In this document: positions 1-64,000 of the stretch, one piece after another
Position numbering within the stretch: the stretch's first letter is position 1
Layout of the letters: each line of letters opens with the position of its first letter
NCBI GenBank assembly: GCA_963824995.1
Contig: CAWGRK010000005.1
Span: 1-64,000 of the forward strand
DNA: 64,000 bases
Direction: 5' to 3'
From: an uncultured Actinomycetes bacterium
Lineage (GTDB): Bacteria; Actinomycetota; Acidimicrobiia; Spongiisociales; DATADW01
Program-made: the position numbers and the translations under genes
The notes under the pieces: model-generated
What the model was told of the DNA's origin: nothing
The model's database searches: none
The model's input: only the letters and a program-made list of their open reading frames with translations

Positions 1-1057
1 GCCGGGACCCACCGGCAACGACCTCGACTCCGTCTCCGGCTCTGTCCAGGAAGCCTTCGACTTGGGCCAGTTGATCGGCGTTGTTGAGCGGCCCGTAGGC
101 GGTGTCTTCGTCGAACGGGTCGCCGGTGATCGTCGCCTCAGCTTGGGCGGCAAGAGCATCGACCAGCTCGTCGTGGACCCCTCCACCCACCAGTATCCGG
201 GTGGCAGCGGTGCAGTCCTGGCCGGCATTGAAATAGCCGGCCGCGGCGATGGCCGCGGCCGCCGCTTCTACATCGGCGTCGTCGAACACCAACACTGGCG
301 CCTTTCCCCCTAGCTCGAGGTGGACCCGCTTCAACTGGTCGGCTGCCGCCGCCGCCACCTCCTTGCCGGCCCGGATGCTCCCGGTCACGGAGACCATCTG
401 CGGGACAGGGTGCGACACGAGTGCTCTGCCCGTGTCGCGGTCGCCGCAAAGCACGTTGAACACACCTGGAGGCAGGAACTCGGAGGCGAGCTCGGCCAGC
501 CGCACGGTGGTGACCGGGGTGGTGTCGGACGGCTTGAGGACCACGGTGTTGCCCGCGGCCAGCGCTGGCCCCACCTTCCACACCGCCATCATCAGCGGGT
601 AGTTCCAAGGGGCCACCTGGGCGCAGACACCGACCGGCTCGCGCCGGATCGATGAGGTGTGGCCCTCCATGTATTCGGCGGTGGCCAGCCCGGCCAGCAT
701 CCGAGCGGCGCCGGCGAAGAAGCGAAGCTGGTCAACCGCCGGGGGCAGCTCGCCATCGACCGTTGCTTGATAGGGCTTTCCCGTGTTTTCCACCTCGAGC
801 CGGGCGAGCTCCTCGGTGTGGTCTTCGACGGCGTCGGCGATCCGAAGGAGCGCCATGCTCCGCTCCGAGGGCGTGGTCTCCCGCCAGGTCTCGAAGGCCC
901 GGTCCGCCGCCCGCATCGCGGCGTCGACATCCTCTGCGCCTGACAGCGCAGCTGTGGCGAACTCCTGGCCAGTCACCGGGTCGATCAGCGGTGCTGTCGC
1001 CCCGCTGGCTGCATCGCGCAATTCACCGTCTATGAAGTTGCGCACCGTGGTGGTCAT
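1..1057 (-). CDS. Aldehyde dehydrogenase, gamma-aminobutyraldehyde dehydrogenase-like (partial, runs off left edge)
   Basis: Not in the ORF track; hand-translated from ATG 1057 (SD AGGAGGAG): MTTTVRNFIDGE...RREPVGVCAQVAPWNYPLMMAVWKVGPALAAGNTVVLKPSDTTP, the ALDH signature region. Confidence 0.88.
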   Translation of the reverse strand, partial: MTTTVRNFIDGELRDAASGATAPLIDPVTGQEFATAALSGAEDVDAAMRAADRAFETWRETTPSERSMALLRIADAVEDHTEELARLEVENTGKPYQATVDGELPPAVDQLRFFAGAARMLAGLATAEYMEGHTSSIRREPVGVCAQVAPWNYPLMMAVWKVGPALAAGNTVVLKPSDTTPVTTVRLAELASEFLPPGVFNVLCGDRDTGRALVSHPVPQMVSVTGSIRAGKEVAAAAADQLKRVHLELGGKAPVLVFDDADVEAAAAAIAAAGYFNAGQDCTAATRILVGGGVHDELVDALAAQAEATITGDPFDEDTAYGPLNNADQLAQVEGFLDRAGDGVEVVAGGSR

Positions 1058-1130
1058 GATCGCTCCTCCTCCCTGACGGGAGAAAGGTACCGTCCTCCGC
1101 TTGAGGAATGCCCCCTAGCATCCTCCGACG

Positions 1131-2156
1131 ATGAGCGATTGGCCCTTCGCCCCACCGCTGTCCCCTATGAAGGCCCAGGTGCGCGAGCAGATCCCGCTCG
1201 GCGATTGGGCGTACGAACCCAAGTGGGACGGCTTCCGCATGATCGCCTGGAGCGGACCCGAGATCAGGCTCGACAGCCGAAGCGGTCGTCCTTTGCTCCG
1301 CTACCTGCCCGAGTTGGCGTCGCCACTGGAGCGGCTACCAGCCGGGACGGTGGTGGACGGTGAGATCGTGGTGGTGATCGACGACCGGGTCAGCTTCGAC
1401 GCTTTGGGAAACCGGATCCACCCCGCAGCGTCACGGGTGGCGATGCTCGCCGAGGAGACCCCGGCGGCGCTGGTCGCTTTCGATCTGCTCGCAGCAGACG
1501 GAGAGGATCTCCGTCAGCATCCCTTCTCCGAACGGCGGCGGAAGCTGGAGGGCCTCGTGCCCCGGCTGGGCGCGCCGTGGAACCTGAGCCCGCTCTCCAC
1601 CGACCCCGAGGAGGCGCGACGATGGTTCGTGGAATACGAGGCGGCCGGATGCGACGGCCTCGTCTGCAAGAGGCTCGACCAGCGTTATGTCGAGGAGAAA
1701 CGGGAGATGGTCAAGGTCAAGCACCGTCGGACGGTGGACGTCGTGGTGGGTGGGTACCGCGAGCACAAGGATGGGGGCAAGGTCGGCTCGCTCCTTCTCG
1801 GGATGTACGCCCCCAATGGTCAACTCCACTTCGTGGGCCACACCTCCGGGTTCTCCGACAAGGACCGCAAGGCCGTCTTCGAGCAACTCCAGCCTCTGGT
1901 GGGTGGGGCCAGCTTCGGCGAGGACGTGAGGGTTCCAGGTGCGGAGAGCCGCTGGACCGGCGGCAAGGACCTCTCCTGGGTTCCGCTGCGCAACGAACTG
2001 GTGGCCGAGGTCAGCTTCGACCAACTCGCCGAAGGCAGGTTCCGGCACGGCGCCCGTTTCGAGCGGTGGCGAGTCGACAAGCCGCCCGAGGAGTGCACTC
2101 TCGACCAGATCGACCCGCCGGTGGGCGCCGGATTCGACGAGGTCGTGGGCGGCTGA
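1131..2156 (+). CDS. ligC: ATP-dependent DNA ligase, LigC type
   Basis: Motif I YEPKWDGFR, VVDGEIV, VAFDLL, DGLVCK, KVKHRRT, C-terminal FRHGARFERWRVDK; 341 aa. Confidence 0.88.
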   Translation: MSDWPFAPPLSPMKAQVREQIPLGDWAYEPKWDGFRMIAWSGPEIRLDSRSGRPLLRYLPELASPLERLPAGTVVDGEIVVVIDDRVSFDALGNRIHPAASRVAMLAEETPAALVAFDLLAADGEDLRQHPFSERRRKLEGLVPRLGAPWNLSPLSTDPEEARRWFVEYEAAGCDGLVCKRLDQRYVEEKREMVKVKHRRTVDVVVGGYREHKDGGKVGSLLLGMYAPNGQLHFVGHTSGFSDKDRKAVFEQLQPLVGGASFGEDVRVPGAESRWTGGKDLSWVPLRNELVAEVSFDQLAEGRFRHGARFERWRVDKPPEECTLDQIDPPVGAGFDEVVGG

Positions 2157-2197
2157 ATCGCCGGGCACGTCCGCCACGGCACCCCTAGCCTGTCCCG

Positions 2198-2260
2198 ATG
2201 GGTACCTTCACGGTGCGTCGCCGTGGCGAGGCGCACCCCCCGGGACCGACAGCGTCGTAG
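2198..2260 (+). promoter_or_regulatory. Candidate leaderless leader peptide MGTFTVRRRGEAHPPGPTAS overlapping the erm-like start
   Basis: TAGCCT (-10-like, 2186-2191) + 6 nt + ATG 2198; 20 codons to TAG 2258-2260; RRR at codons 7-9 lies over the GTG at 2223. Confidence 0.4.
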
Positions 2261-2876
2261 CCTCGGTCAGAACTTCCTCGTAGACCGCGCTCTTGTCGAG
2301 CGGATGGCTTCCACTGTCTTGGCCGGCGAGTTGGTCCTCGATCTCGGGGCTGGCACCGGCGCGCTCACAATCCCATTGGCGAAGGCCGGCGCCAGGGTGG
2401 TGGCGGTGGAGACGGATCCGATCTGGGCACAGAGGCTCACCGGACATCTTGCGGAGATTGGTTTGGCCGATGGCGTCGAGGTCGTCGTCGGTGACATCCT
2501 GACAGCGCCGCTCCCGTCCGAGCCTTACCGGGTCCTGTCCAGCCCGCCGTTCGGGATCACAACCGCGGTGATGCGACGGCTCTTCGATCGGCCCGAGCAC
2601 GGTCCGTACCGGGCCGATCTCTTGGTTCAGTGGCAGGTCGCTCGCAAGCGATCGCGGATGCCTCCCTCGACGCTGCTCTCAACGATATGGGCGCCATGGT
2701 GGGAAACGACGATCGTGGAGCGCGTTCCCAAGAAGGCCTTCGCCCCGGTGCCGCGGGTGGATGCCGGCTGGCTAGCCGTGACGAGGCGACACCCATCTCT
2801 GTTGCCATCCGGGCTCGCACCGGGGTACGCCCGATTCCTCAGAGCTGAGTGGGACCACCGGCCCGGCGTACCCTGA
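2223..2876 (+). CDS. Erm/KsgA-family rRNA adenine N6-methyltransferase, Erm-like, short form
   Basis: RRSLGQNFL, VLDLGAGTGALT (SAM binding), SSPPFGITT (motif IV), FAPVPRVDAGWL; 217 aa. Confidence 0.85.
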   Translation: MARRTPRDRQRRSLGQNFLVDRALVERMASTVLAGELVLDLGAGTGALTIPLAKAGARVVAVETDPIWAQRLTGHLAEIGLADGVEVVVGDILTAPLPSEPYRVLSSPPFGITTAVMRRLFDRPEHGPYRADLLVQWQVARKRSRMPPSTLLSTIWAPWWETTIVERVPKKAFAPVPRVDAGWLAVTRRHPSLLPSGLAPGYARFLRAEWDHRPGVP

Positions 2877-2880
2877 TCCG

Positions 2881-3774
2881 GTGGACGAGATTCGAGTCGT
2901 CGAGGTTGGGCCGCGCGACGGCCTCCAGAACGAAGCAGTGGAGTTGTTCACATCTGACAAGGTCGAGTTGATCGATCGCCTGATCGGCGCAGGTGTGAGC
3001 AGGATCGAAGCAGTGAGCTTCGCCCACCCCGAGCGCGTCCCGCAGATGGCCGATGCCGAGGGGGTGATGTCCGCCCTACCCACACCGGGCGACGCGCGTC
3101 TGATTGGTCTGGTGATGAACTGGAAGGGCTGGCAACGCGCCGGTGCCACCGGCGTGGATGAGGTGAACGTGCCGGTCTTCGCCACCGAGACCTTCAATGA
3201 GCGCAATCAGGGGGTCCCGATCGCCCAGACCGTCACCGAACTGGCCGACGTGGTTTCCGCCGCAGCGGAGAAAGGCGTGACGGTGACCGGCACGGTGAGC
3301 GCCGCTTGGGGATGTCCTTTCGAAGGCGAGGTCCCCATCGGTCAGGTGGTTCGGTTGGCCGAGGAAATCGCCACCGCCGGGGTGGGGGAGTTGGCGCTGG
3401 CTGACACGATCGGGGTGGCCGACCCGTGGTCAGTGGAGAGGCTTCTCCATGCCGTCGGCGCCGCCGTCGACGGGCTATCCCTGCGGGTCCACTTCCACGA
3501 CACCCGGAACGCCGGGTTGGCCAACGTCTTCTCGGCGGTGCAGAACGGGGTGACGGTGGTCGATGCCTCGGCGGGTGGGATCGGTGGTTGCCCTTTCGCA
3601 CCGGCGGCTACCGGCAACATCGCCACCGAGGATCTGGTGTTCATGCTGCACCGCGCCGGGTTCGACACAGGGATCGACCTGGCTGCCCTTCTGCGGGTTT
3701 CGGCGTGGCTGGAGATGAAACTCGGCCACCCGGTGCCGTCGATGCTCCTCAAGGCGGGCGACTGGCCCGAGTAG
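2881..3774 (+). CDS. Hydroxymethylglutaryl-CoA lyase
   Basis: EVGPRDGLQNE, GCPFEG, LADTIG, HFHDTR, GGCPFAPAATGNIATED. Confidence 0.92.
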   Translation: MDEIRVVEVGPRDGLQNEAVELFTSDKVELIDRLIGAGVSRIEAVSFAHPERVPQMADAEGVMSALPTPGDARLIGLVMNWKGWQRAGATGVDEVNVPVFATETFNERNQGVPIAQTVTELADVVSAAAEKGVTVTGTVSAAWGCPFEGEVPIGQVVRLAEEIATAGVGELALADTIGVADPWSVERLLHAVGAAVDGLSLRVHFHDTRNAGLANVFSAVQNGVTVVDASAGGIGGCPFAPAATGNIATEDLVFMLHRAGFDTGIDLAALLRVSAWLEMKLGHPVPSMLLKAGDWPE

Positions 3775-3798
3775 ATGGCAAATGGTCCCGCCGTGTGC

Positions 3799-3824
3799 GC
3801 CGTCCGCCGTCCGCCGTCCGCCGT
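3799..3824. repeat. Heptamer tandem repeat (GCCGTCC) x about 3.7 between convergent genes
   Basis: gccgtcc gccgtcc gccgtcc gccgt, directly abutting the TAG of the minus-strand methyltransferase. Confidence 0.85.
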
Positions 3825-4625
3825 CTATTCCTTGCGCCCGACCACAACGAGACTCTCGAATGGAAACTCGAGACGGCCTTCGTCGGTGACGAATCGAGCA
3901 AACATCTCGTTGGCCTCCCGGCGAATCCGCTCATAGACGTCCTCGGTGATCCGCTCACCGAGTGGTGTGCTTTCGACCTCGGTGGCAACAGCTGCATCGA
4001 TCGAGGGGAATCTGGAGAGACCGGTGTGGGAGGTGACGACCGTCGACGTCAGCCCGGCTTGATCGAACAATGTCCGCAACTCGACTGCGTCGCCGCAGGC
4101 GAAGTAGGTGCTGAGAAGTGACCGTGCCTCGGGTCCGGCGTGTCGCGCCGCCATTTCGACGAAGGGCTTGTATGCCGGCTGGGCATCGAGCGAACTAGGG
4201 ACCAGGACGCCAACCGAGCCCCCGGGCATCGTCACGCGGACCATCTCCCTCAAGGCCGCTGGGCGATCGGGGAAGAACATCAAGGCCATCTGACACAACA
4301 CCGCGTCGAATGAAGCGTTTGGCAGGGGAAGAGCCGCGACATCACCTTGACGCCAGGAGATGTCCGGATCGACCCGGCCGGCGACGGTGAGCATCGCCTC
4401 GTTGAGGTCGAGGCCGATCACATTGCGCGGACCAACGGTGCGGGCAGCAGTTCGGGCGACGATCCCGGTGCCGCATGCCACGTCGAGGACCTGCTGGCCG
4501 GCGGTGAGCATGACGGCTTCGCAGAGCAGCGGAGCCCATTGTGCGAAGAACGCCGGGACAAAGGCGTCCTCATACGCTTCGGCCGCTTCGATCGGGATCT
4601 GGAAGGACTCGGTCGATGTCGTCAT
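3825..4625 (-). CDS. Class I SAM-dependent methyltransferase (UbiE-like)
   Basis: VLDVACGTGIVAR, GLDLNEAML, FDAVLCQMALMFFPD; start at ATG 4625 or 4634, since the ORF-track start overlaps the upstream gene. Confidence 0.88.
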   Translation of the reverse strand: MTTSTESFQIPIEAAEAYEDAFVPAFFAQWAPLLCEAVMLTAGQQVLDVACGTGIVARTAARTVGPRNVIGLDLNEAMLTVAGRVDPDISWRQGDVAALPLPNASFDAVLCQMALMFFPDRPAALREMVRVTMPGGSVGVLVPSSLDAQPAYKPFVEMAARHAGPEARSLLSTYFACGDAVELRTLFDQAGLTSTVVTSHTGLSRFPSIDAAVATEVESTPLGERITEDVYERIRREANEMFARFVTDEGRLEFPFESLVVVGRKE

Positions 4626-4658
4626 GACCGCCATGATCGAGTAGTCGGCAGGTCGCGC

Positions 4659-4678
4659 ACATCGGGCAGATGACCTAT
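4659..4678 (-). promoter_or_regulatory. Putative LuxR-family binding site ATAGGTCATCTGCCCGATGT
   Basis: 14 nt after the LuxR stop and upstream of the methyltransferase; 15/20 identical to the equivalent site at 60212-60231. Confidence 0.5.
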
Positions 4679-4692
4679 ACCGCGTCCGGTTC

Positions 4693-6354
4693 CTACAACC
4701 GGGTTGATATCCCGAGCGTGGCGACGGCATAGGCCGCCGCCTCGCTCCGGTTGCGCAGATTGAGCTTGGCGAGGATGCGGCTGACGTGGTGTGACGCGGT
4801 CTTCCGGCTCACATAGAGCCGCTCGGCAATCTCCCGGTTTGAAAGACCGGCGGCAAGGAGGCGGAGCACCTCATGCTCACGCCTGGTGAGCACCCCGACA
4901 GATTTCGGACCGGACCTCCCGCGCACGCCGGCAGAGCGCAGGAAGGCGGCGGTGCGGTCGGCCTCAGCCGAAGCGCCGAGCTCGTCGAATCCTGCCAGGG
5001 CGACTCGAGCGAGGTCCACCGAGACGTCGGGCTGGGCCGAGGCGAGCGCTTTGGCGAGATCCAGCCTGGCCGCGGCAACCTCAAAGGGGTGCTCGAGGAC
5101 AGACCAGATCCTCATGGCCGTTTCGAGTTGGGCCACCGCGGTCTCTGTGTCGCCCTGGGCCGCACATACCCGGCCTGCCGCGCCCGCTGCCAGAGCTTCG
5201 ATCTTCGAGCCCTTGGCTGCCGCGGCGACCTCATCCAACCTCTGGGCGGCAATGGCAGCATCCGAAAGGTCGTTCGATGAGAGGTGGGCATCGACCAATA
5301 GGTCGAGGGCAACCGCCAGGTGCGAGCGGTGCTCCGCAAGCCGCCGCATCCGCAGCTCGAGTAATCGGCTCGCCCTTTCCCCATCCCCACGGGCAAGCGC
5401 CAGGGCAGCGGTCGACAAAGCGGCCTCGTTCTCCCCTTCCACCGCGTCGCCGGCGTGGGTCAACAGCGACTCGGCCTCCTCGAGCCGCCCTTGTCGCACC
5501 CGAAGCCCGGCCAGACGCGTCAGGCCCCGGCTGTGGAGCCCAGGACTGGAACCCTCCGCAGTCCGCAAGCCGGCAAGAAGCTCCTGCTCCGCTTCGTCCC
5601 ATCGGCCCTTGGCGACCAGCACGCTCCCGTAATAGATGCGGCACTCGGCATAGAGAAAGGGCGACCCGTACTCCTCGACGAAGCCGTCGGCCACCTCGCA
5701 CCACTTCGCGGCGCGCTCGATATCGCTGGCCAATTCGCAGGCGTTGAGCATGTCGCAGCAGGCATAGACCACGGTGGTGAGAGTTGTGCGCTCGCCTCCC
5801 AGCACCGCAGCCATCGCCTCGTCGATCAAGGCGAACCCACCGTCCGTGTCGCCTTTGCCCACCCGGATCAGCCCCAACTGGGTCATGGCGGTCAGTTCCA
5901 GGTCTGGGTCGCCCGAGGCTCTGGCCAACTCGAGCGCTCGTTCCGACAGCTTCTCAGCAGCGCCGAGATCGTTCATGCGATAGGCGCGGGTGACCATGCT
6001 CATTGCATGCAGCGGTCCGGGATCGAGTGGCTCCAACATTCGCTCCGCCCGAGCAACCCACCCGTTGCCGGCGGCATGGTTGGCGTAGTCAGCCTTGTAG
6101 GTGATGCCGAGCCACAGTGCACACTCGACGGCTCGTTCTACGGTTCCGGCCCGCTTGAACAGTGCATATGCCTTGGTGCATTCGGCGACGCTCTCACGGG
6201 TAGCGCCGAGCCACCACAAGGCAAACCCCAACCCGAGATGGCCATCAGCCGAATCTTCGGCTGTTAGGGCTTGCTCGAATGCTGTCCGCGCTTCCTCCCA
6301 GCGACCCGCGCCGAGGGCCGCTTCACCGGTGGCGAGGAGGTCTGCCGATCCCAT
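4693..6354 (-). CDS. TPR-containing LuxR-family transcriptional regulator
   Basis: Helical Ala-rich TPR-like body; C-terminal HTH LTRREHEVLRLLAAGLSNREIAERLYVSRKTASHHVSRILAKL. Confidence 0.9.
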   Translation of the reverse strand: MGSADLLATGEAALGAGRWEEARTAFEQALTAEDSADGHLGLGFALWWLGATRESVAECTKAYALFKRAGTVERAVECALWLGITYKADYANHAAGNGWVARAERMLEPLDPGPLHAMSMVTRAYRMNDLGAAEKLSERALELARASGDPDLELTAMTQLGLIRVGKGDTDGGFALIDEAMAAVLGGERTTLTTVVYACCDMLNACELASDIERAAKWCEVADGFVEEYGSPFLYAECRIYYGSVLVAKGRWDEAEQELLAGLRTAEGSSPGLHSRGLTRLAGLRVRQGRLEEAESLLTHAGDAVEGENEAALSTAALALARGDGERASRLLELRMRRLAEHRSHLAVALDLLVDAHLSSNDLSDAAIAAQRLDEVAAAAKGSKIEALAAGAAGRVCAAQGDTETAVAQLETAMRIWSVLEHPFEVAAARLDLAKALASAQPDVSVDLARVALAGFDELGASAEADRTAAFLRSAGVRGRSGPKSVGVLTRREHEVLRLLAAGLSNREIAERLYVSRKTASHHVSRILAKLNLRNRSEAAAYAVATLGISTRL

Positions 6355-6383
6355 CGGCCCATTCTGCCGCCCATCTGTTGATT

Positions 6384-6755
6384 TCAGACCCCGAGGACGC
6401 TCTTGGCGAGTTCGACGTCCTGGGTGCCGATCACAGCGCGTCCGTCGGGGCTGAAATAGGCGACGTAGACGCCGACGCCGGCGTCCGCCAGCCGCCTGGC
6501 CACCCCGGAGAGCCCGTGTTGTGTGGCATCGACGATGACCACGTCGCGCTCGTCGAGCACAGTGTGACCCGAGTCGACGATGACCTCACGCGCCTGTTCG
6601 GCGAGCTCGTCATCGAAGGCGACGTGGGCGATCCGTCCTTCGAGCCGGGGAAAGAAGCAGCCGGCCACGGGAGGGATGCCCGCGTCGGCGAGACGCTCCA
6701 GCAATGTGGCGACCGTGCCTGGTTTCGTATCGAGCAGTAGCGCCAGATCTCTCAT
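6384..6755 (-). CDS. Tandem ACT-like domain protein
   Basis: Two D-x-PG / L-x-DAG(I/V) halves (DTKPGTVATLLERLADAGI; VARRLADAGVGVYVAY); SD GAAGGA. Confidence 0.65.
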   Translation of the reverse strand: MRDLALLLDTKPGTVATLLERLADAGIPPVAGCFFPRLEGRIAHVAFDDELAEQAREVIVDSGHTVLDERDVVIVDATQHGLSGVARRLADAGVGVYVAYFSPDGRAVIGTQDVELAKSVLGV

Positions 6756-6797
6756 GCCAGATCCTTCATGTCAAAACTCTCATCATTGCCTCCAAAC

Positions 6798-7649
6798 TCA
6801 GCCCCGGGGACCCGTCAACGGGAGTCGAGGATCGGGTTCGAGACCCTCCCACGATTGTCGGACTTCGGCGTGGGCCGGATCGTCGCATGCCTTCCATACG
6901 CGCTCGTCGCCAGGACCGGCCATCACGTTGAGGTAGTAGAGGTGGTGCCCGGGGGCGGCGACGCACGGGCCGTGGTAGCCACGGGGTATGAGGAAAACGT
7001 CTCCATCCTGGACGGTCACCGTGGCGTCGATGGATCGGTCATCGGTGTAGGTGCGGTGCAACCCGAACCCACCTTCTCCTTGCACTCGGAAGTAGTAGAT
7101 CTCCTCGAGAGGAGCTTCGCACAACGACCACTCGTCGTGCTTGTGAGGTGGCCACGACGACCAGTTCCCGCCGGGTGTCAGCACCTCGACGACGATGATC
7201 CGTACCGCATGATCGACGTCGGCGGGAAGCAGGTTGTTCACCTGCCGGGTGGCTGATCCCCGCCCTCGGATCTCGACGGCGATCTCGGTGGCGTCAAACC
7301 GTCGTGCCTCGTACCCGGTGGCTGCCGGGGCGGTCGCCACGGCAAGCTCGCCCCTGCCGGTCAGTTCGATGGTCGAACCGGGGGGCAGATAGACCAGGTC
7401 GGTGATGGCGGCGAAGACGTCCTGCCGACCCTCCAATACGAACGAGTTGTCACCCTCGACGCGGAAGGTTCCCGACAACGGGACGAGCACCGCCTCGTCG
7501 CTCCCGGTATGGAGCGTGCGGCTCGCGCTTCCATCGAATGCCATCACCCGGAGGCCGCAGTATTCCCATCCAGCCTGGCCGGGGTCTAATGCCACCGGAT
7601 CGGACCCGTCAGCGAGGGTGCCGGCAGGGCGGAACAGGTCAGCGCTCAC
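6798..7649 (-). CDS. iolB: 5-deoxy-glucuronate isomerase
   Basis: EVLTPGGNWSSWPPHKHDE, LEEIYYF, PRGYHGPCVAAPG, YYLNVMAG. Confidence 0.95.
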   Translation of the reverse strand: MSADLFRPAGTLADGSDPVALDPGQAGWEYCGLRVMAFDGSASRTLHTGSDEAVLVPLSGTFRVEGDNSFVLEGRQDVFAAITDLVYLPPGSTIELTGRGELAVATAPAATGYEARRFDATEIAVEIRGRGSATRQVNNLLPADVDHAVRIIVVEVLTPGGNWSSWPPHKHDEWSLCEAPLEEIYYFRVQGEGGFGLHRTYTDDRSIDATVTVQDGDVFLIPRGYHGPCVAAPGHHLYYLNVMAGPGDERVWKACDDPAHAEVRQSWEGLEPDPRLPLTGPRG

Positions 7650-8538
7650 TGGTCCCCCTCACCACCGCCACCGCCCGATCGACCGCCGCCCCGACGTCCC
7701 CATCTCGGGGGTAGAGCAAACTGCGACCTGCGACCAGTCCTCGTGTCTGAGGCAGTTCCATGGCGCCCGTCCAGCCGGCGAACAGCTCTTCGGACCGCTC
7801 ACCCGGGTCGCCACCGAGGAGCAGGCACGGGAGGCTGGTCGTCGCAAGTACCCGCTCCATCTCGGCAGAGGCAGGCAGCTTGAGCCATGTGTAGGCCGAG
7901 ACCGGACCGAGCGCCGACGCCACTGCAACTGCTTCGATCAGCAGATCGGGGTCGTCCACCACCCTGACCCTTCCGTCTGGGTCACGTCGCGCCGGGAGCG
8001 GCTCGATCATGGCAATCAGGCGTTCCCCCGCCAGCGCGCCGACTGCCTCTGCACAGGCGACCAGGGTCTCGTTGGTTCCCTGATCCGAGTAGTCGATACG
8101 GAGCAGCATCTTGCCTCCGTCGAGACCCAAGGCGGCAATGGTGGGTGCGTCGTATGCGGTGAACCTGTCGTTCAACTCCCAGGATGATCCGGTCAATCCT
8201 CCTCGGTTCATCGAGCCGAACACCACGCGGCCGTCCAACTCCCCGAGGCGCAGCAGGTCCTCGAAGATGTCGGGAGTAGCCAGCACCCCGTCCACCCCCG
8301 GTCGTCGCAGCGCCACGACGACACGCTCGAGCAACCGGCGGCGGTCGGCCATCGCCCGCGGGTCGTCGCCCACCCCGAGGATCCGGCGAGCCGGGTGGTC
8401 GGCGGCGATGATCACCAGTCGACCGTCCTCGGCGAGCAAGGGACGGCGCCGACGGCTTGAAGCCAGTTCGAATAGCCGCTCGGGCTGCCGGGCCCTGTCC
8501 TCCAGCAGCCACCGCCACTGCTCATCGTCGATCAACAC
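7639..8538 (-). CDS. Class I aldolase-like TIM barrel of actinobacterial iol clusters (Cgl0159-like; probable IolJ substitute)
   Basis: IIAADHPAR, GVDGVLATPD, GSMNRGGL, GGKMLLRID, YTWLKLP, LLGGDP, GRSLLYP. Confidence 0.85.
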   Translation of the reverse strand: MLIDDEQWRWLLEDRARQPERLFELASSRRRRPLLAEDGRLVIIAADHPARRILGVGDDPRAMADRRRLLERVVVALRRPGVDGVLATPDIFEDLLRLGELDGRVVFGSMNRGGLTGSSWELNDRFTAYDAPTIAALGLDGGKMLLRIDYSDQGTNETLVACAEAVGALAGERLIAMIEPLPARRDPDGRVRVVDDPDLLIEAVAVASALGPVSAYTWLKLPASAEMERVLATTSLPCLLLGGDPGERSEELFAGWTGAMELPQTRGLVAGRSLLYPRDGDVGAAVDRAVAVVRGTSER

Positions 8539-8567
8539 GGCACACCCGCAAAGGGCACAATTGGGGG

Positions 8568-9113
8568 ATGGGTCGGCACATCACCGTCGTGGTCCCGGCG
8601 ATCGCTCTGGCCGTGGCCGGGCTCGCCGCTGCGGCACCACCGCCGCGGATGCTGGTGGATCCGGGCACGCCCGAGGATGTTGCGGCGCTGGCTGCGGACA
8701 CCTTCGATGAGTTCATCGAAGAGGCGCCGGCTCTCGAGAATTGTGTGGGAAACATCCGGCTCGCCGGGGCATGGAGGCTGGATGACCGTGGCGAATACGA
8801 CGCCGACACATCGAGGATCACCGTCCGGATCCCGGGTACGGCGCCGCGACTTGCGGGAACCCTCGTGCACGAGCTTGGCCACCACGTGGACGCGGCGTGC
8901 CTCAGCGACGATGTCCGGGTGTCGTTCCGCAGGGCGCAAGGGATCTCGGACGACCTCTCCTGGGACGTCGGTGCAACCTGGGCTGAGGTCCCTGCGGAGC
9001 AATTCGCCGAGGCGATTGTCGAGGTCGTATTGGGACGGCGCTCTCCGACGCTGGGGGTGAGGATCGGTCCGGCCGCGGTCGAGCTCGTGGCTCGATGGGT
9101 CGGCGGCGGGTGA
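8568..9113 (+). CDS. Secreted HExxH putative zinc metallopeptidase-like protein, antisense to the iol operon
   Basis: Signal-like VVVPAIALAVAGLAAAA; TLVHELGHHVD; downstream PAEQFAEA third-ligand-like motif. Confidence 0.65.
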   Translation: MGRHITVVVPAIALAVAGLAAAAPPPRMLVDPGTPEDVAALAADTFDEFIEEAPALENCVGNIRLAGAWRLDDRGEYDADTSRITVRIPGTAPRLAGTLVHELGHHVDAACLSDDVRVSFRRAQGISDDLSWDVGATWAEVPAEQFAEAIVEVVLGRRSPTLGVRIGPAAVELVARWVGGG

Positions 9114-9114
9114 A

Positions 9115-10056
9115 TCAGTCACGTTCGAGCAACTCCATCACCTCGTGCTCGTCTGGCATGGCATCGGCGCAGGCAAGGCGGGCGGCGACATAGGCACCCG
9201 CAGCGTTGGCGAACCGTACGGTCTTGATCGCGTCCCACCCTTGGAGCAAGCCGTGACACAGCGCCGCGCCGAACGCGTCGCCGGCGCCGAGCCCGTTGAC
9301 CACCGTCACCTCGACCGGGTCCACCCGGCTTCGGCCGCCCTCCCAGGAGACCAGCACCCCTTGGGGGCCGAGCTTGACCACGGCCATTTCGAGACCGAGG
9401 TCGAGCAGTCGATCCGCCAATTCATCCGGCTCCCCTGGTCCCACGGCGACGGCACACTCCTCGAGGTTTCCCACCGCAACCGTGGCGTGCGCCAAGGCGT
9501 CGCGTTGCCAGCGCCCTGCCTCCTGCGGCTCGCTCCAGAACATCGATCTGTAGTCGAGATCGTGGACCGTTGGTGGCTTCCTGTCTCTTGCGCGGAGAGC
9601 GGCCAGCGTGGCGTCTCGACTGGGCGGTGCCGAGAGACCAGTGCCCGTCGTCCAGAACACCCGGCTCGTCTTCACCGCGCTCAAGTCGAGCTCCTCTTCG
9701 GTGAGTGTCATGTCCGGCGCTGTCGGCTCCCGGTAGAAGAGAAGGGGGAAGTGGTCCGGCGGAAAGAGCTCGCAAAAGACAACCGGGGTCCGCAGCGTGG
9801 GGTGGGTCCCCACGAATCGGTCGTCCACTCCGAACCCGCGCAGCGCCTGGCGAACGTATTCCCCAAAGCCATCATCGCCCACCTTGGTGATCACCGCCGC
9901 CCGGTGGCCGTAGCGCGCCGCACCAACGGCCACGTTGGTGGCGGTTCCCCCCAGGGACTTGGCAAAGGACGAGACTGCGGCGAGCGGCATCCCCGACTGC
10001 TCGGGGTAGAGGTCCACGCCCACCCGTCCCATCGTCAGGACGTCGAAGGCGCTCAT
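9115..10056 (-). CDS. iolC: 5-dehydro-2-deoxygluconokinase
   Basis: [46 protein letters not shown] (PfkB family). Confidence 0.95.
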
Positions 10057-10979
10057 TCGGCCGGTGGGCTGTCCTCCGGTGCGCCCAGTGCCTCGCTGTC
10101 TTCGGCCTCGGCGTGGAGCGTGGCGGCAGCCTCCCGCAGCTCACTTGCGCCCTCGCCACCCTGGCGGGAAGCCGACTCGAGTTCATGCGAGAGCACCTCG
10201 AGGTCGGCGCCACCGGCCATCATCTGGACCAGCTGTTCGAGTGCGATGTCCGCCTTGGCGTAGTCCCCGAATACCTGGCCGCGCCGAAGGATGACGAAAT
10301 GGTCCCCGACCGGATAGGCGTGGTGGGGGTTGTGCGTGATGAAGATCACTCCGATGCCGCGCTGCTTTGCCTGGACCACGTAGCGCAGCACCACTCCTGC
10401 CTGCTTGACCCCGAGTGCCGCTGTCGGCTCGTCGAGGATCAGCACCTTGGCACCGAAGTAGACGGCGCGGGCGATGGCGACCGATTGGCGCTCGCCACCC
10501 GAGAGCGTGCCCACCGGCTGGTCGGGATCTCGGATGTCGATCCCCATCTTCGACATCTCCTCGCGGGTCGTCCGCTTGGCGAAGTCGATGTCGTAACGAC
10601 GGAAAGGGCCCCACCCGCGTGTGGGCTCCGAGCCCAGGAAGAAGTTCCGCCAGATGCTCATCAAGGGGATCATCGCCAGGTCCTGATAGACGGTTGCGAT
10701 CCCCTTCTCCAGCGCTTCCCGGGGTGAGGAGAATTCGACCTCCTCACCTTCGAATCGGTAAACGCCCTCGTCGGCCCTGTGCACACCGGAAAGCGTCTTG
10801 ATGAGGGTGGACTTGCCCGCCCCGTTGTCGCCGAGCAGACAGGTCACCTCGCCTGCCCGGACAAAGACAGAGATGTCCTGGAGGGCAATGACGTTTCCGA
10901 AATACTTCGAGATGTGCTCCACCTCGAGGAGAGGGGAGCCATTGGGGTGTTCGGCCTCGGCGGTCATTGTCGCCGTCAT
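10053..10979 (-). CDS. Sugar (inositol) ABC transporter ATP-binding protein
   Basis: [25 protein letters not shown] 10979 overlaps the permease TGA (ATGA). The 665 aa ORF-track fusion is a frameshift artefact. Confidence 0.92.
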
Positions 10980-12050
10980 CGCTTTACCGCCCTTCCCCTG
11001 ATCCAGTTGTTGAAGAGCACCGCTGCCACCAGCACACCGCCCAACACCACCTGGAACCAGTCGGCATCGACCCCGGTGAGCCTGATCCCCTGGTCGATCA
11101 TGGCGAAGGTGAGCGCACCGAGTGAGGCGCCGACCGCAGAGCCATAGCCGCCGGTGAGCAGGTTTCCGCCGACAACCGCGGCGATTATGGCTCGGAACTC
11201 GAGTTGGGTTCCTCGGAGAGTGTCCGCCCCGGTGAACTGGACCACCTGGAGCAACGCCACCAGGAATGCAGCCAAAGCCGTTGTCATGAACAGGGCCACC
11301 TTGAGCCGGGTGACCGGGACGCCGACGTTGCGGGCTGCGTTTGCGTCGCCCCCCGGCTCCGAAGATCCAGTTGCCCTGGCGTGTCCGGAGCAGCACCCAG
11401 GTGGCGAGGATCGTGAGCAGGATCCACCACAGGATGGTGATGCTGAAGCGTGCCCCGCCGAAGTTGAGTTGACCGGCGAGGAACGGTCGGGCCGACTCGT
11501 ACCCGGCCACCTGGTCGAGATCGCCCAACTGGGTCCTGTTGGTCAAGCTCCGCGTCAAGGCGATGGTCAATCCGCGGAATATGAAGAGGGAGCCGAGGGT
11601 GATGATGAAGGACGGGAGCTTGGTGCTCATCACCAGTGCCCCGTTGAAGGCGCCGATCAGCAGCGATAACACCAGAGCCACCGCCACGGCGGGCCAGAAC
11701 GACCAGCCGAAGCCGCCACCCGCCTCCGCGGTAACCAGCACCATGATCGTCATCCCGGCGAAGCCCACGATCGATCCGATCGACAGGTCGAACTCGCCGG
11801 CGATCATCAACAGAGCGACGGCCACGGCGAGGATCCCGAGAGGTGCAGCCGTGTTGAGCACGGCGGCGGTGGCCTGCCAACTCACGAAGTTGTTGTCGAA
11901 CGCCACCACCGCGAGGAAGACGTAGACGAGGACGACCGCCACGATCGCCCCGACCTCGGGGCGGGCGAGGAGGCGGCTGATCAACCCGACCTGGCGGACC
12001 CGTTCGTCCGCCGGGGGCGCCATAGGTGGTGGCGCGCTGTCTGCGGTCAC
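10976..12050 (-). CDS. Sugar (inositol) ABC transporter permease, frameshifted near 11350
   Basis: GEFDLSIGS and LPSFIITLG in the first frame; [15 protein letters not shown] in ORF 10976-11299; break at a homopolymer run at 11349-11354. Confidence 0.88.
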
Positions 12051-12085
12051 GCTATGCCTCCTCTCCGCACCTCATTCGAATCTAA

Positions 12086-12120
12086 CGGAGGTGGCCCGCC
12101 CCCTAGCGGGCCACCATCCG
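12086..12120 (-). terminator. GC-rich stem-loop after the substrate-binding gene (partial terminator or mRNA stabiliser)
   Basis: GGTGGCCCGC-6 nt-GCGGGCCACC extended by CGGA/TCCG. Confidence 0.65.
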
Positions 12121-12123
12121 AAC

Positions 12124-13185
12124 TCAGCGGAGCCCGGACTCCGAGAAACTGACAACGTCGGCCGCGTTCTCCGCCGTGACCAACTGAGGTCCGGTGAGGA
12201 TCACGCGCTCGACGCTTCCCAGCGGGATCGCCCCGGTTTCCAGGTATTGGGTGAGCAGCACGATCGGCAGGTATCCCTGCAGGTACTGCGCCTGGTCGAT
12301 GGCGAACGCCATGTCGCCATCCGTGATCGCCTGGAGCACCTCAGGAGAGAGGTCGAAGGTGGCGAATGTGATCGTCCCCAGCGACCCGGCCTCGTCGAGC
12401 GCAGCCAGTGTCGGGATTGCACCGGTTGGGCCGAGGGTGAGGATGCCATTGGCATCGGGGTTCGCCTGGAGAGCCGACGCCACCGACTGCTGGGCGCCTG
12501 TCGGATCGTTCAGATCCACCGGGATCACCTCGACCGTTCCGCCCAAGCCCTCGGTGAACCCCTCGCAGCGGAGGTCCAGGGCGACGTTGCCCACCTCTTG
12601 GTTGATGCACAGGGCGTTGGTGACTTCCGCCTCGGCGAATGCAAGTCCGGCAATGAGCCCTGCCTCGCGCTCGGTCTGCCCGACATGCACCAACACTCCA
12701 AGGTCGGCGAACACGTCGCTTCCAGAGTTCATCGAGATCACCGGGATGCCGGCATCGACCGCCGCTTGGATCGAGGGCCCGAGCGCGTCGGCGTCGGGGA
12801 TCGACACGACGAGGCCGTCTGGCTGCCCGGCGACCGCGGTATCGATGATCTGGCTCATGGCGACCATGTCGAACGTGCCTGGCGCCTGGTAGTTGGCAGT
12901 CACGCCCATGTCCTCGGCCCCGGCAGTCACTCCGTTGGCCGCAACCGACCAGAAGGGGTCGGAGGCCTGGCCGTGTGTCACCACCTCGAAGGTGTAGTCG
13001 CGCTGGGTCACCCCACCTCCGGCCTCGGTGCTGCCGGTGCTGGCGGCGGTCGTGTCGGCTCCGCCTACTGCGGTCGTGTCGGTTCCACCGTCACCGGACG
13101 TGGTAGCGGTGCCACCGTCACCACCGCACGCGGCGAGCACCACCAAGATCACCCCTGTCAACGCGAGCCATGACTTCCGTGTCAC
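12124..13185 (-). CDS. Sugar (inositol) ABC transporter substrate-binding lipoprotein
   Basis: Lipobox [37 protein letters not shown]. Confidence 0.92.
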
Positions 13186-13203
13186 ATCCTCCTCCTTCTG
13201 CCG

Positions 13204-14151
13204 TTACACGGGTCTGTTGGGACCCCTTGTCGCGCCCGGTCGCCCGGGCGACACCGTTGTCGAGAACTGGGCCTCCAGCCACCGCATACTCTCGGAGGCA
13301 TCGGCGCCAGGGCCGCTGCCCGGCTCTGGTTCGGTACTGACTACTACATCCTGTTCGAGGACGTACCAACCGTCGTAGCCGGCTTCCTCGAGAGTGGTGA
13401 TCACTGTGGTGAGGTCTACATCACCCCCGCCGAGGGGTCGATAGAGACCCTCGGCCACGGCGCGGTGGTAGCGCAACTCGCCGCGCCGCACCCGTCCTGC
13501 CAAAGCGGCATCGACGTCCTTGAGATGGACGTGGGCGATGCGACTCCTGTGCTCGAGTGCGATCTTCACCGGATCGCCGCCACCGGCGAGCACATGGCCG
13601 GTGTCGAGGCAGAGCAGCACCGCCGATTCAGCCAGCGCCCTTTCGATCTGTTCTGGAGATTCGACCACCGTTCCCAAGTGGGGGTGGAGCGATGCGGTAA
13701 GGCCATGCTTGCCACAGATCTCGGTCGCCTCCTCCAACGCCATACCAAGATGCCGCCACTCGTCGTCGGACAACTCCTCGGATGTCTCGTAGGAATCGTC
13801 GCTACCCGAGGCAGCGAGTACGGCGGTGTCGGCGCCGGCTGCGGCCATCGAGACAACGATTGCCTCCAGAGCAGCGATCTCTTCCCGCCAGCGGTCGGGG
13901 CGGTGCAGGACAATGGGTATGAACCCGCCGACCAGTCGGAGTCCGTGGCGGCGGAGTAACTCTTGCCGGGCGGAGGGATCGGTAGGGAGGAAACCCGCTG
14001 GTCCCAACTCGGTGGCCCGCATTCCGATGGACGCCATCTCGGAGAGCACCCGATCGGGTTCCATCCGGTGACCCCAAGCGGGCACCTCGCACACGCCCCA
14101 AGTTATGGGGGCACCGGCGACGCGATCGTGTGGATCCGTGCTGCCGATCAT
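13204..14151 (-). CDS. iolE: Myo-inosose-2 dehydratase
   Basis: VAGAPITWGVCEVP, ELGPAGF, LHPHLGT, LCLDTGH, HVHLKD, WYVLEQD; ATGA overlap with iolG. Confidence 0.85.
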   Translation of the reverse strand: MIGSTDPHDRVAGAPITWGVCEVPAWGHRMEPDRVLSEMASIGMRATELGPAGFLPTDPSARQELLRRHGLRLVGGFIPIVLHRPDRWREEIAALEAIVVSMAAAGADTAVLAASGSDDSYETSEELSDDEWRHLGMALEEATEICGKHGLTASLHPHLGTVVESPEQIERALAESAVLLCLDTGHVLAGGGDPVKIALEHRSRIAHVHLKDVDAALAGRVRRGELRYHRAVAEGLYRPLGGGDVDLTTVITTLEEAGYDGWYVLEQDVVVSTEPEPGSGPGADASESMRWLEAQFSTTVSPGRPGATRGPNRPV

Positions 14152-15143
14152 GCCACCTCGTCGATCCGTACCGGGCGGTGGTCTGCTCGAGACATATCGC
14201 AGGCCACCGCTACCCGCAGCGCCTCGAGGGCGTCCTCCGGCGTGCACGGATTCTGCCGGCGGCCAGCGGCCACCTCGAGAAACGCCGTCAGTTCGGCGCG
14301 ATAGGCCGGCTCGAATCGTTGTTGGAAATTGGCCCACGCCTCATCCGGTGGCGGGGGCATCCCCGGTTCGACCGAGCGCAGCGGCATCCGTTCGTCCCAG
14401 CCCACCGCGATCGCGTCTTCTGAGCCGATCAATTCCATTCGGATGTCGTAACCGCGCGGGTCATGGCGATTCACCGAGAGGACGCCGAGCGCTCCACCGC
14501 GGAGGCGGACCGTTGCGACGGCGGTGTCGACGTCGTCGTAGGAAGCGAACACCGGGAACCCGATCACCGACCCGTCGGCGTACACCTCCTCGACCTCTCG
14601 GCCGGTGACAAAGCGGAGGGCGTCGAAGTCATGGACGCTGAAGTCACGGAAAATGCCGCCTGACTGTGGGATGTACGACTCGTGTGGCGGCGCCGGGTCG
14701 TGCCCGGCCATTCGCACCAGGTAGAGGTTGCCGAGCCCGCCGCTGAGGACCAGCTCGGAAGCGGCCCGAAACCCCGGGTCGAAGCGTCGCTGGAACCCCA
14801 TTTGGAGTGTGATCCCGCTGCGCTTGACGTGCTCGACGACGGCGCGGGTCGATTCGATATCGAGCGAAATGGGCTTCTCGCAGAAGGTGGTGAGCCCGGC
14901 ATCGACGCTGGCATGGATGAGCTCGGCGTGGGTGTCGGTGGAGCTTGCGATCACCACGGCCCCCACTTTCCCCAGGAGGTCGTCCACCGAACTCGCCTCT
15001 TCGTAGCCGCGCTCGGCGGCGAGTTTCGCCGCCCGCTCAGCATCGACATCGGCGATCACAACCCGGTCCACCGAGGGGAGCGAGGCAAGCGTGGCGGCGT
15101 GGAACGCTCCGATGCGCCCCACTCCGATTACGCCAATGTCCAT
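14148..15143 (-). CDS. iolG: Myo-inositol 2-dehydrogenase (Gfo/Idh/MocA family)
   Basis: IGVIGVGRIG, FCEKP, GFQRRFD, SGGIFRDFSVHDFD, GYDIRMEL. Confidence 0.88.
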   Translation of the reverse strand: MDIGVIGVGRIGAFHAATLASLPSVDRVVIADVDAERAAKLAAERGYEEASSVDDLLGKVGAVVIASSTDTHAELIHASVDAGLTTFCEKPISLDIESTRAVVEHVKRSGITLQMGFQRRFDPGFRAASELVLSGGLGNLYLVRMAGHDPAPPHESYIPQSGGIFRDFSVHDFDALRFVTGREVEEVYADGSVIGFPVFASYDDVDTAVATVRLRGGALGVLSVNRHDPRGYDIRMELIGSEDAIAVGWDERMPLRSVEPGMPPPPDEAWANFQQRFEPAYRAELTAFLEVAAGRRQNPCTPEDALEALRVAVACDMSRADHRPVRIDEVA

Positions 15144-15166
15144 GGAGAGCCTCGCTTGCGGCAAGA

Positions 15167-15180
15167 TTGGAACGTTCCAA
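15167..15180. promoter_or_regulatory. LacI-family operator TTGGAACGTTCCAA in the divergent iolG/iolD promoter
   Basis: Perfect 14 bp palindrome with the LacI-type AACGTT centre; identical copy at 17142. Confidence 0.85.
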
Positions 15181-15260
15181 CAAGCGGCGATACCATAGGG
15201 TGCCCGACTCGAAGCTGTCAAGAGGCGTCACGCGCTTTCATAGGTCCAAGGAGGTCGTCG

Positions 15261-17117
15261 ATGGAGACCATGCGGCTAACCACAGCCCAGGCCATCGTCC
15301 GTTACCTGATCGCCCAGCGGATGGAGGATGGGAGCGCCGACCTGCCGCTGTTCCCCGGGGTCTTCGCCATCTTCGGTCACGGGAACGTGACCTGCCTCGG
15401 TGAAGCGCTCGAGATGGAGAGAGACCGTCTACCGACGTGGCGCGGGCAGAACGAGCAGACCATGGCGATGGCTGCGGTGGCTTTCGCCAAAGCCCGCCGG
15501 CGGCGTCAGATCATGGTGGCGACCTCGTCGATCGGGCCCGGTGCCGCCAACATGGTGACGGCTGCCGGCATCGCCATGGCCAACAGGCTCCCGCTGCTGC
15601 TCCTGTCGGGAGACACGTTCACAAACCGCCTCCCCGATCCAGTGCTCCAACAAGTGGAGCACTTCGGCGACCCGACCATGACCGTAAACGACGCCTTCAA
15701 GGCGGTGTGCCGCTTCTGGGACCGCATCACCCACCCGGCGCAGATCATCAACAGCCTGCCCCGCGCCGTCGCCACCATGCTCGATCCCGGCGGTGGCGGT
15801 CCCGCCTTTCTGGGGTTGGCCCAAGACGTCCAGGCCGAGGCCTTCGACTACCCGGTGGAGTTCTTCAACAAGAGGGTCCACAGGATCAGGCGACCCGGCC
15901 CCGACCCAGCCGAACTCGAGGCGGCGGCGGAAGTGCTCAGGGGGGCCAACCGTCCGCTGGTGATCGCCGGCGGGGGGGTCACTACAGCGGCGCCGCCGAA
16001 TCGCTGCGGCTTTTCGTCGAGCAGTACCGCTTGCCGGTCGTGGAAACGGTCGCAGGCAAGTCCTCGCTGCGATGGGACCACCCCAACTTCGTGGGTCCCA
16101 TTGGCGTTACCGGGAGCACCTCCGCCAACGAGATGGCGGCCGAGGCCGATGTGGTTCTGGCCGTGGGGACCAGGTTGCAGGACTTCACCACGGGTTCCTG
16201 GTCGGTGTTCCGAAACCCGGGGATGCGGTTGGTGATGCTCAACGCCGCAACACACGACGCGGTCAAGCACATGGCGCACCCGCTGGTCGCAGACGCGCTG
16301 GCGGGGGCTGGAGGCCCTGGCGGAAGCCCTGGCCGGCTGGCAGTCCGACCCCGAGTGGCTCGCCCGCGGTCAGCACCTCTACCAGACGTGGAACTCCTAC
16401 CTCGACGAGGCGGCGGCGCCGCCCGATCAGGGCGAGCCCCCCTCGTATCAGGCCGTGATCAGGGTGGTCAACGAAAACGTCACCGGTGAGGACTACGTGG
16501 TTGCTGCAGCCGGCGGGCTCCCCGGTGAGCTCAACAAGGGCTGGCGCTCGGTTGGTATCGGCACCTTCGACTGCGAGTACGGGTTCAGCTGCATGGGTTA
16601 CGAGATCGGAGGGGCATGGGGGGCAGCGATGGCGAAGTCGGCCGGAGCCGGGGGTGCCGTCATCTCTTTCTGCGGTGACGGCTCCTACCTCATGGCCAAT
16701 TCCGAGTTGTACAGCTCGGTGCTCGCCGGGCACCCCTTCGTCCTCATCCTCTGTGACAACGGCGGTTACGCGGTCATCGACCGCTTGCAGACCTTCAAGG
16801 GCAGCGCCTCCTTCAACAACATGCTCGAGGACACGCTGCACGGCGACCTGGTGCGGGTCGATTTCGTCAAGCACGCCGAGTCGCTCGGAGCCTGGGTCGA
16901 GGCAGTTCCTACGCTCGATGCTCTGCCCGATGCCCTGGCCCGTGCCAGGAACGCCGACCGGACCGCGGTGCTGGTGCTAACCACCGATCCGCACCGCTGG
17001 ACCGAGGGAGATGCCTGGTGGGATGTAGGCGTTCCCGAGGTCAGCGATCGCGAGCAGGTGCTCGTCGCCCGTGGCGAGCACGAGGCCGAACGCAAGCACC
17101 AGCGCATCGGCGTTTGA
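15261..17117 (+). CDS. iolD: THcHDO hydrolase (TPP-dependent), two frameshifts near 15975 and 16305
   Basis: SD AAGGAGG; METMRLTTAQAIVRYL, FAIFGHGNV, GQNEQ, PDPVLQQVE; GTRLQDFTTGS; CEYGFSCMGYEIGGAWG, GDGSYLM; both breaks at G runs. Confidence 0.92.
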
Positions 17118-17141
17118 TCCCGACACTGCCGATCCCGTTGG

Positions 17142-17155
17142 TTGGAACGTTCCAA
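17142..17155. promoter_or_regulatory. LacI-family operator TTGGAACGTTCCAA (autoregulatory)
   Basis: Identical to 15167-15180; 10 nt upstream of the -10-like TAGAGT (17166-17171) of the LacI gene. Confidence 0.85.
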
Positions 17156-17177
17156 TGAGCGAGGCTAGAGTCGAAGG

Positions 17178-18185
17178 GTGGCGTCGAGCCATCCCACCAT
17201 CATCGACGTCGCCCGTCGCGCCGGCGTGTCGAAGTCACTCGTGTCGATGGTCATGCGCGGCGCAGCGAATGTGGGTGCCGAGCGGCGGGCGAGAGTGCTC
17301 GCCGCCGCGGAGGAACTTGGCTACCGCCCCAACGCGGCGGCCCGGAGCTTGGTCAGGCAGCGGACCAACCTGGTGGGAATCCTTCTCTCCGACCTTCACA
17401 ACCCTTACTTCACAGAGGTGGTCGAGGGGATCGAGGAGGCGGCATCCGCCGCCGACTACCGAGCGTTGATAACCAGCGGGAGCCGTGTGCAGGCTCGCGA
17501 AGCGCGGGCCCTGGACACGCTGCTCCAACTCAGGGTGGACGGGCTGATCCTTGCCGGCACGGTGCTCGACTCCAGGTCAATCAGGAACGCCGCTCGAACC
17601 TGCCCGGTCACCCTCGTTGCCCGGGCCACCAGGGCGGCCGGGATCGACAGTGTGGTCAACGATGACCGCGCCGGAGCGGCTATGGCGGTCGATCACCTGC
17701 GGTCGCTCGGGCACGCCCGCATCGCCCACATCGACGGTGGGGCAGGCGCAGGGGCGGCCAGCAGGCGATCCGGCTTCCTCGCCGCGATGCGGCGACATGG
17801 GTTGGAGCGTTCCGCTCAGGTTGTGGGTGGAGATTTCACCGAGGCCGGGGGAGCGGCCGGCGTAGAGGCGGTCCTCGCTGGAGGCGACCCCCCAACGGCG
17901 GTTTTTGTCTCCAATGACCTCGCCGCAATCGGTGCCCTCCATGCTCTCGAGGCCGCCGGACTGGCCGTTCCCGGGGACGTCTCGCTGGTGGGCTACGACA
18001 ACACGGGCCTCGCCGCGTTGGGCCACATAGGTCTGACCACGATCGACCAACCAAGGCACGCCATGGGGATGACCGGGGTCGAATTGCTGTTGGAGCGGGT
18101 CGAATCGGGACGCACCGCGCCGCGCCACATCGTGATCGCCCCCCGTCTGGTAGTCCGCCGCACCACCGCACCCCCTCGCACCTGA
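17178..18185 (+). CDS. LacI-family repressor (inositol regulon)
   Basis: PTIIDVARRAGVSKSLVS, LGYRPNAAARSL, VSLVGYDN, LTTIDQP. Confidence 0.95.
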   Translation: MASSHPTIIDVARRAGVSKSLVSMVMRGAANVGAERRARVLAAAEELGYRPNAAARSLVRQRTNLVGILLSDLHNPYFTEVVEGIEEAASAADYRALITSGSRVQAREARALDTLLQLRVDGLILAGTVLDSRSIRNAARTCPVTLVARATRAAGIDSVVNDDRAGAAMAVDHLRSLGHARIAHIDGGAGAGAASRRSGFLAAMRRHGLERSAQVVGGDFTEAGGAAGVEAVLAGGDPPTAVFVSNDLAAIGALHALEAAGLAVPGDVSLVGYDNTGLAALGHIGLTTIDQPRHAMGMTGVELLLERVESGRTAPRHIVIAPRLVVRRTTAPPRT

Positions 18186-18189
18186 GCCG

Positions 18190-18238
18190 CCAACCCTGGG
18201 TTGGGGAGTACCGGCGCGGTAGCTGCCAACCCTGGGTT
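18190..18238. repeat. Pair of short palindromes CCAACCCTGGGTT(GG), REP-like
   Basis: 18190-18204 and 18226-18238, separated by a TACCG-GCG-CGGTA mini-hairpin. Confidence 0.55.
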
Positions 18239-18286
18239 CGATGCAGTGGTGCTCCGTTACTCTGGATGGCCCGACCTGGAGGCAGC

Positions 18287-18841
18287 ATGACCACGTTGCC
18301 GGATCGTCCCAACACGGCTCTCCTCGTGATCGACGTCCAGAAGGGCGTCGTCGCCGACGCTCATCAGCGCGACGAGGTGATCGGCAACATCAGTGAGGTC
18401 GTCGCCAAGGCACGGGCGGCCGACGTCCCGGTCATCTGGGTCCAGCACTCCTCCGACAACCTGCCCATGGGCAGCGACGAGTGGCAGTACGTCGACGAAC
18501 TCCAGCGGACCGAGGCGGAGCCCGTGGTTCACAAGCGATACGGCGACTCGTTCGAGGACACCGACCTCGAGTCCGAGTTGGCGGCGCGTCACATCGGCCG
18601 CCTCGTCGTCACCGGCGCCCAGACCGACGAGTGCGTCCGTTCGACTCTGCACGGAGCGATCACCCGCGGCTATGACACGGTCCTGGTTGGAGATGCCCAC
18701 ACCACAGAGGATCTCTCGGAGTGGGGTGCCCCCACCCCGGACAAGGTGATCTCGCATACCAACATGTACTGGTCGGGGCACTCGGCGCCGGGTCGCTCCG
18801 CAGGGGTGGTAGATACCGCCGACGTCAGCTTCGACGGCTGA
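18287..18841 (+). CDS. Isochorismatase-family cysteine hydrolase
   Basis: SD GGAGG; ALLVIDVQ, VHKRYGDSF, TGAQTDECVRST, DAHTT. Confidence 0.92.
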   Translation: MTTLPDRPNTALLVIDVQKGVVADAHQRDEVIGNISEVVAKARAADVPVIWVQHSSDNLPMGSDEWQYVDELQRTEAEPVVHKRYGDSFEDTDLESELAARHIGRLVVTGAQTDECVRSTLHGAITRGYDTVLVGDAHTTEDLSEWGAPTPDKVISHTNMYWSGHSAPGRSAGVVDTADVSFDG

Positions 18842-18962
18842 AGGCGGCACCTGCAAAGGTCGTCGCCGGACCATTGGCCCCGCAGGTCCGCGCCGACCCC
18901 CCGGATTGTCGGTAGAGTCGGCGCCGGCGGGCGGGTGAGGGCAAGAGCACGGTGGTGAGCCG

Positions 18963-20123
18963 GTGAGACGGCTTCTCAGGACGCTCCTTGTTGTGGCGCT
19001 CGTCGTCTTCGTGGTCTATGCCGCCGCGGGGTGGTATTTCTCCGAGGAGTTGCGGCGCGACGCCCTGGAAACGGCACCCTCGGAAAACGAGCCGACGGTA
19101 GAGGTCATGGGGACGGACGGCGGGAGGATCACCCTGGCCCAGGGCGATCCCGAGGACGAAGAGTTGACCGCCCCCGGGACCTTCGGGCTCTCCTGGGATG
19201 GCGGCTACGGGCGTGTCACCGGGATCCTCGAACGGGAAGACGATGAAGTGGTCCGCCGCTTCAACGAATTCGAAGGGGGTCGCCCCGCTGATGGAGTGTT
19301 GACCGACGTCGACCCGACCGTCTACCCCGGCAACCCGATGCGGGCACTCGGCTTGCCCTTCGAGGAGGTCACCTACGAAACCCCGATCGGCCCTATGGAT
19401 GCCTGGCTGGTGCCAGGGACCGGACGGACGTGGATGGTGATGGTCCACGGCAAGGGAGCAACGCGCACCGAGGGCATGAGGATGCTCTCGGCGACGAGCG
19501 ATCTCGGCTGGCCGACCCTGATGATCACCTACCGCAACGACCCGGGCCAGCCACCCGACCCGAGCGGTTGGTACCGATACGGCGAGACCGAGTGGCAGGA
19601 CCTCGAGGGTGCCGTTCGGTTGGCAGTGGACGAGGGTGCGCAACGGGTGGTCCTGGTCGGCTTGTCTTCCGGCGCCGGCATATCGCTCTCGTTTCTCTAC
19701 GAGTCGGACCTGGCTGACCGCGTGGTAGGTGCGGTATTCGATGCTCCCAACATCGACTTCCTCCAGACGGTCGAGTACGGGGCCTCGCAACGGAACCTGC
19801 CGATCCCGTTCATCGATATCGGGTTACCGGATTCGCTCACCGCGGTAGCCACCTGGATCTCGGCGTGGCGATTCGACCTCGATTGGCAGGCTCTCGACTA
19901 CATCGCCCGCGCCGACGAGCTCGATGTCCCCATCCTCGTGTTCCATGGCGACGCCGACACCACGGTCCCGGTCGAGCAGAGTCAGGAGTTTGCCGACGCA
20001 CGTCCCGATCTGGTTCGACTGGTCGTGGTCGAGGGGGCGGGGCACGTCCAGTCGTGGAACGCCATCCCGCAGCGATACGGCGATGCAGTGAACCGCTTCC
20101 TCAGAAATCTGCGGGGGGGCTAG
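18963..20123 (+). CDS. Membrane-anchored or secreted alpha/beta hydrolase
   Basis: N-terminal TM segment; VHGKG, GLSSG nucleophile elbow, FHGDADTTVP, GAGHVQSWN. Confidence 0.88.
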   Translation: MRRLLRTLLVVALVVFVVYAAAGWYFSEELRRDALETAPSENEPTVEVMGTDGGRITLAQGDPEDEELTAPGTFGLSWDGGYGRVTGILEREDDEVVRRFNEFEGGRPADGVLTDVDPTVYPGNPMRALGLPFEEVTYETPIGPMDAWLVPGTGRTWMVMVHGKGATRTEGMRMLSATSDLGWPTLMITYRNDPGQPPDPSGWYRYGETEWQDLEGAVRLAVDEGAQRVVLVGLSSGAGISLSFLYESDLADRVVGAVFDAPNIDFLQTVEYGASQRNLPIPFIDIGLPDSLTAVATWISAWRFDLDWQALDYIARADELDVPILVFHGDADTTVPVEQSQEFADARPDLVRLVVVEGAGHVQSWNAIPQRYGDAVNRFLRNLRGG

Positions 20124-20129
20124 CCGGCG

Positions 20130-20891
20130 TCACGACCCGAGGGCCGCCACGAGTTCGGGGAGCACCTCGCCCGCCTTGCCCTCGATCCTCACGGTCGCCA
20201 GGCGGTCCCAATCGGTAGGGCCGAGGTTGAGGATGACCAGTGGAGCGCCGCGCCCGGTGGGTGCGATGGCGAAGTCGGCGGCGGGGTAAACCGAGATCGT
20301 GCTCCCGACAGCCAGCACGGCATCGGCCGATTCGGACATCCGTTCGGCCGCTTCCAATGCTGCTGACGGGAGCAATTCACCGAACATCACCGTCGTCGTC
20401 TTGACCAACCCGCCGCATGCGGTGCAGTGGGGGTCGTCGTCGCCCTCCGCCACCCTGGTGAGGATCTCGGCGACCGTCCACGATTCGCCGCAACCGAGAC
20501 AGCGCACCTGACGCGCAGTGCCATGAAGTTCCGCCACCTCGGCGTCGGGTAGCCCCGCCGCCTGGTGGAGACCGTCGATGTTCTGAGTGATGCAACCTGC
20601 CCAGCGCCCGCGGCGCCAGAGATCCACCACCGCCCGGTGGGCGGGATTGGGTTCGATCCCTGCCGTTCCCAGTTCGCGCCCATCGAGGTGGAGTCTCCAA
20701 CCCTGACGTCTGACCTCCGGATCGGTCATCCACCTTTGAAGTGTGAACAGGTCGGGATCGACCCGCTTCCACAAGCCATCAGGGCCTCGGAAGTCGGGAA
20801 TCCCCGACTCGGTCGATATCCCCGCCCCGGTGAAGACGAGAATCCGCTCGGCGGCGGCGAGAAGGTCCACGGCGTCGGCAAGGAAGCTCAC
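20130..20891 (-). CDS. Sir2-family NAD-dependent protein deacylase
   Basis: FTGAGISTESGIPDFRG, TQNIDGLHQ, ELHG, two CxxC, GSTISVYPAA; start GTG 20891 inferred from a TACCGT -10 box. Confidence 0.92.
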   Translation of the reverse strand: MSFLADAVDLLAAAERILVFTGAGISTESGIPDFRGPDGLWKRVDPDLFTLQRWMTDPEVRRQGWRLHLDGRELGTAGIEPNPAHRAVVDLWRRGRWAGCITQNIDGLHQAAGLPDAEVAELHGTARQVRCLGCGESWTVAEILTRVAEGDDDPHCTACGGLVKTTTVMFGELLPSAALEAAERMSESADAVLAVGSTISVYPAADFAIAPTGRGAPLVILNLGPTDWDRLATVRIEGKAGEVLPELVAALGS

Positions 20892-20934
20892 CGGCGACAC
20901 GGTACCCAGCGGCCCAACCCCCGGCCCGCGCCGC

Positions 20935-22956
20935 TCACAGCAGCCGCAGCTGTTCCGGCCGCCACGCCTTGGGTCGCGAGGTCCGGGGTCGCCAGCGCTC
21001 GGTGCCACCGGCCTGGCGGACCAGATCGGCTACTGCCGCCGCGAGGCGATCCCGATCTGCTTGCGGCGGGTAGGCGCGGCGGTACATCTCCTGGTGCGCC
21101 GCCACCAGGTCCGGTCTCTCCCTCGCCAGCCACTCCATGTAGAGCTCTCTGACGCCGGGGCGGAGGTGGAGCAGTATCGGTGTGACATAACTGGCGCCTG
21201 CTTCCAGGCAGGCGGAGACCACTCGGCGCACCTGCTCGGGGTCATCGGACAGCCCGGGCAGGATCGGCGCCACCAGAACACCGGATCTGATACCGGCGGC
21301 GGTGAGCTTGGCGACCGCCTCGACCCGCTTCCGAGGATGTGGGGTTCCCGGCTCGGTTGCCTTCCACACCTCCTCGTCGAGCGTTCCGATGGAGAAGTCG
21401 ACTTTTACGTCGGCCCCCGCCGCCGCGTCCACCAGCACATCGAGATCTCGCAGCACGAGAGGGGACTTGGTGAGGATCGAGAATGGGTTGGTCCGCTCTG
21501 CCAGCACCTCGATGATCCCCCGGGTGAGCCGGTACTTGCCCTCGGCGGCCTGGTACGGGTCGGTGTTGGTCCCCATTGCGATGGGGTCGCCTCGCCACCG
21601 ATGAGGTGCCGTCTCCGCCCTCGCCAACTCGACCGCGTTGGTCTTGACGACGATCTTGCTCTCGAAGTCCCGCCCCGGATCGAGGTCGAGATAGCCGTGG
21701 GTGGGCCTCGCGAAGCAATTGTGGCTGACCACGCCATCGGCAATGAAGTCACCGGTCCCCGTGGTGATGTCGTACATCGGCATCTCGAAACCGAGAGGCT
21801 CAATCTCGTTCACGGTCAATGGAGCCGTACTCTTGAGGGCGAGATTGTCGATCGTCCTCTTTCGTGTGATTGCTGGATCAACCGTGTGAAAGAACCGCAG
21901 GCGCTCGACCAGTCCGCCCCGCACCCTCACGACCTTGACGTCGCTCCGCCGGTTGGCCTCCAGGCAGTGCCGGAATCCAAACCGGCTGAGGCATTGGGAT
22001 ATGCGCTGGAGAATCGTCGGGTCGATGTTCGATATGCGAATGGTGCCGCCCGAGTGCGACCCCTCGGCATCGAAGATGCCGGCGAGGAAACCACGAGCCC
22101 ATTCGGCGGTCTGGATATCGGGCCATCGAACGAGGCTGCCGATTGCCTCGACACCCGCCTTGGATTGCGTCCTGATCGCATTGAGTGCCTTCGTCGTGTC
22201 GGTCGCCGGCGCATAGGAGAAGGAGGTGGTGCCGACACCGAACCCTGCGAGATACTCGTGGGCGCGGTCGAGAGCCTCGCTGTCTACCAGTGCCAATCGG
22301 AATCTGTGCGCGAGATAGGTCCCGCCGGAGGGGCGCCGGGTCAGATAGGTTCCAAGACTGCCGTCGCCCCGGATCAGTCCGCAGAGGTAACCCTGGCGGT
22401 ATTCGATCGTTTCCTTCGGTGTCGTCATGAGTCGCCCGACACCGAGCAGGGAGTTGTTGGTGGTCAGGTGAGGTCGCCGAGCGCGCCCCTGCTCGTCGCC
22501 GGTTACGTGTTTCCAGCCACGATCGGTCAGAAACCTGTGATCGCCGCTGGCGATGAGTTCGGTGCCGTCCTCGAGGGCAATTCGGTGTGCCGTCTTGACC
22601 GTTGACCAGTGATCGAGCACGACCGTCGGGACATAGCGCCGGTATGGGCCTCGACGGGTGGTGCCATACACAACGTCTCCGGGCACCACCTCGGAGATCG
22701 GCTTGATGCGGCCGTCCGCCATGAGCACCGGGGTATCCCCCGCCAGGCAGTAGACACAAGCATGGCTGCATCCCCTGTAGGCGTTGATGGTCCACCGAAA
22801 GGGCATACGGGAGGAGGCGGGGACCTCGTTGATGATCCGCTTGGACTCGACCTCGAGGAACTCGAGACCGCGGTACTCGCCTCTTCCGACGACCCGGTTG
22901 CTCTCGAAGAGCACTGGATCGCCCTGCTCCCGTTGCCTCCAGCGGAGGTCGCCCAT
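20935..22956 (-). CDS. Rv2578c-family (SPL-like) radical SAM protein, intein-containing
   Basis: FRWTINAYRGCSHACVY|intein|CFARPTH, IAMGTNTDPYQ, SILTKS, EPGTPHP. Confidence 0.92.
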   Translation of the reverse strand: MGDLRWRQREQGDPVLFESNRVVGRGEYRGLEFLEVESKRIINEVPASSRMPFRWTINAYRGCSHACVYCLAGDTPVLMADGRIKPISEVVPGDVVYGTTRRGPYRRYVPTVVLDHWSTVKTAHRIALEDGTELIASGDHRFLTDRGWKHVTGDEQGRARRPHLTTNNSLLGVGRLMTTPKETIEYRQGYLCGLIRGDGSLGTYLTRRPSGGTYLAHRFRLALVDSEALDRAHEYLAGFGVGTTSFSYAPATDTTKALNAIRTQSKAGVEAIGSLVRWPDIQTAEWARGFLAGIFDAEGSHSGGTIRISNIDPTILQRISQCLSRFGFRHCLEANRRSDVKVVRVRGGLVERLRFFHTVDPAITRKRTIDNLALKSTAPLTVNEIEPLGFEMPMYDITTGTGDFIADGVVSHNCFARPTHGYLDLDPGRDFESKIVVKTNAVELARAETAPHRWRGDPIAMGTNTDPYQAAEGKYRLTRGIIEVLAERTNPFSILTKSPLVLRDLDVLVDAAAGADVKVDFSIGTLDEEVWKATEPGTPHPRKRVEAVAKLTAAGIRSGVLVAPILPGLSDDPEQVRRVVSACLEAGASYVTPILLHLRPGVRELYMEWLARERPDLVAAHQEMYRRAYPPQADRDRLAAAVADLVRQAGGTERWRPRTSRPKAWRPEQLRLL
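21718..22749 (-). mobile_element. Intein (344 aa) with LAGLIDADG homing endonuclease
   Basis: Block A CLAGDTPVLMADG, block B ASGDHRFLT, endonuclease motifs YLCGLIRGDGSL and FLAGIFDAEGSH, blocks F/G MYDITTGTGDFIADGVVSHN|C. Confidence 0.95.
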
Positions 22957-22969
22957 GCTCTGATGCTAG

Positions 22970-22983
22970 CGAACATGTGTTCG
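22970..22983. promoter_or_regulatory. LexA (SOS) box CGAACATGTGTTCG
   Basis: Matches the actinobacterial CGAAC-N4-GTTCG consensus; adjacent to -10 TAGCAT (minus strand, 22968-22963), which is 6 nt before the radical SAM ATG. Confidence 0.9.
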
Positions 22984-23030
22984 ATGCGGCGAACTGCGAA
23001 ACTCGTGCCAGCCGAGACGGGAGGATCGTT

Positions 23031-23315
23031 GTGTGGAGGACCGCGCTGACCATCTTCGGCGCCATGTTCCTGGCCGAATTGGGGGACAAGACCCAACTGG
23101 CGGTCATAGCTTTCTCCGCCGACAACAACCCATGGGTGGTCTTCTTCTCGGCGTCGTTGGCGCTGGTGGCGTCCACCGCTCTTGCCGCCCTGTTCGGGCA
23201 GGCGCTGCTCCGTGTCGTCCCCGCCGAGTGGCTTCGGTTGGGGGCCGGAATCCTGTTCCTCGTCGTTGGGGTGGTCGTGCTCATCGACGCCGTCCCCGCC
23301 GTGATCAGGAGGTGA
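23031..23315 (+). CDS. TMEM165/GDT1 (UPF0016) family single-domain membrane protein
   Basis: SD GGGAGG; FLAELGDKTQLA signature; three TM segments. Confidence 0.9.
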   Translation: MWRTALTIFGAMFLAELGDKTQLAVIAFSADNNPWVVFFSASLALVASTALAALFGQALLRVVPAEWLRLGAGILFLVVGVVVLIDAVPAVIRR

Positions 23316-23847
23316 GGAGCCGTCCTGTACCAGATGGCTCGGGGAGCGGGACCCAGACCCGCGCCCGCTCGGCGAGCGCCGCCGCCGTCGGCAGTTCCCT
23401 GCCCGGCGGCAGCGATGCCAGCGTCTCGAGGACCACCCTCGGGACGAGGTCGATGGCCAGCACGCGACTCGACGACAACGAGCGGACCAACCCCAGGTAC
23501 CAGTGGATCTCGGGGTCGGGTAGCTCCCGTGAGATCAGGTAGTAGTCAGGGAGCGTCCCGGCGGCGGTCCCGATGGCCACCTCGAGGTCGCTGGCGTTCC
23601 CGCGCAGCCGGCGGCCCCACTCGGCGACGACCGCTCCGATCGGGTCGGCGTCCACCAGCGTGTAGACCGAGCCGTGCCGCCTCGCTCTCGACCACGCCTG
23701 GGCGATGACCGATCCTGCCTCGATCGGCCCCGATGGAACCTCACCGACGGCCTCGACCGTGACGTTGGCGGCCAGGTCTGCGGCTGCCGCGTTGACCGCA
23801 GCCGCGCCCGATCCCAGCACTGCCACCAAGGTCGTCATCGCCGACAT
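23305..23847 (-). CDS. Hypothetical protein
   Basis: 180 aa ORF with normal composition filling the gap between plus-strand genes; no recognised motif. Confidence 0.65.
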   Translation of the reverse strand: MSAMTTLVAVLGSGAAAVNAAAADLAANVTVEAVGEVPSGPIEAGSVIAQAWSRARRHGSVYTLVDADPIGAVVAEWGRRLRGNASDLEVAIGTAAGTLPDYYLISRELPDPEIHWYLGLVRSLSSSRVLAIDLVPRVVLETLASLPPGRELPTAAALAERARVWVPLPEPSGTGRLLTS

Positions 23848-23892
23848 GACGCATCATCATTGCGTGGTCCCGGCCATAGACTCACAGCGCAG

Positions 23893-24882
23893 ATGTCCAC
23901 CCGCATGTGGCGTGAGTCGGTAGTAGGGGTTCCCCGGGTTGACCGTGCCGAGTGGGAGCGACTCGATGTGGTGAGCCGGTGGCTCATTGCCAGCAGGGCT
24001 GCAGTGCTGGTGATGACGCTCATCTCGGCGGCCATCGCCGGGATCCTCGCCTGGCAGGCAGAACTCTTCGACTGGGTCTCGTTTCTCCTGTTGACGGTTG
24101 GCCTGTTGGCGGCGCACGCCGCCAACAACCTCCTCAACGACCTCACCGATCACTGGACCGGCACAGACCGGGACAATTCCTTCCGCACCCAATACGGCTC
24201 GCAGCCCTTGGAGAGCGGATTGATCACGGTGCGGCAGAGCATCCTCTACGCCGCCCTGACCGGCCTGGTCGGCATCGCCATAGGGGTCTGGTTCATCGTC
24301 CAGCGCGGTCCGCTGGTCGCCTTGCTTCTCGGCCTCGGGTCGTTCTTCGTCATCGCATACACCTGGCCGCTCAAGCACATCGGTCTGGGCGAACCGGCGG
24401 TTCTTGTCGTCTGGGGTCCACTCATGGTCGGTGGCGGGTACTTCGTGATCACCGGGGTGTGGTCGTGGGATGTGGTGCTCGCCTCACTCCCTTACGCACT
24501 GGGTGTGACCGCCGTCCTCTTCGGCAAGCACATCGACAAGATCCCCAACGACAGCGAGCGAGGCATCCACACCCTCCCCGTGATCCTCGGTGAAAAGGCC
24601 TCGCGCTGGACGGTGCTGGCGATGATCGCCGCTCAATACCTGCTCGCCATCTACCTGGTGGCGACCGGCTCCCTCCCTTGGCCTGTGCTGGCGGTGATCG
24701 GGGCGACGCCGTTGCTCCGGTTCGTCTGGCCGGTTTTCACCAACCCGAAGCCGGAGGCACCACCTCCCGAGTACCCGAAGGGCGCATGGCCCCTCTGGTA
24801 TGTGAGCATCGCCTTCGTTCACAACCGCCGCTTCGGCGTTCTCTATCTATTGGGTCTGGTAGCCGGTGCCATCCTCTTCTGA
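23893..24882 (+). CDS. menA: UbiA-family prenyltransferase, MenA-like (DHNA polyprenyltransferase)
   Basis: NNLLNDLTDHWTGTD, YTWPLKHIGLGE, KHIDKIPNDSERGIHTLPV; multiple TM segments. Confidence 0.75.
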   Translation: MSTRMWRESVVGVPRVDRAEWERLDVVSRWLIASRAAVLVMTLISAAIAGILAWQAELFDWVSFLLLTVGLLAAHAANNLLNDLTDHWTGTDRDNSFRTQYGSQPLESGLITVRQSILYAALTGLVGIAIGVWFIVQRGPLVALLLGLGSFFVIAYTWPLKHIGLGEPAVLVVWGPLMVGGGYFVITGVWSWDVVLASLPYALGVTAVLFGKHIDKIPNDSERGIHTLPVILGEKASRWTVLAMIAAQYLLAIYLVATGSLPWPVLAVIGATPLLRFVWPVFTNPKPEAPPPEYPKGAWPLWYVSIAFVHNRRFGVLYLLGLVAGAILF

Positions 24883-25330
24883 TTCTCACGTCGAGCGTCA
24901 GATCCAGGATGCGATGGAGCGCGGCGAGTTCGATCGCCTTCCGGGGTTGGGGCGACCAATCCCAGGGATCGATGGCGATGATCAGCCCGACTGGTGGGCC
25001 CGCAAGAAGATCGAGAACGAGCGGGCCCTCCACGCCGCTGTCGATGCCGCCGCCGTCGTGCAGCGGGCGATGACGGCGGTTTGGGCGCTCGAAGATATCG
25101 CCGAGGTGACAGATGAGGTCAACCGGCTCAACCGACTGCTCGAGTCGGCCTGCGCTGAGATCCCCGCGAGCCAGCGACCCGAGAGGCTCGACCTGGGAGC
25201 GATCCTCGAGGAATGGAGGATGATGCACCGCGTCCGGAGCGGCCTTGGGCCTTGGCGGTGGGCGACCAAACGGACCGCGGCGCTAGGCCGAACGGCCCAT
25301 TCCCCTAGTGGCAATTCACCCCTATTGTGA
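24866..25330 (+). CDS. DUF1992 (DnaJC28-like) domain protein
   Basis: VERQIQDAMERGEFDRLPGLGRPI...DWW; start uncertain. Confidence 0.8.
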   Translation: MPSSSDSHVERQIQDAMERGEFDRLPGLGRPIPGIDGDDQPDWWARKKIENERALHAAVDAAAVVQRAMTAVWALEDIAEVTDEVNRLNRLLESACAEIPASQRPERLDLGAILEEWRMMHRVRSGLGPWRWATKRTAALGRTAHSPSGNSPLL

Positions 25331-25335
25331 GGCTT

Positions 25336-25644
25336 GTGAGCCGGCGAATGCGCGGTGAGCGGGGAGCCGGTCTCCCCGAATATGTGATTCTTGTCGTCGT
25401 GGTGGCACTGGCTGCGGTCTTCGCGGTTTCATTGCTGGGCCAGTCCACTTCCGGTCTGTTCGAGCGCAGCTCGGCCGTAGTGAGCAATGAACCCCCTCCG
25501 CCCGGCGGAGGCGGCGGTAACACAGGCGGCGGCGGCGGGAACACCGGCGGCGGAGGGAACAACGGCGGGGGCGGTGTCACTCCCGGCACGCTCAACCCGC
25601 CAACCACCATCCCCTGCGACCCGCTAGTCACAGCCTGCCCTTAG
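25336..25644 (+). CDS. Flp/type IVb pilin-like protein with Gly/Pro-rich tail
   Basis: Prepilin motif ERG|AGLPEY, hydrophobic helix, LLGQSTSGLF; repeated GGGGGNT tail with two Cys; -10 TATTGT at 25323. Confidence 0.7.
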   Translation: MSRRMRGERGAGLPEYVILVVVVALAAVFAVSLLGQSTSGLFERSSAVVSNEPPPPGGGGGNTGGGGGNTGGGGNNGGGGVTPGTLNPPTTIPCDPLVTACP

Positions 25645-25666
25645 GCCCCTGCTGCCGGTCGGGACC

Positions 25667-27406
25667 GTGGCGACCTTGACCGACCATCTGTCCGATTCCC
25701 GGATCGCAGCTTTGGCCGCCAAGGCGATCCTCGGTGGACTCGACCAGTGCGCCGACCACTTCCGCATCATCACCCGCAGAGCCCGGATCCGTTTTGACGA
25801 GCGCGATTGGCGCGGCATGCAGGCGGACGCGGCCGAACGACTCGACCTCTACGGTCGGGTGGTTTCGTCGGTGATCGCGGACCTGCGCCATCTCCTGATG
25901 GACAGGGCCGATGACCGTTCGCTGTGGGCGGCGATGAAGGCGGTTTACTCCGGGCTGATCGAAGGCCGCGACGACTGGGACCTGGCCGAGACCTTCTTCA
26001 ACTCGGCGACCCGCAGGATCTTCTCAACTGTTGGTGTCGACCCTCGGATCGAGTTCGTCGACACCGACTTCGATACCCCGCCGACCCAGCCGAGGCACCC
26101 ACTGCACATCGCCTTCGGGCGGAAATCGTCCACCACCGAGTTGATCGAGGAGATCCTCTCCTCGCAACCTCTCGGCCTGTCCGACCTGCGCTCGCAGGCC
26201 CGGGCGGTCGCTCAACGGATCGAGGCCCATCTGCGCGATGTCGGGGCTCTTCAGACCGTGGAGCGAGCAGAGATGATCGACGCGATCTTCTACCGGGGTC
26301 ATAGCGCCCACCTGATAGGCCGGCTGTTCAGCGGCTCGCATCTCGTCCCGTTCGTTGTGGTGGTTCTCAATCCTCCCGACGGGCCAGTGGTGGATGCCGT
26401 GCTGTTGACCGAGAACCAGGTGAGCATCCTCTTCAGCTTCACGAGGGCCTACTTCCACGTGGACGTCGAACGGCCCCACGACCTCGTCGACTTCCTCCGG
26501 ACCCTCATGCCGCGCAAACGACTCGCCGAGCTGTATACGTCGCTCGGGTACCACAAGCACGGCAAGACCGTCCTCTACCGGGAGTTGATCCACCACCTCG
26601 CAAGGTCCGGAGAGGCGTTCGAGCGGGCGCGGGGTGCCGAGGGGTTGGTGATGACGGTGTTCACCATGCCGGGGTTCGACATCGTGTTCAAGGTGATCAA
26701 CGACACCTTTCCCTCGCCGAAGACGACAACGCCCGACCGGGTACGGGGTCGATATCGGCTGGTGTTCCGTCATGACCGGGTCGGCCGGCTGGTGGACGCC
26801 CAGGAGTTCGAGCTCCTTGGATTCGACCGGGATCGATTCTCCCCCGAGTTGCTCGGAAAGCTGGCGGCTGATTGCACAACCTCCGTGGCGATCGAATCAG
26901 ACCGGGTTGTCATCAGACACGCCTATGTGGAGCGGCGGGTGATCCCGCTCGACATCTACGTGCGCGAGGCGGCGCCGGCGGCGGCGAGCGCGGCGATGCT
27001 CGATTACGGGACCTGCATTGAGGAATTGGCCGCGGCCGGGATCTTCCCCGGAGATCTGCTGCTCAAGAACTTCGGCGTGACCAGGCATGGCCGGGTGGTC
27101 TTCTACGACTACGACGAACTGGCCCGGCTGGAGGATTGCCGGTTCAGGGCCCTCCCCGTACCGCGGTCAGATGAGGAGGAGATGGCCGCCGAGCCTTGGT
27201 TCGCCGTCGGCCCGAACGATGTCTTCCCCGAGGAGTTCCGGCGTTTCGTGGGCATAGACGGTGCCCCCCGCGATGCGTTCGAAGAGGTTCACAGCCATCT
27301 CTTCGACCCGGCGTGGTGGTGCTCGATGCAGGACCGTGTCAGTTGCGGCGAACTGATCCCTGTGTTCCCGTATGAGCAATCGGCCCGCCTGTCCCGTAAC
27401 GCTTAG
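25667..27406 (+). CDS. aceK: Isocitrate dehydrogenase kinase/phosphatase
   Basis: AETFFNS, SILFSFTRAYFHV, GYHKHGKT, GLVMTVFT, VFKVIND, HDRVGRLVDAQEF, IFPGDLLLKNFGVTRHGRVVFYDYDE. Confidence 0.96.
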   Translation: MATLTDHLSDSRIAALAAKAILGGLDQCADHFRIITRRARIRFDERDWRGMQADAAERLDLYGRVVSSVIADLRHLLMDRADDRSLWAAMKAVYSGLIEGRDDWDLAETFFNSATRRIFSTVGVDPRIEFVDTDFDTPPTQPRHPLHIAFGRKSSTTELIEEILSSQPLGLSDLRSQARAVAQRIEAHLRDVGALQTVERAEMIDAIFYRGHSAHLIGRLFSGSHLVPFVVVVLNPPDGPVVDAVLLTENQVSILFSFTRAYFHVDVERPHDLVDFLRTLMPRKRLAELYTSLGYHKHGKTVLYRELIHHLARSGEAFERARGAEGLVMTVFTMPGFDIVFKVINDTFPSPKTTTPDRVRGRYRLVFRHDRVGRLVDAQEFELLGFDRDRFSPELLGKLAADCTTSVAIESDRVVIRHAYVERRVIPLDIYVREAAPAAASAAMLDYGTCIEELAAAGIFPGDLLLKNFGVTRHGRVVFYDYDELARLEDCRFRALPVPRSDEEEMAAEPWFAVGPNDVFPEEFRRFVGIDGAPRDAFEEVHSHLFDPAWWCSMQDRVSCGELIPVFPYEQSARLSRNA

Positions 27407-27410
27407 TCGC

Positions 27411-27451
27411 CGCCGTCCGCCGTCCGCCGTCCGCCGTCCGCCGTCCGCCGT
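27411..27451. repeat. Heptamer tandem repeat (CGCCGTC) x about 6 filling a convergent intergenic gap
   Basis: Same unit as 3799-3824; abuts the TAG of the minus-strand CGNR gene. Confidence 0.9.
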
Positions 27452-28015
27452 CTAGCCCTTCCGCGATGCGCGCCGGCGGCGGAAGGCGGCCACGTTCTCC
27501 CGGGTGCCGCAGGTGACTGAGCAATGGCGGCGCGACCGGTTGCGCGAGGTGTCCACATAAACCTGCGCACAGGTTTCGGATGAGCAGACCCCGAGGCGGT
27601 CGATCCCGTACTCACAGACGACCGTGGCCAGACCCATGGCGGTGATGGCTCCTAACCAGCGGCCGACACCCCGCCGCTTGGACTCGAAGTGGAAGTGGGG
27701 TTCCACCCCGGCGTGAGCGCTGACCCTCGGTACCGCTCCCGATGCGATCAATTCACGGTTGAGCTCACCGACAGCCTGCTCGACATCGTCGGTCTCGAAG
27801 ATGCGCCTGATCCCGCCACGTAGCCGCCGCACCGCCACGAGGTCGCCCTCGTCGAGATCGATCCATTCCTCCCGCCACTCCTTTGGAACCTCGGCGAGAA
27901 AGGCGCGGAAACCGTCGAGGTCGCCGAGCAGGTCCTCGCCGGTGATCGGATCGAGCGTGTTTGCCAGCGCCACCGCCAGCCCGATGGGAGCGTCGGTGTA
28001 ATGCGAGAAATCCAT
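27452..28015 (-). CDS. CGNR zinc-finger / ABATE (DUF1470) protein
   Basis: ALANT near the N-terminus; RLGVCSSETCAQVYVDTSRNRSRRHCSVTCGTRENVAAFRRR. Confidence 0.92.
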   Translation of the reverse strand: MDFSHYTDAPIGLAVALANTLDPITGEDLLGDLDGFRAFLAEVPKEWREEWIDLDEGDLVAVRRLRGGIRRIFETDDVEQAVGELNRELIASGAVPRVSAHAGVEPHFHFESKRRGVGRWLGAITAMGLATVVCEYGIDRLGVCSSETCAQVYVDTSRNRSRRHCSVTCGTRENVAAFRRRRASRKG

Positions 28016-28110
28016 TTGGAGCCTTACAAAGTCGCGCTAAGGTGTAATGAGTCTAGGGCCGATTAACTGTTACTACAAAGAATTGCATTCCCCTTGATAG
28101 GAGCAAAACC

Positions 28111-28248
28111 GTGTTGCAAGTCATGTCAGATCCCAAGTTCTATCAGGCCCACGCAGAAGAGCTGCGTCGTGAGGTCGGCCGGGCCCGTGTGCGACGAGAC
28201 TTGAAGAGGCTACGGTCGCGTCCCGCCGAACCTCGCCGCGAGTCCTGA
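28111..28248 (+). CDS. Small basic hypothetical protein (45 aa)
   Basis: SD AGGAG 7 nt before GTG; MLQVMSDPKFYQAHAEELRREVGRARVRRDLKRLRSRPAEPRRES; below the ORF-track cutoff. Confidence 0.5.
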   Translation: MLQVMSDPKFYQAHAEELRREVGRARVRRDLKRLRSRPAEPRRES

Positions 28249-28309
28249 CCGGCGGCTGCGCCGCCAATAGCTGGCAGACTCGGGGCTTCCTGAGCAGGGG
28301 AGCCCCGAG

Positions 28310-31030
28310 TTGGCCGATTACCCAACCGACTACGAGTTCGACATCGTCCTGCGGGACGGCGCCGTTGCGCGTTTCCGTCCGCTCCGCCCCGCCGATGCCT
28401 CTCTACTCCTTGCGCTCTTCGAGCACACTGGTGCCCAGTCGCGCTACTACCGGTTCTTCCGCGCCAAGAATGAACTGACCCCAGAGGAGCTCGAGCACTT
28501 CACCACGGTCGACTACGTGGATCGGATGGCGTTCGGTGTCTTCGAAGACGGCGAGATGGTGGGAGTCGGGCGGTACGACCGGGCAGTGGATGAGCCGGAG
28601 TCTGCTGAGGTCGCCTTCCTGGTGGCCGATGCACAGCAGGGGCGGGGCATAGGGACTGCTCTCCTTCAGATGCTGGGTAGCTACGGGCGGGCCCACGGCG
28701 TGTCCGAGTTCAGGGCGTTCGTGCTCCCCGAGAACCTGCAGATGATGCGGGTGTTCCGCTCCTCGGGGTATGAGCTGACCCGCACCTTGGAGGAGGGCGT
28801 CTACTCGCTTGACTTCCCCACTGCGGTCTCGGTGGGGAGCCGGGCTGCTGAGGAGGAGAGAGAAAAGCGGGCGGTAGCCGCCTCGATCCTTCCCATCTTC
28901 TACCCGCGATCCATCGCTGTGATCGGTGCCAGCCGTACTCCCGGCTCGATCGGGGCGCGCCTGTTCTCCAACCTGGTGGGCTCGGGGTTCACCGGGGCGG
29001 TGTACCCGGTCAATCCCAAGGCGGGGGTGGTCCACTCGGTTCGGGCCTACCCCTCGATCCTCGACATCCCCGACCCGGTGGACCTCGCCTTCATCGTGGT
29101 GCCAGCCCGTCACGCCCTCGACGCGGTGAGGGAATGCGCCGAGAAGAGGGTCAAGGGCCTGGTGGTCATCACGGCCGGCTTCTCCGAGGTGCCCGGTGGC
29201 GCCGATCTCGAGCACCAGATACTCGAAGTGGCCCGCTCTGCAGGGATGCGGATGGTTGGCCCCAACTGCATGGGGGTCCTGAACACGGATCCCGCCGTCC
29301 AGATGAACGGGACCTTCGCTCCGGTGTACCCCCCTAGGGGCAATGTCGCCATGTCGAGCCAGTCGGGGGCGCTCGGGATCGCCATCCTCGACTACGCCCG
29401 GCAGAACAACATCGGGATATCCACCTTCGTCTCGGTGGGCAACAAGGCCGACGTCTCGGGTAACGACTTGCTCCTGGCGTGGGAGGAGGACCCGGCAACC
29501 GATGTGATCGTCCTTTACCTCGAGTCCTTCGGGAACCCGCGCCGCTTCGCCCGCCTGGCACGCCGCGTCGCCCGCAAGAAGCCGATCGTGGCGGTCAAGT
29601 CGGGTCGAACCAGCGCAGGCACCCGGGCGGCATCGAGTCACACCGGCGCCCTTGCCAGCCTCGATGTCGCTGTCGAGGCGCTGTTCAATCAGGCGGGAGT
29701 GATCCGCACCACCACTCTCGAGGAGCTCTTCGGGGTGGCTTCGCTGCTTGCCAACCAGCCGGTGCCCAAAGGCAGGCGGGTCGGCGTGATCACCAACGCA
29801 GGCGGGCCGGGGATCCTCGCTGCCGATGCGCTCGAGTCCGAGGAGCTTCAGCTTCCCGAGCTTTCTGAGGGCTTGCGGGCCAAGCTGGCCGAGGGTCTAT
29901 CGGCGGAAGCATCGACACGCAACCCCATAGACTTGATCGCCTCGGCCGGCCCCGACCACTACCGCCATTGCATCGAGACGCTGATCGAGAGCGAAGAAGT
30001 CGATGCCGTCATGGTGATCTACATCCCGACCACCCCCGATGGGTTGCCAGAGGTGGCCGCTGCGGTGCGTGAGACGGCGACGGCGCACCATGGGATGAAG
30101 ACCTTCATCACTGTGTTCATGGAGAGCGAGCACTCTGCGGCGCTCTTCGAGGACGCCCGCATTCCCACCTTTGTGTTCCCCGAGCCCGCAGCGATCGCGC
30201 TGAGCCGTGCGGCCCGCTATGGCGAGTGGCTCGGCCGGCCCGAGGGGACCATTCCCACCCTGCCGGGACTCGATCCTGCCGCCGCCCGCCGCGTGGTGGC
30301 CGCCGCGGTGGAACGGCTCGGAGACGAAGGTGGCTGGCTCGAGCCGGGCGAGGTCGACGAGGTGCTCGCCGCATTCGGCATACGGCTTCCGGCGAGCCGG
30401 GTTGTGGTCACCGCTGACGAGGCCGCGGCCGCCGCCTCCGAGATCGGGGGCGCTGTTGTGCTCAAGGTGATCGCCCCCTCCGCCCTGCACAAGACCGAGG
30501 TGGGCGGTGTCCTTCTCGATGTCGAGGGGGAGGGAGCGGTCCGGGCCGGGTTCGATCATCTCATGAGCGTGGTGAGCGATCCTGAAGGAGTCCTTGTCCA
30601 GGAGATGGTCCCCGGCGGCCACGAGGTGCTGATCGGCGTGACCGAGGATCCTTCGTTCGGCCCATTGCTCGTGTTCGGCCTCGGCGGGGTCTATGTCGAG
30701 TTGCTAAAGGATGTGGCGGTGCGGATCGTCCCGATCACCGACCGCGATGCCGCCGAGATGGTGGCGGAGATAAAGACGGCACGGCTGCTGCAGGGTCGAT
30801 ATCGCAACTTCCCTGCAGGGGACCTCGAGGCGCTCCAAGAGGCACTGCTTCGGGTGTCGGCACTGGTGGAGGCGGTCCCCGAATTGGTCGAGATGGACAT
30901 GAACCCGGTCAAGGTGCTCCCGCCAGGGGAGGGGGTGCGGGTGGTCGATGCCCGGATGAAGGTCCGGCCGCTCGAAGCGGGTTGGTCACCGGAGCTGCTC
31001 GACGTCCCCGGTCTGGCGGGCCACCGCTAA
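28310..31030 (+). CDS. GNAT plus NDP-forming acyl-CoA synthetase-like fusion (Pat-type protein lysine acetyltransferase)
   Basis: N-terminal GNAT (AEVAFLVADAQQGRGIGT), CoA-binding IAVIGAS, GPNCMG, SQSGALG, YLESFG, TNAGGPG, ATP-grasp HKTEVGGV and DMNPV. Confidence 0.92.
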   Translation: MADYPTDYEFDIVLRDGAVARFRPLRPADASLLLALFEHTGAQSRYYRFFRAKNELTPEELEHFTTVDYVDRMAFGVFEDGEMVGVGRYDRAVDEPESAEVAFLVADAQQGRGIGTALLQMLGSYGRAHGVSEFRAFVLPENLQMMRVFRSSGYELTRTLEEGVYSLDFPTAVSVGSRAAEEEREKRAVAASILPIFYPRSIAVIGASRTPGSIGARLFSNLVGSGFTGAVYPVNPKAGVVHSVRAYPSILDIPDPVDLAFIVVPARHALDAVRECAEKRVKGLVVITAGFSEVPGGADLEHQILEVARSAGMRMVGPNCMGVLNTDPAVQMNGTFAPVYPPRGNVAMSSQSGALGIAILDYARQNNIGISTFVSVGNKADVSGNDLLLAWEEDPATDVIVLYLESFGNPRRFARLARRVARKKPIVAVKSGRTSAGTRAASSHTGALASLDVAVEALFNQAGVIRTTTLEELFGVASLLANQPVPKGRRVGVITNAGGPGILAADALESEELQLPELSEGLRAKLAEGLSAEASTRNPIDLIASAGPDHYRHCIETLIESEEVDAVMVIYIPTTPDGLPEVAAAVRETATAHHGMKTFITVFMESEHSAALFEDARIPTFVFPEPAAIALSRAARYGEWLGRPEGTIPTLPGLDPAAARRVVAAAVERLGDEGGWLEPGEVDEVLAAFGIRLPASRVVVTADEAAAAASEIGGAVVLKVIAPSALHKTEVGGVLLDVEGEGAVRAGFDHLMSVVSDPEGVLVQEMVPGGHEVLIGVTEDPSFGPLLVFGLGGVYVELLKDVAVRIVPITDRDAAEMVAEIKTARLLQGRYRNFPAGDLEALQEALLRVSALVEAVPELVEMDMNPVKVLPPGEGVRVVDARMKVRPLEAGWSPELLDVPGLAGHR

Positions 31031-32192
31031 AGACGGGATGGCCTAGGTAGGCGCTGCCCACCATTGCGTAGAACTGATGGAGGGTGCTCTCCCGCCTGCT
31101 GAGCGGTCCGGGCAGATATGCCCCTCCGCTCAGCCCGCGCTGCACCCCCTCGCAGGCCAACCAGTCCTCTCGGTTGGTGACGTCCCAGAAGTCGACGGCA
31201 TAAGCGGGGTCGAAACCGGGACGCGCTCGCGCCTCGGGCGGGAACAGCCAGCTGCACTCCACCGCGGTGCGATCGGCGGCGAGCGGCGTCAGGCGGTGCG
31301 TCATCACATAGTCGGGGTGGGCCGAGATGAGGAGGTTGGGAAAGAGCCCCACGTAGAGAACCTTGCGGAGTTGTTGCGGATCGAGCCCAGGGAGCGGGAG
31401 CCCGTGGGATTTGCCGTCGAACGACATCGTTTCGGCGTGGTCGGCAAGCTCCATCGGCCCGCCACACCATCGCCCGGTCGGGACCAGGTCGATGCCGCTG
31501 TCCGGCGGGGACACCTTGCACAGAGCCGGGTGGATCGAGGTGCAGTGGTAGCACTCGTGGTAGTTCTCGACGAGCAGCTTCCAGTTCGCTTCGACCACGT
31601 ATTCATGTCTGGCTGCTTCGATAAGCCTGCCGGGGTCGTACGGATCGAGCAGCTCGTCGAGGTTGCCGAAATGCGCCCCCAGGTCTTCGAAGTCTCCTGC
31701 GGTCTTGGCGAACACCCAGCCATGCCGATCTGCAAGCTGCACCGGTATCAGGGGGTACTCACCCGGGTCGAATCCGGCGGTGCCGGTGAATGAAGGGGCG
31801 GATCGAAGCGAGCCGTCGAGCCCATAGGTCCAGGAGTGGTAGGGGCAGCGCAGCTGGCGCACCGCCGCCACAGCGCCTTCGGGGAGCAACTCGTGGCCAC
31901 GATGCCGGCAGGTGTTGTGAAAGGCGCGCAGCTCGCCGGCGCCATCGCGCACCACGAGCAACCGGGCCCGGCCGGCACTTATCGCACTCGCTTGCCCCGG
32001 GCCGGGCAAGCCGTCGGTTCTGCCCAGACAGAGCCACGAGCCGGTGAAGATGTGCTCGACCTCCCACGAGAACACATGCGGGGAGAGGTAGGCCTCCGGG
32101 GGAAGTGTGCGGCTTTCGCCGAATGGCTCCAGCGCCCGGAGCACCGCGCCACGGTCGATCGGCGCCGGGGAGGCCCGGTGGGCAGAGCTCAC
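30909..32192 (-). CDS. Rieske non-heme iron oxygenase alpha subunit (choline monooxygenase/GbcA-like)
   Basis: NTCRHRG...CPYHSW Rieske motif, NWKLLVENYHECYHC; GTGA overlap with ppdK; true 3' end may be near 31027 if there is an indel. Confidence 0.88.
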   Translation of the reverse strand: MSSAHRASPAPIDRGAVLRALEPFGESRTLPPEAYLSPHVFSWEVEHIFTGSWLCLGRTDGLPGPGQASAISAGRARLLVVRDGAGELRAFHNTCRHRGHELLPEGAVAAVRQLRCPYHSWTYGLDGSLRSAPSFTGTAGFDPGEYPLIPVQLADRHGWVFAKTAGDFEDLGAHFGNLDELLDPYDPGRLIEAARHEYVVEANWKLLVENYHECYHCTSIHPALCKVSPPDSGIDLVPTGRWCGGPMELADHAETMSFDGKSHGLPLPGLDPQQLRKVLYVGLFPNLLISAHPDYVMTHRLTPLAADRTAVECSWLFPPEARARPGFDPAYAVDFWDVTNREDWLACEGVQRGLSGGAYLPGPLSRRESTLHQFYAMVGSAYLGHPVFSGGPPDRGRRAAPVTNPLRAAGPSSGHRPPAPPPLAGAP

Positions 32193-34825
32193 ACCGATCC
32201 TGCCGATGCTGACCCGCCGAGAGCTGCCTGGGCCGCAGCCAGCCGGGCGACCGGGATGCGGGGCGGGCTGGCGGACACGTAGTCGAGACCGATCCGGTGG
32301 CAGAGGCCGATCGATGCCGGGTCCCCGCCGTGCTCCCCACACACCCCGACCTCGAGTGTCGGATTGGCCTCCTTTCCGGCGATGGTCCCCATCTCAACCA
32401 GTCGTCCGACGCCGTGCTCGTCCATCGTCTGGAAGGGGTTCGAGGGGTAAATCCCATTCTCGATGAAAAAGGGGAGGAACGACCGGTCGGCGTCATCGCG
32501 GCTCAGCCCGTATGTGGTTTGGGTGAGGTCGTTGGTGCCGAACGAGAAGAAGTCGGCCACGCCGGCGATCTCACCGGCCAGCAGCGCCGCCCGTGGAAGC
32601 TCGATCATCGTCCCGATGGGCACCTCGACCGCTTCGTCGGGGAACACATCGGCGATCTCCGCCTCGATCATGATGCGGACCCGTCGAAGCTCCTCGGCGG
32701 TGGACACCAGAGGCACCATGATCTCGAGATGGGGATCACCTCCGGCTATACGGCGGCGCTTCATCGCCTGAAGGGCCGCTTGTACCTGGATCCGGTACAA
32801 CTCGGGCACAAGCAGCCCGAGGCGGACGCCACGAAGCCCGAGCATCGGGTTGGTCTCCTCCCACTTGGCCACGGCGCGCTCCAACTCGGCGATGCGGTCG
32901 TCGGGCGCCTGCCCCTTCTCGGCGCGCTGCCGGCGCTCTCTCTCCAACTCGAGCCGGGACGGGAGGAACTCGTGGAGTGGCGGATCGAGCAGCCGGATGA
33001 TCACGGGTAGCCCGTCCATCGCTTCGAGCAGGCCTTCAAAATCTTCGGTCTGCTGGGTGCGCAGCCGTTCGAGGGCAGGGTTCCGGACCTCGGGGTCCTC
33101 GTTGAGGATGATCTGCTGAACGATGGCCAGCCGCTCGCCCATGAACATGTGCTCGGTACGAGCTAGACCGATCCCCTCGGCGCCCGCATCACGGGCACGG
33201 ATGGCGTCGGAGGGTGTGTCGGCGTTTGCCCGGACGCCCATCGTGCGGAATTCGTCGGCCCAGGTCAACAGCATCTCCAGTTGGGGCGTATCTGAGGCGG
33301 GTTCGAGCGGCACCTCACCGCCGTAGACGTTGCCGCTGGTGCCGTCGATGGTGACCACTTCCCCCTCGTTGATCGTGACGGTCCCGACGGATAGCAAGCC
33401 GGACACCTCGTCCACGTTGAGAGCCGAGGCCCCGGTCACCGCCGGTTTCCCCATACCGCGGGCAACCACGGCGGCGTGGCTGGTCTTGCCTCCCCGGCTG
33501 GTGAGGATTCCCTGTGCGGCCGCCATCCCGTGGATGTCGTCCGGAGTGGTTTCATGCCGCACCAGCACCACAGCCACGTCCTGGCCGGCGCGCTCGACCG
33601 CCCGGTCGGCATCAAAGACAGCCTCGCCCGAGGCAGCACCTGGAGACGCCGCCACCCCGTGCGCCAGGGGCTCGACCCCGGCGTCTTCGGCGATGGTGGG
33701 CCGCTGCAACTGCTCCAGGGCCGCAGGGTCGACCCGCAGCACGGCCTGACGCCGATCGATGAGGCCCTCGTTGGCCATGTCCACCGCCAAGCGCACAGCA
33801 GCCCTGGCCGTCCGTTTGCCCACCCGGGTCTGCAGGATCCAGAGCGTGCCGTTCTCCACGGTGAACTCGATGTCGCACATGTCCCGGTAGTGGTTCTCCA
33901 GGGTCTGCATCACCCCCAGCAAATCGGCGTGAACACCGGGGTGCTTGTCCTTGAGGTCGGCCAGGGACAGGGTGTTCCTAATGCCGGCCACGACGTCCTC
34001 GCCCTGGGCGTTGACCAGGTAATCGCCATAGGGATTCGGCTCGCCACTCGATGGATCGCGGGTGAAGCAGACGCCGGTTCCGGAGTCCTCGCCGAGGTCT
34101 CCGAAGACCATCGTCTGAACGTTGCACGCCGTGCCCAGATCACCTGGGATGTCGTGGAGCCGCCGATAGTCCACTGCCCTCCGGTTACCCCACGAGGAGA
34201 ACACCGCGGTGACCGCTGCCCGCAGTTGTTCCATCGGCTCGGTTGGAACGCTCTTGCCCGCATCCTCGATGAGGCTTCGGAAACGGTCGGTCGCCGACTC
34301 GAGTTCGCCGGCGTCCAAGTGGGCGTCGCTTTCGACCCCGCTCGTCCGACGCAATTCGGTGAGCACTGCCTCGAACAGGTCTCCAGGAACACCGAGGACC
34401 ACCTTGCCGAACATCTGGAGGAAACGGCGGTAGACATCCCAGGCCACCCGCTGGCTCCCCGACCACTCGGCGATCTCCTTGACCACGAGGTCGTTGATCC
34501 CCAGGTTGAGCACTGTGTCCATCATCCCCGGCATGGAGAATTTGGCGCCCGACCGGACCGACACGAGAAGCGGCGTCTTGCCACCGCCGCCAAAGCTCCG
34601 TCCCGTGCTCTCTTCGAGCCTGCCGATGGCGGCGCCGATCTCGTCCCAGACGCCATCGGGGCCCTTGCCTTCCTCCATGAAGACCCGGCAAGCATCGGTG
34701 GTGATGGTGAATCCTGGGGGGACCCGCAACCCGAGATTGGTCATCTCTGCCAATCCGGCGCCCTTGCCGCCGAGGAGGTCCTTCTGGTCCTTTGACCCCT
34801 CGGCGAAGTCGTACACATAACGCAT
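32189..34825 (-). CDS. ppdK: Pyruvate, phosphate dikinase
   Basis: LLGGKGAGLAEM, SVRSGAKFSMPGMMDT, QGEDVVAG, GGKTSHAAVVARG, NPMLGLRG, FSFGTNDLTQ, GVCGEHGGDP. Confidence 0.97.
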   Translation of the reverse strand: MRYVYDFAEGSKDQKDLLGGKGAGLAEMTNLGLRVPPGFTITTDACRVFMEEGKGPDGVWDEIGAAIGRLEESTGRSFGGGGKTPLLVSVRSGAKFSMPGMMDTVLNLGINDLVVKEIAEWSGSQRVAWDVYRRFLQMFGKVVLGVPGDLFEAVLTELRRTSGVESDAHLDAGELESATDRFRSLIEDAGKSVPTEPMEQLRAAVTAVFSSWGNRRAVDYRRLHDIPGDLGTACNVQTMVFGDLGEDSGTGVCFTRDPSSGEPNPYGDYLVNAQGEDVVAGIRNTLSLADLKDKHPGVHADLLGVMQTLENHYRDMCDIEFTVENGTLWILQTRVGKRTARAAVRLAVDMANEGLIDRRQAVLRVDPAALEQLQRPTIAEDAGVEPLAHGVAASPGAASGEAVFDADRAVERAGQDVAVVLVRHETTPDDIHGMAAAQGILTSRGGKTSHAAVVARGMGKPAVTGASALNVDEVSGLLSVGTVTINEGEVVTIDGTSGNVYGGEVPLEPASDTPQLEMLLTWADEFRTMGVRANADTPSDAIRARDAGAEGIGLARTEHMFMGERLAIVQQIILNEDPEVRNPALERLRTQQTEDFEGLLEAMDGLPVIIRLLDPPLHEFLPSRLELERERRQRAEKGQAPDDRIAELERAVAKWEETNPMLGLRGVRLGLLVPELYRIQVQAALQAMKRRRIAGGDPHLEIMVPLVSTAEELRRVRIMIEAEIADVFPDEAVEVPIGTMIELPRAALLAGEIAGVADFFSFGTNDLTQTTYGLSRDDADRSFLPFFIENGIYPSNPFQTMDEHGVGRLVEMGTIAGKEANPTLEVGVCGEHGGDPASIGLCHRIGLDYVSASPPRIPVARLAAAQAALGGSASAGSV

Positions 34826-34944
34826 TTGCGCTCTCCGGCCTTGGATGTTGGGACGGTACACGCCGTCCCGTCGGCGAGATCGCTTCCCAAAGCGGAAAGA
34901 GTTGGCCTGTTCTAGCGGCGTGCATCGGTGCCAGGATGTCGCCG

Positions 34945-35267
34945 GTGAGGGTGGCCGTATTCAGCGCCAAGAGCTACGACATCGAGTACCTCGGCGCCGC
35001 CGCAGCCGGCAGGCACGAGTTGGAGTTCCTCGAGCCGCGGCTGAGCGCGCAGACCGCCGGACTCGCCACCTCTCCGATCGGGTGGTGCGCGATGATGTCA
35101 TCGCTCGACTGCTCACGCTTCCAAATGTGCTCGTGACCGGCCACCAGGCCTTCTTCACCCGCGAGGCGCTCGAGAAGATCGCCGAGGTCACGGTGGCAAA
35201 CCTGACGGCCTTCGAGGAGGGCAGGCCCTCGGGCAACGAGGTGGGTCCGGAGCGGATCCAGGGCTAG
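34945..35267 (+). pseudogene. ldhA: D-lactate dehydrogenase relic with a large internal deletion
   Basis: N-terminus VRVAVFSAKSYDIEYL...LEFLEPRLSAQTAGLA joined out of frame near 35067 to C-terminus LSDRVVRDDVIARLLTLPNVLVTGHQAFFTREAL. Confidence 0.85.
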
Positions 35268-35314
35268 CCGCACCGTTAGCCTCCAGCGTGAGGCATTGGC
35301 GACCAGGAGGAGCG

Positions 35315-35980
35315 ATGCGGGTGGGCGACGTGATGACCAGCGACGTGCTCACGGTCAGGGGCGACGAGAGCCTCAAGAGCGCCGCCCAGATCATGGTTGA
35401 AGCCGGAGTCAGCGGGCTACCAGTGCTCGATGAAAGCGGTGCTTTGGTCGGGATCATCACCGAGGCCGACTTTGTCAGACGCCAGGCACGGGAGGGTCGG
35501 GGGCGTCTGCTCAACGTGGTCCTCCAGAGGAACGCTCCGGTTTCGGAGGGGACAACGGTGCGGGAGGTGATGACGCCGTCGCCGGTCGTGATCTATCCCG
35601 AGGCCACGGTCACAGAAGCGGCCCGGTTGATGCTCGCTCATCAGGTGAAGCGGCTACCGGTGGTTGATGATGGCGGCGGCCTAGTCGGCGTCGTCAGCAG
35701 GGCTGACCTGATGAGCGCCTTCACCATCCCCGACGATGAGTTGGCAGAGATGGTGCGTCAAGACGTCGTGAAGCGTGTGCTCCTGCTAGATCCGAAGTCG
35801 CTCGACGTCGCGGTGCGCGATGGTGTCGCCTCGATCAGCGGGGAGGTGCCGCATCGCAGCGACGCCCGCATCCTCGAAGAACTGACCCGGCGACTCGACG
35901 GAATCGTTGACGTCGAGACCGACCTCAGCTGGGAAATGGACGACACCAGGACCGGCAAGCCACCGTCGAACCTGCCCTGA
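35315..35980 (+). CDS. CBS-pair plus BON domain protein
   Basis: SD AGGAGG; VGDVMT...SGLPVLD...GIITEADF, VREVMT...KRLPVVD...VSRADL; BON-like VAVRDGVASISG. Confidence 0.9.
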   Translation: MRVGDVMTSDVLTVRGDESLKSAAQIMVEAGVSGLPVLDESGALVGIITEADFVRRQAREGRGRLLNVVLQRNAPVSEGTTVREVMTPSPVVIYPEATVTEAARLMLAHQVKRLPVVDDGGGLVGVVSRADLMSAFTIPDDELAEMVRQDVVKRVLLLDPKSLDVAVRDGVASISGEVPHRSDARILEELTRRLDGIVDVETDLSWEMDDTRTGKPPSNLP

Positions 35981-36025
35981 CCCCGGCGACGGTGCCGTTT
36001 CTCGGCCCTATTACCCTGCCCCGCC

Positions 36026-36640
36026 ATGGCACGACCGCGTGGAAGAGCGCTCGCCCAGCAGCGCGTCGCCAAGGATGAGGCCCGTGAAGAGGCGAAGCGT
36101 CATACGTCCCGGCGCAACCTCTGGATCGGCATCGGCGTCGCCGTCGCCCTCATCGGCGGGCTGGTCGCCTTCGTCCTCACCCGCCCCGATCCGCTCGAGG
36201 GCGCCGACATAACCACCTACCCGGATCTGGGCGTCGAGCACCTGGCGGCGGGCGACCCGGCTCCGGAGTACAACTCCAACCCGCCTACCAGCGGACCCCA
36301 CGCCATCCAGCCGGCGGCATGCGGCATCTACCGCGAGCCGGTGACCGACATCCAGCAGGTCCACACGCTCGAGCACGGGGCGATCATCGTGCAGTACGAC
36401 CCGTCCCTTCCCCAGGAAGACATAGAGCGGCTCGAGGAATTGGCCCGTTCCATCGGGGACCAGATCCTGGTTGCACCCCGTTCGGGTATGCCGGCGCCGG
36501 TCGCGGTCTCCTCATGGGCCACGGTCATGCTCCTCGATGGCGTGGACGAGGACATCATCAACGCCTTCCACCTCCGCTACGAGGATCAGAGCCCCGAGCC
36601 GCTCGCCGTCTGCCCGCTCCAGGTGGACCAGGCGGCTTGA
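36026..36640 (+). CDS. DUF3105 domain membrane-anchored protein
   Basis: TM segment; YNSNPPTSGPH, VHTLEHGAIIVQY. Confidence 0.88.
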   Translation: MARPRGRALAQQRVAKDEAREEAKRHTSRRNLWIGIGVAVALIGGLVAFVLTRPDPLEGADITTYPDLGVEHLAAGDPAPEYNSNPPTSGPHAIQPAACGIYREPVTDIQQVHTLEHGAIIVQYDPSLPQEDIERLEELARSIGDQILVAPRSGMPAPVAVSSWATVMLLDGVDEDIINAFHLRYEDQSPEPLAVCPLQVDQAA

Positions 36641-37455
36641 TCGAAGAGGATGCCGGCCCGCCGGCGTCGGTGAGTTGGACAGGGGGAGCGCCATCGCTCT
36701 TGCTGGCACACGCCACAGGCTTCTGCAAGGAGGTGTGGCGCCCGGTTGTCGACGAGTTGCGTGGAGCAGCGACCGGCAACGAGATCGTGGCGCTCGATTT
36801 CAGCGGTCACGGCGCCACCCCACCCCGACGGGATCCGGCCGACTGGTTCGGGTTCGCCGCCGACGTGGCGGCGATGGTCCACCGACTCGATGGGCGCCCG
36901 GTGGGTGTCGGCCACTCGATGGGCGCCACCGCCATGATCATGGCCGAACTCGACGACCCGGGGAGCTTCGGGGCGCTGGTGCTCGTCGAACCGGTCGTCT
37001 TCCCCGACGGGGGTCGCGACGAGTTGCTGGAACGGCTTCACCGTGCCACCGGGCGGCGGAAGCACCGCTTCCCCGACCGGGAGGCGGCAGCAGCCAATTT
37101 CTCGAGCAAGCCGGCCTTCGCCCGTTGGCACCCGGCGGCGCTCCGTGGTTATCTCGATGGGGGTCTGATCGATCACGGCGGGGGAGTGAGCCTGGCTTGT
37201 CCCCCCGCAGTCGAGGCCGCCATCTACCCCGGGGCCAACCGACATCGAACCTGGTACCGGCTCGGTGAGCTCCACCTGCCCGTGGTGGTGATGGCCAGCG
37301 GCGCATCGGCCGAATACCCGCCGGGCTTCCTCGAGCAGACCGCGGCTCGGATACCCGGAGCACGGGGGATCGAGGTTGCGGGAACCAGCCACTTCCTGCC
37401 CATGGAACGACCGGACGCCGTGGCCTTGGCTGTTATCGATCTCCTGTCCCATTGA
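36637..37455 (+). CDS. Alpha/beta hydrolase
   Basis: LAHATGF, GHSMG, LVEP, SHFLPME; TTGA overlap with the upstream gene. Confidence 0.88.
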   Translation: MIEEDAGPPASVSWTGGAPSLLLAHATGFCKEVWRPVVDELRGAATGNEIVALDFSGHGATPPRRDPADWFGFAADVAAMVHRLDGRPVGVGHSMGATAMIMAELDDPGSFGALVLVEPVVFPDGGRDELLERLHRATGRRKHRFPDREAAAANFSSKPAFARWHPAALRGYLDGGLIDHGGGVSLACPPAVEAAIYPGANRHRTWYRLGELHLPVVVMASGASAEYPPGFLEQTAARIPGARGIEVAGTSHFLPMERPDAVALAVIDLLSH

Positions 37456-37476
37456 TCCTGTGAGGATGTCACTCTC

Positions 37477-37911
37477 ATGGCTGTCGACGACGATCTCAGG
37501 GTGAGCGACCAGATCGTGATTCCGGATCACGAGTTGGAGGAGCGCTTCGACCCCTCCGGTGGTCCCGGCGGGCAACACGCCAACCGCTCGAGCACGAGGG
37601 TCGAACTGTCATTCGATCTGCGGTCGAGCGCCTCGCTGTCTTCGGAGGTCAAGAGCCGGGCGATTCGACGCCTGTCCGAGCGGTTTCCTGACGGCATCGT
37701 GATCGTCACCGCATCCGACACCCGTTCTCAGTGGAGGAACCGCAAGATCGCCCGGGCACGTCTGGCGGAGTTGATCGCCGAGGCCGTTGCCCCGCCACCG
37801 CCGCCACGCCGTCCCACCCGGCCCACCACCGCCTCCAAGCGCCAGAGACTCGATCAGAAGCGGCTACGGGCCGAGGTGAAGCGGATGCGACGACGCCCCG
37901 AGCACGAATGA
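37477..37911 (+). CDS. arfB: Alternative ribosome rescue peptidyl-tRNA hydrolase
   Basis: SGGPGGQHANRSSTRVEL, RSQWRNR, basic tail RRPTRPT...RLDQKR. Confidence 0.93.
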   Translation: MAVDDDLRVSDQIVIPDHELEERFDPSGGPGGQHANRSSTRVELSFDLRSSASLSSEVKSRAIRRLSERFPDGIVIVTASDTRSQWRNRKIARARLAELIAEAVAPPPPPRRPTRPTTASKRQRLDQKRLRAEVKRMRRRPEHE

Positions 37912-39525
37912 CCAGCAACCCGCTCTCACCCGATCCCTGGTGGCAGGGGGCCGTCGTGTACGAGATCTACGTCCGCAGCTTCGCCGACTCCGATGGTGAC
38001 GGTGTCGGAGACCTCGACGGGATCAGATCGAAGCTCGACCATCTCAGCGGCACCCTCGGCGTGGACGCCATCTGGATCACACCGTTCTACCCATCCCCGA
38101 TGCGAGACTTCGGCTACGACGTCGCTGACTACTGCGACGTGGACCCGCTCTTCGGGGACCTCGACGGCTTCGACGCTCTCCTCGAGGAGTGCCACCGGCG
38201 CGGTCTTCGGTTGATGATCGACTGGGTGCCCAACCACACGTCAGACCTGCACCCATGGTTCATCGAGTCCCGCTCCTCGAGACAGAGCCCGAAACGCGAT
38301 TGGTATGTCTGGCGCGACCCGGCGGAGGACGGTTCCCCTCCGAACAACTGGCTCGCCATGTTCGGCGGTCCGTCGTGGGAATGGGACGAAGCGACCGGTC
38401 AGTACTACCTGCACTCGTTTCCTCCCCGAACAACCGGATCTCAACTGGCGCAATCCCGTGGTGGAGTCGGCGATGCTCGACACTCTCCGGTTCTGGCTGG
38501 ACCGCGGTGTGGATGGCATCCGGATCGATGTGGCGCACTACCTGATGAAGGACCCCGATCTGACCGACAACCCGGCGGCTGAGGGACCATTGGACTACCG
38601 GCCTCTGGGCGAGCCGGACAGCCAGATCCACAGCAACGACCGGGGTCACCCTGACATCCTCCCGCTGTTCAGGCGGATCCGCGCCGTGCTCGACTCCTAT
38701 CCGGGCGACCGTTTCGCCATCGCCGAGATCCACGAATCGGACTGGGCCGTCTGGGCCTCCTACTACCAGCCGCCGGCGCTCGACAGCATCCACATGCCGT
38801 TCAACTTCTCACTCCTCTTCGCCCCATGGGACGCCGAGGCGCTCGGGGTGAGCATCGCGGCCGCCGAGGCCGCGGTCCCTGTCGGTGCCTGGCCCAACCA
38901 TGTGCTTGGCAACCACGACGAGGTCCGAGTCGCCTCCCGCTTCGGTGAGGATCGCGCCTCGCTCGCCGCCATGTTGCTCCTCACGCTGCGGGGCACGGTG
39001 ACGATGTACTACGGCGACGAGATCGGGATGCCAGAGGTCCAACTGCCGCCCGGTGATATCCGTGACCCCCAGGGCATCCGTCTGGGCACCCTCACCCGCG
39101 ACGGTTGCCGCACCCCGATGCAGTGGACCGACCGCCCCCATGCCGGGTTCTCAGCCGAAGAGGCACGAGGCACCTGGCTTCCTCTGTCGTCCGACTGGAG
39201 AGAGCGGAACGTCGCCCACCAACTTGGCGAGCCGGACTCATTGTTGGCGCTTTACCGCCGGCTCCTCGCCGCTCGCCGTTCCCCCTCGCTGCGCCGGGGC
39301 GATTTCAGCATGCTCCCCGCTCCTCAGGGATGCCTGATCTACCGGCGTTCCGCGCCCGGTTCGGCCGCGGTGGTCGTGGCGCTCAACCTGGCCGAGGAGA
39401 CGACTGTGGTCGAGGTGCCAGGAGGGAGAGTGATCGTCGCCACCATCCCGCGGCGCGAAGGTACCTCGGTCTCGGGTCCCACAGAGTTAGCGGGGAACGA
39501 GGGTCTGGTAGTCGAGTTGACCTGA
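37908..39525 (+). CDS. GH13 alpha-glucosidase, frameshifted near 38420
   Basis: VYEIYVRSFADSDGDGVGDL, DWVPNHTS, YYLHSF|LPEQPDLNW, GIRIDVAH, LGNHD, YYGDEIGM, RDGCRTPMQW. Confidence 0.9.
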
Positions 39526-39594
39526 ACGGTTGGCGCGCAACGAGCAGACGTTGGGCAGGATCCAAATAGGTGGCAACTCGTGTGACCTGCCACG

Positions 39595-40980
39595 ATGGGG
39601 CAGGTGAGAGGGGAACCTCGTGTGGTCGTCGTCGCCAATCGCTTGCCGGTGCGACGAGAGGGTGATGACTGGGAAGTGAGCCCGGGCGGTTTGGTGAGCG
39701 CCCTCACCCCGATACTCGAGAAGCGTGACGGGTCGTGGGTGGGCTGGACCGGCATACCCGACTTCTCCCATCCCCCTTTCACGCTCGAAGGCATCGAGCA
39801 GAGGCCGGTGCTGCTGAGCGCAGACGAGTTGGAGACCTTCTATCTGGGGTTCTGCAACGGAACCATCTGGCCGCTCTACCACGACGCCCTCCGCACTCCA
39901 GAGTTCCACCGGCACTGGTGGCGGCCGTATGTGGCCGCCAATCAGCGGTTCGCCGAGGAGGCCGCCGCCGCCTCCGACGACGGTGACGTTGTGTGGGTTC
40001 AGGACTACCAGTTGCAGTTGGTGCCGGCGATGCTCCGTCGTCTCCGCAGCGATGTCTCGATCGGATTCTTCCTCCACATACCGTTTCCCGCCGTCGAGCT
40101 CTTTGCCCGGCTCCCCTGGCGAACCCAGATGCTCGAGGGCCTTCTTGGCGCCGATGTGGTCGCTTTCCAGACACGGCTGGCGGCGCAGAACTTCGCCCGC
40201 TCGGCGGTCCGCTACACCAGCGCCACCGGTACGACCCGTCAGCTCGAGTACGAGGGGCGGACAATCCAGATCCAGGTCGCCCCCATCTCGATCGACACCG
40301 CCCGCTATCGGGCCGTAGCCGGGTCCGAGGAGGTGGAGGAGATCACCAGGCGGCTCCGCGCCGACCTCGGGCCGGATCGCATCATCCTGCTCGGCGTCGA
40401 CCGGCTCGATTACACCAAGGGGATCGACGTCCGGCTGCGCGCCTTCGAGACCCTCCTGACGACCAACCCCGAACTGGCACGCCGCGCCGTCCTCGTTCAG
40501 ATCGCCGTGCCCAGTCGTGAGGAGATCGAGGACTACGTCGAGATGCGCAACCAGGTCGAGCAGCTCACCGGCCGGATAAACGGCGAATTCGGTGATTCCG
40601 AATGGACGCCGGTCCTCTACCTCTACCGCAACCTGCCACCCGAGGAGCTCATCGCCTACTACCGCGTCGCCGACGTCATGATCGTCACCCCGCTGCGCGA
40701 TGGCATGAACCTGGTGTGCAAGGAGTTTGTCGCCAGCAGAGTCGACGGGGATGGCGTGCTCGTGTTGAGCGAGTTCGCCGGGGCTGCCCAGGAGCTGGGG
40801 GACGCCATCATCGTCAACCCCCACGACCTCGACGGCACCGCCGCCGCCCTGGAGAGGGCGATGACCCTTCCGTCGAAGGAGGCTCGTCGCCGGATGGGGC
40901 GGATGAGGGCGATGGTGGAGCGCCAAGATGTCTTCGGATGGGCGGCGGACTGTCTGGCCGCGCTCGGGGTCGAGACATGA
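39595..40980 (+). CDS. otsA: Trehalose-6-phosphate synthase
   Basis: [63 protein letters not shown]. Confidence 0.96.
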
Positions 40981-41752
40981 CCACGGCGATCGCACCGAGC
41001 CTCGAAGAGGCTCTTCGTCTCGTCGCATCCACCGGGCACCTGCTCGTGGCAAGCGACTTCGACGGCACGCTTGCCGAGATCGTCAGCCGCCCCGAGCTGG
41101 CGACGGCCCACCCGGGCGCCATGTCCTCTCTCACCGCACTGGCCGCACTACCCGCCACTGACGGCGCCGTGATCTCGGGTCGGGCCCGTGCCGACCTCGA
41201 GGGCCTCACAGGTGAACCAGCGGGCGTCACCCTGATCGGTGGTCATGGTGCCGAGTGGGGTGACCCCCTCGATCTCACCAATGCTCAGCATGTGGCGCTG
41301 AGCGCGGCCAGTGCGGTGGTCGAAGCGGTGGCTGCTGCCCACCCCGGGTCACTGACCGAACTCAAGCGGACATCGGCAGTGCTCCACACGAGGGGGATCG
41401 AGGATCCCATCGAGGCCAACCGGGCGGCCTCGCTAGTCCGCGAAGCGGCCGCGAGCATCCCTGAGGTAGTGGTTCTCGACGGAAAGCAGGTCGTCGAACT
41501 GAACGTGACCCCTAACACCAAGGGGTCGGCTCTTGCCGCGCTGCGACGCACGGTTGGAGCGACCGCCGTGGTGTTCGTCGGTGACGACCTGACCGACGAA
41601 ACGGTCTTCGAGGCGCTGGATCGGTCGGATCTTGGTGTCAAGGTCGGTACTGGCCCGACCGCCGCCCTTCATAGGGTTGCCACGGTGGCCGAGGTGGCCG
41701 ATCTCCTCGATCTTCTCCTCCACCTGCGCCGTACCGGGATGAGCCGCAGCGC

Positions 41753-41756
<4 letters not shown>
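40977..41756 (+). CDS. otsB: Trehalose-6-phosphate phosphatase
   Basis: [31 protein letters not shown] overlap with otsA. Confidence 0.93.
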
Positions 41757-45067
<3,311 letters not shown>

Positions 45068-45071
<4 letters not shown>

Positions 45072-45460
45072 CGCGGTGTGTTGTGGTCCTCGACCTCGTG
45101 CCCGGCCTCCCCGAGCGCCGCCCTCGCCTCGGCCAGGCGATCGGCGGGGATCAGGATGAAGTCCGTGTCGTATGTGGACACGACGAGCACGCTTACGTCG
45201 GACTGGGCAAGAGCCACGAGCAGTGGGGCGAGGATCCCGGCCTCATCGTGGTTGGATGAGTTGGCCAGCCGCAGGGCGGCGATTCCCGTCCGCGCCTCCT
45301 GGCCGGGGGGGACGTCGCGCTCGTCGCAAATGACAGAGAGCTCGTCGGCGCTCCTGGTGATGGAGAAGAACGGGCTGGTGAGCGCCCACTGCGGCGGTGG
45401 CTGCCACGGGTCGAGCCGGCAGGCGGCGAGCCGGTAGTTCATGAGGATGAGCCGCACCAT
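45068..45460 (-). CDS. ACT-domain protein (CASTOR/ACT_7-like)
   Basis: [33 protein letters not shown]. Confidence 0.85.
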
Positions 45461-45494
45461 CGGAAGTCTGCCAGGGCGAGACGAGTGCGGCGAC

Positions 45495-45929
45495 TCAAGT
45501 CTCGGGATCGGGGAGCGGACCCTGTGAGCGCACCACCGCCTCGCTCAGGTAAGAGGGGACTGGCACCGGTTTGAAGTCGGCGTGGTCGACGATCACCTGG
45601 ACCTGCACCGCTTCGGCGACGGTACGCCCGCTCGCCTTCTCCCAGGTCCGAAGCTCGAACACCAGCGAGGTGTTGCCGATCCTCTTCACCCGCGCCCCTG
45701 TCACCAGAACCTCGCCCAACCGCCCCGACGAGCGGAAGTCGATCTCCACCCGGGCCAGGACCATGTCATGGCCGCCTGTATTGAGCTCCGACCACGGAAC
45801 CCCGATCGCGTCGAAGTAGTCGGTGATCGTGTCGTCGAAGTAGGTGGCGTACATCCCGTTGAACACCACCCCCTGCGCATCGGTGTCCGAGAACCGCACT
45901 TTGCGCTCGTAGGTGACGGCCCACTCCAT
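45495..45929 (-). CDS. Acyl-CoA thioesterase (4HBT/YbgC hotdog fold)
   Basis: VRFSDTDAQGVVFNGMYATYF, RIGNTSL. Confidence 0.9.
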   Translation of the reverse strand: MEWAVTYERKVRFSDTDAQGVVFNGMYATYFDDTITDYFDAIGVPWSELNTGGHDMVLARVEIDFRSSGRLGEVLVTGARVKRIGNTSLVFELRTWEKASGRTVAEAVQVQVIVDHADFKPVPVPSYLSEAVVRSQGPLPDPET

Positions 45930-45962
45930 GGAGCTCGAGGCTACGCGGAAGAAAGACGGCGG

Positions 45963-46073
45963 AAGCTCACCCTCCCTGAAGGGAGGGGTCGGGGGAGAGT
46001 GACCGGGCAGGAAAGCAGTCACCCCCTCCGCTCGCTCCGCTCGCGCCTCCCCCTCGCCGGGGAGGCACAGCTT
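45963..46073. repeat. Multi-hairpin REP/RIME-like extragenic element (111 bp)
   Basis: AAGCT...AGCTT ends; CCCTCCC-TGAA-GGGAGGG; GTGAC...GTCAC with flanking G5/C5; GCCTCCCC-6 nt-GGGGAGGC. Confidence 0.6.
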
Positions 46074-46078
46074 GACGA

Positions 46079-46360
46079 CTAAGCGGTCCACCCGAGGAAC
46101 TGGCCGCCGGCGAAAATGACGGCGAGCCAGATGAGAGCGGTGACGACGGGAACCGCAACGGCAACAGCGGGGTGCACCCGCCATATGCGCCATCCGACGA
46201 TCAACGCCACCACCCACACGAGTACGAGTGTTAGAACAGCCCACAACGGCGCCACCAAGCCGGAAGCCAGCACGAAGTACCCAACCACGAGTTGAAGGGC
46301 GAGTGCGACCAACCCGAGCACAAGGGCAACCGGGCTGATGCTCTCCTTCGCCTCCTCCAC
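46079..46360 (-). CDS. Small membrane protein (three TM segments)
   Basis: 93 aa hydrophobic ORF, SD AGGAGG, contains SGLVAPLW, ends FLGWTA. Confidence 0.75.
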   Translation of the reverse strand: MEEAKESISPVALVLGLVALALQLVVGYFVLASGLVAPLWAVLTLVLVWVVALIVGWRIWRVHPAVAVAVPVVTALIWLAVIFAGGQFLGWTA

Positions 46361-46426
46361 CTAGATCCTCCTGTCGGTGAGCATGACAAGTTTCCCACCG
46401 CGGCGAAGCTCGTCCGCCGTCCTTGG

Positions 46427-47446
46427 CTAGCTGTCCCCGTCGGTGTCGCCGAACATCAGGGTCACGCCGAGTACCGAGACGACCTCGGTTGACAGGGTGC
46501 GGTGGAGCGCCCTCGTCGCCTCCTCCGCAGCAGCCAGGTCCTGGGGTGAAGCCTCCTCGAACGAGTCGGGGAGCGCGCCGAGCAGTTCTCCGAGGTCGGT
46601 GAGACGGGTGAGGACGCGCTCATCGGTGGCGGCGAACCCTGCAGCCACCAATGGTGACAGCCCTCCCTCGTAGACCGCGGCGACGCCTTCGATGACCGCC
46701 TCGGCCTCGCGCCCACCGATGCCGGCTGCACCTTGGGCTTCCTCGGGGGCGGGGACGCCTTCATTGGTGCTGCCGGTGGCGATCCCGAGCCGTCTGTCGG
46801 CCACCTCTTGGACGGCGAATATGAGGTCGTTGACCACATCGTCGAGCTCTTCCTGGGTGGAGCGATCCGACGAGGATTCGTCGAGACCTTCCGTCACCGT
46901 CCGTGCCGCCTCCTCCACGAGCGTCGCCGCCGACTCCGCCATCTGGCACCTTCGCCCTGCACCCTCGGCCAGCGCATCGGACCCGGTGCCGAAAAACAGC
47001 CATTCGATGGCGCGCAGACCGCGTTGGTCTGCCCCGAGTTGCCTCATCGCATCGACGGTCACCGGGTCTCCACCTTCCACCAACGCCTCGATTCCCTCGA
47101 TGTCCGGGGCGAAGGCGAAGCTCGCTTCGAGCCGCATCTCGTCGATCAATGCGCTGTGGGCGGTCGTCCGGAGCCACGCCAGCCAGGCGGTCTCCCAGGC
47201 GGAGCGTGCCTCGGTGAGCGCCCGGGGGGAGGCCCTCGAACAGAGCGAGGCGGTCGCCTCGACGAGACCCGTGGCGGCTGCGGTCAACTCGTCGTAGGCG
47301 GGGACGATCACGTCTTGGTTGATCTGGTCGAGAGCCGCCCGGCGATCGGCCTCCCCTTCCGCGGTGGTGGATGGCGCCGAGGAGACGGTCCCGCCGGTAG
47401 TGGCGCATGCGGCTAGTGCGAGGAGGATCACCACCGGGCGTCTCAC
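46427..47446 (-). CDS. Imelysin-family lipoprotein (IPPA-like)
   Basis: Lipobox LAAC; IVPAY, ARSAW, RGLRAIEWLFF (GxxxxE), C-terminal LGVTLMFGDTDGDS; GTGA overlap with the upstream gene. Confidence 0.88.
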   Translation of the reverse strand: MRRPVVILLALAACATTGGTVSSAPSTTAEGEADRRAALDQINQDVIVPAYDELTAAATGLVEATASLCSRASPRALTEARSAWETAWLAWLRTTAHSALIDEMRLEASFAFAPDIEGIEALVEGGDPVTVDAMRQLGADQRGLRAIEWLFFGTGSDALAEGAGRRCQMAESAATLVEEAARTVTEGLDESSSDRSTQEELDDVVNDLIFAVQEVADRRLGIATGSTNEGVPAPEEAQGAAGIGGREAEAVIEGVAAVYEGGLSPLVAAGFAATDERVLTRLTDLGELLGALPDSFEEASPQDLAAAEEATRALHRTLSTEVVSVLGVTLMFGDTDGDS

Positions 47447-48840
47447 AGCGACTCCAGGAATGCGATCAGAGCAGCCCGTTGCTCAGCGGTGAGAGCTTCG
47501 AACCTGGTGCGGGCGCCTTCCGCCTCGCCCCCGTGCCACAGGATCGCCTCCTCGAGGTTGCGCGCCCTCCCGTCGTGGAGGAAGCGGGTATGCCCCGATA
47601 CCGTCTCGGTCAGCCCGATCCCCCAAAGCGGCGGGGTCCTCCATTCAGATCCACTCGCCTCGAACTCGGGTCGCCGGTCGGCCAGACCGTCGCCCATATC
47701 GTGCAGCAGCAGATCTGTGTAAGGATGGATGACCTGCGACGCCAGGCCCTCGATCTCTGAGTCCCCGGTGCGGAGGGTGTCGCGGTGACAGGCCGTGCAG
47801 CCCACCGTGGCGAAGAGGTCTTCTCCCTCCTGGACCGCCGGATCATCGATGTCCCGCCGTGCAGGCACCGCAAGGGTGGACGTGTAGAAGGTCACCCGTT
47901 CCAACTTGTGGTCGTCGAGTTCCGGCTCGCCACCGGTCGGAGCCGCGGCGCAGGCGCGCTCCGTGGGAGTGCAGGGCTGCACGGGGAACATCGAAGAGGT
48001 GATCCCGATGTCGGCCACGAATGCAGAAGCCGCCTGTTGTTCGAGCGTGGGAACGTTGGCCTTCCATCCGAAACGACCGAGCGCCTGCTCTCCGGTAGCG
48101 ATGTTCCAGACCCGATTGGGACGACCGGATACCCCGTCGCCGTCGGCGTCGTCTGGGTCGGCTGCCGAGAGGATCTCCGCTTCGGGCACGGCTTCGAGGA
48201 GCCCACTGCCGTGGATCGGCGGTGCCACCCGAGGAGAGAACATCGTTGCCCTCATCGGTCCGTAGGCCGGGTTGACGATCAGATGGGTCGGGGCGGAGAG
48301 AGTGGCGGTGGAGCCGTCGGGGTAGGTGTGGTCCACCAGCTCCTCGAGGATCCGGATCATCCCCTCGGGAAGGACGCCGTTGATGGCGCGGTCTTGCAGC
48401 TGGCCGCCGTAAACCGGGTCGGGGCGGGGCTCGCCGTGTGGACCTACCCCCGGCACCGATACCCGCACGAGCATGCCCCTCTCAGGATCATCGTCATCCT
48501 CCGGCGGCTTGCCCCGTCCATCGCGGAAGTGGCACGAGGAGCAGGATTGGGCGTTGAACAGGGGTCCGAGCCCATCGCGCCCGTCGGTCGAGGCGGGCGC
48601 CGTCACCCAGTTGTCGTTGAAGAAGTTGTTGCCCACTGCGAATGCGCGTCGCTCCAGAGTCGAGAGCGAAGGGATGGCGAGACCGAACGCATTCGAGGAG
48701 ACATCGAACACGGTCGCATCCCCGCCGGAGCGCGCCTCGACAGGGATGGTGGTGGTCGACGCCGGGCTGGTGTCGGCCGGCTGACCGGTGGTGCATGCAG
48801 CCAGCAACGCAAGCGCGCAAACCTGCGCCCGGCGCCGCAA
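47443..48840 (-). CDS. Di-heme oxidoreductase family (DUF1111) c-type cytochrome lipoprotein
   Basis: Lipobox LAAC; DGLGPLFNAQSCSSCH, DGVSGR, GRFGWKA, CTACH, YTDLLLHDMG, WRTPPLWGIG, LHDGRAR; TTG start inferred. Confidence 0.92.
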   Translation of the reverse strand: MRRRAQVCALALLAACTTGQPADTSPASTTTIPVEARSGGDATVFDVSSNAFGLAIPSLSTLERRAFAVGNNFFNDNWVTAPASTDGRDGLGPLFNAQSCSSCHFRDGRGKPPEDDDDPERGMLVRVSVPGVGPHGEPRPDPVYGGQLQDRAINGVLPEGMIRILEELVDHTYPDGSTATLSAPTHLIVNPAYGPMRATMFSPRVAPPIHGSGLLEAVPEAEILSAADPDDADGDGVSGRPNRVWNIATGEQALGRFGWKANVPTLEQQAASAFVADIGITSSMFPVQPCTPTERACAAAPTGGEPELDDHKLERVTFYTSTLAVPARRDIDDPAVQEGEDLFATVGCTACHRDTLRTGDSEIEGLASQVIHPYTDLLLHDMGDGLADRRPEFEASGSEWRTPPLWGIGLTETVSGHTRFLHDGRARNLEEAILWHGGEAEGARTRFEALTAEQRAALIAFLESL

Positions 48841-48844
48841 CCGG

Positions 48845-49978
48845 TCAGATCCCCAGGTTGATGGTGACCCCCAACGCCTGTGCCGCCCGGGCGATACTCT
48901 CACCCTGCGCCTCCAGCGACTCGATGGCCTCGAGCAACGCCTCCCTCGCCGGGTCGCCGTCCGGAGCCTGGATCATCTGATCGAAGGTCGTCGGAAAGTC
49001 CTCGGCCAGTGAGACGCTGTTGTCGAGTTGTTCGCGGAGAGTGGTGTCGAGTTCGGGGTCGGCCTCGGCGACCAGATCCGCCAGCGAGGGACCGTCTACG
49101 CCTTCGATCTCGGCCAGGTACACCATCCTCACTCCCCGGGCGTTGCCCAACACGTCGGCGTTCGTGTTGTCCGAGAAGCATGAGTGCTCGTCCTCCTGGT
49201 CTCTGGTCTCATAGGCGACCGCCATCCGCTCGCCAGCCAGCTCACCGGCCGACAAGGCCCCGATGCCTCGAAGCATCTTCTGCAACGCGGCTTGGGGATC
49301 GGCCAGGAACTCGGCGCGATATCCGTCCGTTGCCTCCGGGTCCCAGGCGTCGCGCACCGCGGTCAGGTCGCTGATCAACTGCTCGGTGGTCAGTTGGAGG
49401 TACTGGGCCCGGCGATCCGAGTTCTCGGCCTCGACGTAGTCGGTGACCGGCCGGTCCCCGGGATCGTCCTCGCTCAGGTCCTGACCCCAGAGGAGGAACT
49501 CGACGGCGTGCCATCCGGTTGAGATGTTGGTCTCACCGCCCTGCTCATTGGCCGACACCAGGGTGTCGAGGTCGATCTCGGGGAACTCCTCGGTCATGTT
49601 GATGATCCCGGCGTCCGGGTCGCCATCGACGTAGTCGACATATGCCTCGTCCATCGGCCAGGCGTTGATCTGGCCCTCAGGCCCGGACTCGGGATTGTCG
49701 ATCGGCCCGTCGTAGAAACGGAAAGCCTCGGTCGGTCCGTAGTCGTCCCGAGCATCGAGCCAAGCCTGCCGCGCAGCCTCGAGGTTGTCCTCGGTGGGAT
49801 CGGCGATGAATGCGCCGACCGCCTCCTGCATCTCGGTAGCCGAAACCACGGAGGCGTCGTACGCGGCGTAGACCAGGTCGGCGTATGTCTCCGCCACAGC
49901 CTCGGGAGTGGCCTCTTCCGAACCGCTGCAAGCGGCCAAGATGAAAAGCAGCACCGCCACGATCATCGCTGTGCGCAC
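48845..49978 (-). CDS. Iron-regulated imelysin-family lipoprotein (IrpA-like)
   Basis: SD GGAGGG; lipobox LAAC; TEAFRFYDGPID, INAWPMDE, TGWHAVEFLLWGQD (GxHxxE), GELAGERM, DEHSCFSDNT. Confidence 0.92.
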   Translation of the reverse strand: MRTAMIVAVLLFILAACSGSEEATPEAVAETYADLVYAAYDASVVSATEMQEAVGAFIADPTEDNLEAARQAWLDARDDYGPTEAFRFYDGPIDNPESGPEGQINAWPMDEAYVDYVDGDPDAGIINMTEEFPEIDLDTLVSANEQGGETNISTGWHAVEFLLWGQDLSEDDPGDRPVTDYVEAENSDRRAQYLQLTTEQLISDLTAVRDAWDPEATDGYRAEFLADPQAALQKMLRGIGALSAGELAGERMAVAYETRDQEDEHSCFSDNTNADVLGNARGVRMVYLAEIEGVDGPSLADLVAEADPELDTTLREQLDNSVSLAEDFPTTFDQMIQAPDGDPAREALLEAIESLEAQGESIARAAQALGVTINLGI

Positions 49979-50008
49979 CCGTTCCCTCCATGGCCCGATG
50001 GGATCCAC

Positions 50009-50027
50009 TGCTGTTAGGCGAACCTAA
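50009..50027. promoter_or_regulatory. IdeR/DtxR iron box TGCTGTTAGGCGAACCTAA
   Basis: 15/19 match to consensus TTAGGTTAGGCTAACCTAA, in the 66 bp divergent gap between the IrpA-like and HTTM genes. Confidence 0.8.
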
Positions 50028-50044
50028 TATCCACTATCGCCATC

Positions 50045-51400
50045 GTGCAAAACCCTGGAAGCCGAGTGCTGGCGTGGCATCGAGGCCTTGCTCGCCCGGT
50101 TGACGGTGCGTCACTCGCGGTGTGTCGGATCGCCATCGGGTTGGTCGGCGCGGTGTCGATCGGGCGTCTCTTTGCCAACGAATGGATCGAGGCGCTCTAT
50201 GTGACACCGCAGCACCACCTGAGGTTTCCCGGCCTGGCGTGGGTGCCGGTGCCACCTGCTTGGGGGATCAGGACGCTTGCGGTTGTTGCGGGTTGCGCGG
50301 CCCTGGCCGTCGCCATCGGATGGCGTCAACGCCAGTCGGCTGCGGTCTTCGTCGTGTCCTTCACCTGGCTCGAGTTCATCGAGGCGACGACATTCCTCAA
50401 CCACTACTGGCTGGTCACGCTTGTGGCGGCGTTGTTGGTGGTGGTGCCTGCCAACCGGGTCTGGTCGATCGACGCCAGGTCGGGCCGGGCCGGTGGACCC
50501 GTCCCGATCGGGGCGGTTTGGGTGATCCGGCTGCAACTGGCGGCGGTCTACTTCTTCGCCGGGATAGCCAAGCTCCATCCAGACTGGCTTCTCGACGGCG
50601 CGCCGCTGCGACTCTGGCTCCCCGGCCGCGCCGAAGTCCCGCTGATCGGCCCGCTGCTTGCCGCTCCCGGGGCCTCGCTGGCGCTGAGCTGGGCGGGGGT
50701 GCTATTCGACCTTTCAATCGTCTGCTTCCTCCTCGTCAGCCGGACCCGCCTCTGGGCTTGGGTTGCCGTGGTCGGATTCCACGTTGCCACCTGGGCATTG
50801 TTTCCCCGGATCGGGGTTTTCCCCTGGGTGATGATCGCCCTCACCACCATCTTCTTCCCACCCGACTGGCCGCGTCGGCTGTTCCGTCGGTCGGGCGAGA
50901 TTCGTCCTGTTGTACAACAGAGGGCCGGTTGGCCTGGGGTAGCCACTGCGGCTCTTGTGGCCTGGGCTGCGGTGCAAGTGGCTTTGCCGCTCCGCCATCT
51001 CGCCTACCCGGGTGATGCCCGCTGGACGGGCGAGGGTTTTCGCTTCGCCTGGAACGTGCTCGCGGTGGAGAAGGTCGGATGGGTCAGTTTTCGTATCACC
51101 GACCCCGAGGGGCGCACCTGGGTGGATGACGGGTCGGGTATCTACACGCGGTCGCAACTCAGGGTGGCGCCGGGCGAGCCTGACATGATCGCCCAGATGG
51201 CGCTGGCGCTGGCCGAGGCGGAGGGCCCCGACACCGAGGTTCGGGTCGATGCCTTCGTCTCGGTGAACGGCCGCGAAGCCGTGCGGATCATCGACCCCGC
51301 GATCGACCTGGCCTCGCTCCAACCGGGGGCCCGTTCCATCGATTTCGTACTGGCGCAACACGACAGCACGACGGCATCTGCCGAAGGGAGAGGCTCATGA
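50045..51400 (+). CDS. HTTM-domain protein, vitamin K-dependent gamma-glutamyl carboxylase homologue
   Basis: RPVDGASLAVCRI, FLNHYWL, YFFAGIAKLHPDWL, FHVAT...IGVFPWVM, WTGEGFRFAWNVL, PDMIAQ, VDAFVSVNGR. Confidence 0.9.
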   Translation: MQNPGSRVLAWHRGLARPVDGASLAVCRIAIGLVGAVSIGRLFANEWIEALYVTPQHHLRFPGLAWVPVPPAWGIRTLAVVAGCAALAVAIGWRQRQSAAVFVVSFTWLEFIEATTFLNHYWLVTLVAALLVVVPANRVWSIDARSGRAGGPVPIGAVWVIRLQLAAVYFFAGIAKLHPDWLLDGAPLRLWLPGRAEVPLIGPLLAAPGASLALSWAGVLFDLSIVCFLLVSRTRLWAWVAVVGFHVATWALFPRIGVFPWVMIALTTIFFPPDWPRRLFRRSGEIRPVVQQRAGWPGVATAALVAWAAVQVALPLRHLAYPGDARWTGEGFRFAWNVLAVEKVGWVSFRITDPEGRTWVDDGSGIYTRSQLRVAPGEPDMIAQMALALAEAEGPDTEVRVDAFVSVNGREAVRIIDPAIDLASLQPGARSIDFVLAQHDSTTASAEGRGS

Positions 51401-51741
51401 GTGTGGTTCGGATCAACGTGATCGAGATCCCGGAGGGACGGGGCGAAGAACTGGAAAGGCGCTTTGCCAATCGGGCCGGGGCGGTGGATCGAGCACCGGG
51501 TTTTCTCGGCTTCGAGCTGCTTCGACCTACCGATGGCGGGACCAGCTATTTCGTATACACCCGTTGGGAGTCCGACGCTGCCTTCGAGGCCTGGCGTTCG
51601 AGTGCCGCATTCGGCAGCGGGCACGCCCAACACACGGCAGAGGGTCCGGTTGGCACCGGCTCCGACCTGCTCAGCTTCGACGTCGTCATCGAGTCGAAAG
51701 GCGCTCAGCCGGCCAGCGAGGGGATCACAGACTCGCCGTAG
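51397..51741 (+). CDS. mhuD: Heme-degrading monooxygenase, MhuD/IsdG-type ABM fold
   Basis: VVRINVIEIP...ELERRFANRAGAV...PGFLGFELLRP...WESDAAFEAW...GH; Asn/Trp/His pattern of MhuD; ATGA overlap with the HTTM gene. Confidence 0.8.
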   Translation: MSVVRINVIEIPEGRGEELERRFANRAGAVDRAPGFLGFELLRPTDGGTSYFVYTRWESDAAFEAWRSSAAFGSGHAQHTAEGPVGTGSDLLSFDVVIESKGAQPASEGITDSP

Positions 51742-52712
51742 GCCTCGAGCGTGGCGTCGGCATCGTCATGCATCAGGTAGAGGGCGAAGTGGTCTACCCC
51801 GAGACCGCGGAGTTCCTCGAGCCGCTCGATGTGCCGGCTCGCAGGGCCAAGGATGCAGAACCTGTCGACGATGTCGTCCGGGACGAAATCCGTGCTGGGG
51901 TTGCCCGCCCGGCCATGGTGGGAGTAGTCGTAATCCTGTCGCCCTCTGATGTACGAGGAGAGAGCGGCGGGGACCCTGCTCTCGTCGGCGCCGTACCGGC
52001 TGACCAGGTCAACCACGTGGTTGCCGACCATCCCCCCGAACCAGCGGAGTTGCTCGCGCTGGTGCTCGATGTCGTCGCCAACATATGCAGGCGCCGCCAC
52101 GCAGATGGTCACCTCCGCCGGGTCGCGCCCGGCCGCCGCCGCCGCCTGCCTGACCGCTCCAGCGGTCCACTGCAACAGTTGTGGGTCGGCCAGTTGGAGG
52201 ATGAACCCGTCCGCCTCCCGCCCGGCCAACTCGAGCGCTTTTGGCCCGTACCCGGCCACCCACATGGGGAGGTCCCACCCACCTTCGGGTACCCAGGGGA
52301 GGCGCAACTCCGTGTCGCGCAATGTCACCGACTCTCCGGCAACCAGTCTCTTGATCACACTCATCGATGCCGACATCGTGGCCAGGGTTGTTGGTGGGCG
52401 GCCGATGTACCTCAGTGCCGAGTCCCCCCGACCCATCCCGCAGATGGTCCGAGGCCCGTGCATCTCGTCGAGCGTGGCGAACAGCGAAGCCAGCACCGTC
52501 CAATCGCGGGTCCCGGGATTGGTCACCATCGGCCCGACGATCATCCGCTCGGTCGCGGCGAGCATCGCCGAGTAGATGACGAAGGGTTCCTCCCACAGGA
52601 CATGCGAGTCGAATGTCCACCCATGGGTGAACCCGAGCGTCTCGGCCCTGACGGCAGTCTCGATCACCCGGCTCGCCGGTGGGTTCGTCTGGAGTACCAC
52701 CCCGAAATCCAC
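51705..52712 (-). CDS. LLM-class F420-dependent oxidoreductase (TIGR03842-like)
   Basis: MDFGVVLQTNPPA, WTFDSHVLWEEP, GPMVTNPGTRDWTV, GRGDSA, WFGGMVGNHV, YDYSHHGRAGN. Confidence 0.88.
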   Translation of the reverse strand: MDFGVVLQTNPPASRVIETAVRAETLGFTHGWTFDSHVLWEEPFVIYSAMLAATERMIVGPMVTNPGTRDWTVLASLFATLDEMHGPRTICGMGRGDSALRYIGRPPTTLATMSASMSVIKRLVAGESVTLRDTELRLPWVPEGGWDLPMWVAGYGPKALELAGREADGFILQLADPQLLQWTAGAVRQAAAAAGRDPAEVTICVAAPAYVGDDIEHQREQLRWFGGMVGNHVVDLVSRYGADESRVPAALSSYIRGRQDYDYSHHGRAGNPSTDFVPDDIVDRFCILGPASRHIERLEELRGLGVDHFALYLMHDDADATLEAYGESVIPSLAG

Positions 52713-52830
52713 CAGCCGAACCTTATGCCGTCGTATGGGGCTCACGGCAGCTCTTCATCAGGAATGCTGCCCGGGGTGGCCATCGTGCTTGCTCGATTGC
52801 CCGCCGGCGGTCCCGACCGGCGGGGGTGCG

Positions 52831-53016
52831 CTAAGCCACCCGGTCGTCCACCAAGCCGGCGTTCACCCGGTCCAACGGCATGAAGAACCAATGGCCGTCA
52901 TCACACTCGACAGTCCCGTGCAATGCGGGACCTTGCGTCGACGGAAGCATTCTGACCTCGCCGAGCGATGCCAAGGCGGCACAGCCCGGTTCGGGGCACT
53001 CGACTCTCTCGGTCAC
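52831..53016 (-). CDS. Small Cys/His putative zinc-binding protein
   Basis: SD GAGAGGA; CPEPGC...STQGP...H...CDDGHWF; 61 aa. Confidence 0.65.
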   Translation of the reverse strand: MTERVECPEPGCAALASLGEVRMLPSTQGPALHGTVECDDGHWFFMPLDRVNAGLVDDRVA

Positions 53017-53082
53017 TTCTCGATCCTCTCGTCGATCCGTTCCCGCTCTTGGCGGGCTCTGATACGGATCTACTCAGCGGCG

Positions 53083-53110
53083 CGTGTCGAAATCGTTTCT
53101 CGGCCGTGTT
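53083..53110. promoter_or_regulatory. Three direct repeats at 11 bp spacing (CGTGTC/CGTTTC/CGTGTT), candidate SARP binding site
   Basis: Starts at 53083, 53094 and 53105, between the divergent SARP gene and the small Cys/His gene. Confidence 0.45.
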
Positions 53111-53219
53111 TGCGCCGACGCCGTCTGCTTCCAACCGATGTGGCCCAGGTTCGAATGTCCCGACTAGCCTCGACTCAGGCTCCCCGACGAGCTAGTACCT
53201 CACCAATCGAGCCGTAGCC

Positions 53220-56200
53220 ATGGTCGAGCAGTTGAGGATTCGAGCGCTCGGTCCCCCCCACATCACCGTGGGCGATCGGATCGTGACCGATTTGATCCCC
53301 GCCAAGGGCAGAGCCCTCCTGGTCCGCCTCGCGCTCGCCGAAGCGCCCAAGGGCAGGTCTGAGCTGGCCGGGCTGTTGTGGAGCGACTTCGACGAGACTG
53401 CCGCTAGGGGAAATCTGCGCCTCACCCTGAGTCGCCTGCGCAAGGTCCTCCCGGATCATCTCGAAGTCACTCGAGGGACCGTCGGACTGATTGCCGGATC
53501 GGTTTCCACCGACGTTGGGCGGCTCGAGGATCTTGCCGCGGCGCGGAGAGGTCGACGAGCTAGACCCGAGGCTTCCGATCTACGGAGGCGATTTCCTGGG
53601 CGACTTCTCGGTCGCCGGCGCCGAGTTGTTTGACGAGTGGGCATCGCGAAAGCGATCCGAGCTACGCGCCACCGCTCTCGGGTTACTCGACACGATCGTG
53701 ACCGCGGCACGGGCGGCCACCGACACAGATCGCGGCATCGCGGCCGCCCGGAGGATCCTCGAGCTCGAGCCGTGGCACGAAGACGCGCACCGGGCATTGA
53801 TGTGGTTCTTCGCCGCCGCCAACCAGCGAAGCGCCGCACTAGCCCAGTTCGAGACATGCCGCCACGTCCTGGCCGAGGAGCTCGGAGTCGATCCCGACGC
53901 GACCACCATGGCGCTGGCCGATGACATCCAGCGGCGGGTCGGCTTCGACCCTGCGCTCGAGCGGGTTCGAGTGCAGACCGCATCCTCGCTCGTCGGGCGC
54001 GACGATGAGATCGCCCGGCTCCACGCCCTCCTCGACGATCCGTCGTGCCGGATGGTGACCATCGTCGGACCGGGGGGTATTGGAAAGACCGTGCTGGCGC
54101 GGGAGCTTGCGAGTATGCGAGCGACCCGGCATCGCAGCGGTGTGGTCACGGTGTCCTTGGTCGGCACCCGAGCGGCCCACAGCGAGAACGCCTCACCTCT
54201 CGTGATCGCCGGGCTGGCGTCGGCGTTGGGAGTCTCCCTTCGATCGGAGCGGGACCCCCAGGACCTGCTCGCCGAACGACTTCGGTCCGAGGACATGTTG
54301 CTGTTCATCGACAACTTCGAGCAGGTGGTGAGCGCGGCATCGGTCCTGGGGTCGCTCCTGGCCGTTGCTCCCGGCGTCCAGATGCTGGTCACCTCGCGGC
54401 GGCGAGTCGGTGCCGGCCCGGAATGGGTCTTCGAGCTTGGAGGACTTGCCTGTCCGCCGCCCGAGGAAGCTGCCGACCTCCACAGGTATGACGCGGTCAA
54501 GCTCTTCGAAGCAAGGGCGCAGCGCCTCGGGGGGGCGAGCTCAGCCGACCAGGCGACTGTGGGGAGAATCACCCGCCTCGTCGAAGGCGTGCCGCTCTCC
54601 ATCGAGCTGGCGGCCAGGTGGGTTCGAGCCGCCACCCTCGAGCAGATCGAACAGGATCTCGCTCGGGACATCGACATGCTCGCCACCGCCGACCCCGACG
54701 TCGAGCCACGGCATCGCAGCGTCCGGTCGGTGTTCGAGTGGTCATGGTCGCTTCTCGATCCGACCCAGCAGGCGTTGCTGGCTCGGCTGTCCGTGCTCCG
54801 GGGCCGGTTCGATGCAGCCACGGCGGTTGGCGCCGCCGACGCCGACCTCGGCGGCCTAGCTGCGTTGGTTGACCATTCGCTGCTGCAGATGGACGAGAGC
54901 GGTCTCTACTCGTTGCATGAGCAGCTGCGGCAGTTCGCCTCGTCAAAGCTCGCTGCCGATCCCGACACCGATGCCGAGGTCCGCCGTCGCCACGCCGACT
55001 ACTTCCGCGACCGGGCGGTGCTATGGACCGAACTGTCTTCCGAGGGTGGGCCAACCGCCGATGACCTCGACAATCTGCGGGCAGCAACCACCTGGATGAT
55101 CGACCATGGCGATATCAGTGAGCTCGACGCCCACATCGATACGGTGTGGCACGTCTACCGGCTCAGGGGGTGGTACCGGGAGACTGTCGCCACTCTCAGC
55201 GTCGCGGTCGAGCGACCGGACGCCACCGCCAATTTCAAGGCCCGCTGTCATCTTCTCATCGCCGAGGCTTATCGTCAGATAGGCGACCTCGCCGAGGCCA
55301 TAGAGGCGGCGGCTCGCACCCTGAGTGTGCTCGGCAGACAGGTGCCGCGGACGTCGGCCGGTTGGTCTGCCCGGACGTTCGGCGAGACGACGCGCCAGAT
55401 CGGACATCGAGCGCTCTTGGGTAAAACCCTCGCCACCTCGGGGGAGCGCCGGCGGTCAGCTTCGCTCAGAGCCGGCGCTTTGATCCTGATAGGCGAGATG
55501 CTGAACGTCTTGGAGAACAAGAGGCTGGCTACCGCCGGGTTGTGGAGCCTCAACGAAGCGGAGCGCTCCGGGTCGGCTGCGAAAATTGCCCAGGCCGGCA
55601 CCGGGATCGGGTTCGGGATGGCGGTCACCGGATCACATCGCCTGGCCAACTGGTACGCGCAGCGAGGCCTGCGCGCCGCCGAGACGGCAGGTGCCGACGC
55701 CGCCGCCTTTTCCAGGATGGTGGCGGGCACCTTCTTCTTCAACGAGGGCCAATGGGAGCAGGCGCGTGCCGTGCTGCCGCTGGCCATGGAACAGGGCCGT
55801 CAGACCGGGATGCGCCGACTCGAGGATATGTCGCAGCTGGTTTTCGGTTTCGTCGCGATGCACACCGGCTTCCTCGACGATGCCGTGGCCATCGCACGAC
55901 AAATAGCCGAGTCGGGTCGGAATCGGGGCCACCCCGGCACCCACGTGTGGGGCGCGGTTTGCACGGTCGAATGGCTGATCCGAGCGGGCCGCTGGGTGGA
56001 GGCCGAGTCGTGCCTGAGCGACGCGACCGCAGCGGCGGCGAAGGCAGGGCAACGAGTGGACACCGCCCGGGTGCTTGCTGCTGCGGCCCGGATCAACCTC
56101 CGTCACGGGGACTTCCGAGGAACATGGGCAGCCATCGAGGGAGCCGAGGCCGCGCTGGGGGGCCAGGCGGCGCTCGTTCCTTGGGGACTGGAGGCCCACG

Positions 56201-56883
56201 CTGGGATCGCCGAGGTGGCGCTGGAACTGTTTGACGCCGGACTGCCCCCAGGGGTCACCGACGCTCAAGCGGAACGAGCCGTGAAACGCGGCCTGAGTCT
56301 GCTGCGTGGCTTCGTCAAAGGGGTTCCCATCGGCCGGCCCCGGCTCCAACTGGTCAGAGCTGGTTACGCAGCCCATCGAGGACGGCGAAGGACGGCCATG
56401 CGGTGGTGGGTATCGGCGGCCACGGAGGCAGCCGGCATGGGCATGCCTTGGGAAGAGGCGCGCGCCCACCAACGCCTTGCAGAGGCGCTCGGTGTTGACG
56501 AGCGCTCAACGCTGGGACTCGACCGGGGCGGTCACAAGCGCCGAGCGGTGGATCTGCTGGCTTCGATGGGTGTGGTCTCGCCAGAAGAGGACGCTCGTGC
56601 TGTCAGCGGATTCGCTGGCGGGAGTGCCGGGGGGCAACCGATCGCAGCGGGTTCGGAGGGTATGAGACCCATCCGGATAGATGATCCCGGCTCTCTCAGC
56701 GGTGTTGCGGAAAACCGAGGTCCACGCCGCGGTGGATCGGGTCGGGCCAGCGGCCGATCACCACCTTTGGTCTGCTGTAGAAGCGGACCCCGTCGGGGCC
56801 GTATATGGCGTGATCGCCGAAGATCGAGTTCTTCCAACCGCCGAACGAGTAGAAGCTCAACGGGACCGGTATCGGGACGTTGA
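53220..56883 (+). CDS. AfsR/SARP-type regulator (wHTH-BTAD-NB-ARC ATPase-TPR), frameshifted near 53540
   Basis: IRALGPP, LAGLLWSD..ARGNLRLTLSRLRK; BTAD LELEPWHEDAHRALM..ELGVDP; GPGGIGKT, IDNFE, TSRR, GVPLSIELAA; 3' end overlaps mmsA by 188 nt and is uncertain. Confidence 0.85.
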
Positions 56884-58189
56884 TCCCCACCATCCCCACC
56901 TGTATCTCGTTCTGGAACTTCCTCGCCGCGCCACCGTCGTTGGTGAAGACCGCGGTCCCATTTCCGTATGGGTTGCTGTTGACCAGGTCGATGGCTTCCT
57001 CGTAGTGGTCCACCCTCACCACGCTCAGCACCGGCCCGAAGATCTCGTCCCGGTAGATCGACATGTCCGGGGTGACCTGGTCGAAGAGACACGGGCCGAG
57101 GAAGAAGCCGTCCTCGTGCCCGCTGACCTTGAGGTCCCTCCCGTCCTCGACCAGATGCGCTCCCTCGTCGATCCCCTTGTCTACGTACCCGGTGACCTTG
57201 TCGCGGTGCTCGGCGGTGATCAGCGGCCCCATCTCGGCGTCCGGGTCGAGACCGCTGCCCACGGTGAGCTCGCCGATGCGCGCCCGCATCGCGCTCAGCA
57301 GCGAATCGCCGGCGTCGCCCACGGTGACCACCACCGATATCGCCATGCAACGTTCACCCGCCGACCCGTACCCGGCGGAGACGGCGGCATCGGCAGCCAG
57401 TTCCATGTCGGCGTCGGGGAGCACCACCATGTGGTTCTTGGCCCCGCCCAGCGCCTGGACGCGCTTGCCATGGGCGGTCCCCGTCTCGTAGATGTACCGG
57501 GCGATCGGGGTGGAGCCGACGAAGCTGACCGCGGCGATGTCGGGGTGCTCGAGGATGCGGTCCACCGCCACCTTGTCACCGTGGACCACGTTGAAGACTC
57601 CGTCGGGCAGCCCGGCTTCGGCGAGCAACTCGGCGCAGAAGATGGAGGCCGACGGGTCCTTCTCTGACGGCTTGAGCACGAACGTGTTGCCGCAGGCGAT
57701 GGCGATCGGGTACATCCACATCGGGACCATGGCGGGGAAGTTGAACGGGGTTATCCCGGCGACGACCCCGAGCGGCTGGCGGATCATGTAGGTGTCGACT
57801 CCGCGCGACACGTTCTCGGAGTAGTCGCCCTTGAGCAGGTGGGGGATACCGCAGGCGAACTCGATCACCTCCAAGCCGCGCTGCACCTCGCCGAGGGCAT
57901 CTGCGAGCGTCTTGCCATGCTCCGTGGTGAGGATCCGGGCGATGTCCTCTTTGTGCTCCACCGCGAGGCGGCGGAATTCGAACATGACATTGGCCCGTGT
58001 TGTGAGGGCGCTGTCCTTCCAACTCCCGAATGCGGCTTTGGCGGCGGCGACGGCCTCGTCGACAACATCGGCTGAGGCGAAAGCAACTTCAGCCTGGATC
58101 TGACCTGAAGCCGGGTCGAACACGGGCCCGGTGCGTTCCGGCGTCCCATCCCAGGGTTTGCCGTTGATCCAGTGGTTGATCAGCTTCAC
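56696..58189 (-). CDS. mmsA: CoA-acylating (methyl)malonate-semialdehyde dehydrogenase
   Basis: GITPFNFPAMVPMW, KPSEKDP, SFVGSTPIA, ALGGAKNH, GSAGERCMA, GINVPIPVP. Confidence 0.95.
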   Translation of the reverse strand: MKLINHWINGKPWDGTPERTGPVFDPASGQIQAEVAFASADVVDEAVAAAKAAFGSWKDSALTTRANVMFEFRRLAVEHKEDIARILTTEHGKTLADALGEVQRGLEVIEFACGIPHLLKGDYSENVSRGVDTYMIRQPLGVVAGITPFNFPAMVPMWMYPIAIACGNTFVLKPSEKDPSASIFCAELLAEAGLPDGVFNVVHGDKVAVDRILEHPDIAAVSFVGSTPIARYIYETGTAHGKRVQALGGAKNHMVVLPDADMELAADAAVSAGYGSAGERCMAISVVVTVGDAGDSLLSAMRARIGELTVGSGLDPDAEMGPLITAEHRDKVTGYVDKGIDEGAHLVEDGRDLKVSGHEDGFFLGPCLFDQVTPDMSIYRDEIFGPVLSVVRVDHYEEAIDLVNSNPYGNGTAVFTNDGGAARKFQNEIQVGMVGINVPIPVPLSFYSFGGWKNSIFGDHAIYGPDGVRFYSRPKVVIGRWPDPIHRGVDLGFPQHR

Positions 58190-58245
58190 AGTGTCCTCCG
58201 GCTCGCTCCGAGCCTAGGACGGCTGACCGATGAGAGGGAACCCGC

Positions 58246-59658
58246 TCAGATCAGGTATTGATTGGTCTCACGGGGCAGGTAGCGTCCGTCGCCGGGCGAA
58301 CCGTGGTATTCGCCGTCGGCGATGACCACCTTGCCTCTGGAGAAAACGGTGTCGATCGAGCCGGCGACCTCCATGCCCTCGTAACACGAGTAGTCGGTGC
58401 GCATGTGTTGGGTCTCGGCGGAGATGACCATGGGACGATCCGGGTCGAACACGACGATGTCTGCATCGGATCCCACCGCGATCGTGCCCTTGCTCGGGTA
58501 GAGCCCGAACATCCTCGCCGGTGTGGTGGCGCACACCTCGACCCAGCGGTTGATCGAGAGACGCTCCTCGGCGACGGCTCCGTGGTAGATGAGCTGCATG
58601 CGGTGCTCCACCCCGGGCAGTCCGTTGGGGATCTTGGAGAAATCGCCCTCTCCGAGGCGCTTCTGTCTCCCCAATTCGGGGTGGTCGTCGAAACAGAATG
58701 GGCAGTGGTCGGTGGACACCACCTGCAGATCGTTGCTCGCCAGCCCGGCCCACAGAGCCTCTTGATGACCCTCGGCTCGGTCGCGGAGAGGCGGGGAGCA
58801 CACGAACTTGGCGCCCTCGAAGCCGTTGCCAAGGTCGTCCAGCTCGAGGAAGAGGTACTGCGGGCATGTCTCGGCAAAGACGTTGCTCGCCATGTCGCGG
58901 GCGATGGCTACTTCTTCGAGCGCTTCCTGCGCCGAGAGGTGGACGATGTAGAGCGGGCACCCCGCAACCTCTGCCAACTTGATCGCACGATGCGTCGCCT
59001 CGCCCTCGAGCACCGATCGGCGGACGAGACCGTGGTGGATCGGATCGGTCTCGCCACGGGCCAGCGCCTGCTCGATCAGCACGTCGATGGCGATGCCGTT
59101 CTCGGCGTGCATCATGATCGTCGAGCCGTTCTCGGCGGCCTTCTGCATTGCGCGGAGGATCTCTCCGTCGGTCGAGTAGAAGACGCCGGGGTACGCCATG
59201 AACATCTTGAACGAGGTGACGCCCTCGTCCATGGCCAGGTCCATTTCTTTCAGTGACTGCTCGGTGACGTCGCCGACGATGAGATGGAACCCGTAGTCGA
59301 TGGCGCAGTTTCCCTCGGCCTTCGCCATCCAGGCCTCGAAGCCCTCCATCAGCGATTGACCCTTGGTCTGAACGGCGAAGTCGACGATGGTGGTCGTCCC
59401 GCCCCACGCCGCCGCCCGGGTGCCTGTCTCGAAGCTGTCCGAGGCCGCCGTGCCACCGAAGGGGAGCTCCATGTGGGTGTGGACATCGATCCCGCCAGGG
59501 ACGACGTACTTGCCGATGGCGTCGATGGTGTGGTCGGTCGTTCCTTCGAAGCTTCCCGGCGCCAGCACCGCGGCGACCTGTTCGTCCTCGATCAGCACGT
59601 CGGCCGCAGTGCTGTCGGTGGCGGTGACCACGGTGCCACCGGCGATCAGGGTGCGCAT
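58246..59658 (-). CDS. hydA: Dihydropyrimidinase
   Basis: SD GGAGG; PGGIDVHTH, GGTTTIVDF, SFKMFMAY, HAENG, ETCPQY, STDHCPF, KIPNGLPGVEHR. Confidence 0.95.
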   Translation of the reverse strand: MRTLIAGGTVVTATDSTAADVLIEDEQVAAVLAPGSFEGTTDHTIDAIGKYVVPGGIDVHTHMELPFGGTAASDSFETGTRAAAWGGTTTIVDFAVQTKGQSLMEGFEAWMAKAEGNCAIDYGFHLIVGDVTEQSLKEMDLAMDEGVTSFKMFMAYPGVFYSTDGEILRAMQKAAENGSTIMMHAENGIAIDVLIEQALARGETDPIHHGLVRRSVLEGEATHRAIKLAEVAGCPLYIVHLSAQEALEEVAIARDMASNVFAETCPQYLFLELDDLGNGFEGAKFVCSPPLRDRAEGHQEALWAGLASNDLQVVSTDHCPFCFDDHPELGRQKRLGEGDFSKIPNGLPGVEHRMQLIYHGAVAEERLSINRWVEVCATTPARMFGLYPSKGTIAVGSDADIVVFDPDRPMVISAETQHMRTDYSCYEGMEVAGSIDTVFSRGKVVIADGEYHGSPGDGRYLPRETNQYLI

Positions 59659-59759
59659 GAACCCTCCTCGGTCTCCTCCGGCCAACTTACTCCGGGGAGG
59701 GCCGAAGCTGTCCCGTGCCCGAGGCTCTAAACCTGGTCACCCTGCGGGCGTGGCGTCGT

Positions 59760-60143
59760 TCAACGCTGGAGGAGCCTGGTGAACCCGGCACGAAGCACAG
59801 GATGCAGGACGACATTGAGGCCTTCGATGCCATGGTTCGCCCACTCCGTGACCCATGGGCTGGGTGGCCCACAGAGCTCCACGCTTTCGACGTCGACGTA
59901 GTCAAACGTTTCCCCGACCTTCTCCCCAAGGAGCTTGAGGTGGTACTCCATCGACTCGGCGTCGGGATGCACCTGAACCACCACTGACATCGAGTGGTCG
60001 TCGGATTCGTAGATGTTGAAGGCGAGGAGCCGCGGTTCCTTCTCCTCGACCACCGGAACAAAGTCTTCGCACCACGCCGAGTAGGCCTCGGCTTTGCCCG
60101 GCTTGGTACGTGATCTGCTGATGACGATGAATGGACCTGTCAT
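59760..60143 (-). CDS. Dimeric alpha/beta barrel (ABM-like) protein
   Basis: SD GGAGGG; KPGKAEAY...VEEKEPRLLAFNIY...VQVHPDAESMEYH. Confidence 0.7.
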   Translation of the reverse strand: MTGPFIVISRSRTKPGKAEAYSAWCEDFVPVVEEKEPRLLAFNIYESDDHSMSVVVQVHPDAESMEYHLKLLGEKVGETFDYVDVESVELCGPPSPWVTEWANHGIEGLNVVLHPVLRAGFTRLLQR

Positions 60144-60211
60144 GGCTCACTCCCTCCGTACGTCGGTGCCGATGACGACTCCTCCGACCGTATGGCGTGG
60201 GCCGCCTCATT

Positions 60212-60231
60212 ACATCTGTCGCATGACGTAT
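60212..60231 (-). promoter_or_regulatory. Putative LuxR-family binding site ATACGTCATGCGACAGATGT
   Basis: Between the LuxR-ATPase stop and the ABM-like gene, upstream of a -10-like TACGGT; 15/20 identical to 4659-4678. Confidence 0.5.
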
Positions 60232-60269
60232 TTCCGGGCGAGGGCACGGCTGCGGCCGGGTTGACTGCC

Positions 60270-63087
60270 TCAGTCGCGCAGCAAGCCGACCCGCCGGGCG
60301 ACGTCGGCGGCCTCGATGCGTCGGGCGACGCCGAGCTTTTGCAGGATGTGCGACACGTGCACACCCACAGTGCGGGAGCTGATGAAGAGGGCCTTGGCGA
60401 TCTCCGCATTGCTCCGACCGGCGGCGAGCAGCGGCAGCACCTCCAGCTCTCGCGCCGTCAGAGCCGCGGAGAATGCTTCTCCCGTCGCGCTGTCTGCGCC
60501 CGGAAGCGGGAGCCGCGCCCGTCGGGCCAGCTGTTCCACCGCGGTCCGCAAAGGCTCGGCGCCGAGCCGCCGCGCGACCCCGTGCGCCCATGCCAGGTGG
60601 GTGGCCGCCTCGGAACGGCCCGAGCGGTTCGCCGCCAGTGCCCACGCCAGCCGCCACCGCATCCCCGCCTCCTGATACGGGTCCCCTGCCCGGTCCCACG
60701 CCTCGACGGCCTCGTGCCATGGTCCAGCGATCCGCTCACCGGCCGCCCGGCCCAGCTCGGCCCGGGCGGTGCACGCTAGGGCGTGCCGGCGGGGGTGATC
60801 GGCCTCGTCGATCTCGGCGACCGCGACGGCGAGTTGGGCGCGCTCGCTCGGTGTTGGGGTCCCGGCCGCGAAGAATCCTCAGCTCGCCCTGACTGGCCTC
60901 GACCCGGCAGAGCACAGCGAGCGCCTCAGCGTGGCTATCGGAGTCGGCGGCGGCGAGGCGATCGGCCTCCCGGGAGCTGGCCTCCGCCCGCTCGATCTCT
61001 CCACCCCAGAGCAACGCCTCGGCCTGGGCGGTCAGTGCGAAGGCGAGGGGCAGTGGCTGCTGGGGCGCCAGTTCTGCCAGGGCTTGGGTCCGCTCGAGGG
61101 CCTCCGCCAGTCGGGCGCCGTCGCCCCGCCAGGAGGCAAGCCGGGCCCGGTAGGCCCAGGTGAAGTAGGCAGGGATGCCAACGACCCGGAGCCCGAGGTT
61201 GCGTTCGATGGTTGCCGCGGCCTCGTCCCACCGGCCGGTCTCGAGCAGCAATTCAGCCAGCATGTAGCGCAGGGCCGCCTCCAGGCTCTGTCCGAGGCCG
61301 TCGAGGGCGGCAGCACGGAGAGCGGCACGCAGGTTCGACTCCCGCCCAGAGGACATCCCGAGCCGCTGCAGGCTGAGGTTGAGCCACATCCGGGTGAGGG
61401 CTATCTGGTCGCCGGCACCGAGGGCGGTCGCCATCCGGCACGACTCCTCAAGCGCCCTGTGTCCCTCCCCGGTGCCGAGCCGGGCGATACCCCACGCCAG
61501 GAACACCTGCCAGCGGACCTCGGCATCGTCGGAACCGTTGCCGGCGGCCATCGCCTCGTCGGAGAGGCGCTGCGCCTCGGGGTAACTGAACGTGGCGGCG
61601 AGATGCCACGCCATCCCGGAGACCACCCTGGCCCGCACCGCGGCGGGAGCGTCCGGGGGCAGGACCCGGACCGCTTCTTCGTAGGCGGCCCGAGACCCAA
61701 GTCCGTCCCCGCCCTCCCACCGGTAGCGCGCCAACCGCTCCCACCGCAGCGCCTGCTCGGCAGGCTCGGGGGCGAGGGTGAGGCGCTCCTCGGTCAGCGA
61801 GGCTGCCCTGTCGAAGGCTCCCGACCGCTCCGCGGCCATCGCAGCCCGGCGCAACAACTCGTCTCGGGGACCGCAGGCGGACTGCTGGGACCGACTCAGC
61901 GAGGGCCACGCCTCGAGCACCCGCTCGAGGTGCTGGTGGGCCGCGGCCGGTGCGTGCAGCCGTTCGGCTTTGTCGGCTGCAGCGAGGTGAGCTGGGGCAG
62001 CCCGGTTGGGCATGCCGGACAACTGCCAGTGCGTAGCCAGAACCGCGGGATCGACGTCGGAGCGACCCGCCAGGACCGCAGCGAAGAGACCGTGCAATTG
62101 GCGACGGCGACCGGGAGGGACGGCGTCGTAAACCGCTTCGCGCAGCAGGTCATGGCGGAACCGGTACCCGTGCGAGTCGACCGTGACCAGGTCTGAGTCG
62201 ACACACCGCCCTAATGCGTCTGCCACTGCGGCGACGTCCCAGCCCAAGACGTCGGCCACAACGAGCTCGTCGCAGGACTCGGCAACGGCGATTACCGCCA
62301 GAGCCTCGGCGACCTCAGGCCCTTGCTCCCGCAGCCGAGCCAGGAACAGGCCACGGAGATGGTCGGGCACTCCCCGGTAGCCAGCGGCGATCACCTCCTC
62401 GACGAGCAGCGGTATGCCGCCGCTGCGTCGGTGGATTTCGGCAACCACCTCTGGTGACGGGGCGGTGTCCGTGATCCCGGCAACCTGATCGGCCACTTGG
62501 CTTGCCGTCAGCGGTCCCAGCACCGCACGCAGCAGCGGGCGGCGTTCCAGAACGTCGGTGAACGCAGCCAGCTCGGTCTGGGTCAGCGGGCCTTCGTAGC
62601 GCAGGGTGACGACCAGCCCCCATCGCCCGATGTCGGCCTGCGTGACCAGATAGGCGAGGATGTCCCTCGTGGCCAGGTCCGACCAGTGGAGGTCCTCGAT
62701 GACCAGAACCAGGGGCGATTGCGCGGCCAAGTCGGCGAGGGTTGCCCCCAGCGCGTTGAAGAGCACGGACCGGGTCGCCGCCTCCCCCGCAGCGAGCATC
62801 CCGACGACCGGGGCGTGGGGCGGGAGGGCAGGGCGCAGAGCCGCCACCAGGGATGTGTAGGGCGGCCCATCCGGCACGCACCGCCCGACCAGGACCCGGG
62901 CGTCGCCCCATAGGTGAGCGGCCTCGGTGACCAGCCGGGACTTGCCCATCCCGGCCCGTCCGTAGACCAGTGCCACTGCCGGCTCCCCCTCGCGCAGACC
63001 GGAGATGAACCCGCCCAGCGCGCGCAGTTCTTCCTCGCGCCCGACCATCCGAGGGCTGGTGGTACGAGACGCCACGACCGGGCTCAT
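60270..63087 (-). CDS. Large ATP-binding LuxR-family regulator (AAA ATPase-TPR-HTH), frameshifted near 60840
   Basis: MVGREEEL, GRAGMGKS, LVIEDLHWSD, SGGIPLLVEE, YRFRHDLLREA; HTH LTARELEVL..GRSNAEIAKALFISSRTVGVHVSHILQKL. Confidence 0.88.
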
Positions 63088-63191
63088 ACCTCAAGTCTGG
63101 TCGCCCGCTAGCAGCCTCGCCATCCACTCGCGGGTGGTATGTCCTCCCCCTCACGGCTCAGTTGACGCCAACCTGGCCCGGATGGGCCATG

Positions 63192-64000
63192 TCACGAAGG
63201 GGCGGTCGAGCCGCTCACTTCCTGTGTTCTGCTCGATCGATTCGCCTCGATATGGTTGACGATGTACTCGGCGTCGCGCCCGACTCCTCCCACAAGCGCC
63301 GAGCTCAACGAGTAGAGGAAGAGAAGCCCCATGAAGTACAAACCGGGGCAAGTCTCGACGATGCCCCGAGTGTGGGCGGGGACGCCGTTGTGAGTGGCCA
63401 GTGGGAGATCGATCCAGTCGTACTTAGGCGTGTATCCGGTGGACCAGATGACGTTGGACACGTCCAAGACACTTCCGTCCTCGAGCACCGGGTAGCCATC
63501 CTCTACACCGGTCGTTCTCCCCACCCGGTCGATGCCAGCTGCGACGATGTCCTTTCGTCGCACCCTGCCCAGGGGAATGCCACGAGGCGGGTCGAGGAAG
63601 TGGTCGCGCATCTTCCTCCCGGGTGGCGTATTCACCGTGAACCGCGTCGCCATGAACCAGAGCACCGGTGTGAGAAGGAGATCGGCACGACTACCGGCAC
63701 GGGTGGGCTCTTGACCGGTGTCCCGGCCTGACAACCACGTCTGGTGATGGCGAGCGACCTCGATGGCTATCTCCGCACCAGAGTTGCCTGCACCCACCAC
63801 GAGCACTCCGCCCTCTTTGAGTTGGGATGGGTTGCGGTAGTCGTTGGAGTGGAGTTGAACGATGCTCTCATCGAGTTCGGAGGCGAACGGCGGGATGCGG
63901 GGGTTGTTGTAGGCGCCCGTGGCCACGATCACGTTGTCGGCGAGCAGCGTGCCGCGGTCACAGACCACCTCGAATCGATCGCCGGTCTTGGACAAACTCT
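63192..64000 (-). CDS. Flavin-containing monooxygenase, CzcO/TrkA-like (partial, 5' end outside window)
   Basis: VIVATG, QLHSNDYRNP (FxGxxxHxxxY-like), VVGAGNSG, VIWSTGY, PGLYFMG, GVGRDA. Confidence 0.88.
   Translation of the reverse strand, partial: SLSKTGDRFEVVCDRGTLLADNVIVATGAYNNPRIPPFASELDESIVQLHSNDYRNPSQLKEGGVLVVGAGNSGAEIAIEVARHHQTWLSGRDTGQEPTRAGSRADLLLTPVLWFMATRFTVNTPPGRKMRDHFLDPPRGIPLGRVRRKDIVAAGIDRVGRTTGVEDGYPVLEDGSVLDVSNVIWSTGYTPKYDWIDLPLATHNGVPAHTRGIVETCPGLYFMGLLFLYSLSSALVGGVGRDAEYIVNHIEANRSSRTQEVSGSTAPS

Follow-up and report, generated by a model that had tools for sequence, protein, structure and literature searches.

The locus examined here, positions 46427-51741 of a 64,000-nucleotide window from an Acidimicrobiia genome, raises the question of what a bacterial orthologue of GGCX, the human vitamin-K-dependent carboxylase, acts upon when it is encoded beside imelysin lipoproteins and a heme-degrading enzyme. 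The features of the locus are as follows.

46427-47446, minus strand: IMEb (P0001), IPPA-type imelysin lipoprotein of 339 aa (PF09375, 85.7 bits)
46430-46453, minus strand: codons of the C-terminal acidic tail of IMEb, FGDTDGDS by translation
47443-48840, minus strand: P0002, DHOR/DUF1111 di-haem lipoprotein (PF06537, 316 bits)
48845-49978, minus strand: IMEa (P0003), IrpA/LruB-type imelysin lipoprotein (PF09375, 262 bits)
50012-50029, no strand: shared operator TGTTAGGCGAACCTAATA of the 66-bp divergent gap, a 7-4-7 palindrome whose arms, TTAGG/CCTAA, are IdeR-like
50045-51400, plus strand: P0004, GGCX orthologue of 451 aa with HTTM and lumenal domains (PF05090, 242.8 bits; PF22777, 95.1 bits)
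50399-50404, plus strand: N119-H120 of P0004, aligned with human N159-H160, the substrate carboxylate ligands
50570-50572, plus strand: K176 of P0004, aligned with the human catalytic base K218
51397-51741, plus strand: P0005, MhuD/IsdG-type heme-degrading monooxygenase homologue (PF03992, ABM domain, 78.1 bits)

Gene Content and Regulation

The Pfam matches confirm all five genes proposed in an earlier, sequence-only reading of the locus. The LAAC lipoboxes of the three minus-strand proteins and the two CxxCH motifs of the di-haem protein (CSSCH at residue 121 and CTACH at residue 369) are likewise present, and the gene coordinates bear out the ATGA overlap between the HTTM and MhuD-like genes. 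The 66-bp gap holds with the GTG at 49978 as the likely start of IMEa, the longest reading frame of which reaches 50008; same-genus orthologues have an ATG at the equivalent position. The longest DHOR frame reaches 48903, its likely start being a TTG at 48840, 4 nt past the IMEa stop, and the GTG start of IMEb overlaps the DHOR stop (GTGA). IMEb contains a GxxxxE motif (GLRAIE) and IMEa a GxHxxE motif (GWHAVE), the latter protein matching the NCBIfam LruB model with an E-value of 5.7e-47, under the model cut-off.

P0005 matches MhuD of M. tuberculosis (3hx9) with an E-value of 1.3e-32, its N7, W66, and H76 aligning with N7, W66, and H75 of MhuD, and falls under the NCBIfam equivalog cut-offs. 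The link to heme oxygenase drawn earlier is present here and specific to the genus: among the 80 loci surveyed below, a MhuD-like gene lies directly 3' of the HTTM gene at L013, L015, and L019, three of the four loci from this genus, and at no other. At the fourth (L014), the ORF calls are disturbed at this position.

The operator in the gap had been described as an IdeR/DtxR box. The best match in the 2.9-Mb genome to what we take to be the IdeR/DtxR consensus is indeed found here, at 50009-50027, with a score of 15/19, the next four scoring 14/19, and the site is conserved; the operator is, however, an 18-bp even palindrome with IdeR-like half-sites, whereas the canonical IdeR palindrome is odd and 19 bp long. 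A matrix scan returns it as the sole strong site genome-wide (26.0 bits, the runner-up having 13.8). Its footprint is kept across 15 divergent Acidimicrobiia loci, and at 9 of the 11 co-directional loci of the class, which were outside the set that built the matrix, it lies upstream of the gene that opens the cassette. Iron regulation of the cassette is supported by Table 4 of PMC5609570, according to which the Riemerella genes RAYM_09779-09794, having the same gene order, are 2.1- to 3.1-fold up without iron. The operator probably responds to iron. It would control, as a single site, two divergent units of an iron-starvation locus, one encoding three surface lipoproteins (the IrpA-type imelysin, the di-haem DHOR, and the IPPA-type imelysin) and the other the membrane GGCX orthologue and the MhuD-like heme-degrading enzyme.

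The HTTM Protein as a GGCX Orthologue

P0004 matches human GGCX chains with an E-value of 4e-34, and all 16 significant Foldseek matches of its AF2 model (pLDDT 85.2) are GGCX, with TMq values of 0.80-0.82. The motifs LNHY, YFFAGIAKL, WTGEGFRFAW, and VSVNGR noted earlier are all found, and the Lys of AGIAKL is K176, aligned as had been claimed with the catalytic base of the animal enzyme. In human GGCX, N159 and H160 are described as ligands of the substrate carboxylate and K218 as the catalytic base, W223, D263, F286, and F299 being among the other residues given roles in PMC12647623. In the alignment these seven correspond to N119, H120, K176, W181, D222, F245, and F259, which are invariant in 20 relatives, so that, as judged from sequence, the human quinol, carboxylate, and CO2 residues in this set are all kept. 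Human Y395 corresponds to F332 in P0004 and to Y in the family consensus, and the alignment gives no clear counterparts of R406 and H440 in P0004. Compared with the human enzyme, P0004 has the HTTM domain and a clamp A-like lumenal domain and is without clamp B and the C-terminal domain, its C-terminus falling where human clamp B starts.

The earlier statement that bacterial homologues have no assigned substrate is outdated, since the bacterial orthologue MloH is described as carboxylating an aspartyl unit in malonomycin biosynthesis, which is also a precedent for the mechanism proposed below.

Linkage to the IPPA-Type Imelysin

The neighbourhood survey that had been suggested was carried out on 80 loci encoding P0004 relatives in seven phyla, an imelysin being scored when an ORF within 500 bp of the HTTM gene gave a phmmer E-value of at most 1e-6, with Pfam as a supplement. 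It strongly supports recurrent linkage, with an imelysin at 76 of the 80 loci (73 by phmmer, and L082, L088, and L090 by Pfam). The nearest imelysin is 5.2 kb away in L048, 1.5 kb in L058, and 1.0 kb in L063, and L020, where none was seen, is a 1.9-kb contig. Because the proximity is retained in three gene orders (divergent, co-directional, and convergent), it appears to be under selection.

The imelysin adjoining the HTTM gene is of the GxxxxE/IPPA type wherever the order is co-directional or convergent. Where it is divergent, as at the present locus, the IPPA-type imelysin closes the opposite operon, IMEa being the gene closest to HTTM. The order DUF4856, imelysin, HTTM, TonB receptor is found in all six Bacteroidota and Rhodothermota loci examined, and DHOR and a second imelysin are absent from all six. 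DHOR is present in 66 of the 80 loci by script, or 67 with L074, which was dropped by an overlap filter; HTTM-imelysin pairs without DHOR comprise all eight loci of the set that come from Bacteroidota, Rhodothermota, and Verrucomicrobiota, and four others. Conversely, genomes G007, G009, and G038 carry DHOR cassettes without HTTM. The forms in Bacteroidota, Rhodothermota, and Verrucomicrobiota lack the IrpA-type imelysin.

The constant neighbour of HTTM is therefore the IPPA-type imelysin with a DGD tail and not the acidic IrpA type, and this imelysin and the GGCX orthologue form the conserved core, a two-gene module that recurs in at least seven phyla. No third gene was seen to accompany the pair throughout, and no fused HTTM-imelysin protein was found, the latter being weak evidence. 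We consider it highly probable that the two proteins interact physically and work as a module within an iron-regulated system. In two Acidimicrobiia genomes (G262 and G196), however, there is an HTTM-plus-lumenal paralogue that has no imelysin in its vicinity.

The Acidic Tail

The C-terminus is the best conserved part of the IPPA-type imelysin, with the consensus F-x-D-x-D-G-D; D336, G337, and D338 are three of the six columns invariant in 27 aligned IMEb relatives from five phyla. A D(G/N)D ending is found in 76 of the 78 IPPA-type ORFs present in 77 of the 80 loci, one of the remaining two being cut by a contig end and the other belonging to L027. In the AF2 model of IMEb (pLDDT 89.5), the last helix spans residues 301-326 and residues 327-339 form a coil, the last block having a mean pLDDT of 62, which points to a tail that is flexible on its own. 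A profile of the 27 relatives matches Psychrobacter IPPA (3pf0) with an E-value of 2e-31. The last six residues are disordered in the IPPA crystal, and this protein ends in the same tail, which may therefore act independently of HTTM, for example by direct metal binding.

The presence of the tail was compared with that of HTTM in the Acidimicrobiia class (301 genomes) and in the best 30 loci each of Myxococcota and Bacteroidota. Both genes occur in 10 Acidimicrobiia genomes, adjacent and with the tail in all 10. G009, which is 100% complete, is the only genome of the class to have the cassette and lack an HTTM gene altogether, and its imelysin is tail-less. In Myxococcota, the tail is found in 22 of the 30 loci, with HTTM directly downstream in 20; in the other two it lies 2.3 kb on or the locus is cut by a contig end. 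In Bacteroidota, 27 of the 30 have the tail and 26 of these HTTM directly downstream, the exception (G694) having an unlinked HTTM orthologue. HTTM adjoins none of the tail-less imelysins in these best 30 loci (0/8 in Myxococcota and 0/3 in Bacteroidota); such imelysins may be other paralogues, in which case the association would partly be one of subfamilies. The conserved acidic tail is the likely target of HTTM. In Acidimicrobiia genome G295, the tail lies in a shifted frame.

Predicted Complex and Proposed Mechanism

The complex prediction for P0004 and IMEb passed with a score of 0.79, the best of three controls scoring 0.00. Of 157 solved complexes 116 attain this mark, as do 2 of 215 mismatched pairs, counts that are only a rough guide here since user-made alignments were supplied. 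At least 73% of the contacts agree between runs, and the partner pLDDT is at least 81. The predicted interface includes, among others, residues 118, 189-197, 342-348, 357-360, 373, and 404-412 of HTTM and 312-329 and 337 of the imelysin, whose last helix is thereby placed on the three-stranded lumenal sheet of HTTM. These strands correspond to human clamp A, the propeptide-holding element of GGCX, and the interface residue L118 adjoins N119 and H120. The DGD-tailed IPPA-type imelysin is thus the predicted binding partner. G337 is the only tail residue in the confident interface of this prediction, whose output has no coordinates; an Asp side chain of the tail may enter the pocket.

From these data we infer that the proteins bind each other and propose the following sequence. 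The last helix of the imelysin would dock on the lumenal sheet, as the propeptide does on the corresponding element of human GGCX, and the flexible tail, 7-9 residues further, would then reach the active site on the outer side of the membrane. There, a reduced naphthoquinone, O2, and CO2 or bicarbonate would be used to carboxylate a tail Asp, giving a malonate-like (Gla-like) chelating group that may sharpen metal capture by the cassette. We put forward the full sequence, from docking to chelation, tentatively, at somewhat less than an even chance, and covalent carboxylation of the tail, taken by itself, is in our view an open contender that falls a little short of probable. If correct, the long-unexplained GGCX-like family would gain a testable bacterial protein partner.

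Alternative Explanations

A non-covalent redox hand-off, in which the tail binds Fe(III) and presents it at the HTTM quinol site, HTTM serving as a quinol:Fe(III) reductase or other quinol-linked redox partner at the outer face, would explain both the predicted complex and the conservation of the pairing just as well. It would account for the tail in any cassettes without HTTM and makes VKOR unnecessary, in keeping with the failure to find the latter in six carrier genomes. It offers, however, no reason for the invariant CO2-stacking F259 and carboxylate ligands N119 and H120, and we know of no GGCX-family member that reduces metals; we regard it as unlikely. The imelysin could also be a subunit that stands in for the clamp B and C-terminal domain missing from P0004, the holoenzyme acting on a third molecule such as a protein, peptide, or lipid, or on the quinone. 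The end of P0004 at the start of human clamp B suits such a role, as does epoxidase-only chemistry, which the Leptospira orthologue reportedly performs. An analogous accessory-protein complex is predicted, according to a preprint, for another HTTM subfamily (DUF5819). Yet no third gene is conserved in all forms of the module, and conservation in the partner peaks in a flexible terminal tail and not in a surface patch, so this explanation is not a likely one either.

The sequence-only reading had offered two roles for HTTM, and the comparative data disfavour both. Gamma-carboxylation of Glu in the IrpA-type imelysin had in its favour the acidity of IMEa (D+E 21.2%) and its place within the same regulated locus, closest to HTTM in the divergent order; with this type missing from three phyla that keep only the DGD-tailed imelysin, and with IMEb always the neighbour in the co-directional and convergent orders, it is now improbable. 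Quinol chemistry feeding electrons to the di-haem DHOR, for which the frequency of DHOR in the survey speaks, is highly improbable because 12 HTTM-imelysin loci lack DHOR, and DHOR cassettes also occur without HTTM. That the adjacency is meaningless and HTTM an unrelated membrane protein is scarcely tenable: the comparative data make chance very unlikely, as the linkage survives three gene orders and seven phyla, the two units have a common operator, and co-induction is listed for Riemerella (PMC5609570). From the original interpretation there remain the linkage, the GGCX residues and fold, the operator, and iron induction of a homologous gene order in Riemerella, while the IrpA partner, the di-haem feeding, and the menaquinol are changed or unsupported.

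Quinone Supply

Carboxylation of the tail would call for a reduced quinone, for which menaquinol had been suggested. No VKOR (PF07884) was found in this genome and five other carrier genomes (95-98% complete), no MenB or MenD over the cut-off in five same-genus genomes, and no MqnA in this genome, negatives that count against the proposed mechanism; the MenA-like matches and an MqnC-like gene of the genus are sub-threshold, and the searches of the genus turned up no recognised route to menaquinone. Genome G039, with the same cassette, has both MenB and MenA.

The HTTM-imelysin module and its locus

Comparison of the locus with its relatives makes it very probable that the HTTM protein and the IPPA-type imelysin form a functional, interacting module of an iron-regulated system; all results given here rest on sequence comparison and predictions. 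The locus itself comprises five genes between 46427 and 51741, three minus-strand genes for lipoproteins and two plus-strand genes:

P0003, minus strand, likely start GTG 49978: IrpA/LruB-type imelysin with the GxHxxE motif GWHAVE and an LAAC lipobox
P0002, minus strand, likely start TTG 48840: DHOR/DUF1111 di-haem protein with CSSCH, CTACH and an LAAC lipobox
P0001, 46427-47446, minus strand, likely start GTG 47446: second imelysin, of the IPPA type, with GLRAIE (the GxxxxE variant) and an LAAC lipobox
P0004, 50045-51400, plus strand: 451-residue protein with HTTM and VKGC-lumenal domains
P0005, 51397-51741, plus strand: 114-residue MhuD-like ABM protein, its start overlapping the P0004 stop as ATGA

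With the likely starts, the minus-strand genes are 4 nt apart or overlap as GTGA, and the imelysin/DUF1111/imelysin-like trio of the PA4370-4372 type is complete in one operon (GxHxxE in P0003, two CxxCH in P0002, GxxxxE in P0001). A sequence-only reading of the window had noticed the LAAC lipoboxes on all three left-arm proteins, the two CxxCH motifs of the DUF1111 protein and the ATGA overlap of the HTTM and MhuD-like genes, and each of these is present. The window, with a GC content of 0.63-0.68, belongs to a genome (G000) of 2.9 Mb in 17 contigs that is 85% complete, and the closest database relatives of its HTTM protein are named Acidimicrobiia or Acidimicrobiales.

Linkage of HTTM and imelysin genes

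At least 569 stretches encode relatives of P0004 in a survey with one genome per species, a sampling that includes non-independent kin; the 80 best, with flanks of 10 kb, form the set analysed here. By record title these are 27 Acidimicrobiia, 42 Chloroflexota, 2 Acidobacteriota, 1 Myxococcota, 4 Bacteroidota, 2 Rhodothermota and 2 Verrucomicrobiota loci; ORFs were called mechanically, with frequent over-extension in the GC-rich DNA. An imelysin ORF lies within 500 bp of the HTTM gene in 73 of the 80 (phmmer, E ≤ 1e-6), and Pfam adds imelysins in L082, L088 and L090, so that the recurrent HTTM-imelysin linkage for which the sequence-only reading had proposed a survey of HTTM, imelysin and DUF1111 neighbourhoods is seen in 76 of 80 loci. 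The nearest imelysin is farther off in L048, L058 and L063 (5.2, 1.5 and 1.0 kb, respectively), and L020 is a contig of 1.9 kb. DHOR is found in 66 loci, or 67 counting L074, where it was dropped by the overlap filter.

The pairing recurs in several gene orders. The divergent order of the window is found in 15 Acidimicrobiia loci, a co-directional operon imelysin-DHOR-imelysin-HTTM in 11 Acidimicrobiia, 13 Chloroflexota, 2 Acidobacteriota and 1 Myxococcota loci, and a convergent order in 29 Chloroflexota loci. The order DUF4856, imelysin, HTTM, TonB-dependent receptor is common to all six Bacteroidota and Rhodothermota loci, and an imelysin with HTTM after it, at the least, is visible on both Verrucomicrobiota contigs. 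Where the genes are co-directional or convergent, the imelysin adjoining HTTM is of the GxxxxE type, and this type is the sole imelysin in the DHOR-less forms. Among 301 genomes of the class Acidimicrobiia, 13 encode a full-length HTTM orthologue and 12 an IPPA-type imelysin; both genes occur in 10 genomes and are adjacent in those 10. No HTTM-imelysin fusion was found, the search for longer HTTM proteins giving one protein, HTTM with MORN_2.

Some loci have features of their own. L176 (G262:C208, 6922-8412) and L177 (G196:C97, 7128-8762) represent a second Acidimicrobiia subgroup, with HTTM-plus-lumenal proteins of about 500-545 residues and no imelysin nearby; their neighbours are a LuxR-type regulator and large ORFs that match nothing in Pfam. 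The four-gene operon of L121 (G039:C18) is flanked by a divergent gene for a siderophore-type periplasmic binding protein (4601-5530) and, downstream (11144-13906), by a MerR regulator and a heavy-metal P-type ATPase. Cassette genes in broken frames were met in G295 (IMEb, the IPPA-type imelysin; G295:C1:2007789-2008827), G018 (DHOR with a TGA; G018:C8:539722-541065) and G003:C29 (HTTM and DHOR both in pieces), and these are sequencing errors or decay.

The acidic tail of the IPPA-type imelysin

Only six columns are invariant in an alignment of 27 GxxxxE-type partners from five phyla, and three of these are a terminal Asp-Gly-Asp. The tail ...F-x-D-x-D-G-D, which in the window reads FGDTDGDS, ends the partner protein or sits within four residues of its end. 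It is present in 76 of the 78 IPPA-type ORFs of the 80-locus set, the exceptions being one ORF cut by a contig end and that of L027. In the AF2 model of P0001 (pLDDT 89.5) the last helix spans residues 301-326 and is followed by the tail as a coil of lower confidence. IPPA, the type protein of the family, ends in the same ...TDGD tail, and the paper on its crystal describes the last six residues as disordered and defines the IPPA/PA4372 family by the GxxxxE variant (Xu et al. 2011, PMC3143127).

The presence of the tail goes together with that of HTTM. Of 201 Myxococcota genomes, 75 have matches, and among the best 30 loci the acidic tail is found on 22 imelysins (19 DGD, 3 EGDND). HTTM starts within a few bases of the stop in 20 of the 22, and the remaining two are one with a TonB-receptor gene before HTTM and one cut by a contig end. 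None of the eight tail-less imelysins has an HTTM gene; DHOR or nothing recognisable follows. In the Bacteroidota sample (matches in 46 of 201 genomes, best 30 loci examined) the tail is on 27 imelysins, with HTTM directly downstream of 26. The exception, in G694, is followed by a glycoside hydrolase, and an unlinked HTTM orthologue lies elsewhere in that genome. Downstream of the three tail-less Bacteroidota imelysins lies DHOR in two cases and a canonical heme oxygenase in the third. The only Acidimicrobiia cassette in a genome devoid of any HTTM-family gene is that of G009 (100% complete), and its imelysin is tail-less. In these samples tailed proteins rank first because the search profile includes the tail, and the tail-less imelysins may represent different paralogues instead of orthologues from which the tail has disappeared.

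A Myxococcota variant is seen in L202, L203, L205 and L245, where the imelysin ends in ...EGDND or ...EGDGDND and HTTM overlaps its stop; there is no DHOR upstream in the first three, and a 774-residue ORF follows HTTM in L245.

The HTTM protein as a GGCX orthologue

P0004 matches PF05090 with 242.8 bits and PF22777 with 95.1 bits (cut-off 27.7 for both), and its residues 15-424 align with human GGCX with an E value of 4e-34. The structural comparison with GGCX, another check proposed in the sequence-only reading, gave a clear answer: the AF2 model (pLDDT 85.2) matches only GGCX significantly, all 16 Foldseek hits with E ≤ 0.001 being human GGCX chains (TMq 0.80-0.82) and the next hit having an E value of 0.2.

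According to PMC12647623, K218 of human GGCX is the base and W223 its support, D263 and F286 are quinone ligands, F299 stacks CO2, and N159 and H160 bind the substrate carboxylate. P0004, which shares the HTTM and lumenal domains with the human enzyme, has counterparts of all seven, namely K176, W181, D222, F245, F259, N119 and H120, and these are invariant in 20 relatives. Such conservation is as such not new, since the same text already states it for bacterial GGCX orthologues, citing MloH (PMC12647623). Human Y395 is replaced by F332, the family consensus having Tyr. The alignment with human GGCX reveals no clear counterparts in P0004 of R406 and H440, which are described in that source as handling Gla during processive carboxylation (PMC12647623).

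P0004 has 451 residues compared with 758 in the human enzyme and lacks clamp B and the C-terminal domain (alignment ending at about human residue 490, TMt 0.52-0.58). Its end coincides with the start of clamp B in the human enzyme, which leaves it the three-stranded "clamp A" sheet alone. P0004 also differs from human GGCX in being bacterial and part of a system whose regulation, as the evidence suggests, is by iron.

Predicted complex of HTTM and the IPPA-type imelysin

The complex was predicted from HTTM (alignment of 20) and the mature IPPA-type imelysin (residues 14-339, alignment of 27). It scores 0.79, 0.80 and 0.79, compared with 0.00 for the best of three controls, and the runs share at least 73% of contacts with a partner pLDDT of at least 81. 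That mark is reached by 116 of 157 solved complexes and by 2 of 215 mismatched pairs, figures that give only a rough guide as our own alignments were used. The prediction supports binding of HTTM to the IPPA-type imelysin.

The confident interface is formed by imelysin residues 312-329, i.e., the last helix and the first residues of the coil, and HTTM residues 342-348, 357-360 and 404-412, the latter being the VSVNGR strand that had been picked out from the sequence at the outset. The corresponding sheet in human GGCX holds the propeptide, so the predicted partner helix would lie on the clamp-A-like sheet in a similar manner. The interface also lists the tail residue G337 and HTTM L118, next to N119 and H120. 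From T329 to D336 and D338 there are 7-9 residues, a short linker to acidic residues comparable to that of the propeptide/Gla region of human substrates, where 7-8 residues separate the propeptide from the first Glu. We infer that a tail Asp could enter the active-site pocket of HTTM, the prediction having given contacts rather than coordinates.

Relation to known systems

In Riemerella anatipestifer, four adjacent genes, RAYM_09779-09794, are annotated as a TonB-dependent receptor, a vitamin K-dependent gamma-carboxylase, an imelysin and a hypothetical protein. They rise 2.11-, 2.64-, 3.07- and 2.41-fold in the iron-restricted wild type and are listed among putative Fur targets (PMC5609570, Table 4). 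As far as their annotation goes, the gene order is the same as in our six Bacteroidota and Rhodothermota loci. Unlike the window, this is an outer-membrane, DHOR-less form, and the paper, which lists the genes as table rows only, makes no functional connection between them (PMC5609570). An operon of LruB, a cytochrome and an imelysin beside a TonB receptor is induced in Leptospira by peroxide and iron limitation, and the preprint reporting it names no carboxylase for this operon.

PA4370-PA4373 of Pseudomonas aeruginosa and VC1264-VC1266 of Vibrio cholerae are described as Fur-regulated imelysin operons and, like the window, combine two imelysins, one GxHxxE and one GxxxxE, with a DUF1111 di-haem protein (Xu et al. 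2011, PMC3143127). Indirect evidence, from the conserved operator with its IdeR-like arms and from the Riemerella data on the related form, suggests that iron regulation is common to these operons and the window cassette; the paper on them mentions no HTTM protein or carboxylase (PMC3143127). Compared with them, the surveyed loci add a near-constant GGCX orthologue, and the host of the window is a monoderm using lipoproteins. A more distant likeness is to the ferrous-iron system EfeUOB, which is described as joining the imelysin-domain protein EfeO to a haem enzyme and a membrane protein for iron uptake (PMC3143127). There, the membrane component is the Ftr1-type permease EfeU and the haem enzyme is EfeB; P0003 matches the EfeO model with an E value of 7.5e-4, far below its cut-off.

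The closest precedent for the chemistry is MloH of the malonomycin pathway, a bacterial GGCX orthologue like P0004, to which carboxylation of an aspartyl unit is assigned (Law et al. 2018, as described in citing papers). By that description, MloH acts on a polyketide-peptide intermediate in an antibiotic cluster, and neither an iron cassette nor an imelysin partner is part of it.

Proposed working and alternatives

In the model that best fits the data, the GGCX orthologue would recognise the IPPA-type imelysin in the way that human GGCX binds substrates carrying a propeptide and would then carboxylate an Asp of the imelysin tail, for which MloH provides the precedent of aspartyl carboxylation. 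The candidate target is thus an Asp in the C-terminal tail of a lipoprotein, whereas that of the human enzyme is a Glu following an N-terminal propeptide. Covalent carboxylation of the tail is a serious possibility, which we rate somewhat short of an even chance. The more specific reading, that the subfamily are true protein carboxylases whose natural substrate is the invariant D-x-D-G-D tail, where Asp would be turned into beta-carboxy-aspartate at the outer membrane face to give a bacterial counterpart of the Gla domain for iron capture, is doubtful.

The same pairing and docking could be accommodated by other functions. The tail might bind iron that is handed off non-covalently in a quinol-linked redox step, which we consider unlikely, or the imelysin might serve as an accessory subunit with which the enzyme acts on a third substrate or performs epoxidase-only chemistry, which seems similarly improbable. 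The two functions put forward in the sequence-only reading fare worse. Glu carboxylation of the IrpA-type protein, which is encoded in the window cassette, is very unlikely, and an electron feed to DHOR, a protein common in the surveyed loci, is hardly to be expected; both are weakened because forms of the module exist that lack the IrpA-type protein and DHOR, respectively.

VKOR (PF07884) was found in none of six carrier genomes (G000 and five others that are 95-98% complete), and P0004, in contrast to human GGCX, has no VKOR partner that we could find. In the genus of the window (genomes 72-93% complete) MenB and MenD are far below the model cut-offs, and in G000 MqnA was not found and an MqnC-like radical-SAM gene is below cut-off. 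Two UbiA-family prenyltransferases resembling MenA (72 and 83 bits) fall just under the cut-off of 102:

24037-24753 of the window, plus strand: UbiA-family prenyltransferase
C9:192510-193337 of G000: UbiA-family prenyltransferase

G039, which has the same four-gene operon, carries MenB and MenA side by side. A modification made once per protein would need little quinol and no recycling.

To our knowledge, bacterial GGCX orthologues are widespread and keep the catalytic residues, and apart from MloH we know of no substrate or physiological role for them; likewise, iron-regulated imelysin/DUF1111 cassettes were on record by 2011 at the latest, and we are aware of no mechanism. Both families, the imelysin trio and the residue conservation in bacterial GGCX orthologues are already known. 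As far as the literature search reaches, the near-constant pairing of the HTTM subfamily with a DGD-tailed imelysin is new, and so are the tail as the most conserved feature of the partner, the propeptide-like docking prediction and the Acidimicrobiia operator. In the full-text search no publication joining HTTM and imelysin was found, and imelysin together with vitamin K occurs only in the Riemerella table and in a Prevotella proteomics paper. The comparative data single out one short, invariant, flexible tail and one enzyme as its likely modifier. If the proposal is true, it would be the first case of protein carboxylation of the vitamin-K type outside animals, and it would account for the bacterial HTTM proteins as well as for the second imelysin of an iron cassette that is widespread. 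Gamma-carboxylation-type chemistry would then be an ancient means of chelating metals and not something that animals invented, and a carboxylated tail would make the module a simple bacterial model for substrate recognition by GGCX.

The operator and candidate regulators

Phylogenetic footprinting shows a palindrome, TGTTAGG-N4-CCTAACA, between the imelysin and HTTM genes in all 15 divergent Acidimicrobiia loci. A weight matrix built from 12 of these sites was applied to the 11 co-directional Acidimicrobiia loci, none of which had contributed to it. In 9 of them the motif lies no more than about 110 bp upstream of the first cassette gene (L027, L030, L031, L033, L034, L060, L064, L067 and L092, the position relative to the true start being uncertain in L064); it is absent upstream of the cassette in L028 and L053. 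Two sites are present in three of the loci. Elsewhere in the 27 Acidimicrobiia loci the matrix gives only two hits of at least 14 bits, and the Chloroflexota are mostly without the motif, a hit near the cassette occurring in at most 5 of 42 loci. G000 has one site of 26.0 bits, at 50012-50029, followed in rank by one of 13.8 bits; the latter (C1:138885) precedes a gene for a solute-binding protein not tied to iron by NCBIfam.

The single 15/19 IdeR/DtxR box that the sequence-only reading placed in the gap holds in part. The match, at 50009-50027, exists and is the best in the whole G000 genome, as scored against a 19-mer that we take to be the IdeR/DtxR consensus, while the conserved footprint has a 7-4-7 rather than a 9-1-9 architecture. 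Judged by its conservation, the operator is real, with the arms of an iron box and a 7-4-7 symmetry as opposed to the 9-1-9 of IdeR. G000 has two genes of the DtxR family (regions C16:20490 and C10:236378), one nearer DtxR and one nearer MntR, both under the equivalog cut-offs, and one of the Fur family.

A canonical IdeR regulon was also considered and rejected. Scanning the genome with the 19-mer yielded a single 15/19 site, the other matches being GC-rich and of 13-14/19, and the family-derived matrix gave one strong site in G000, from which no regulon is definable. Extra copies of the operator outside the cassette promoter were seen in L030 (11340-11357, just after HTTM) and L034 (589-606, adjoining small ORFs without Pfam matches).

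The MhuD-like gene and the flanks

P0005 aligns with Mycobacterium tuberculosis MhuD with an E value of 1.3e-32, and its N7, W66 and H76 fall on N7, W66 and H75, which we take to be catalytic positions. In these Asn, Trp and His residues it resembles the MhuD/IsdG heme-degrading monooxygenases. It differs from them in falling below the NCBIfam heme-monooxygenase equivalog cut-offs (best 41.9 bits versus 130, HmuQ model) and in its place after HTTM, which is confined to the genus of the window. We considered this gene as a member of the conserved system and rejected it, because among the 80 loci an ABM gene lies directly 3' of HTTM only in L013, L015 and L019, three of the four same-genus loci. 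A parallel to its position is seen in the Bacteroidota locus L233 (G562:C15, 857-1453), where a canonical heme oxygenase gene (PF01126) comes after that of a tail-less imelysin.

The genes flanking the locus look unrelated to it: a thioesterase, an ACT protein, a split TreS/maltokinase, a luciferase-like monooxygenase and a BTAD/NB-ARC regulator. The last of these, a BTAD/NB-ARC/TPR protein of 1130 residues (53491-56883, plus strand), begins about 1.7 kb downstream of the locus, and no link to the cassette was seen. The trehalose-synthase/maltokinase-type gene (41753-45071, minus strand) is split into the overlapping ORFs 44061-45071 and 41753-44071, and the alpha-amylase catalytic domain is interrupted at position 318 of the profile. 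Either the gene is frameshifted or a pseudogene, or the assembly is in error.
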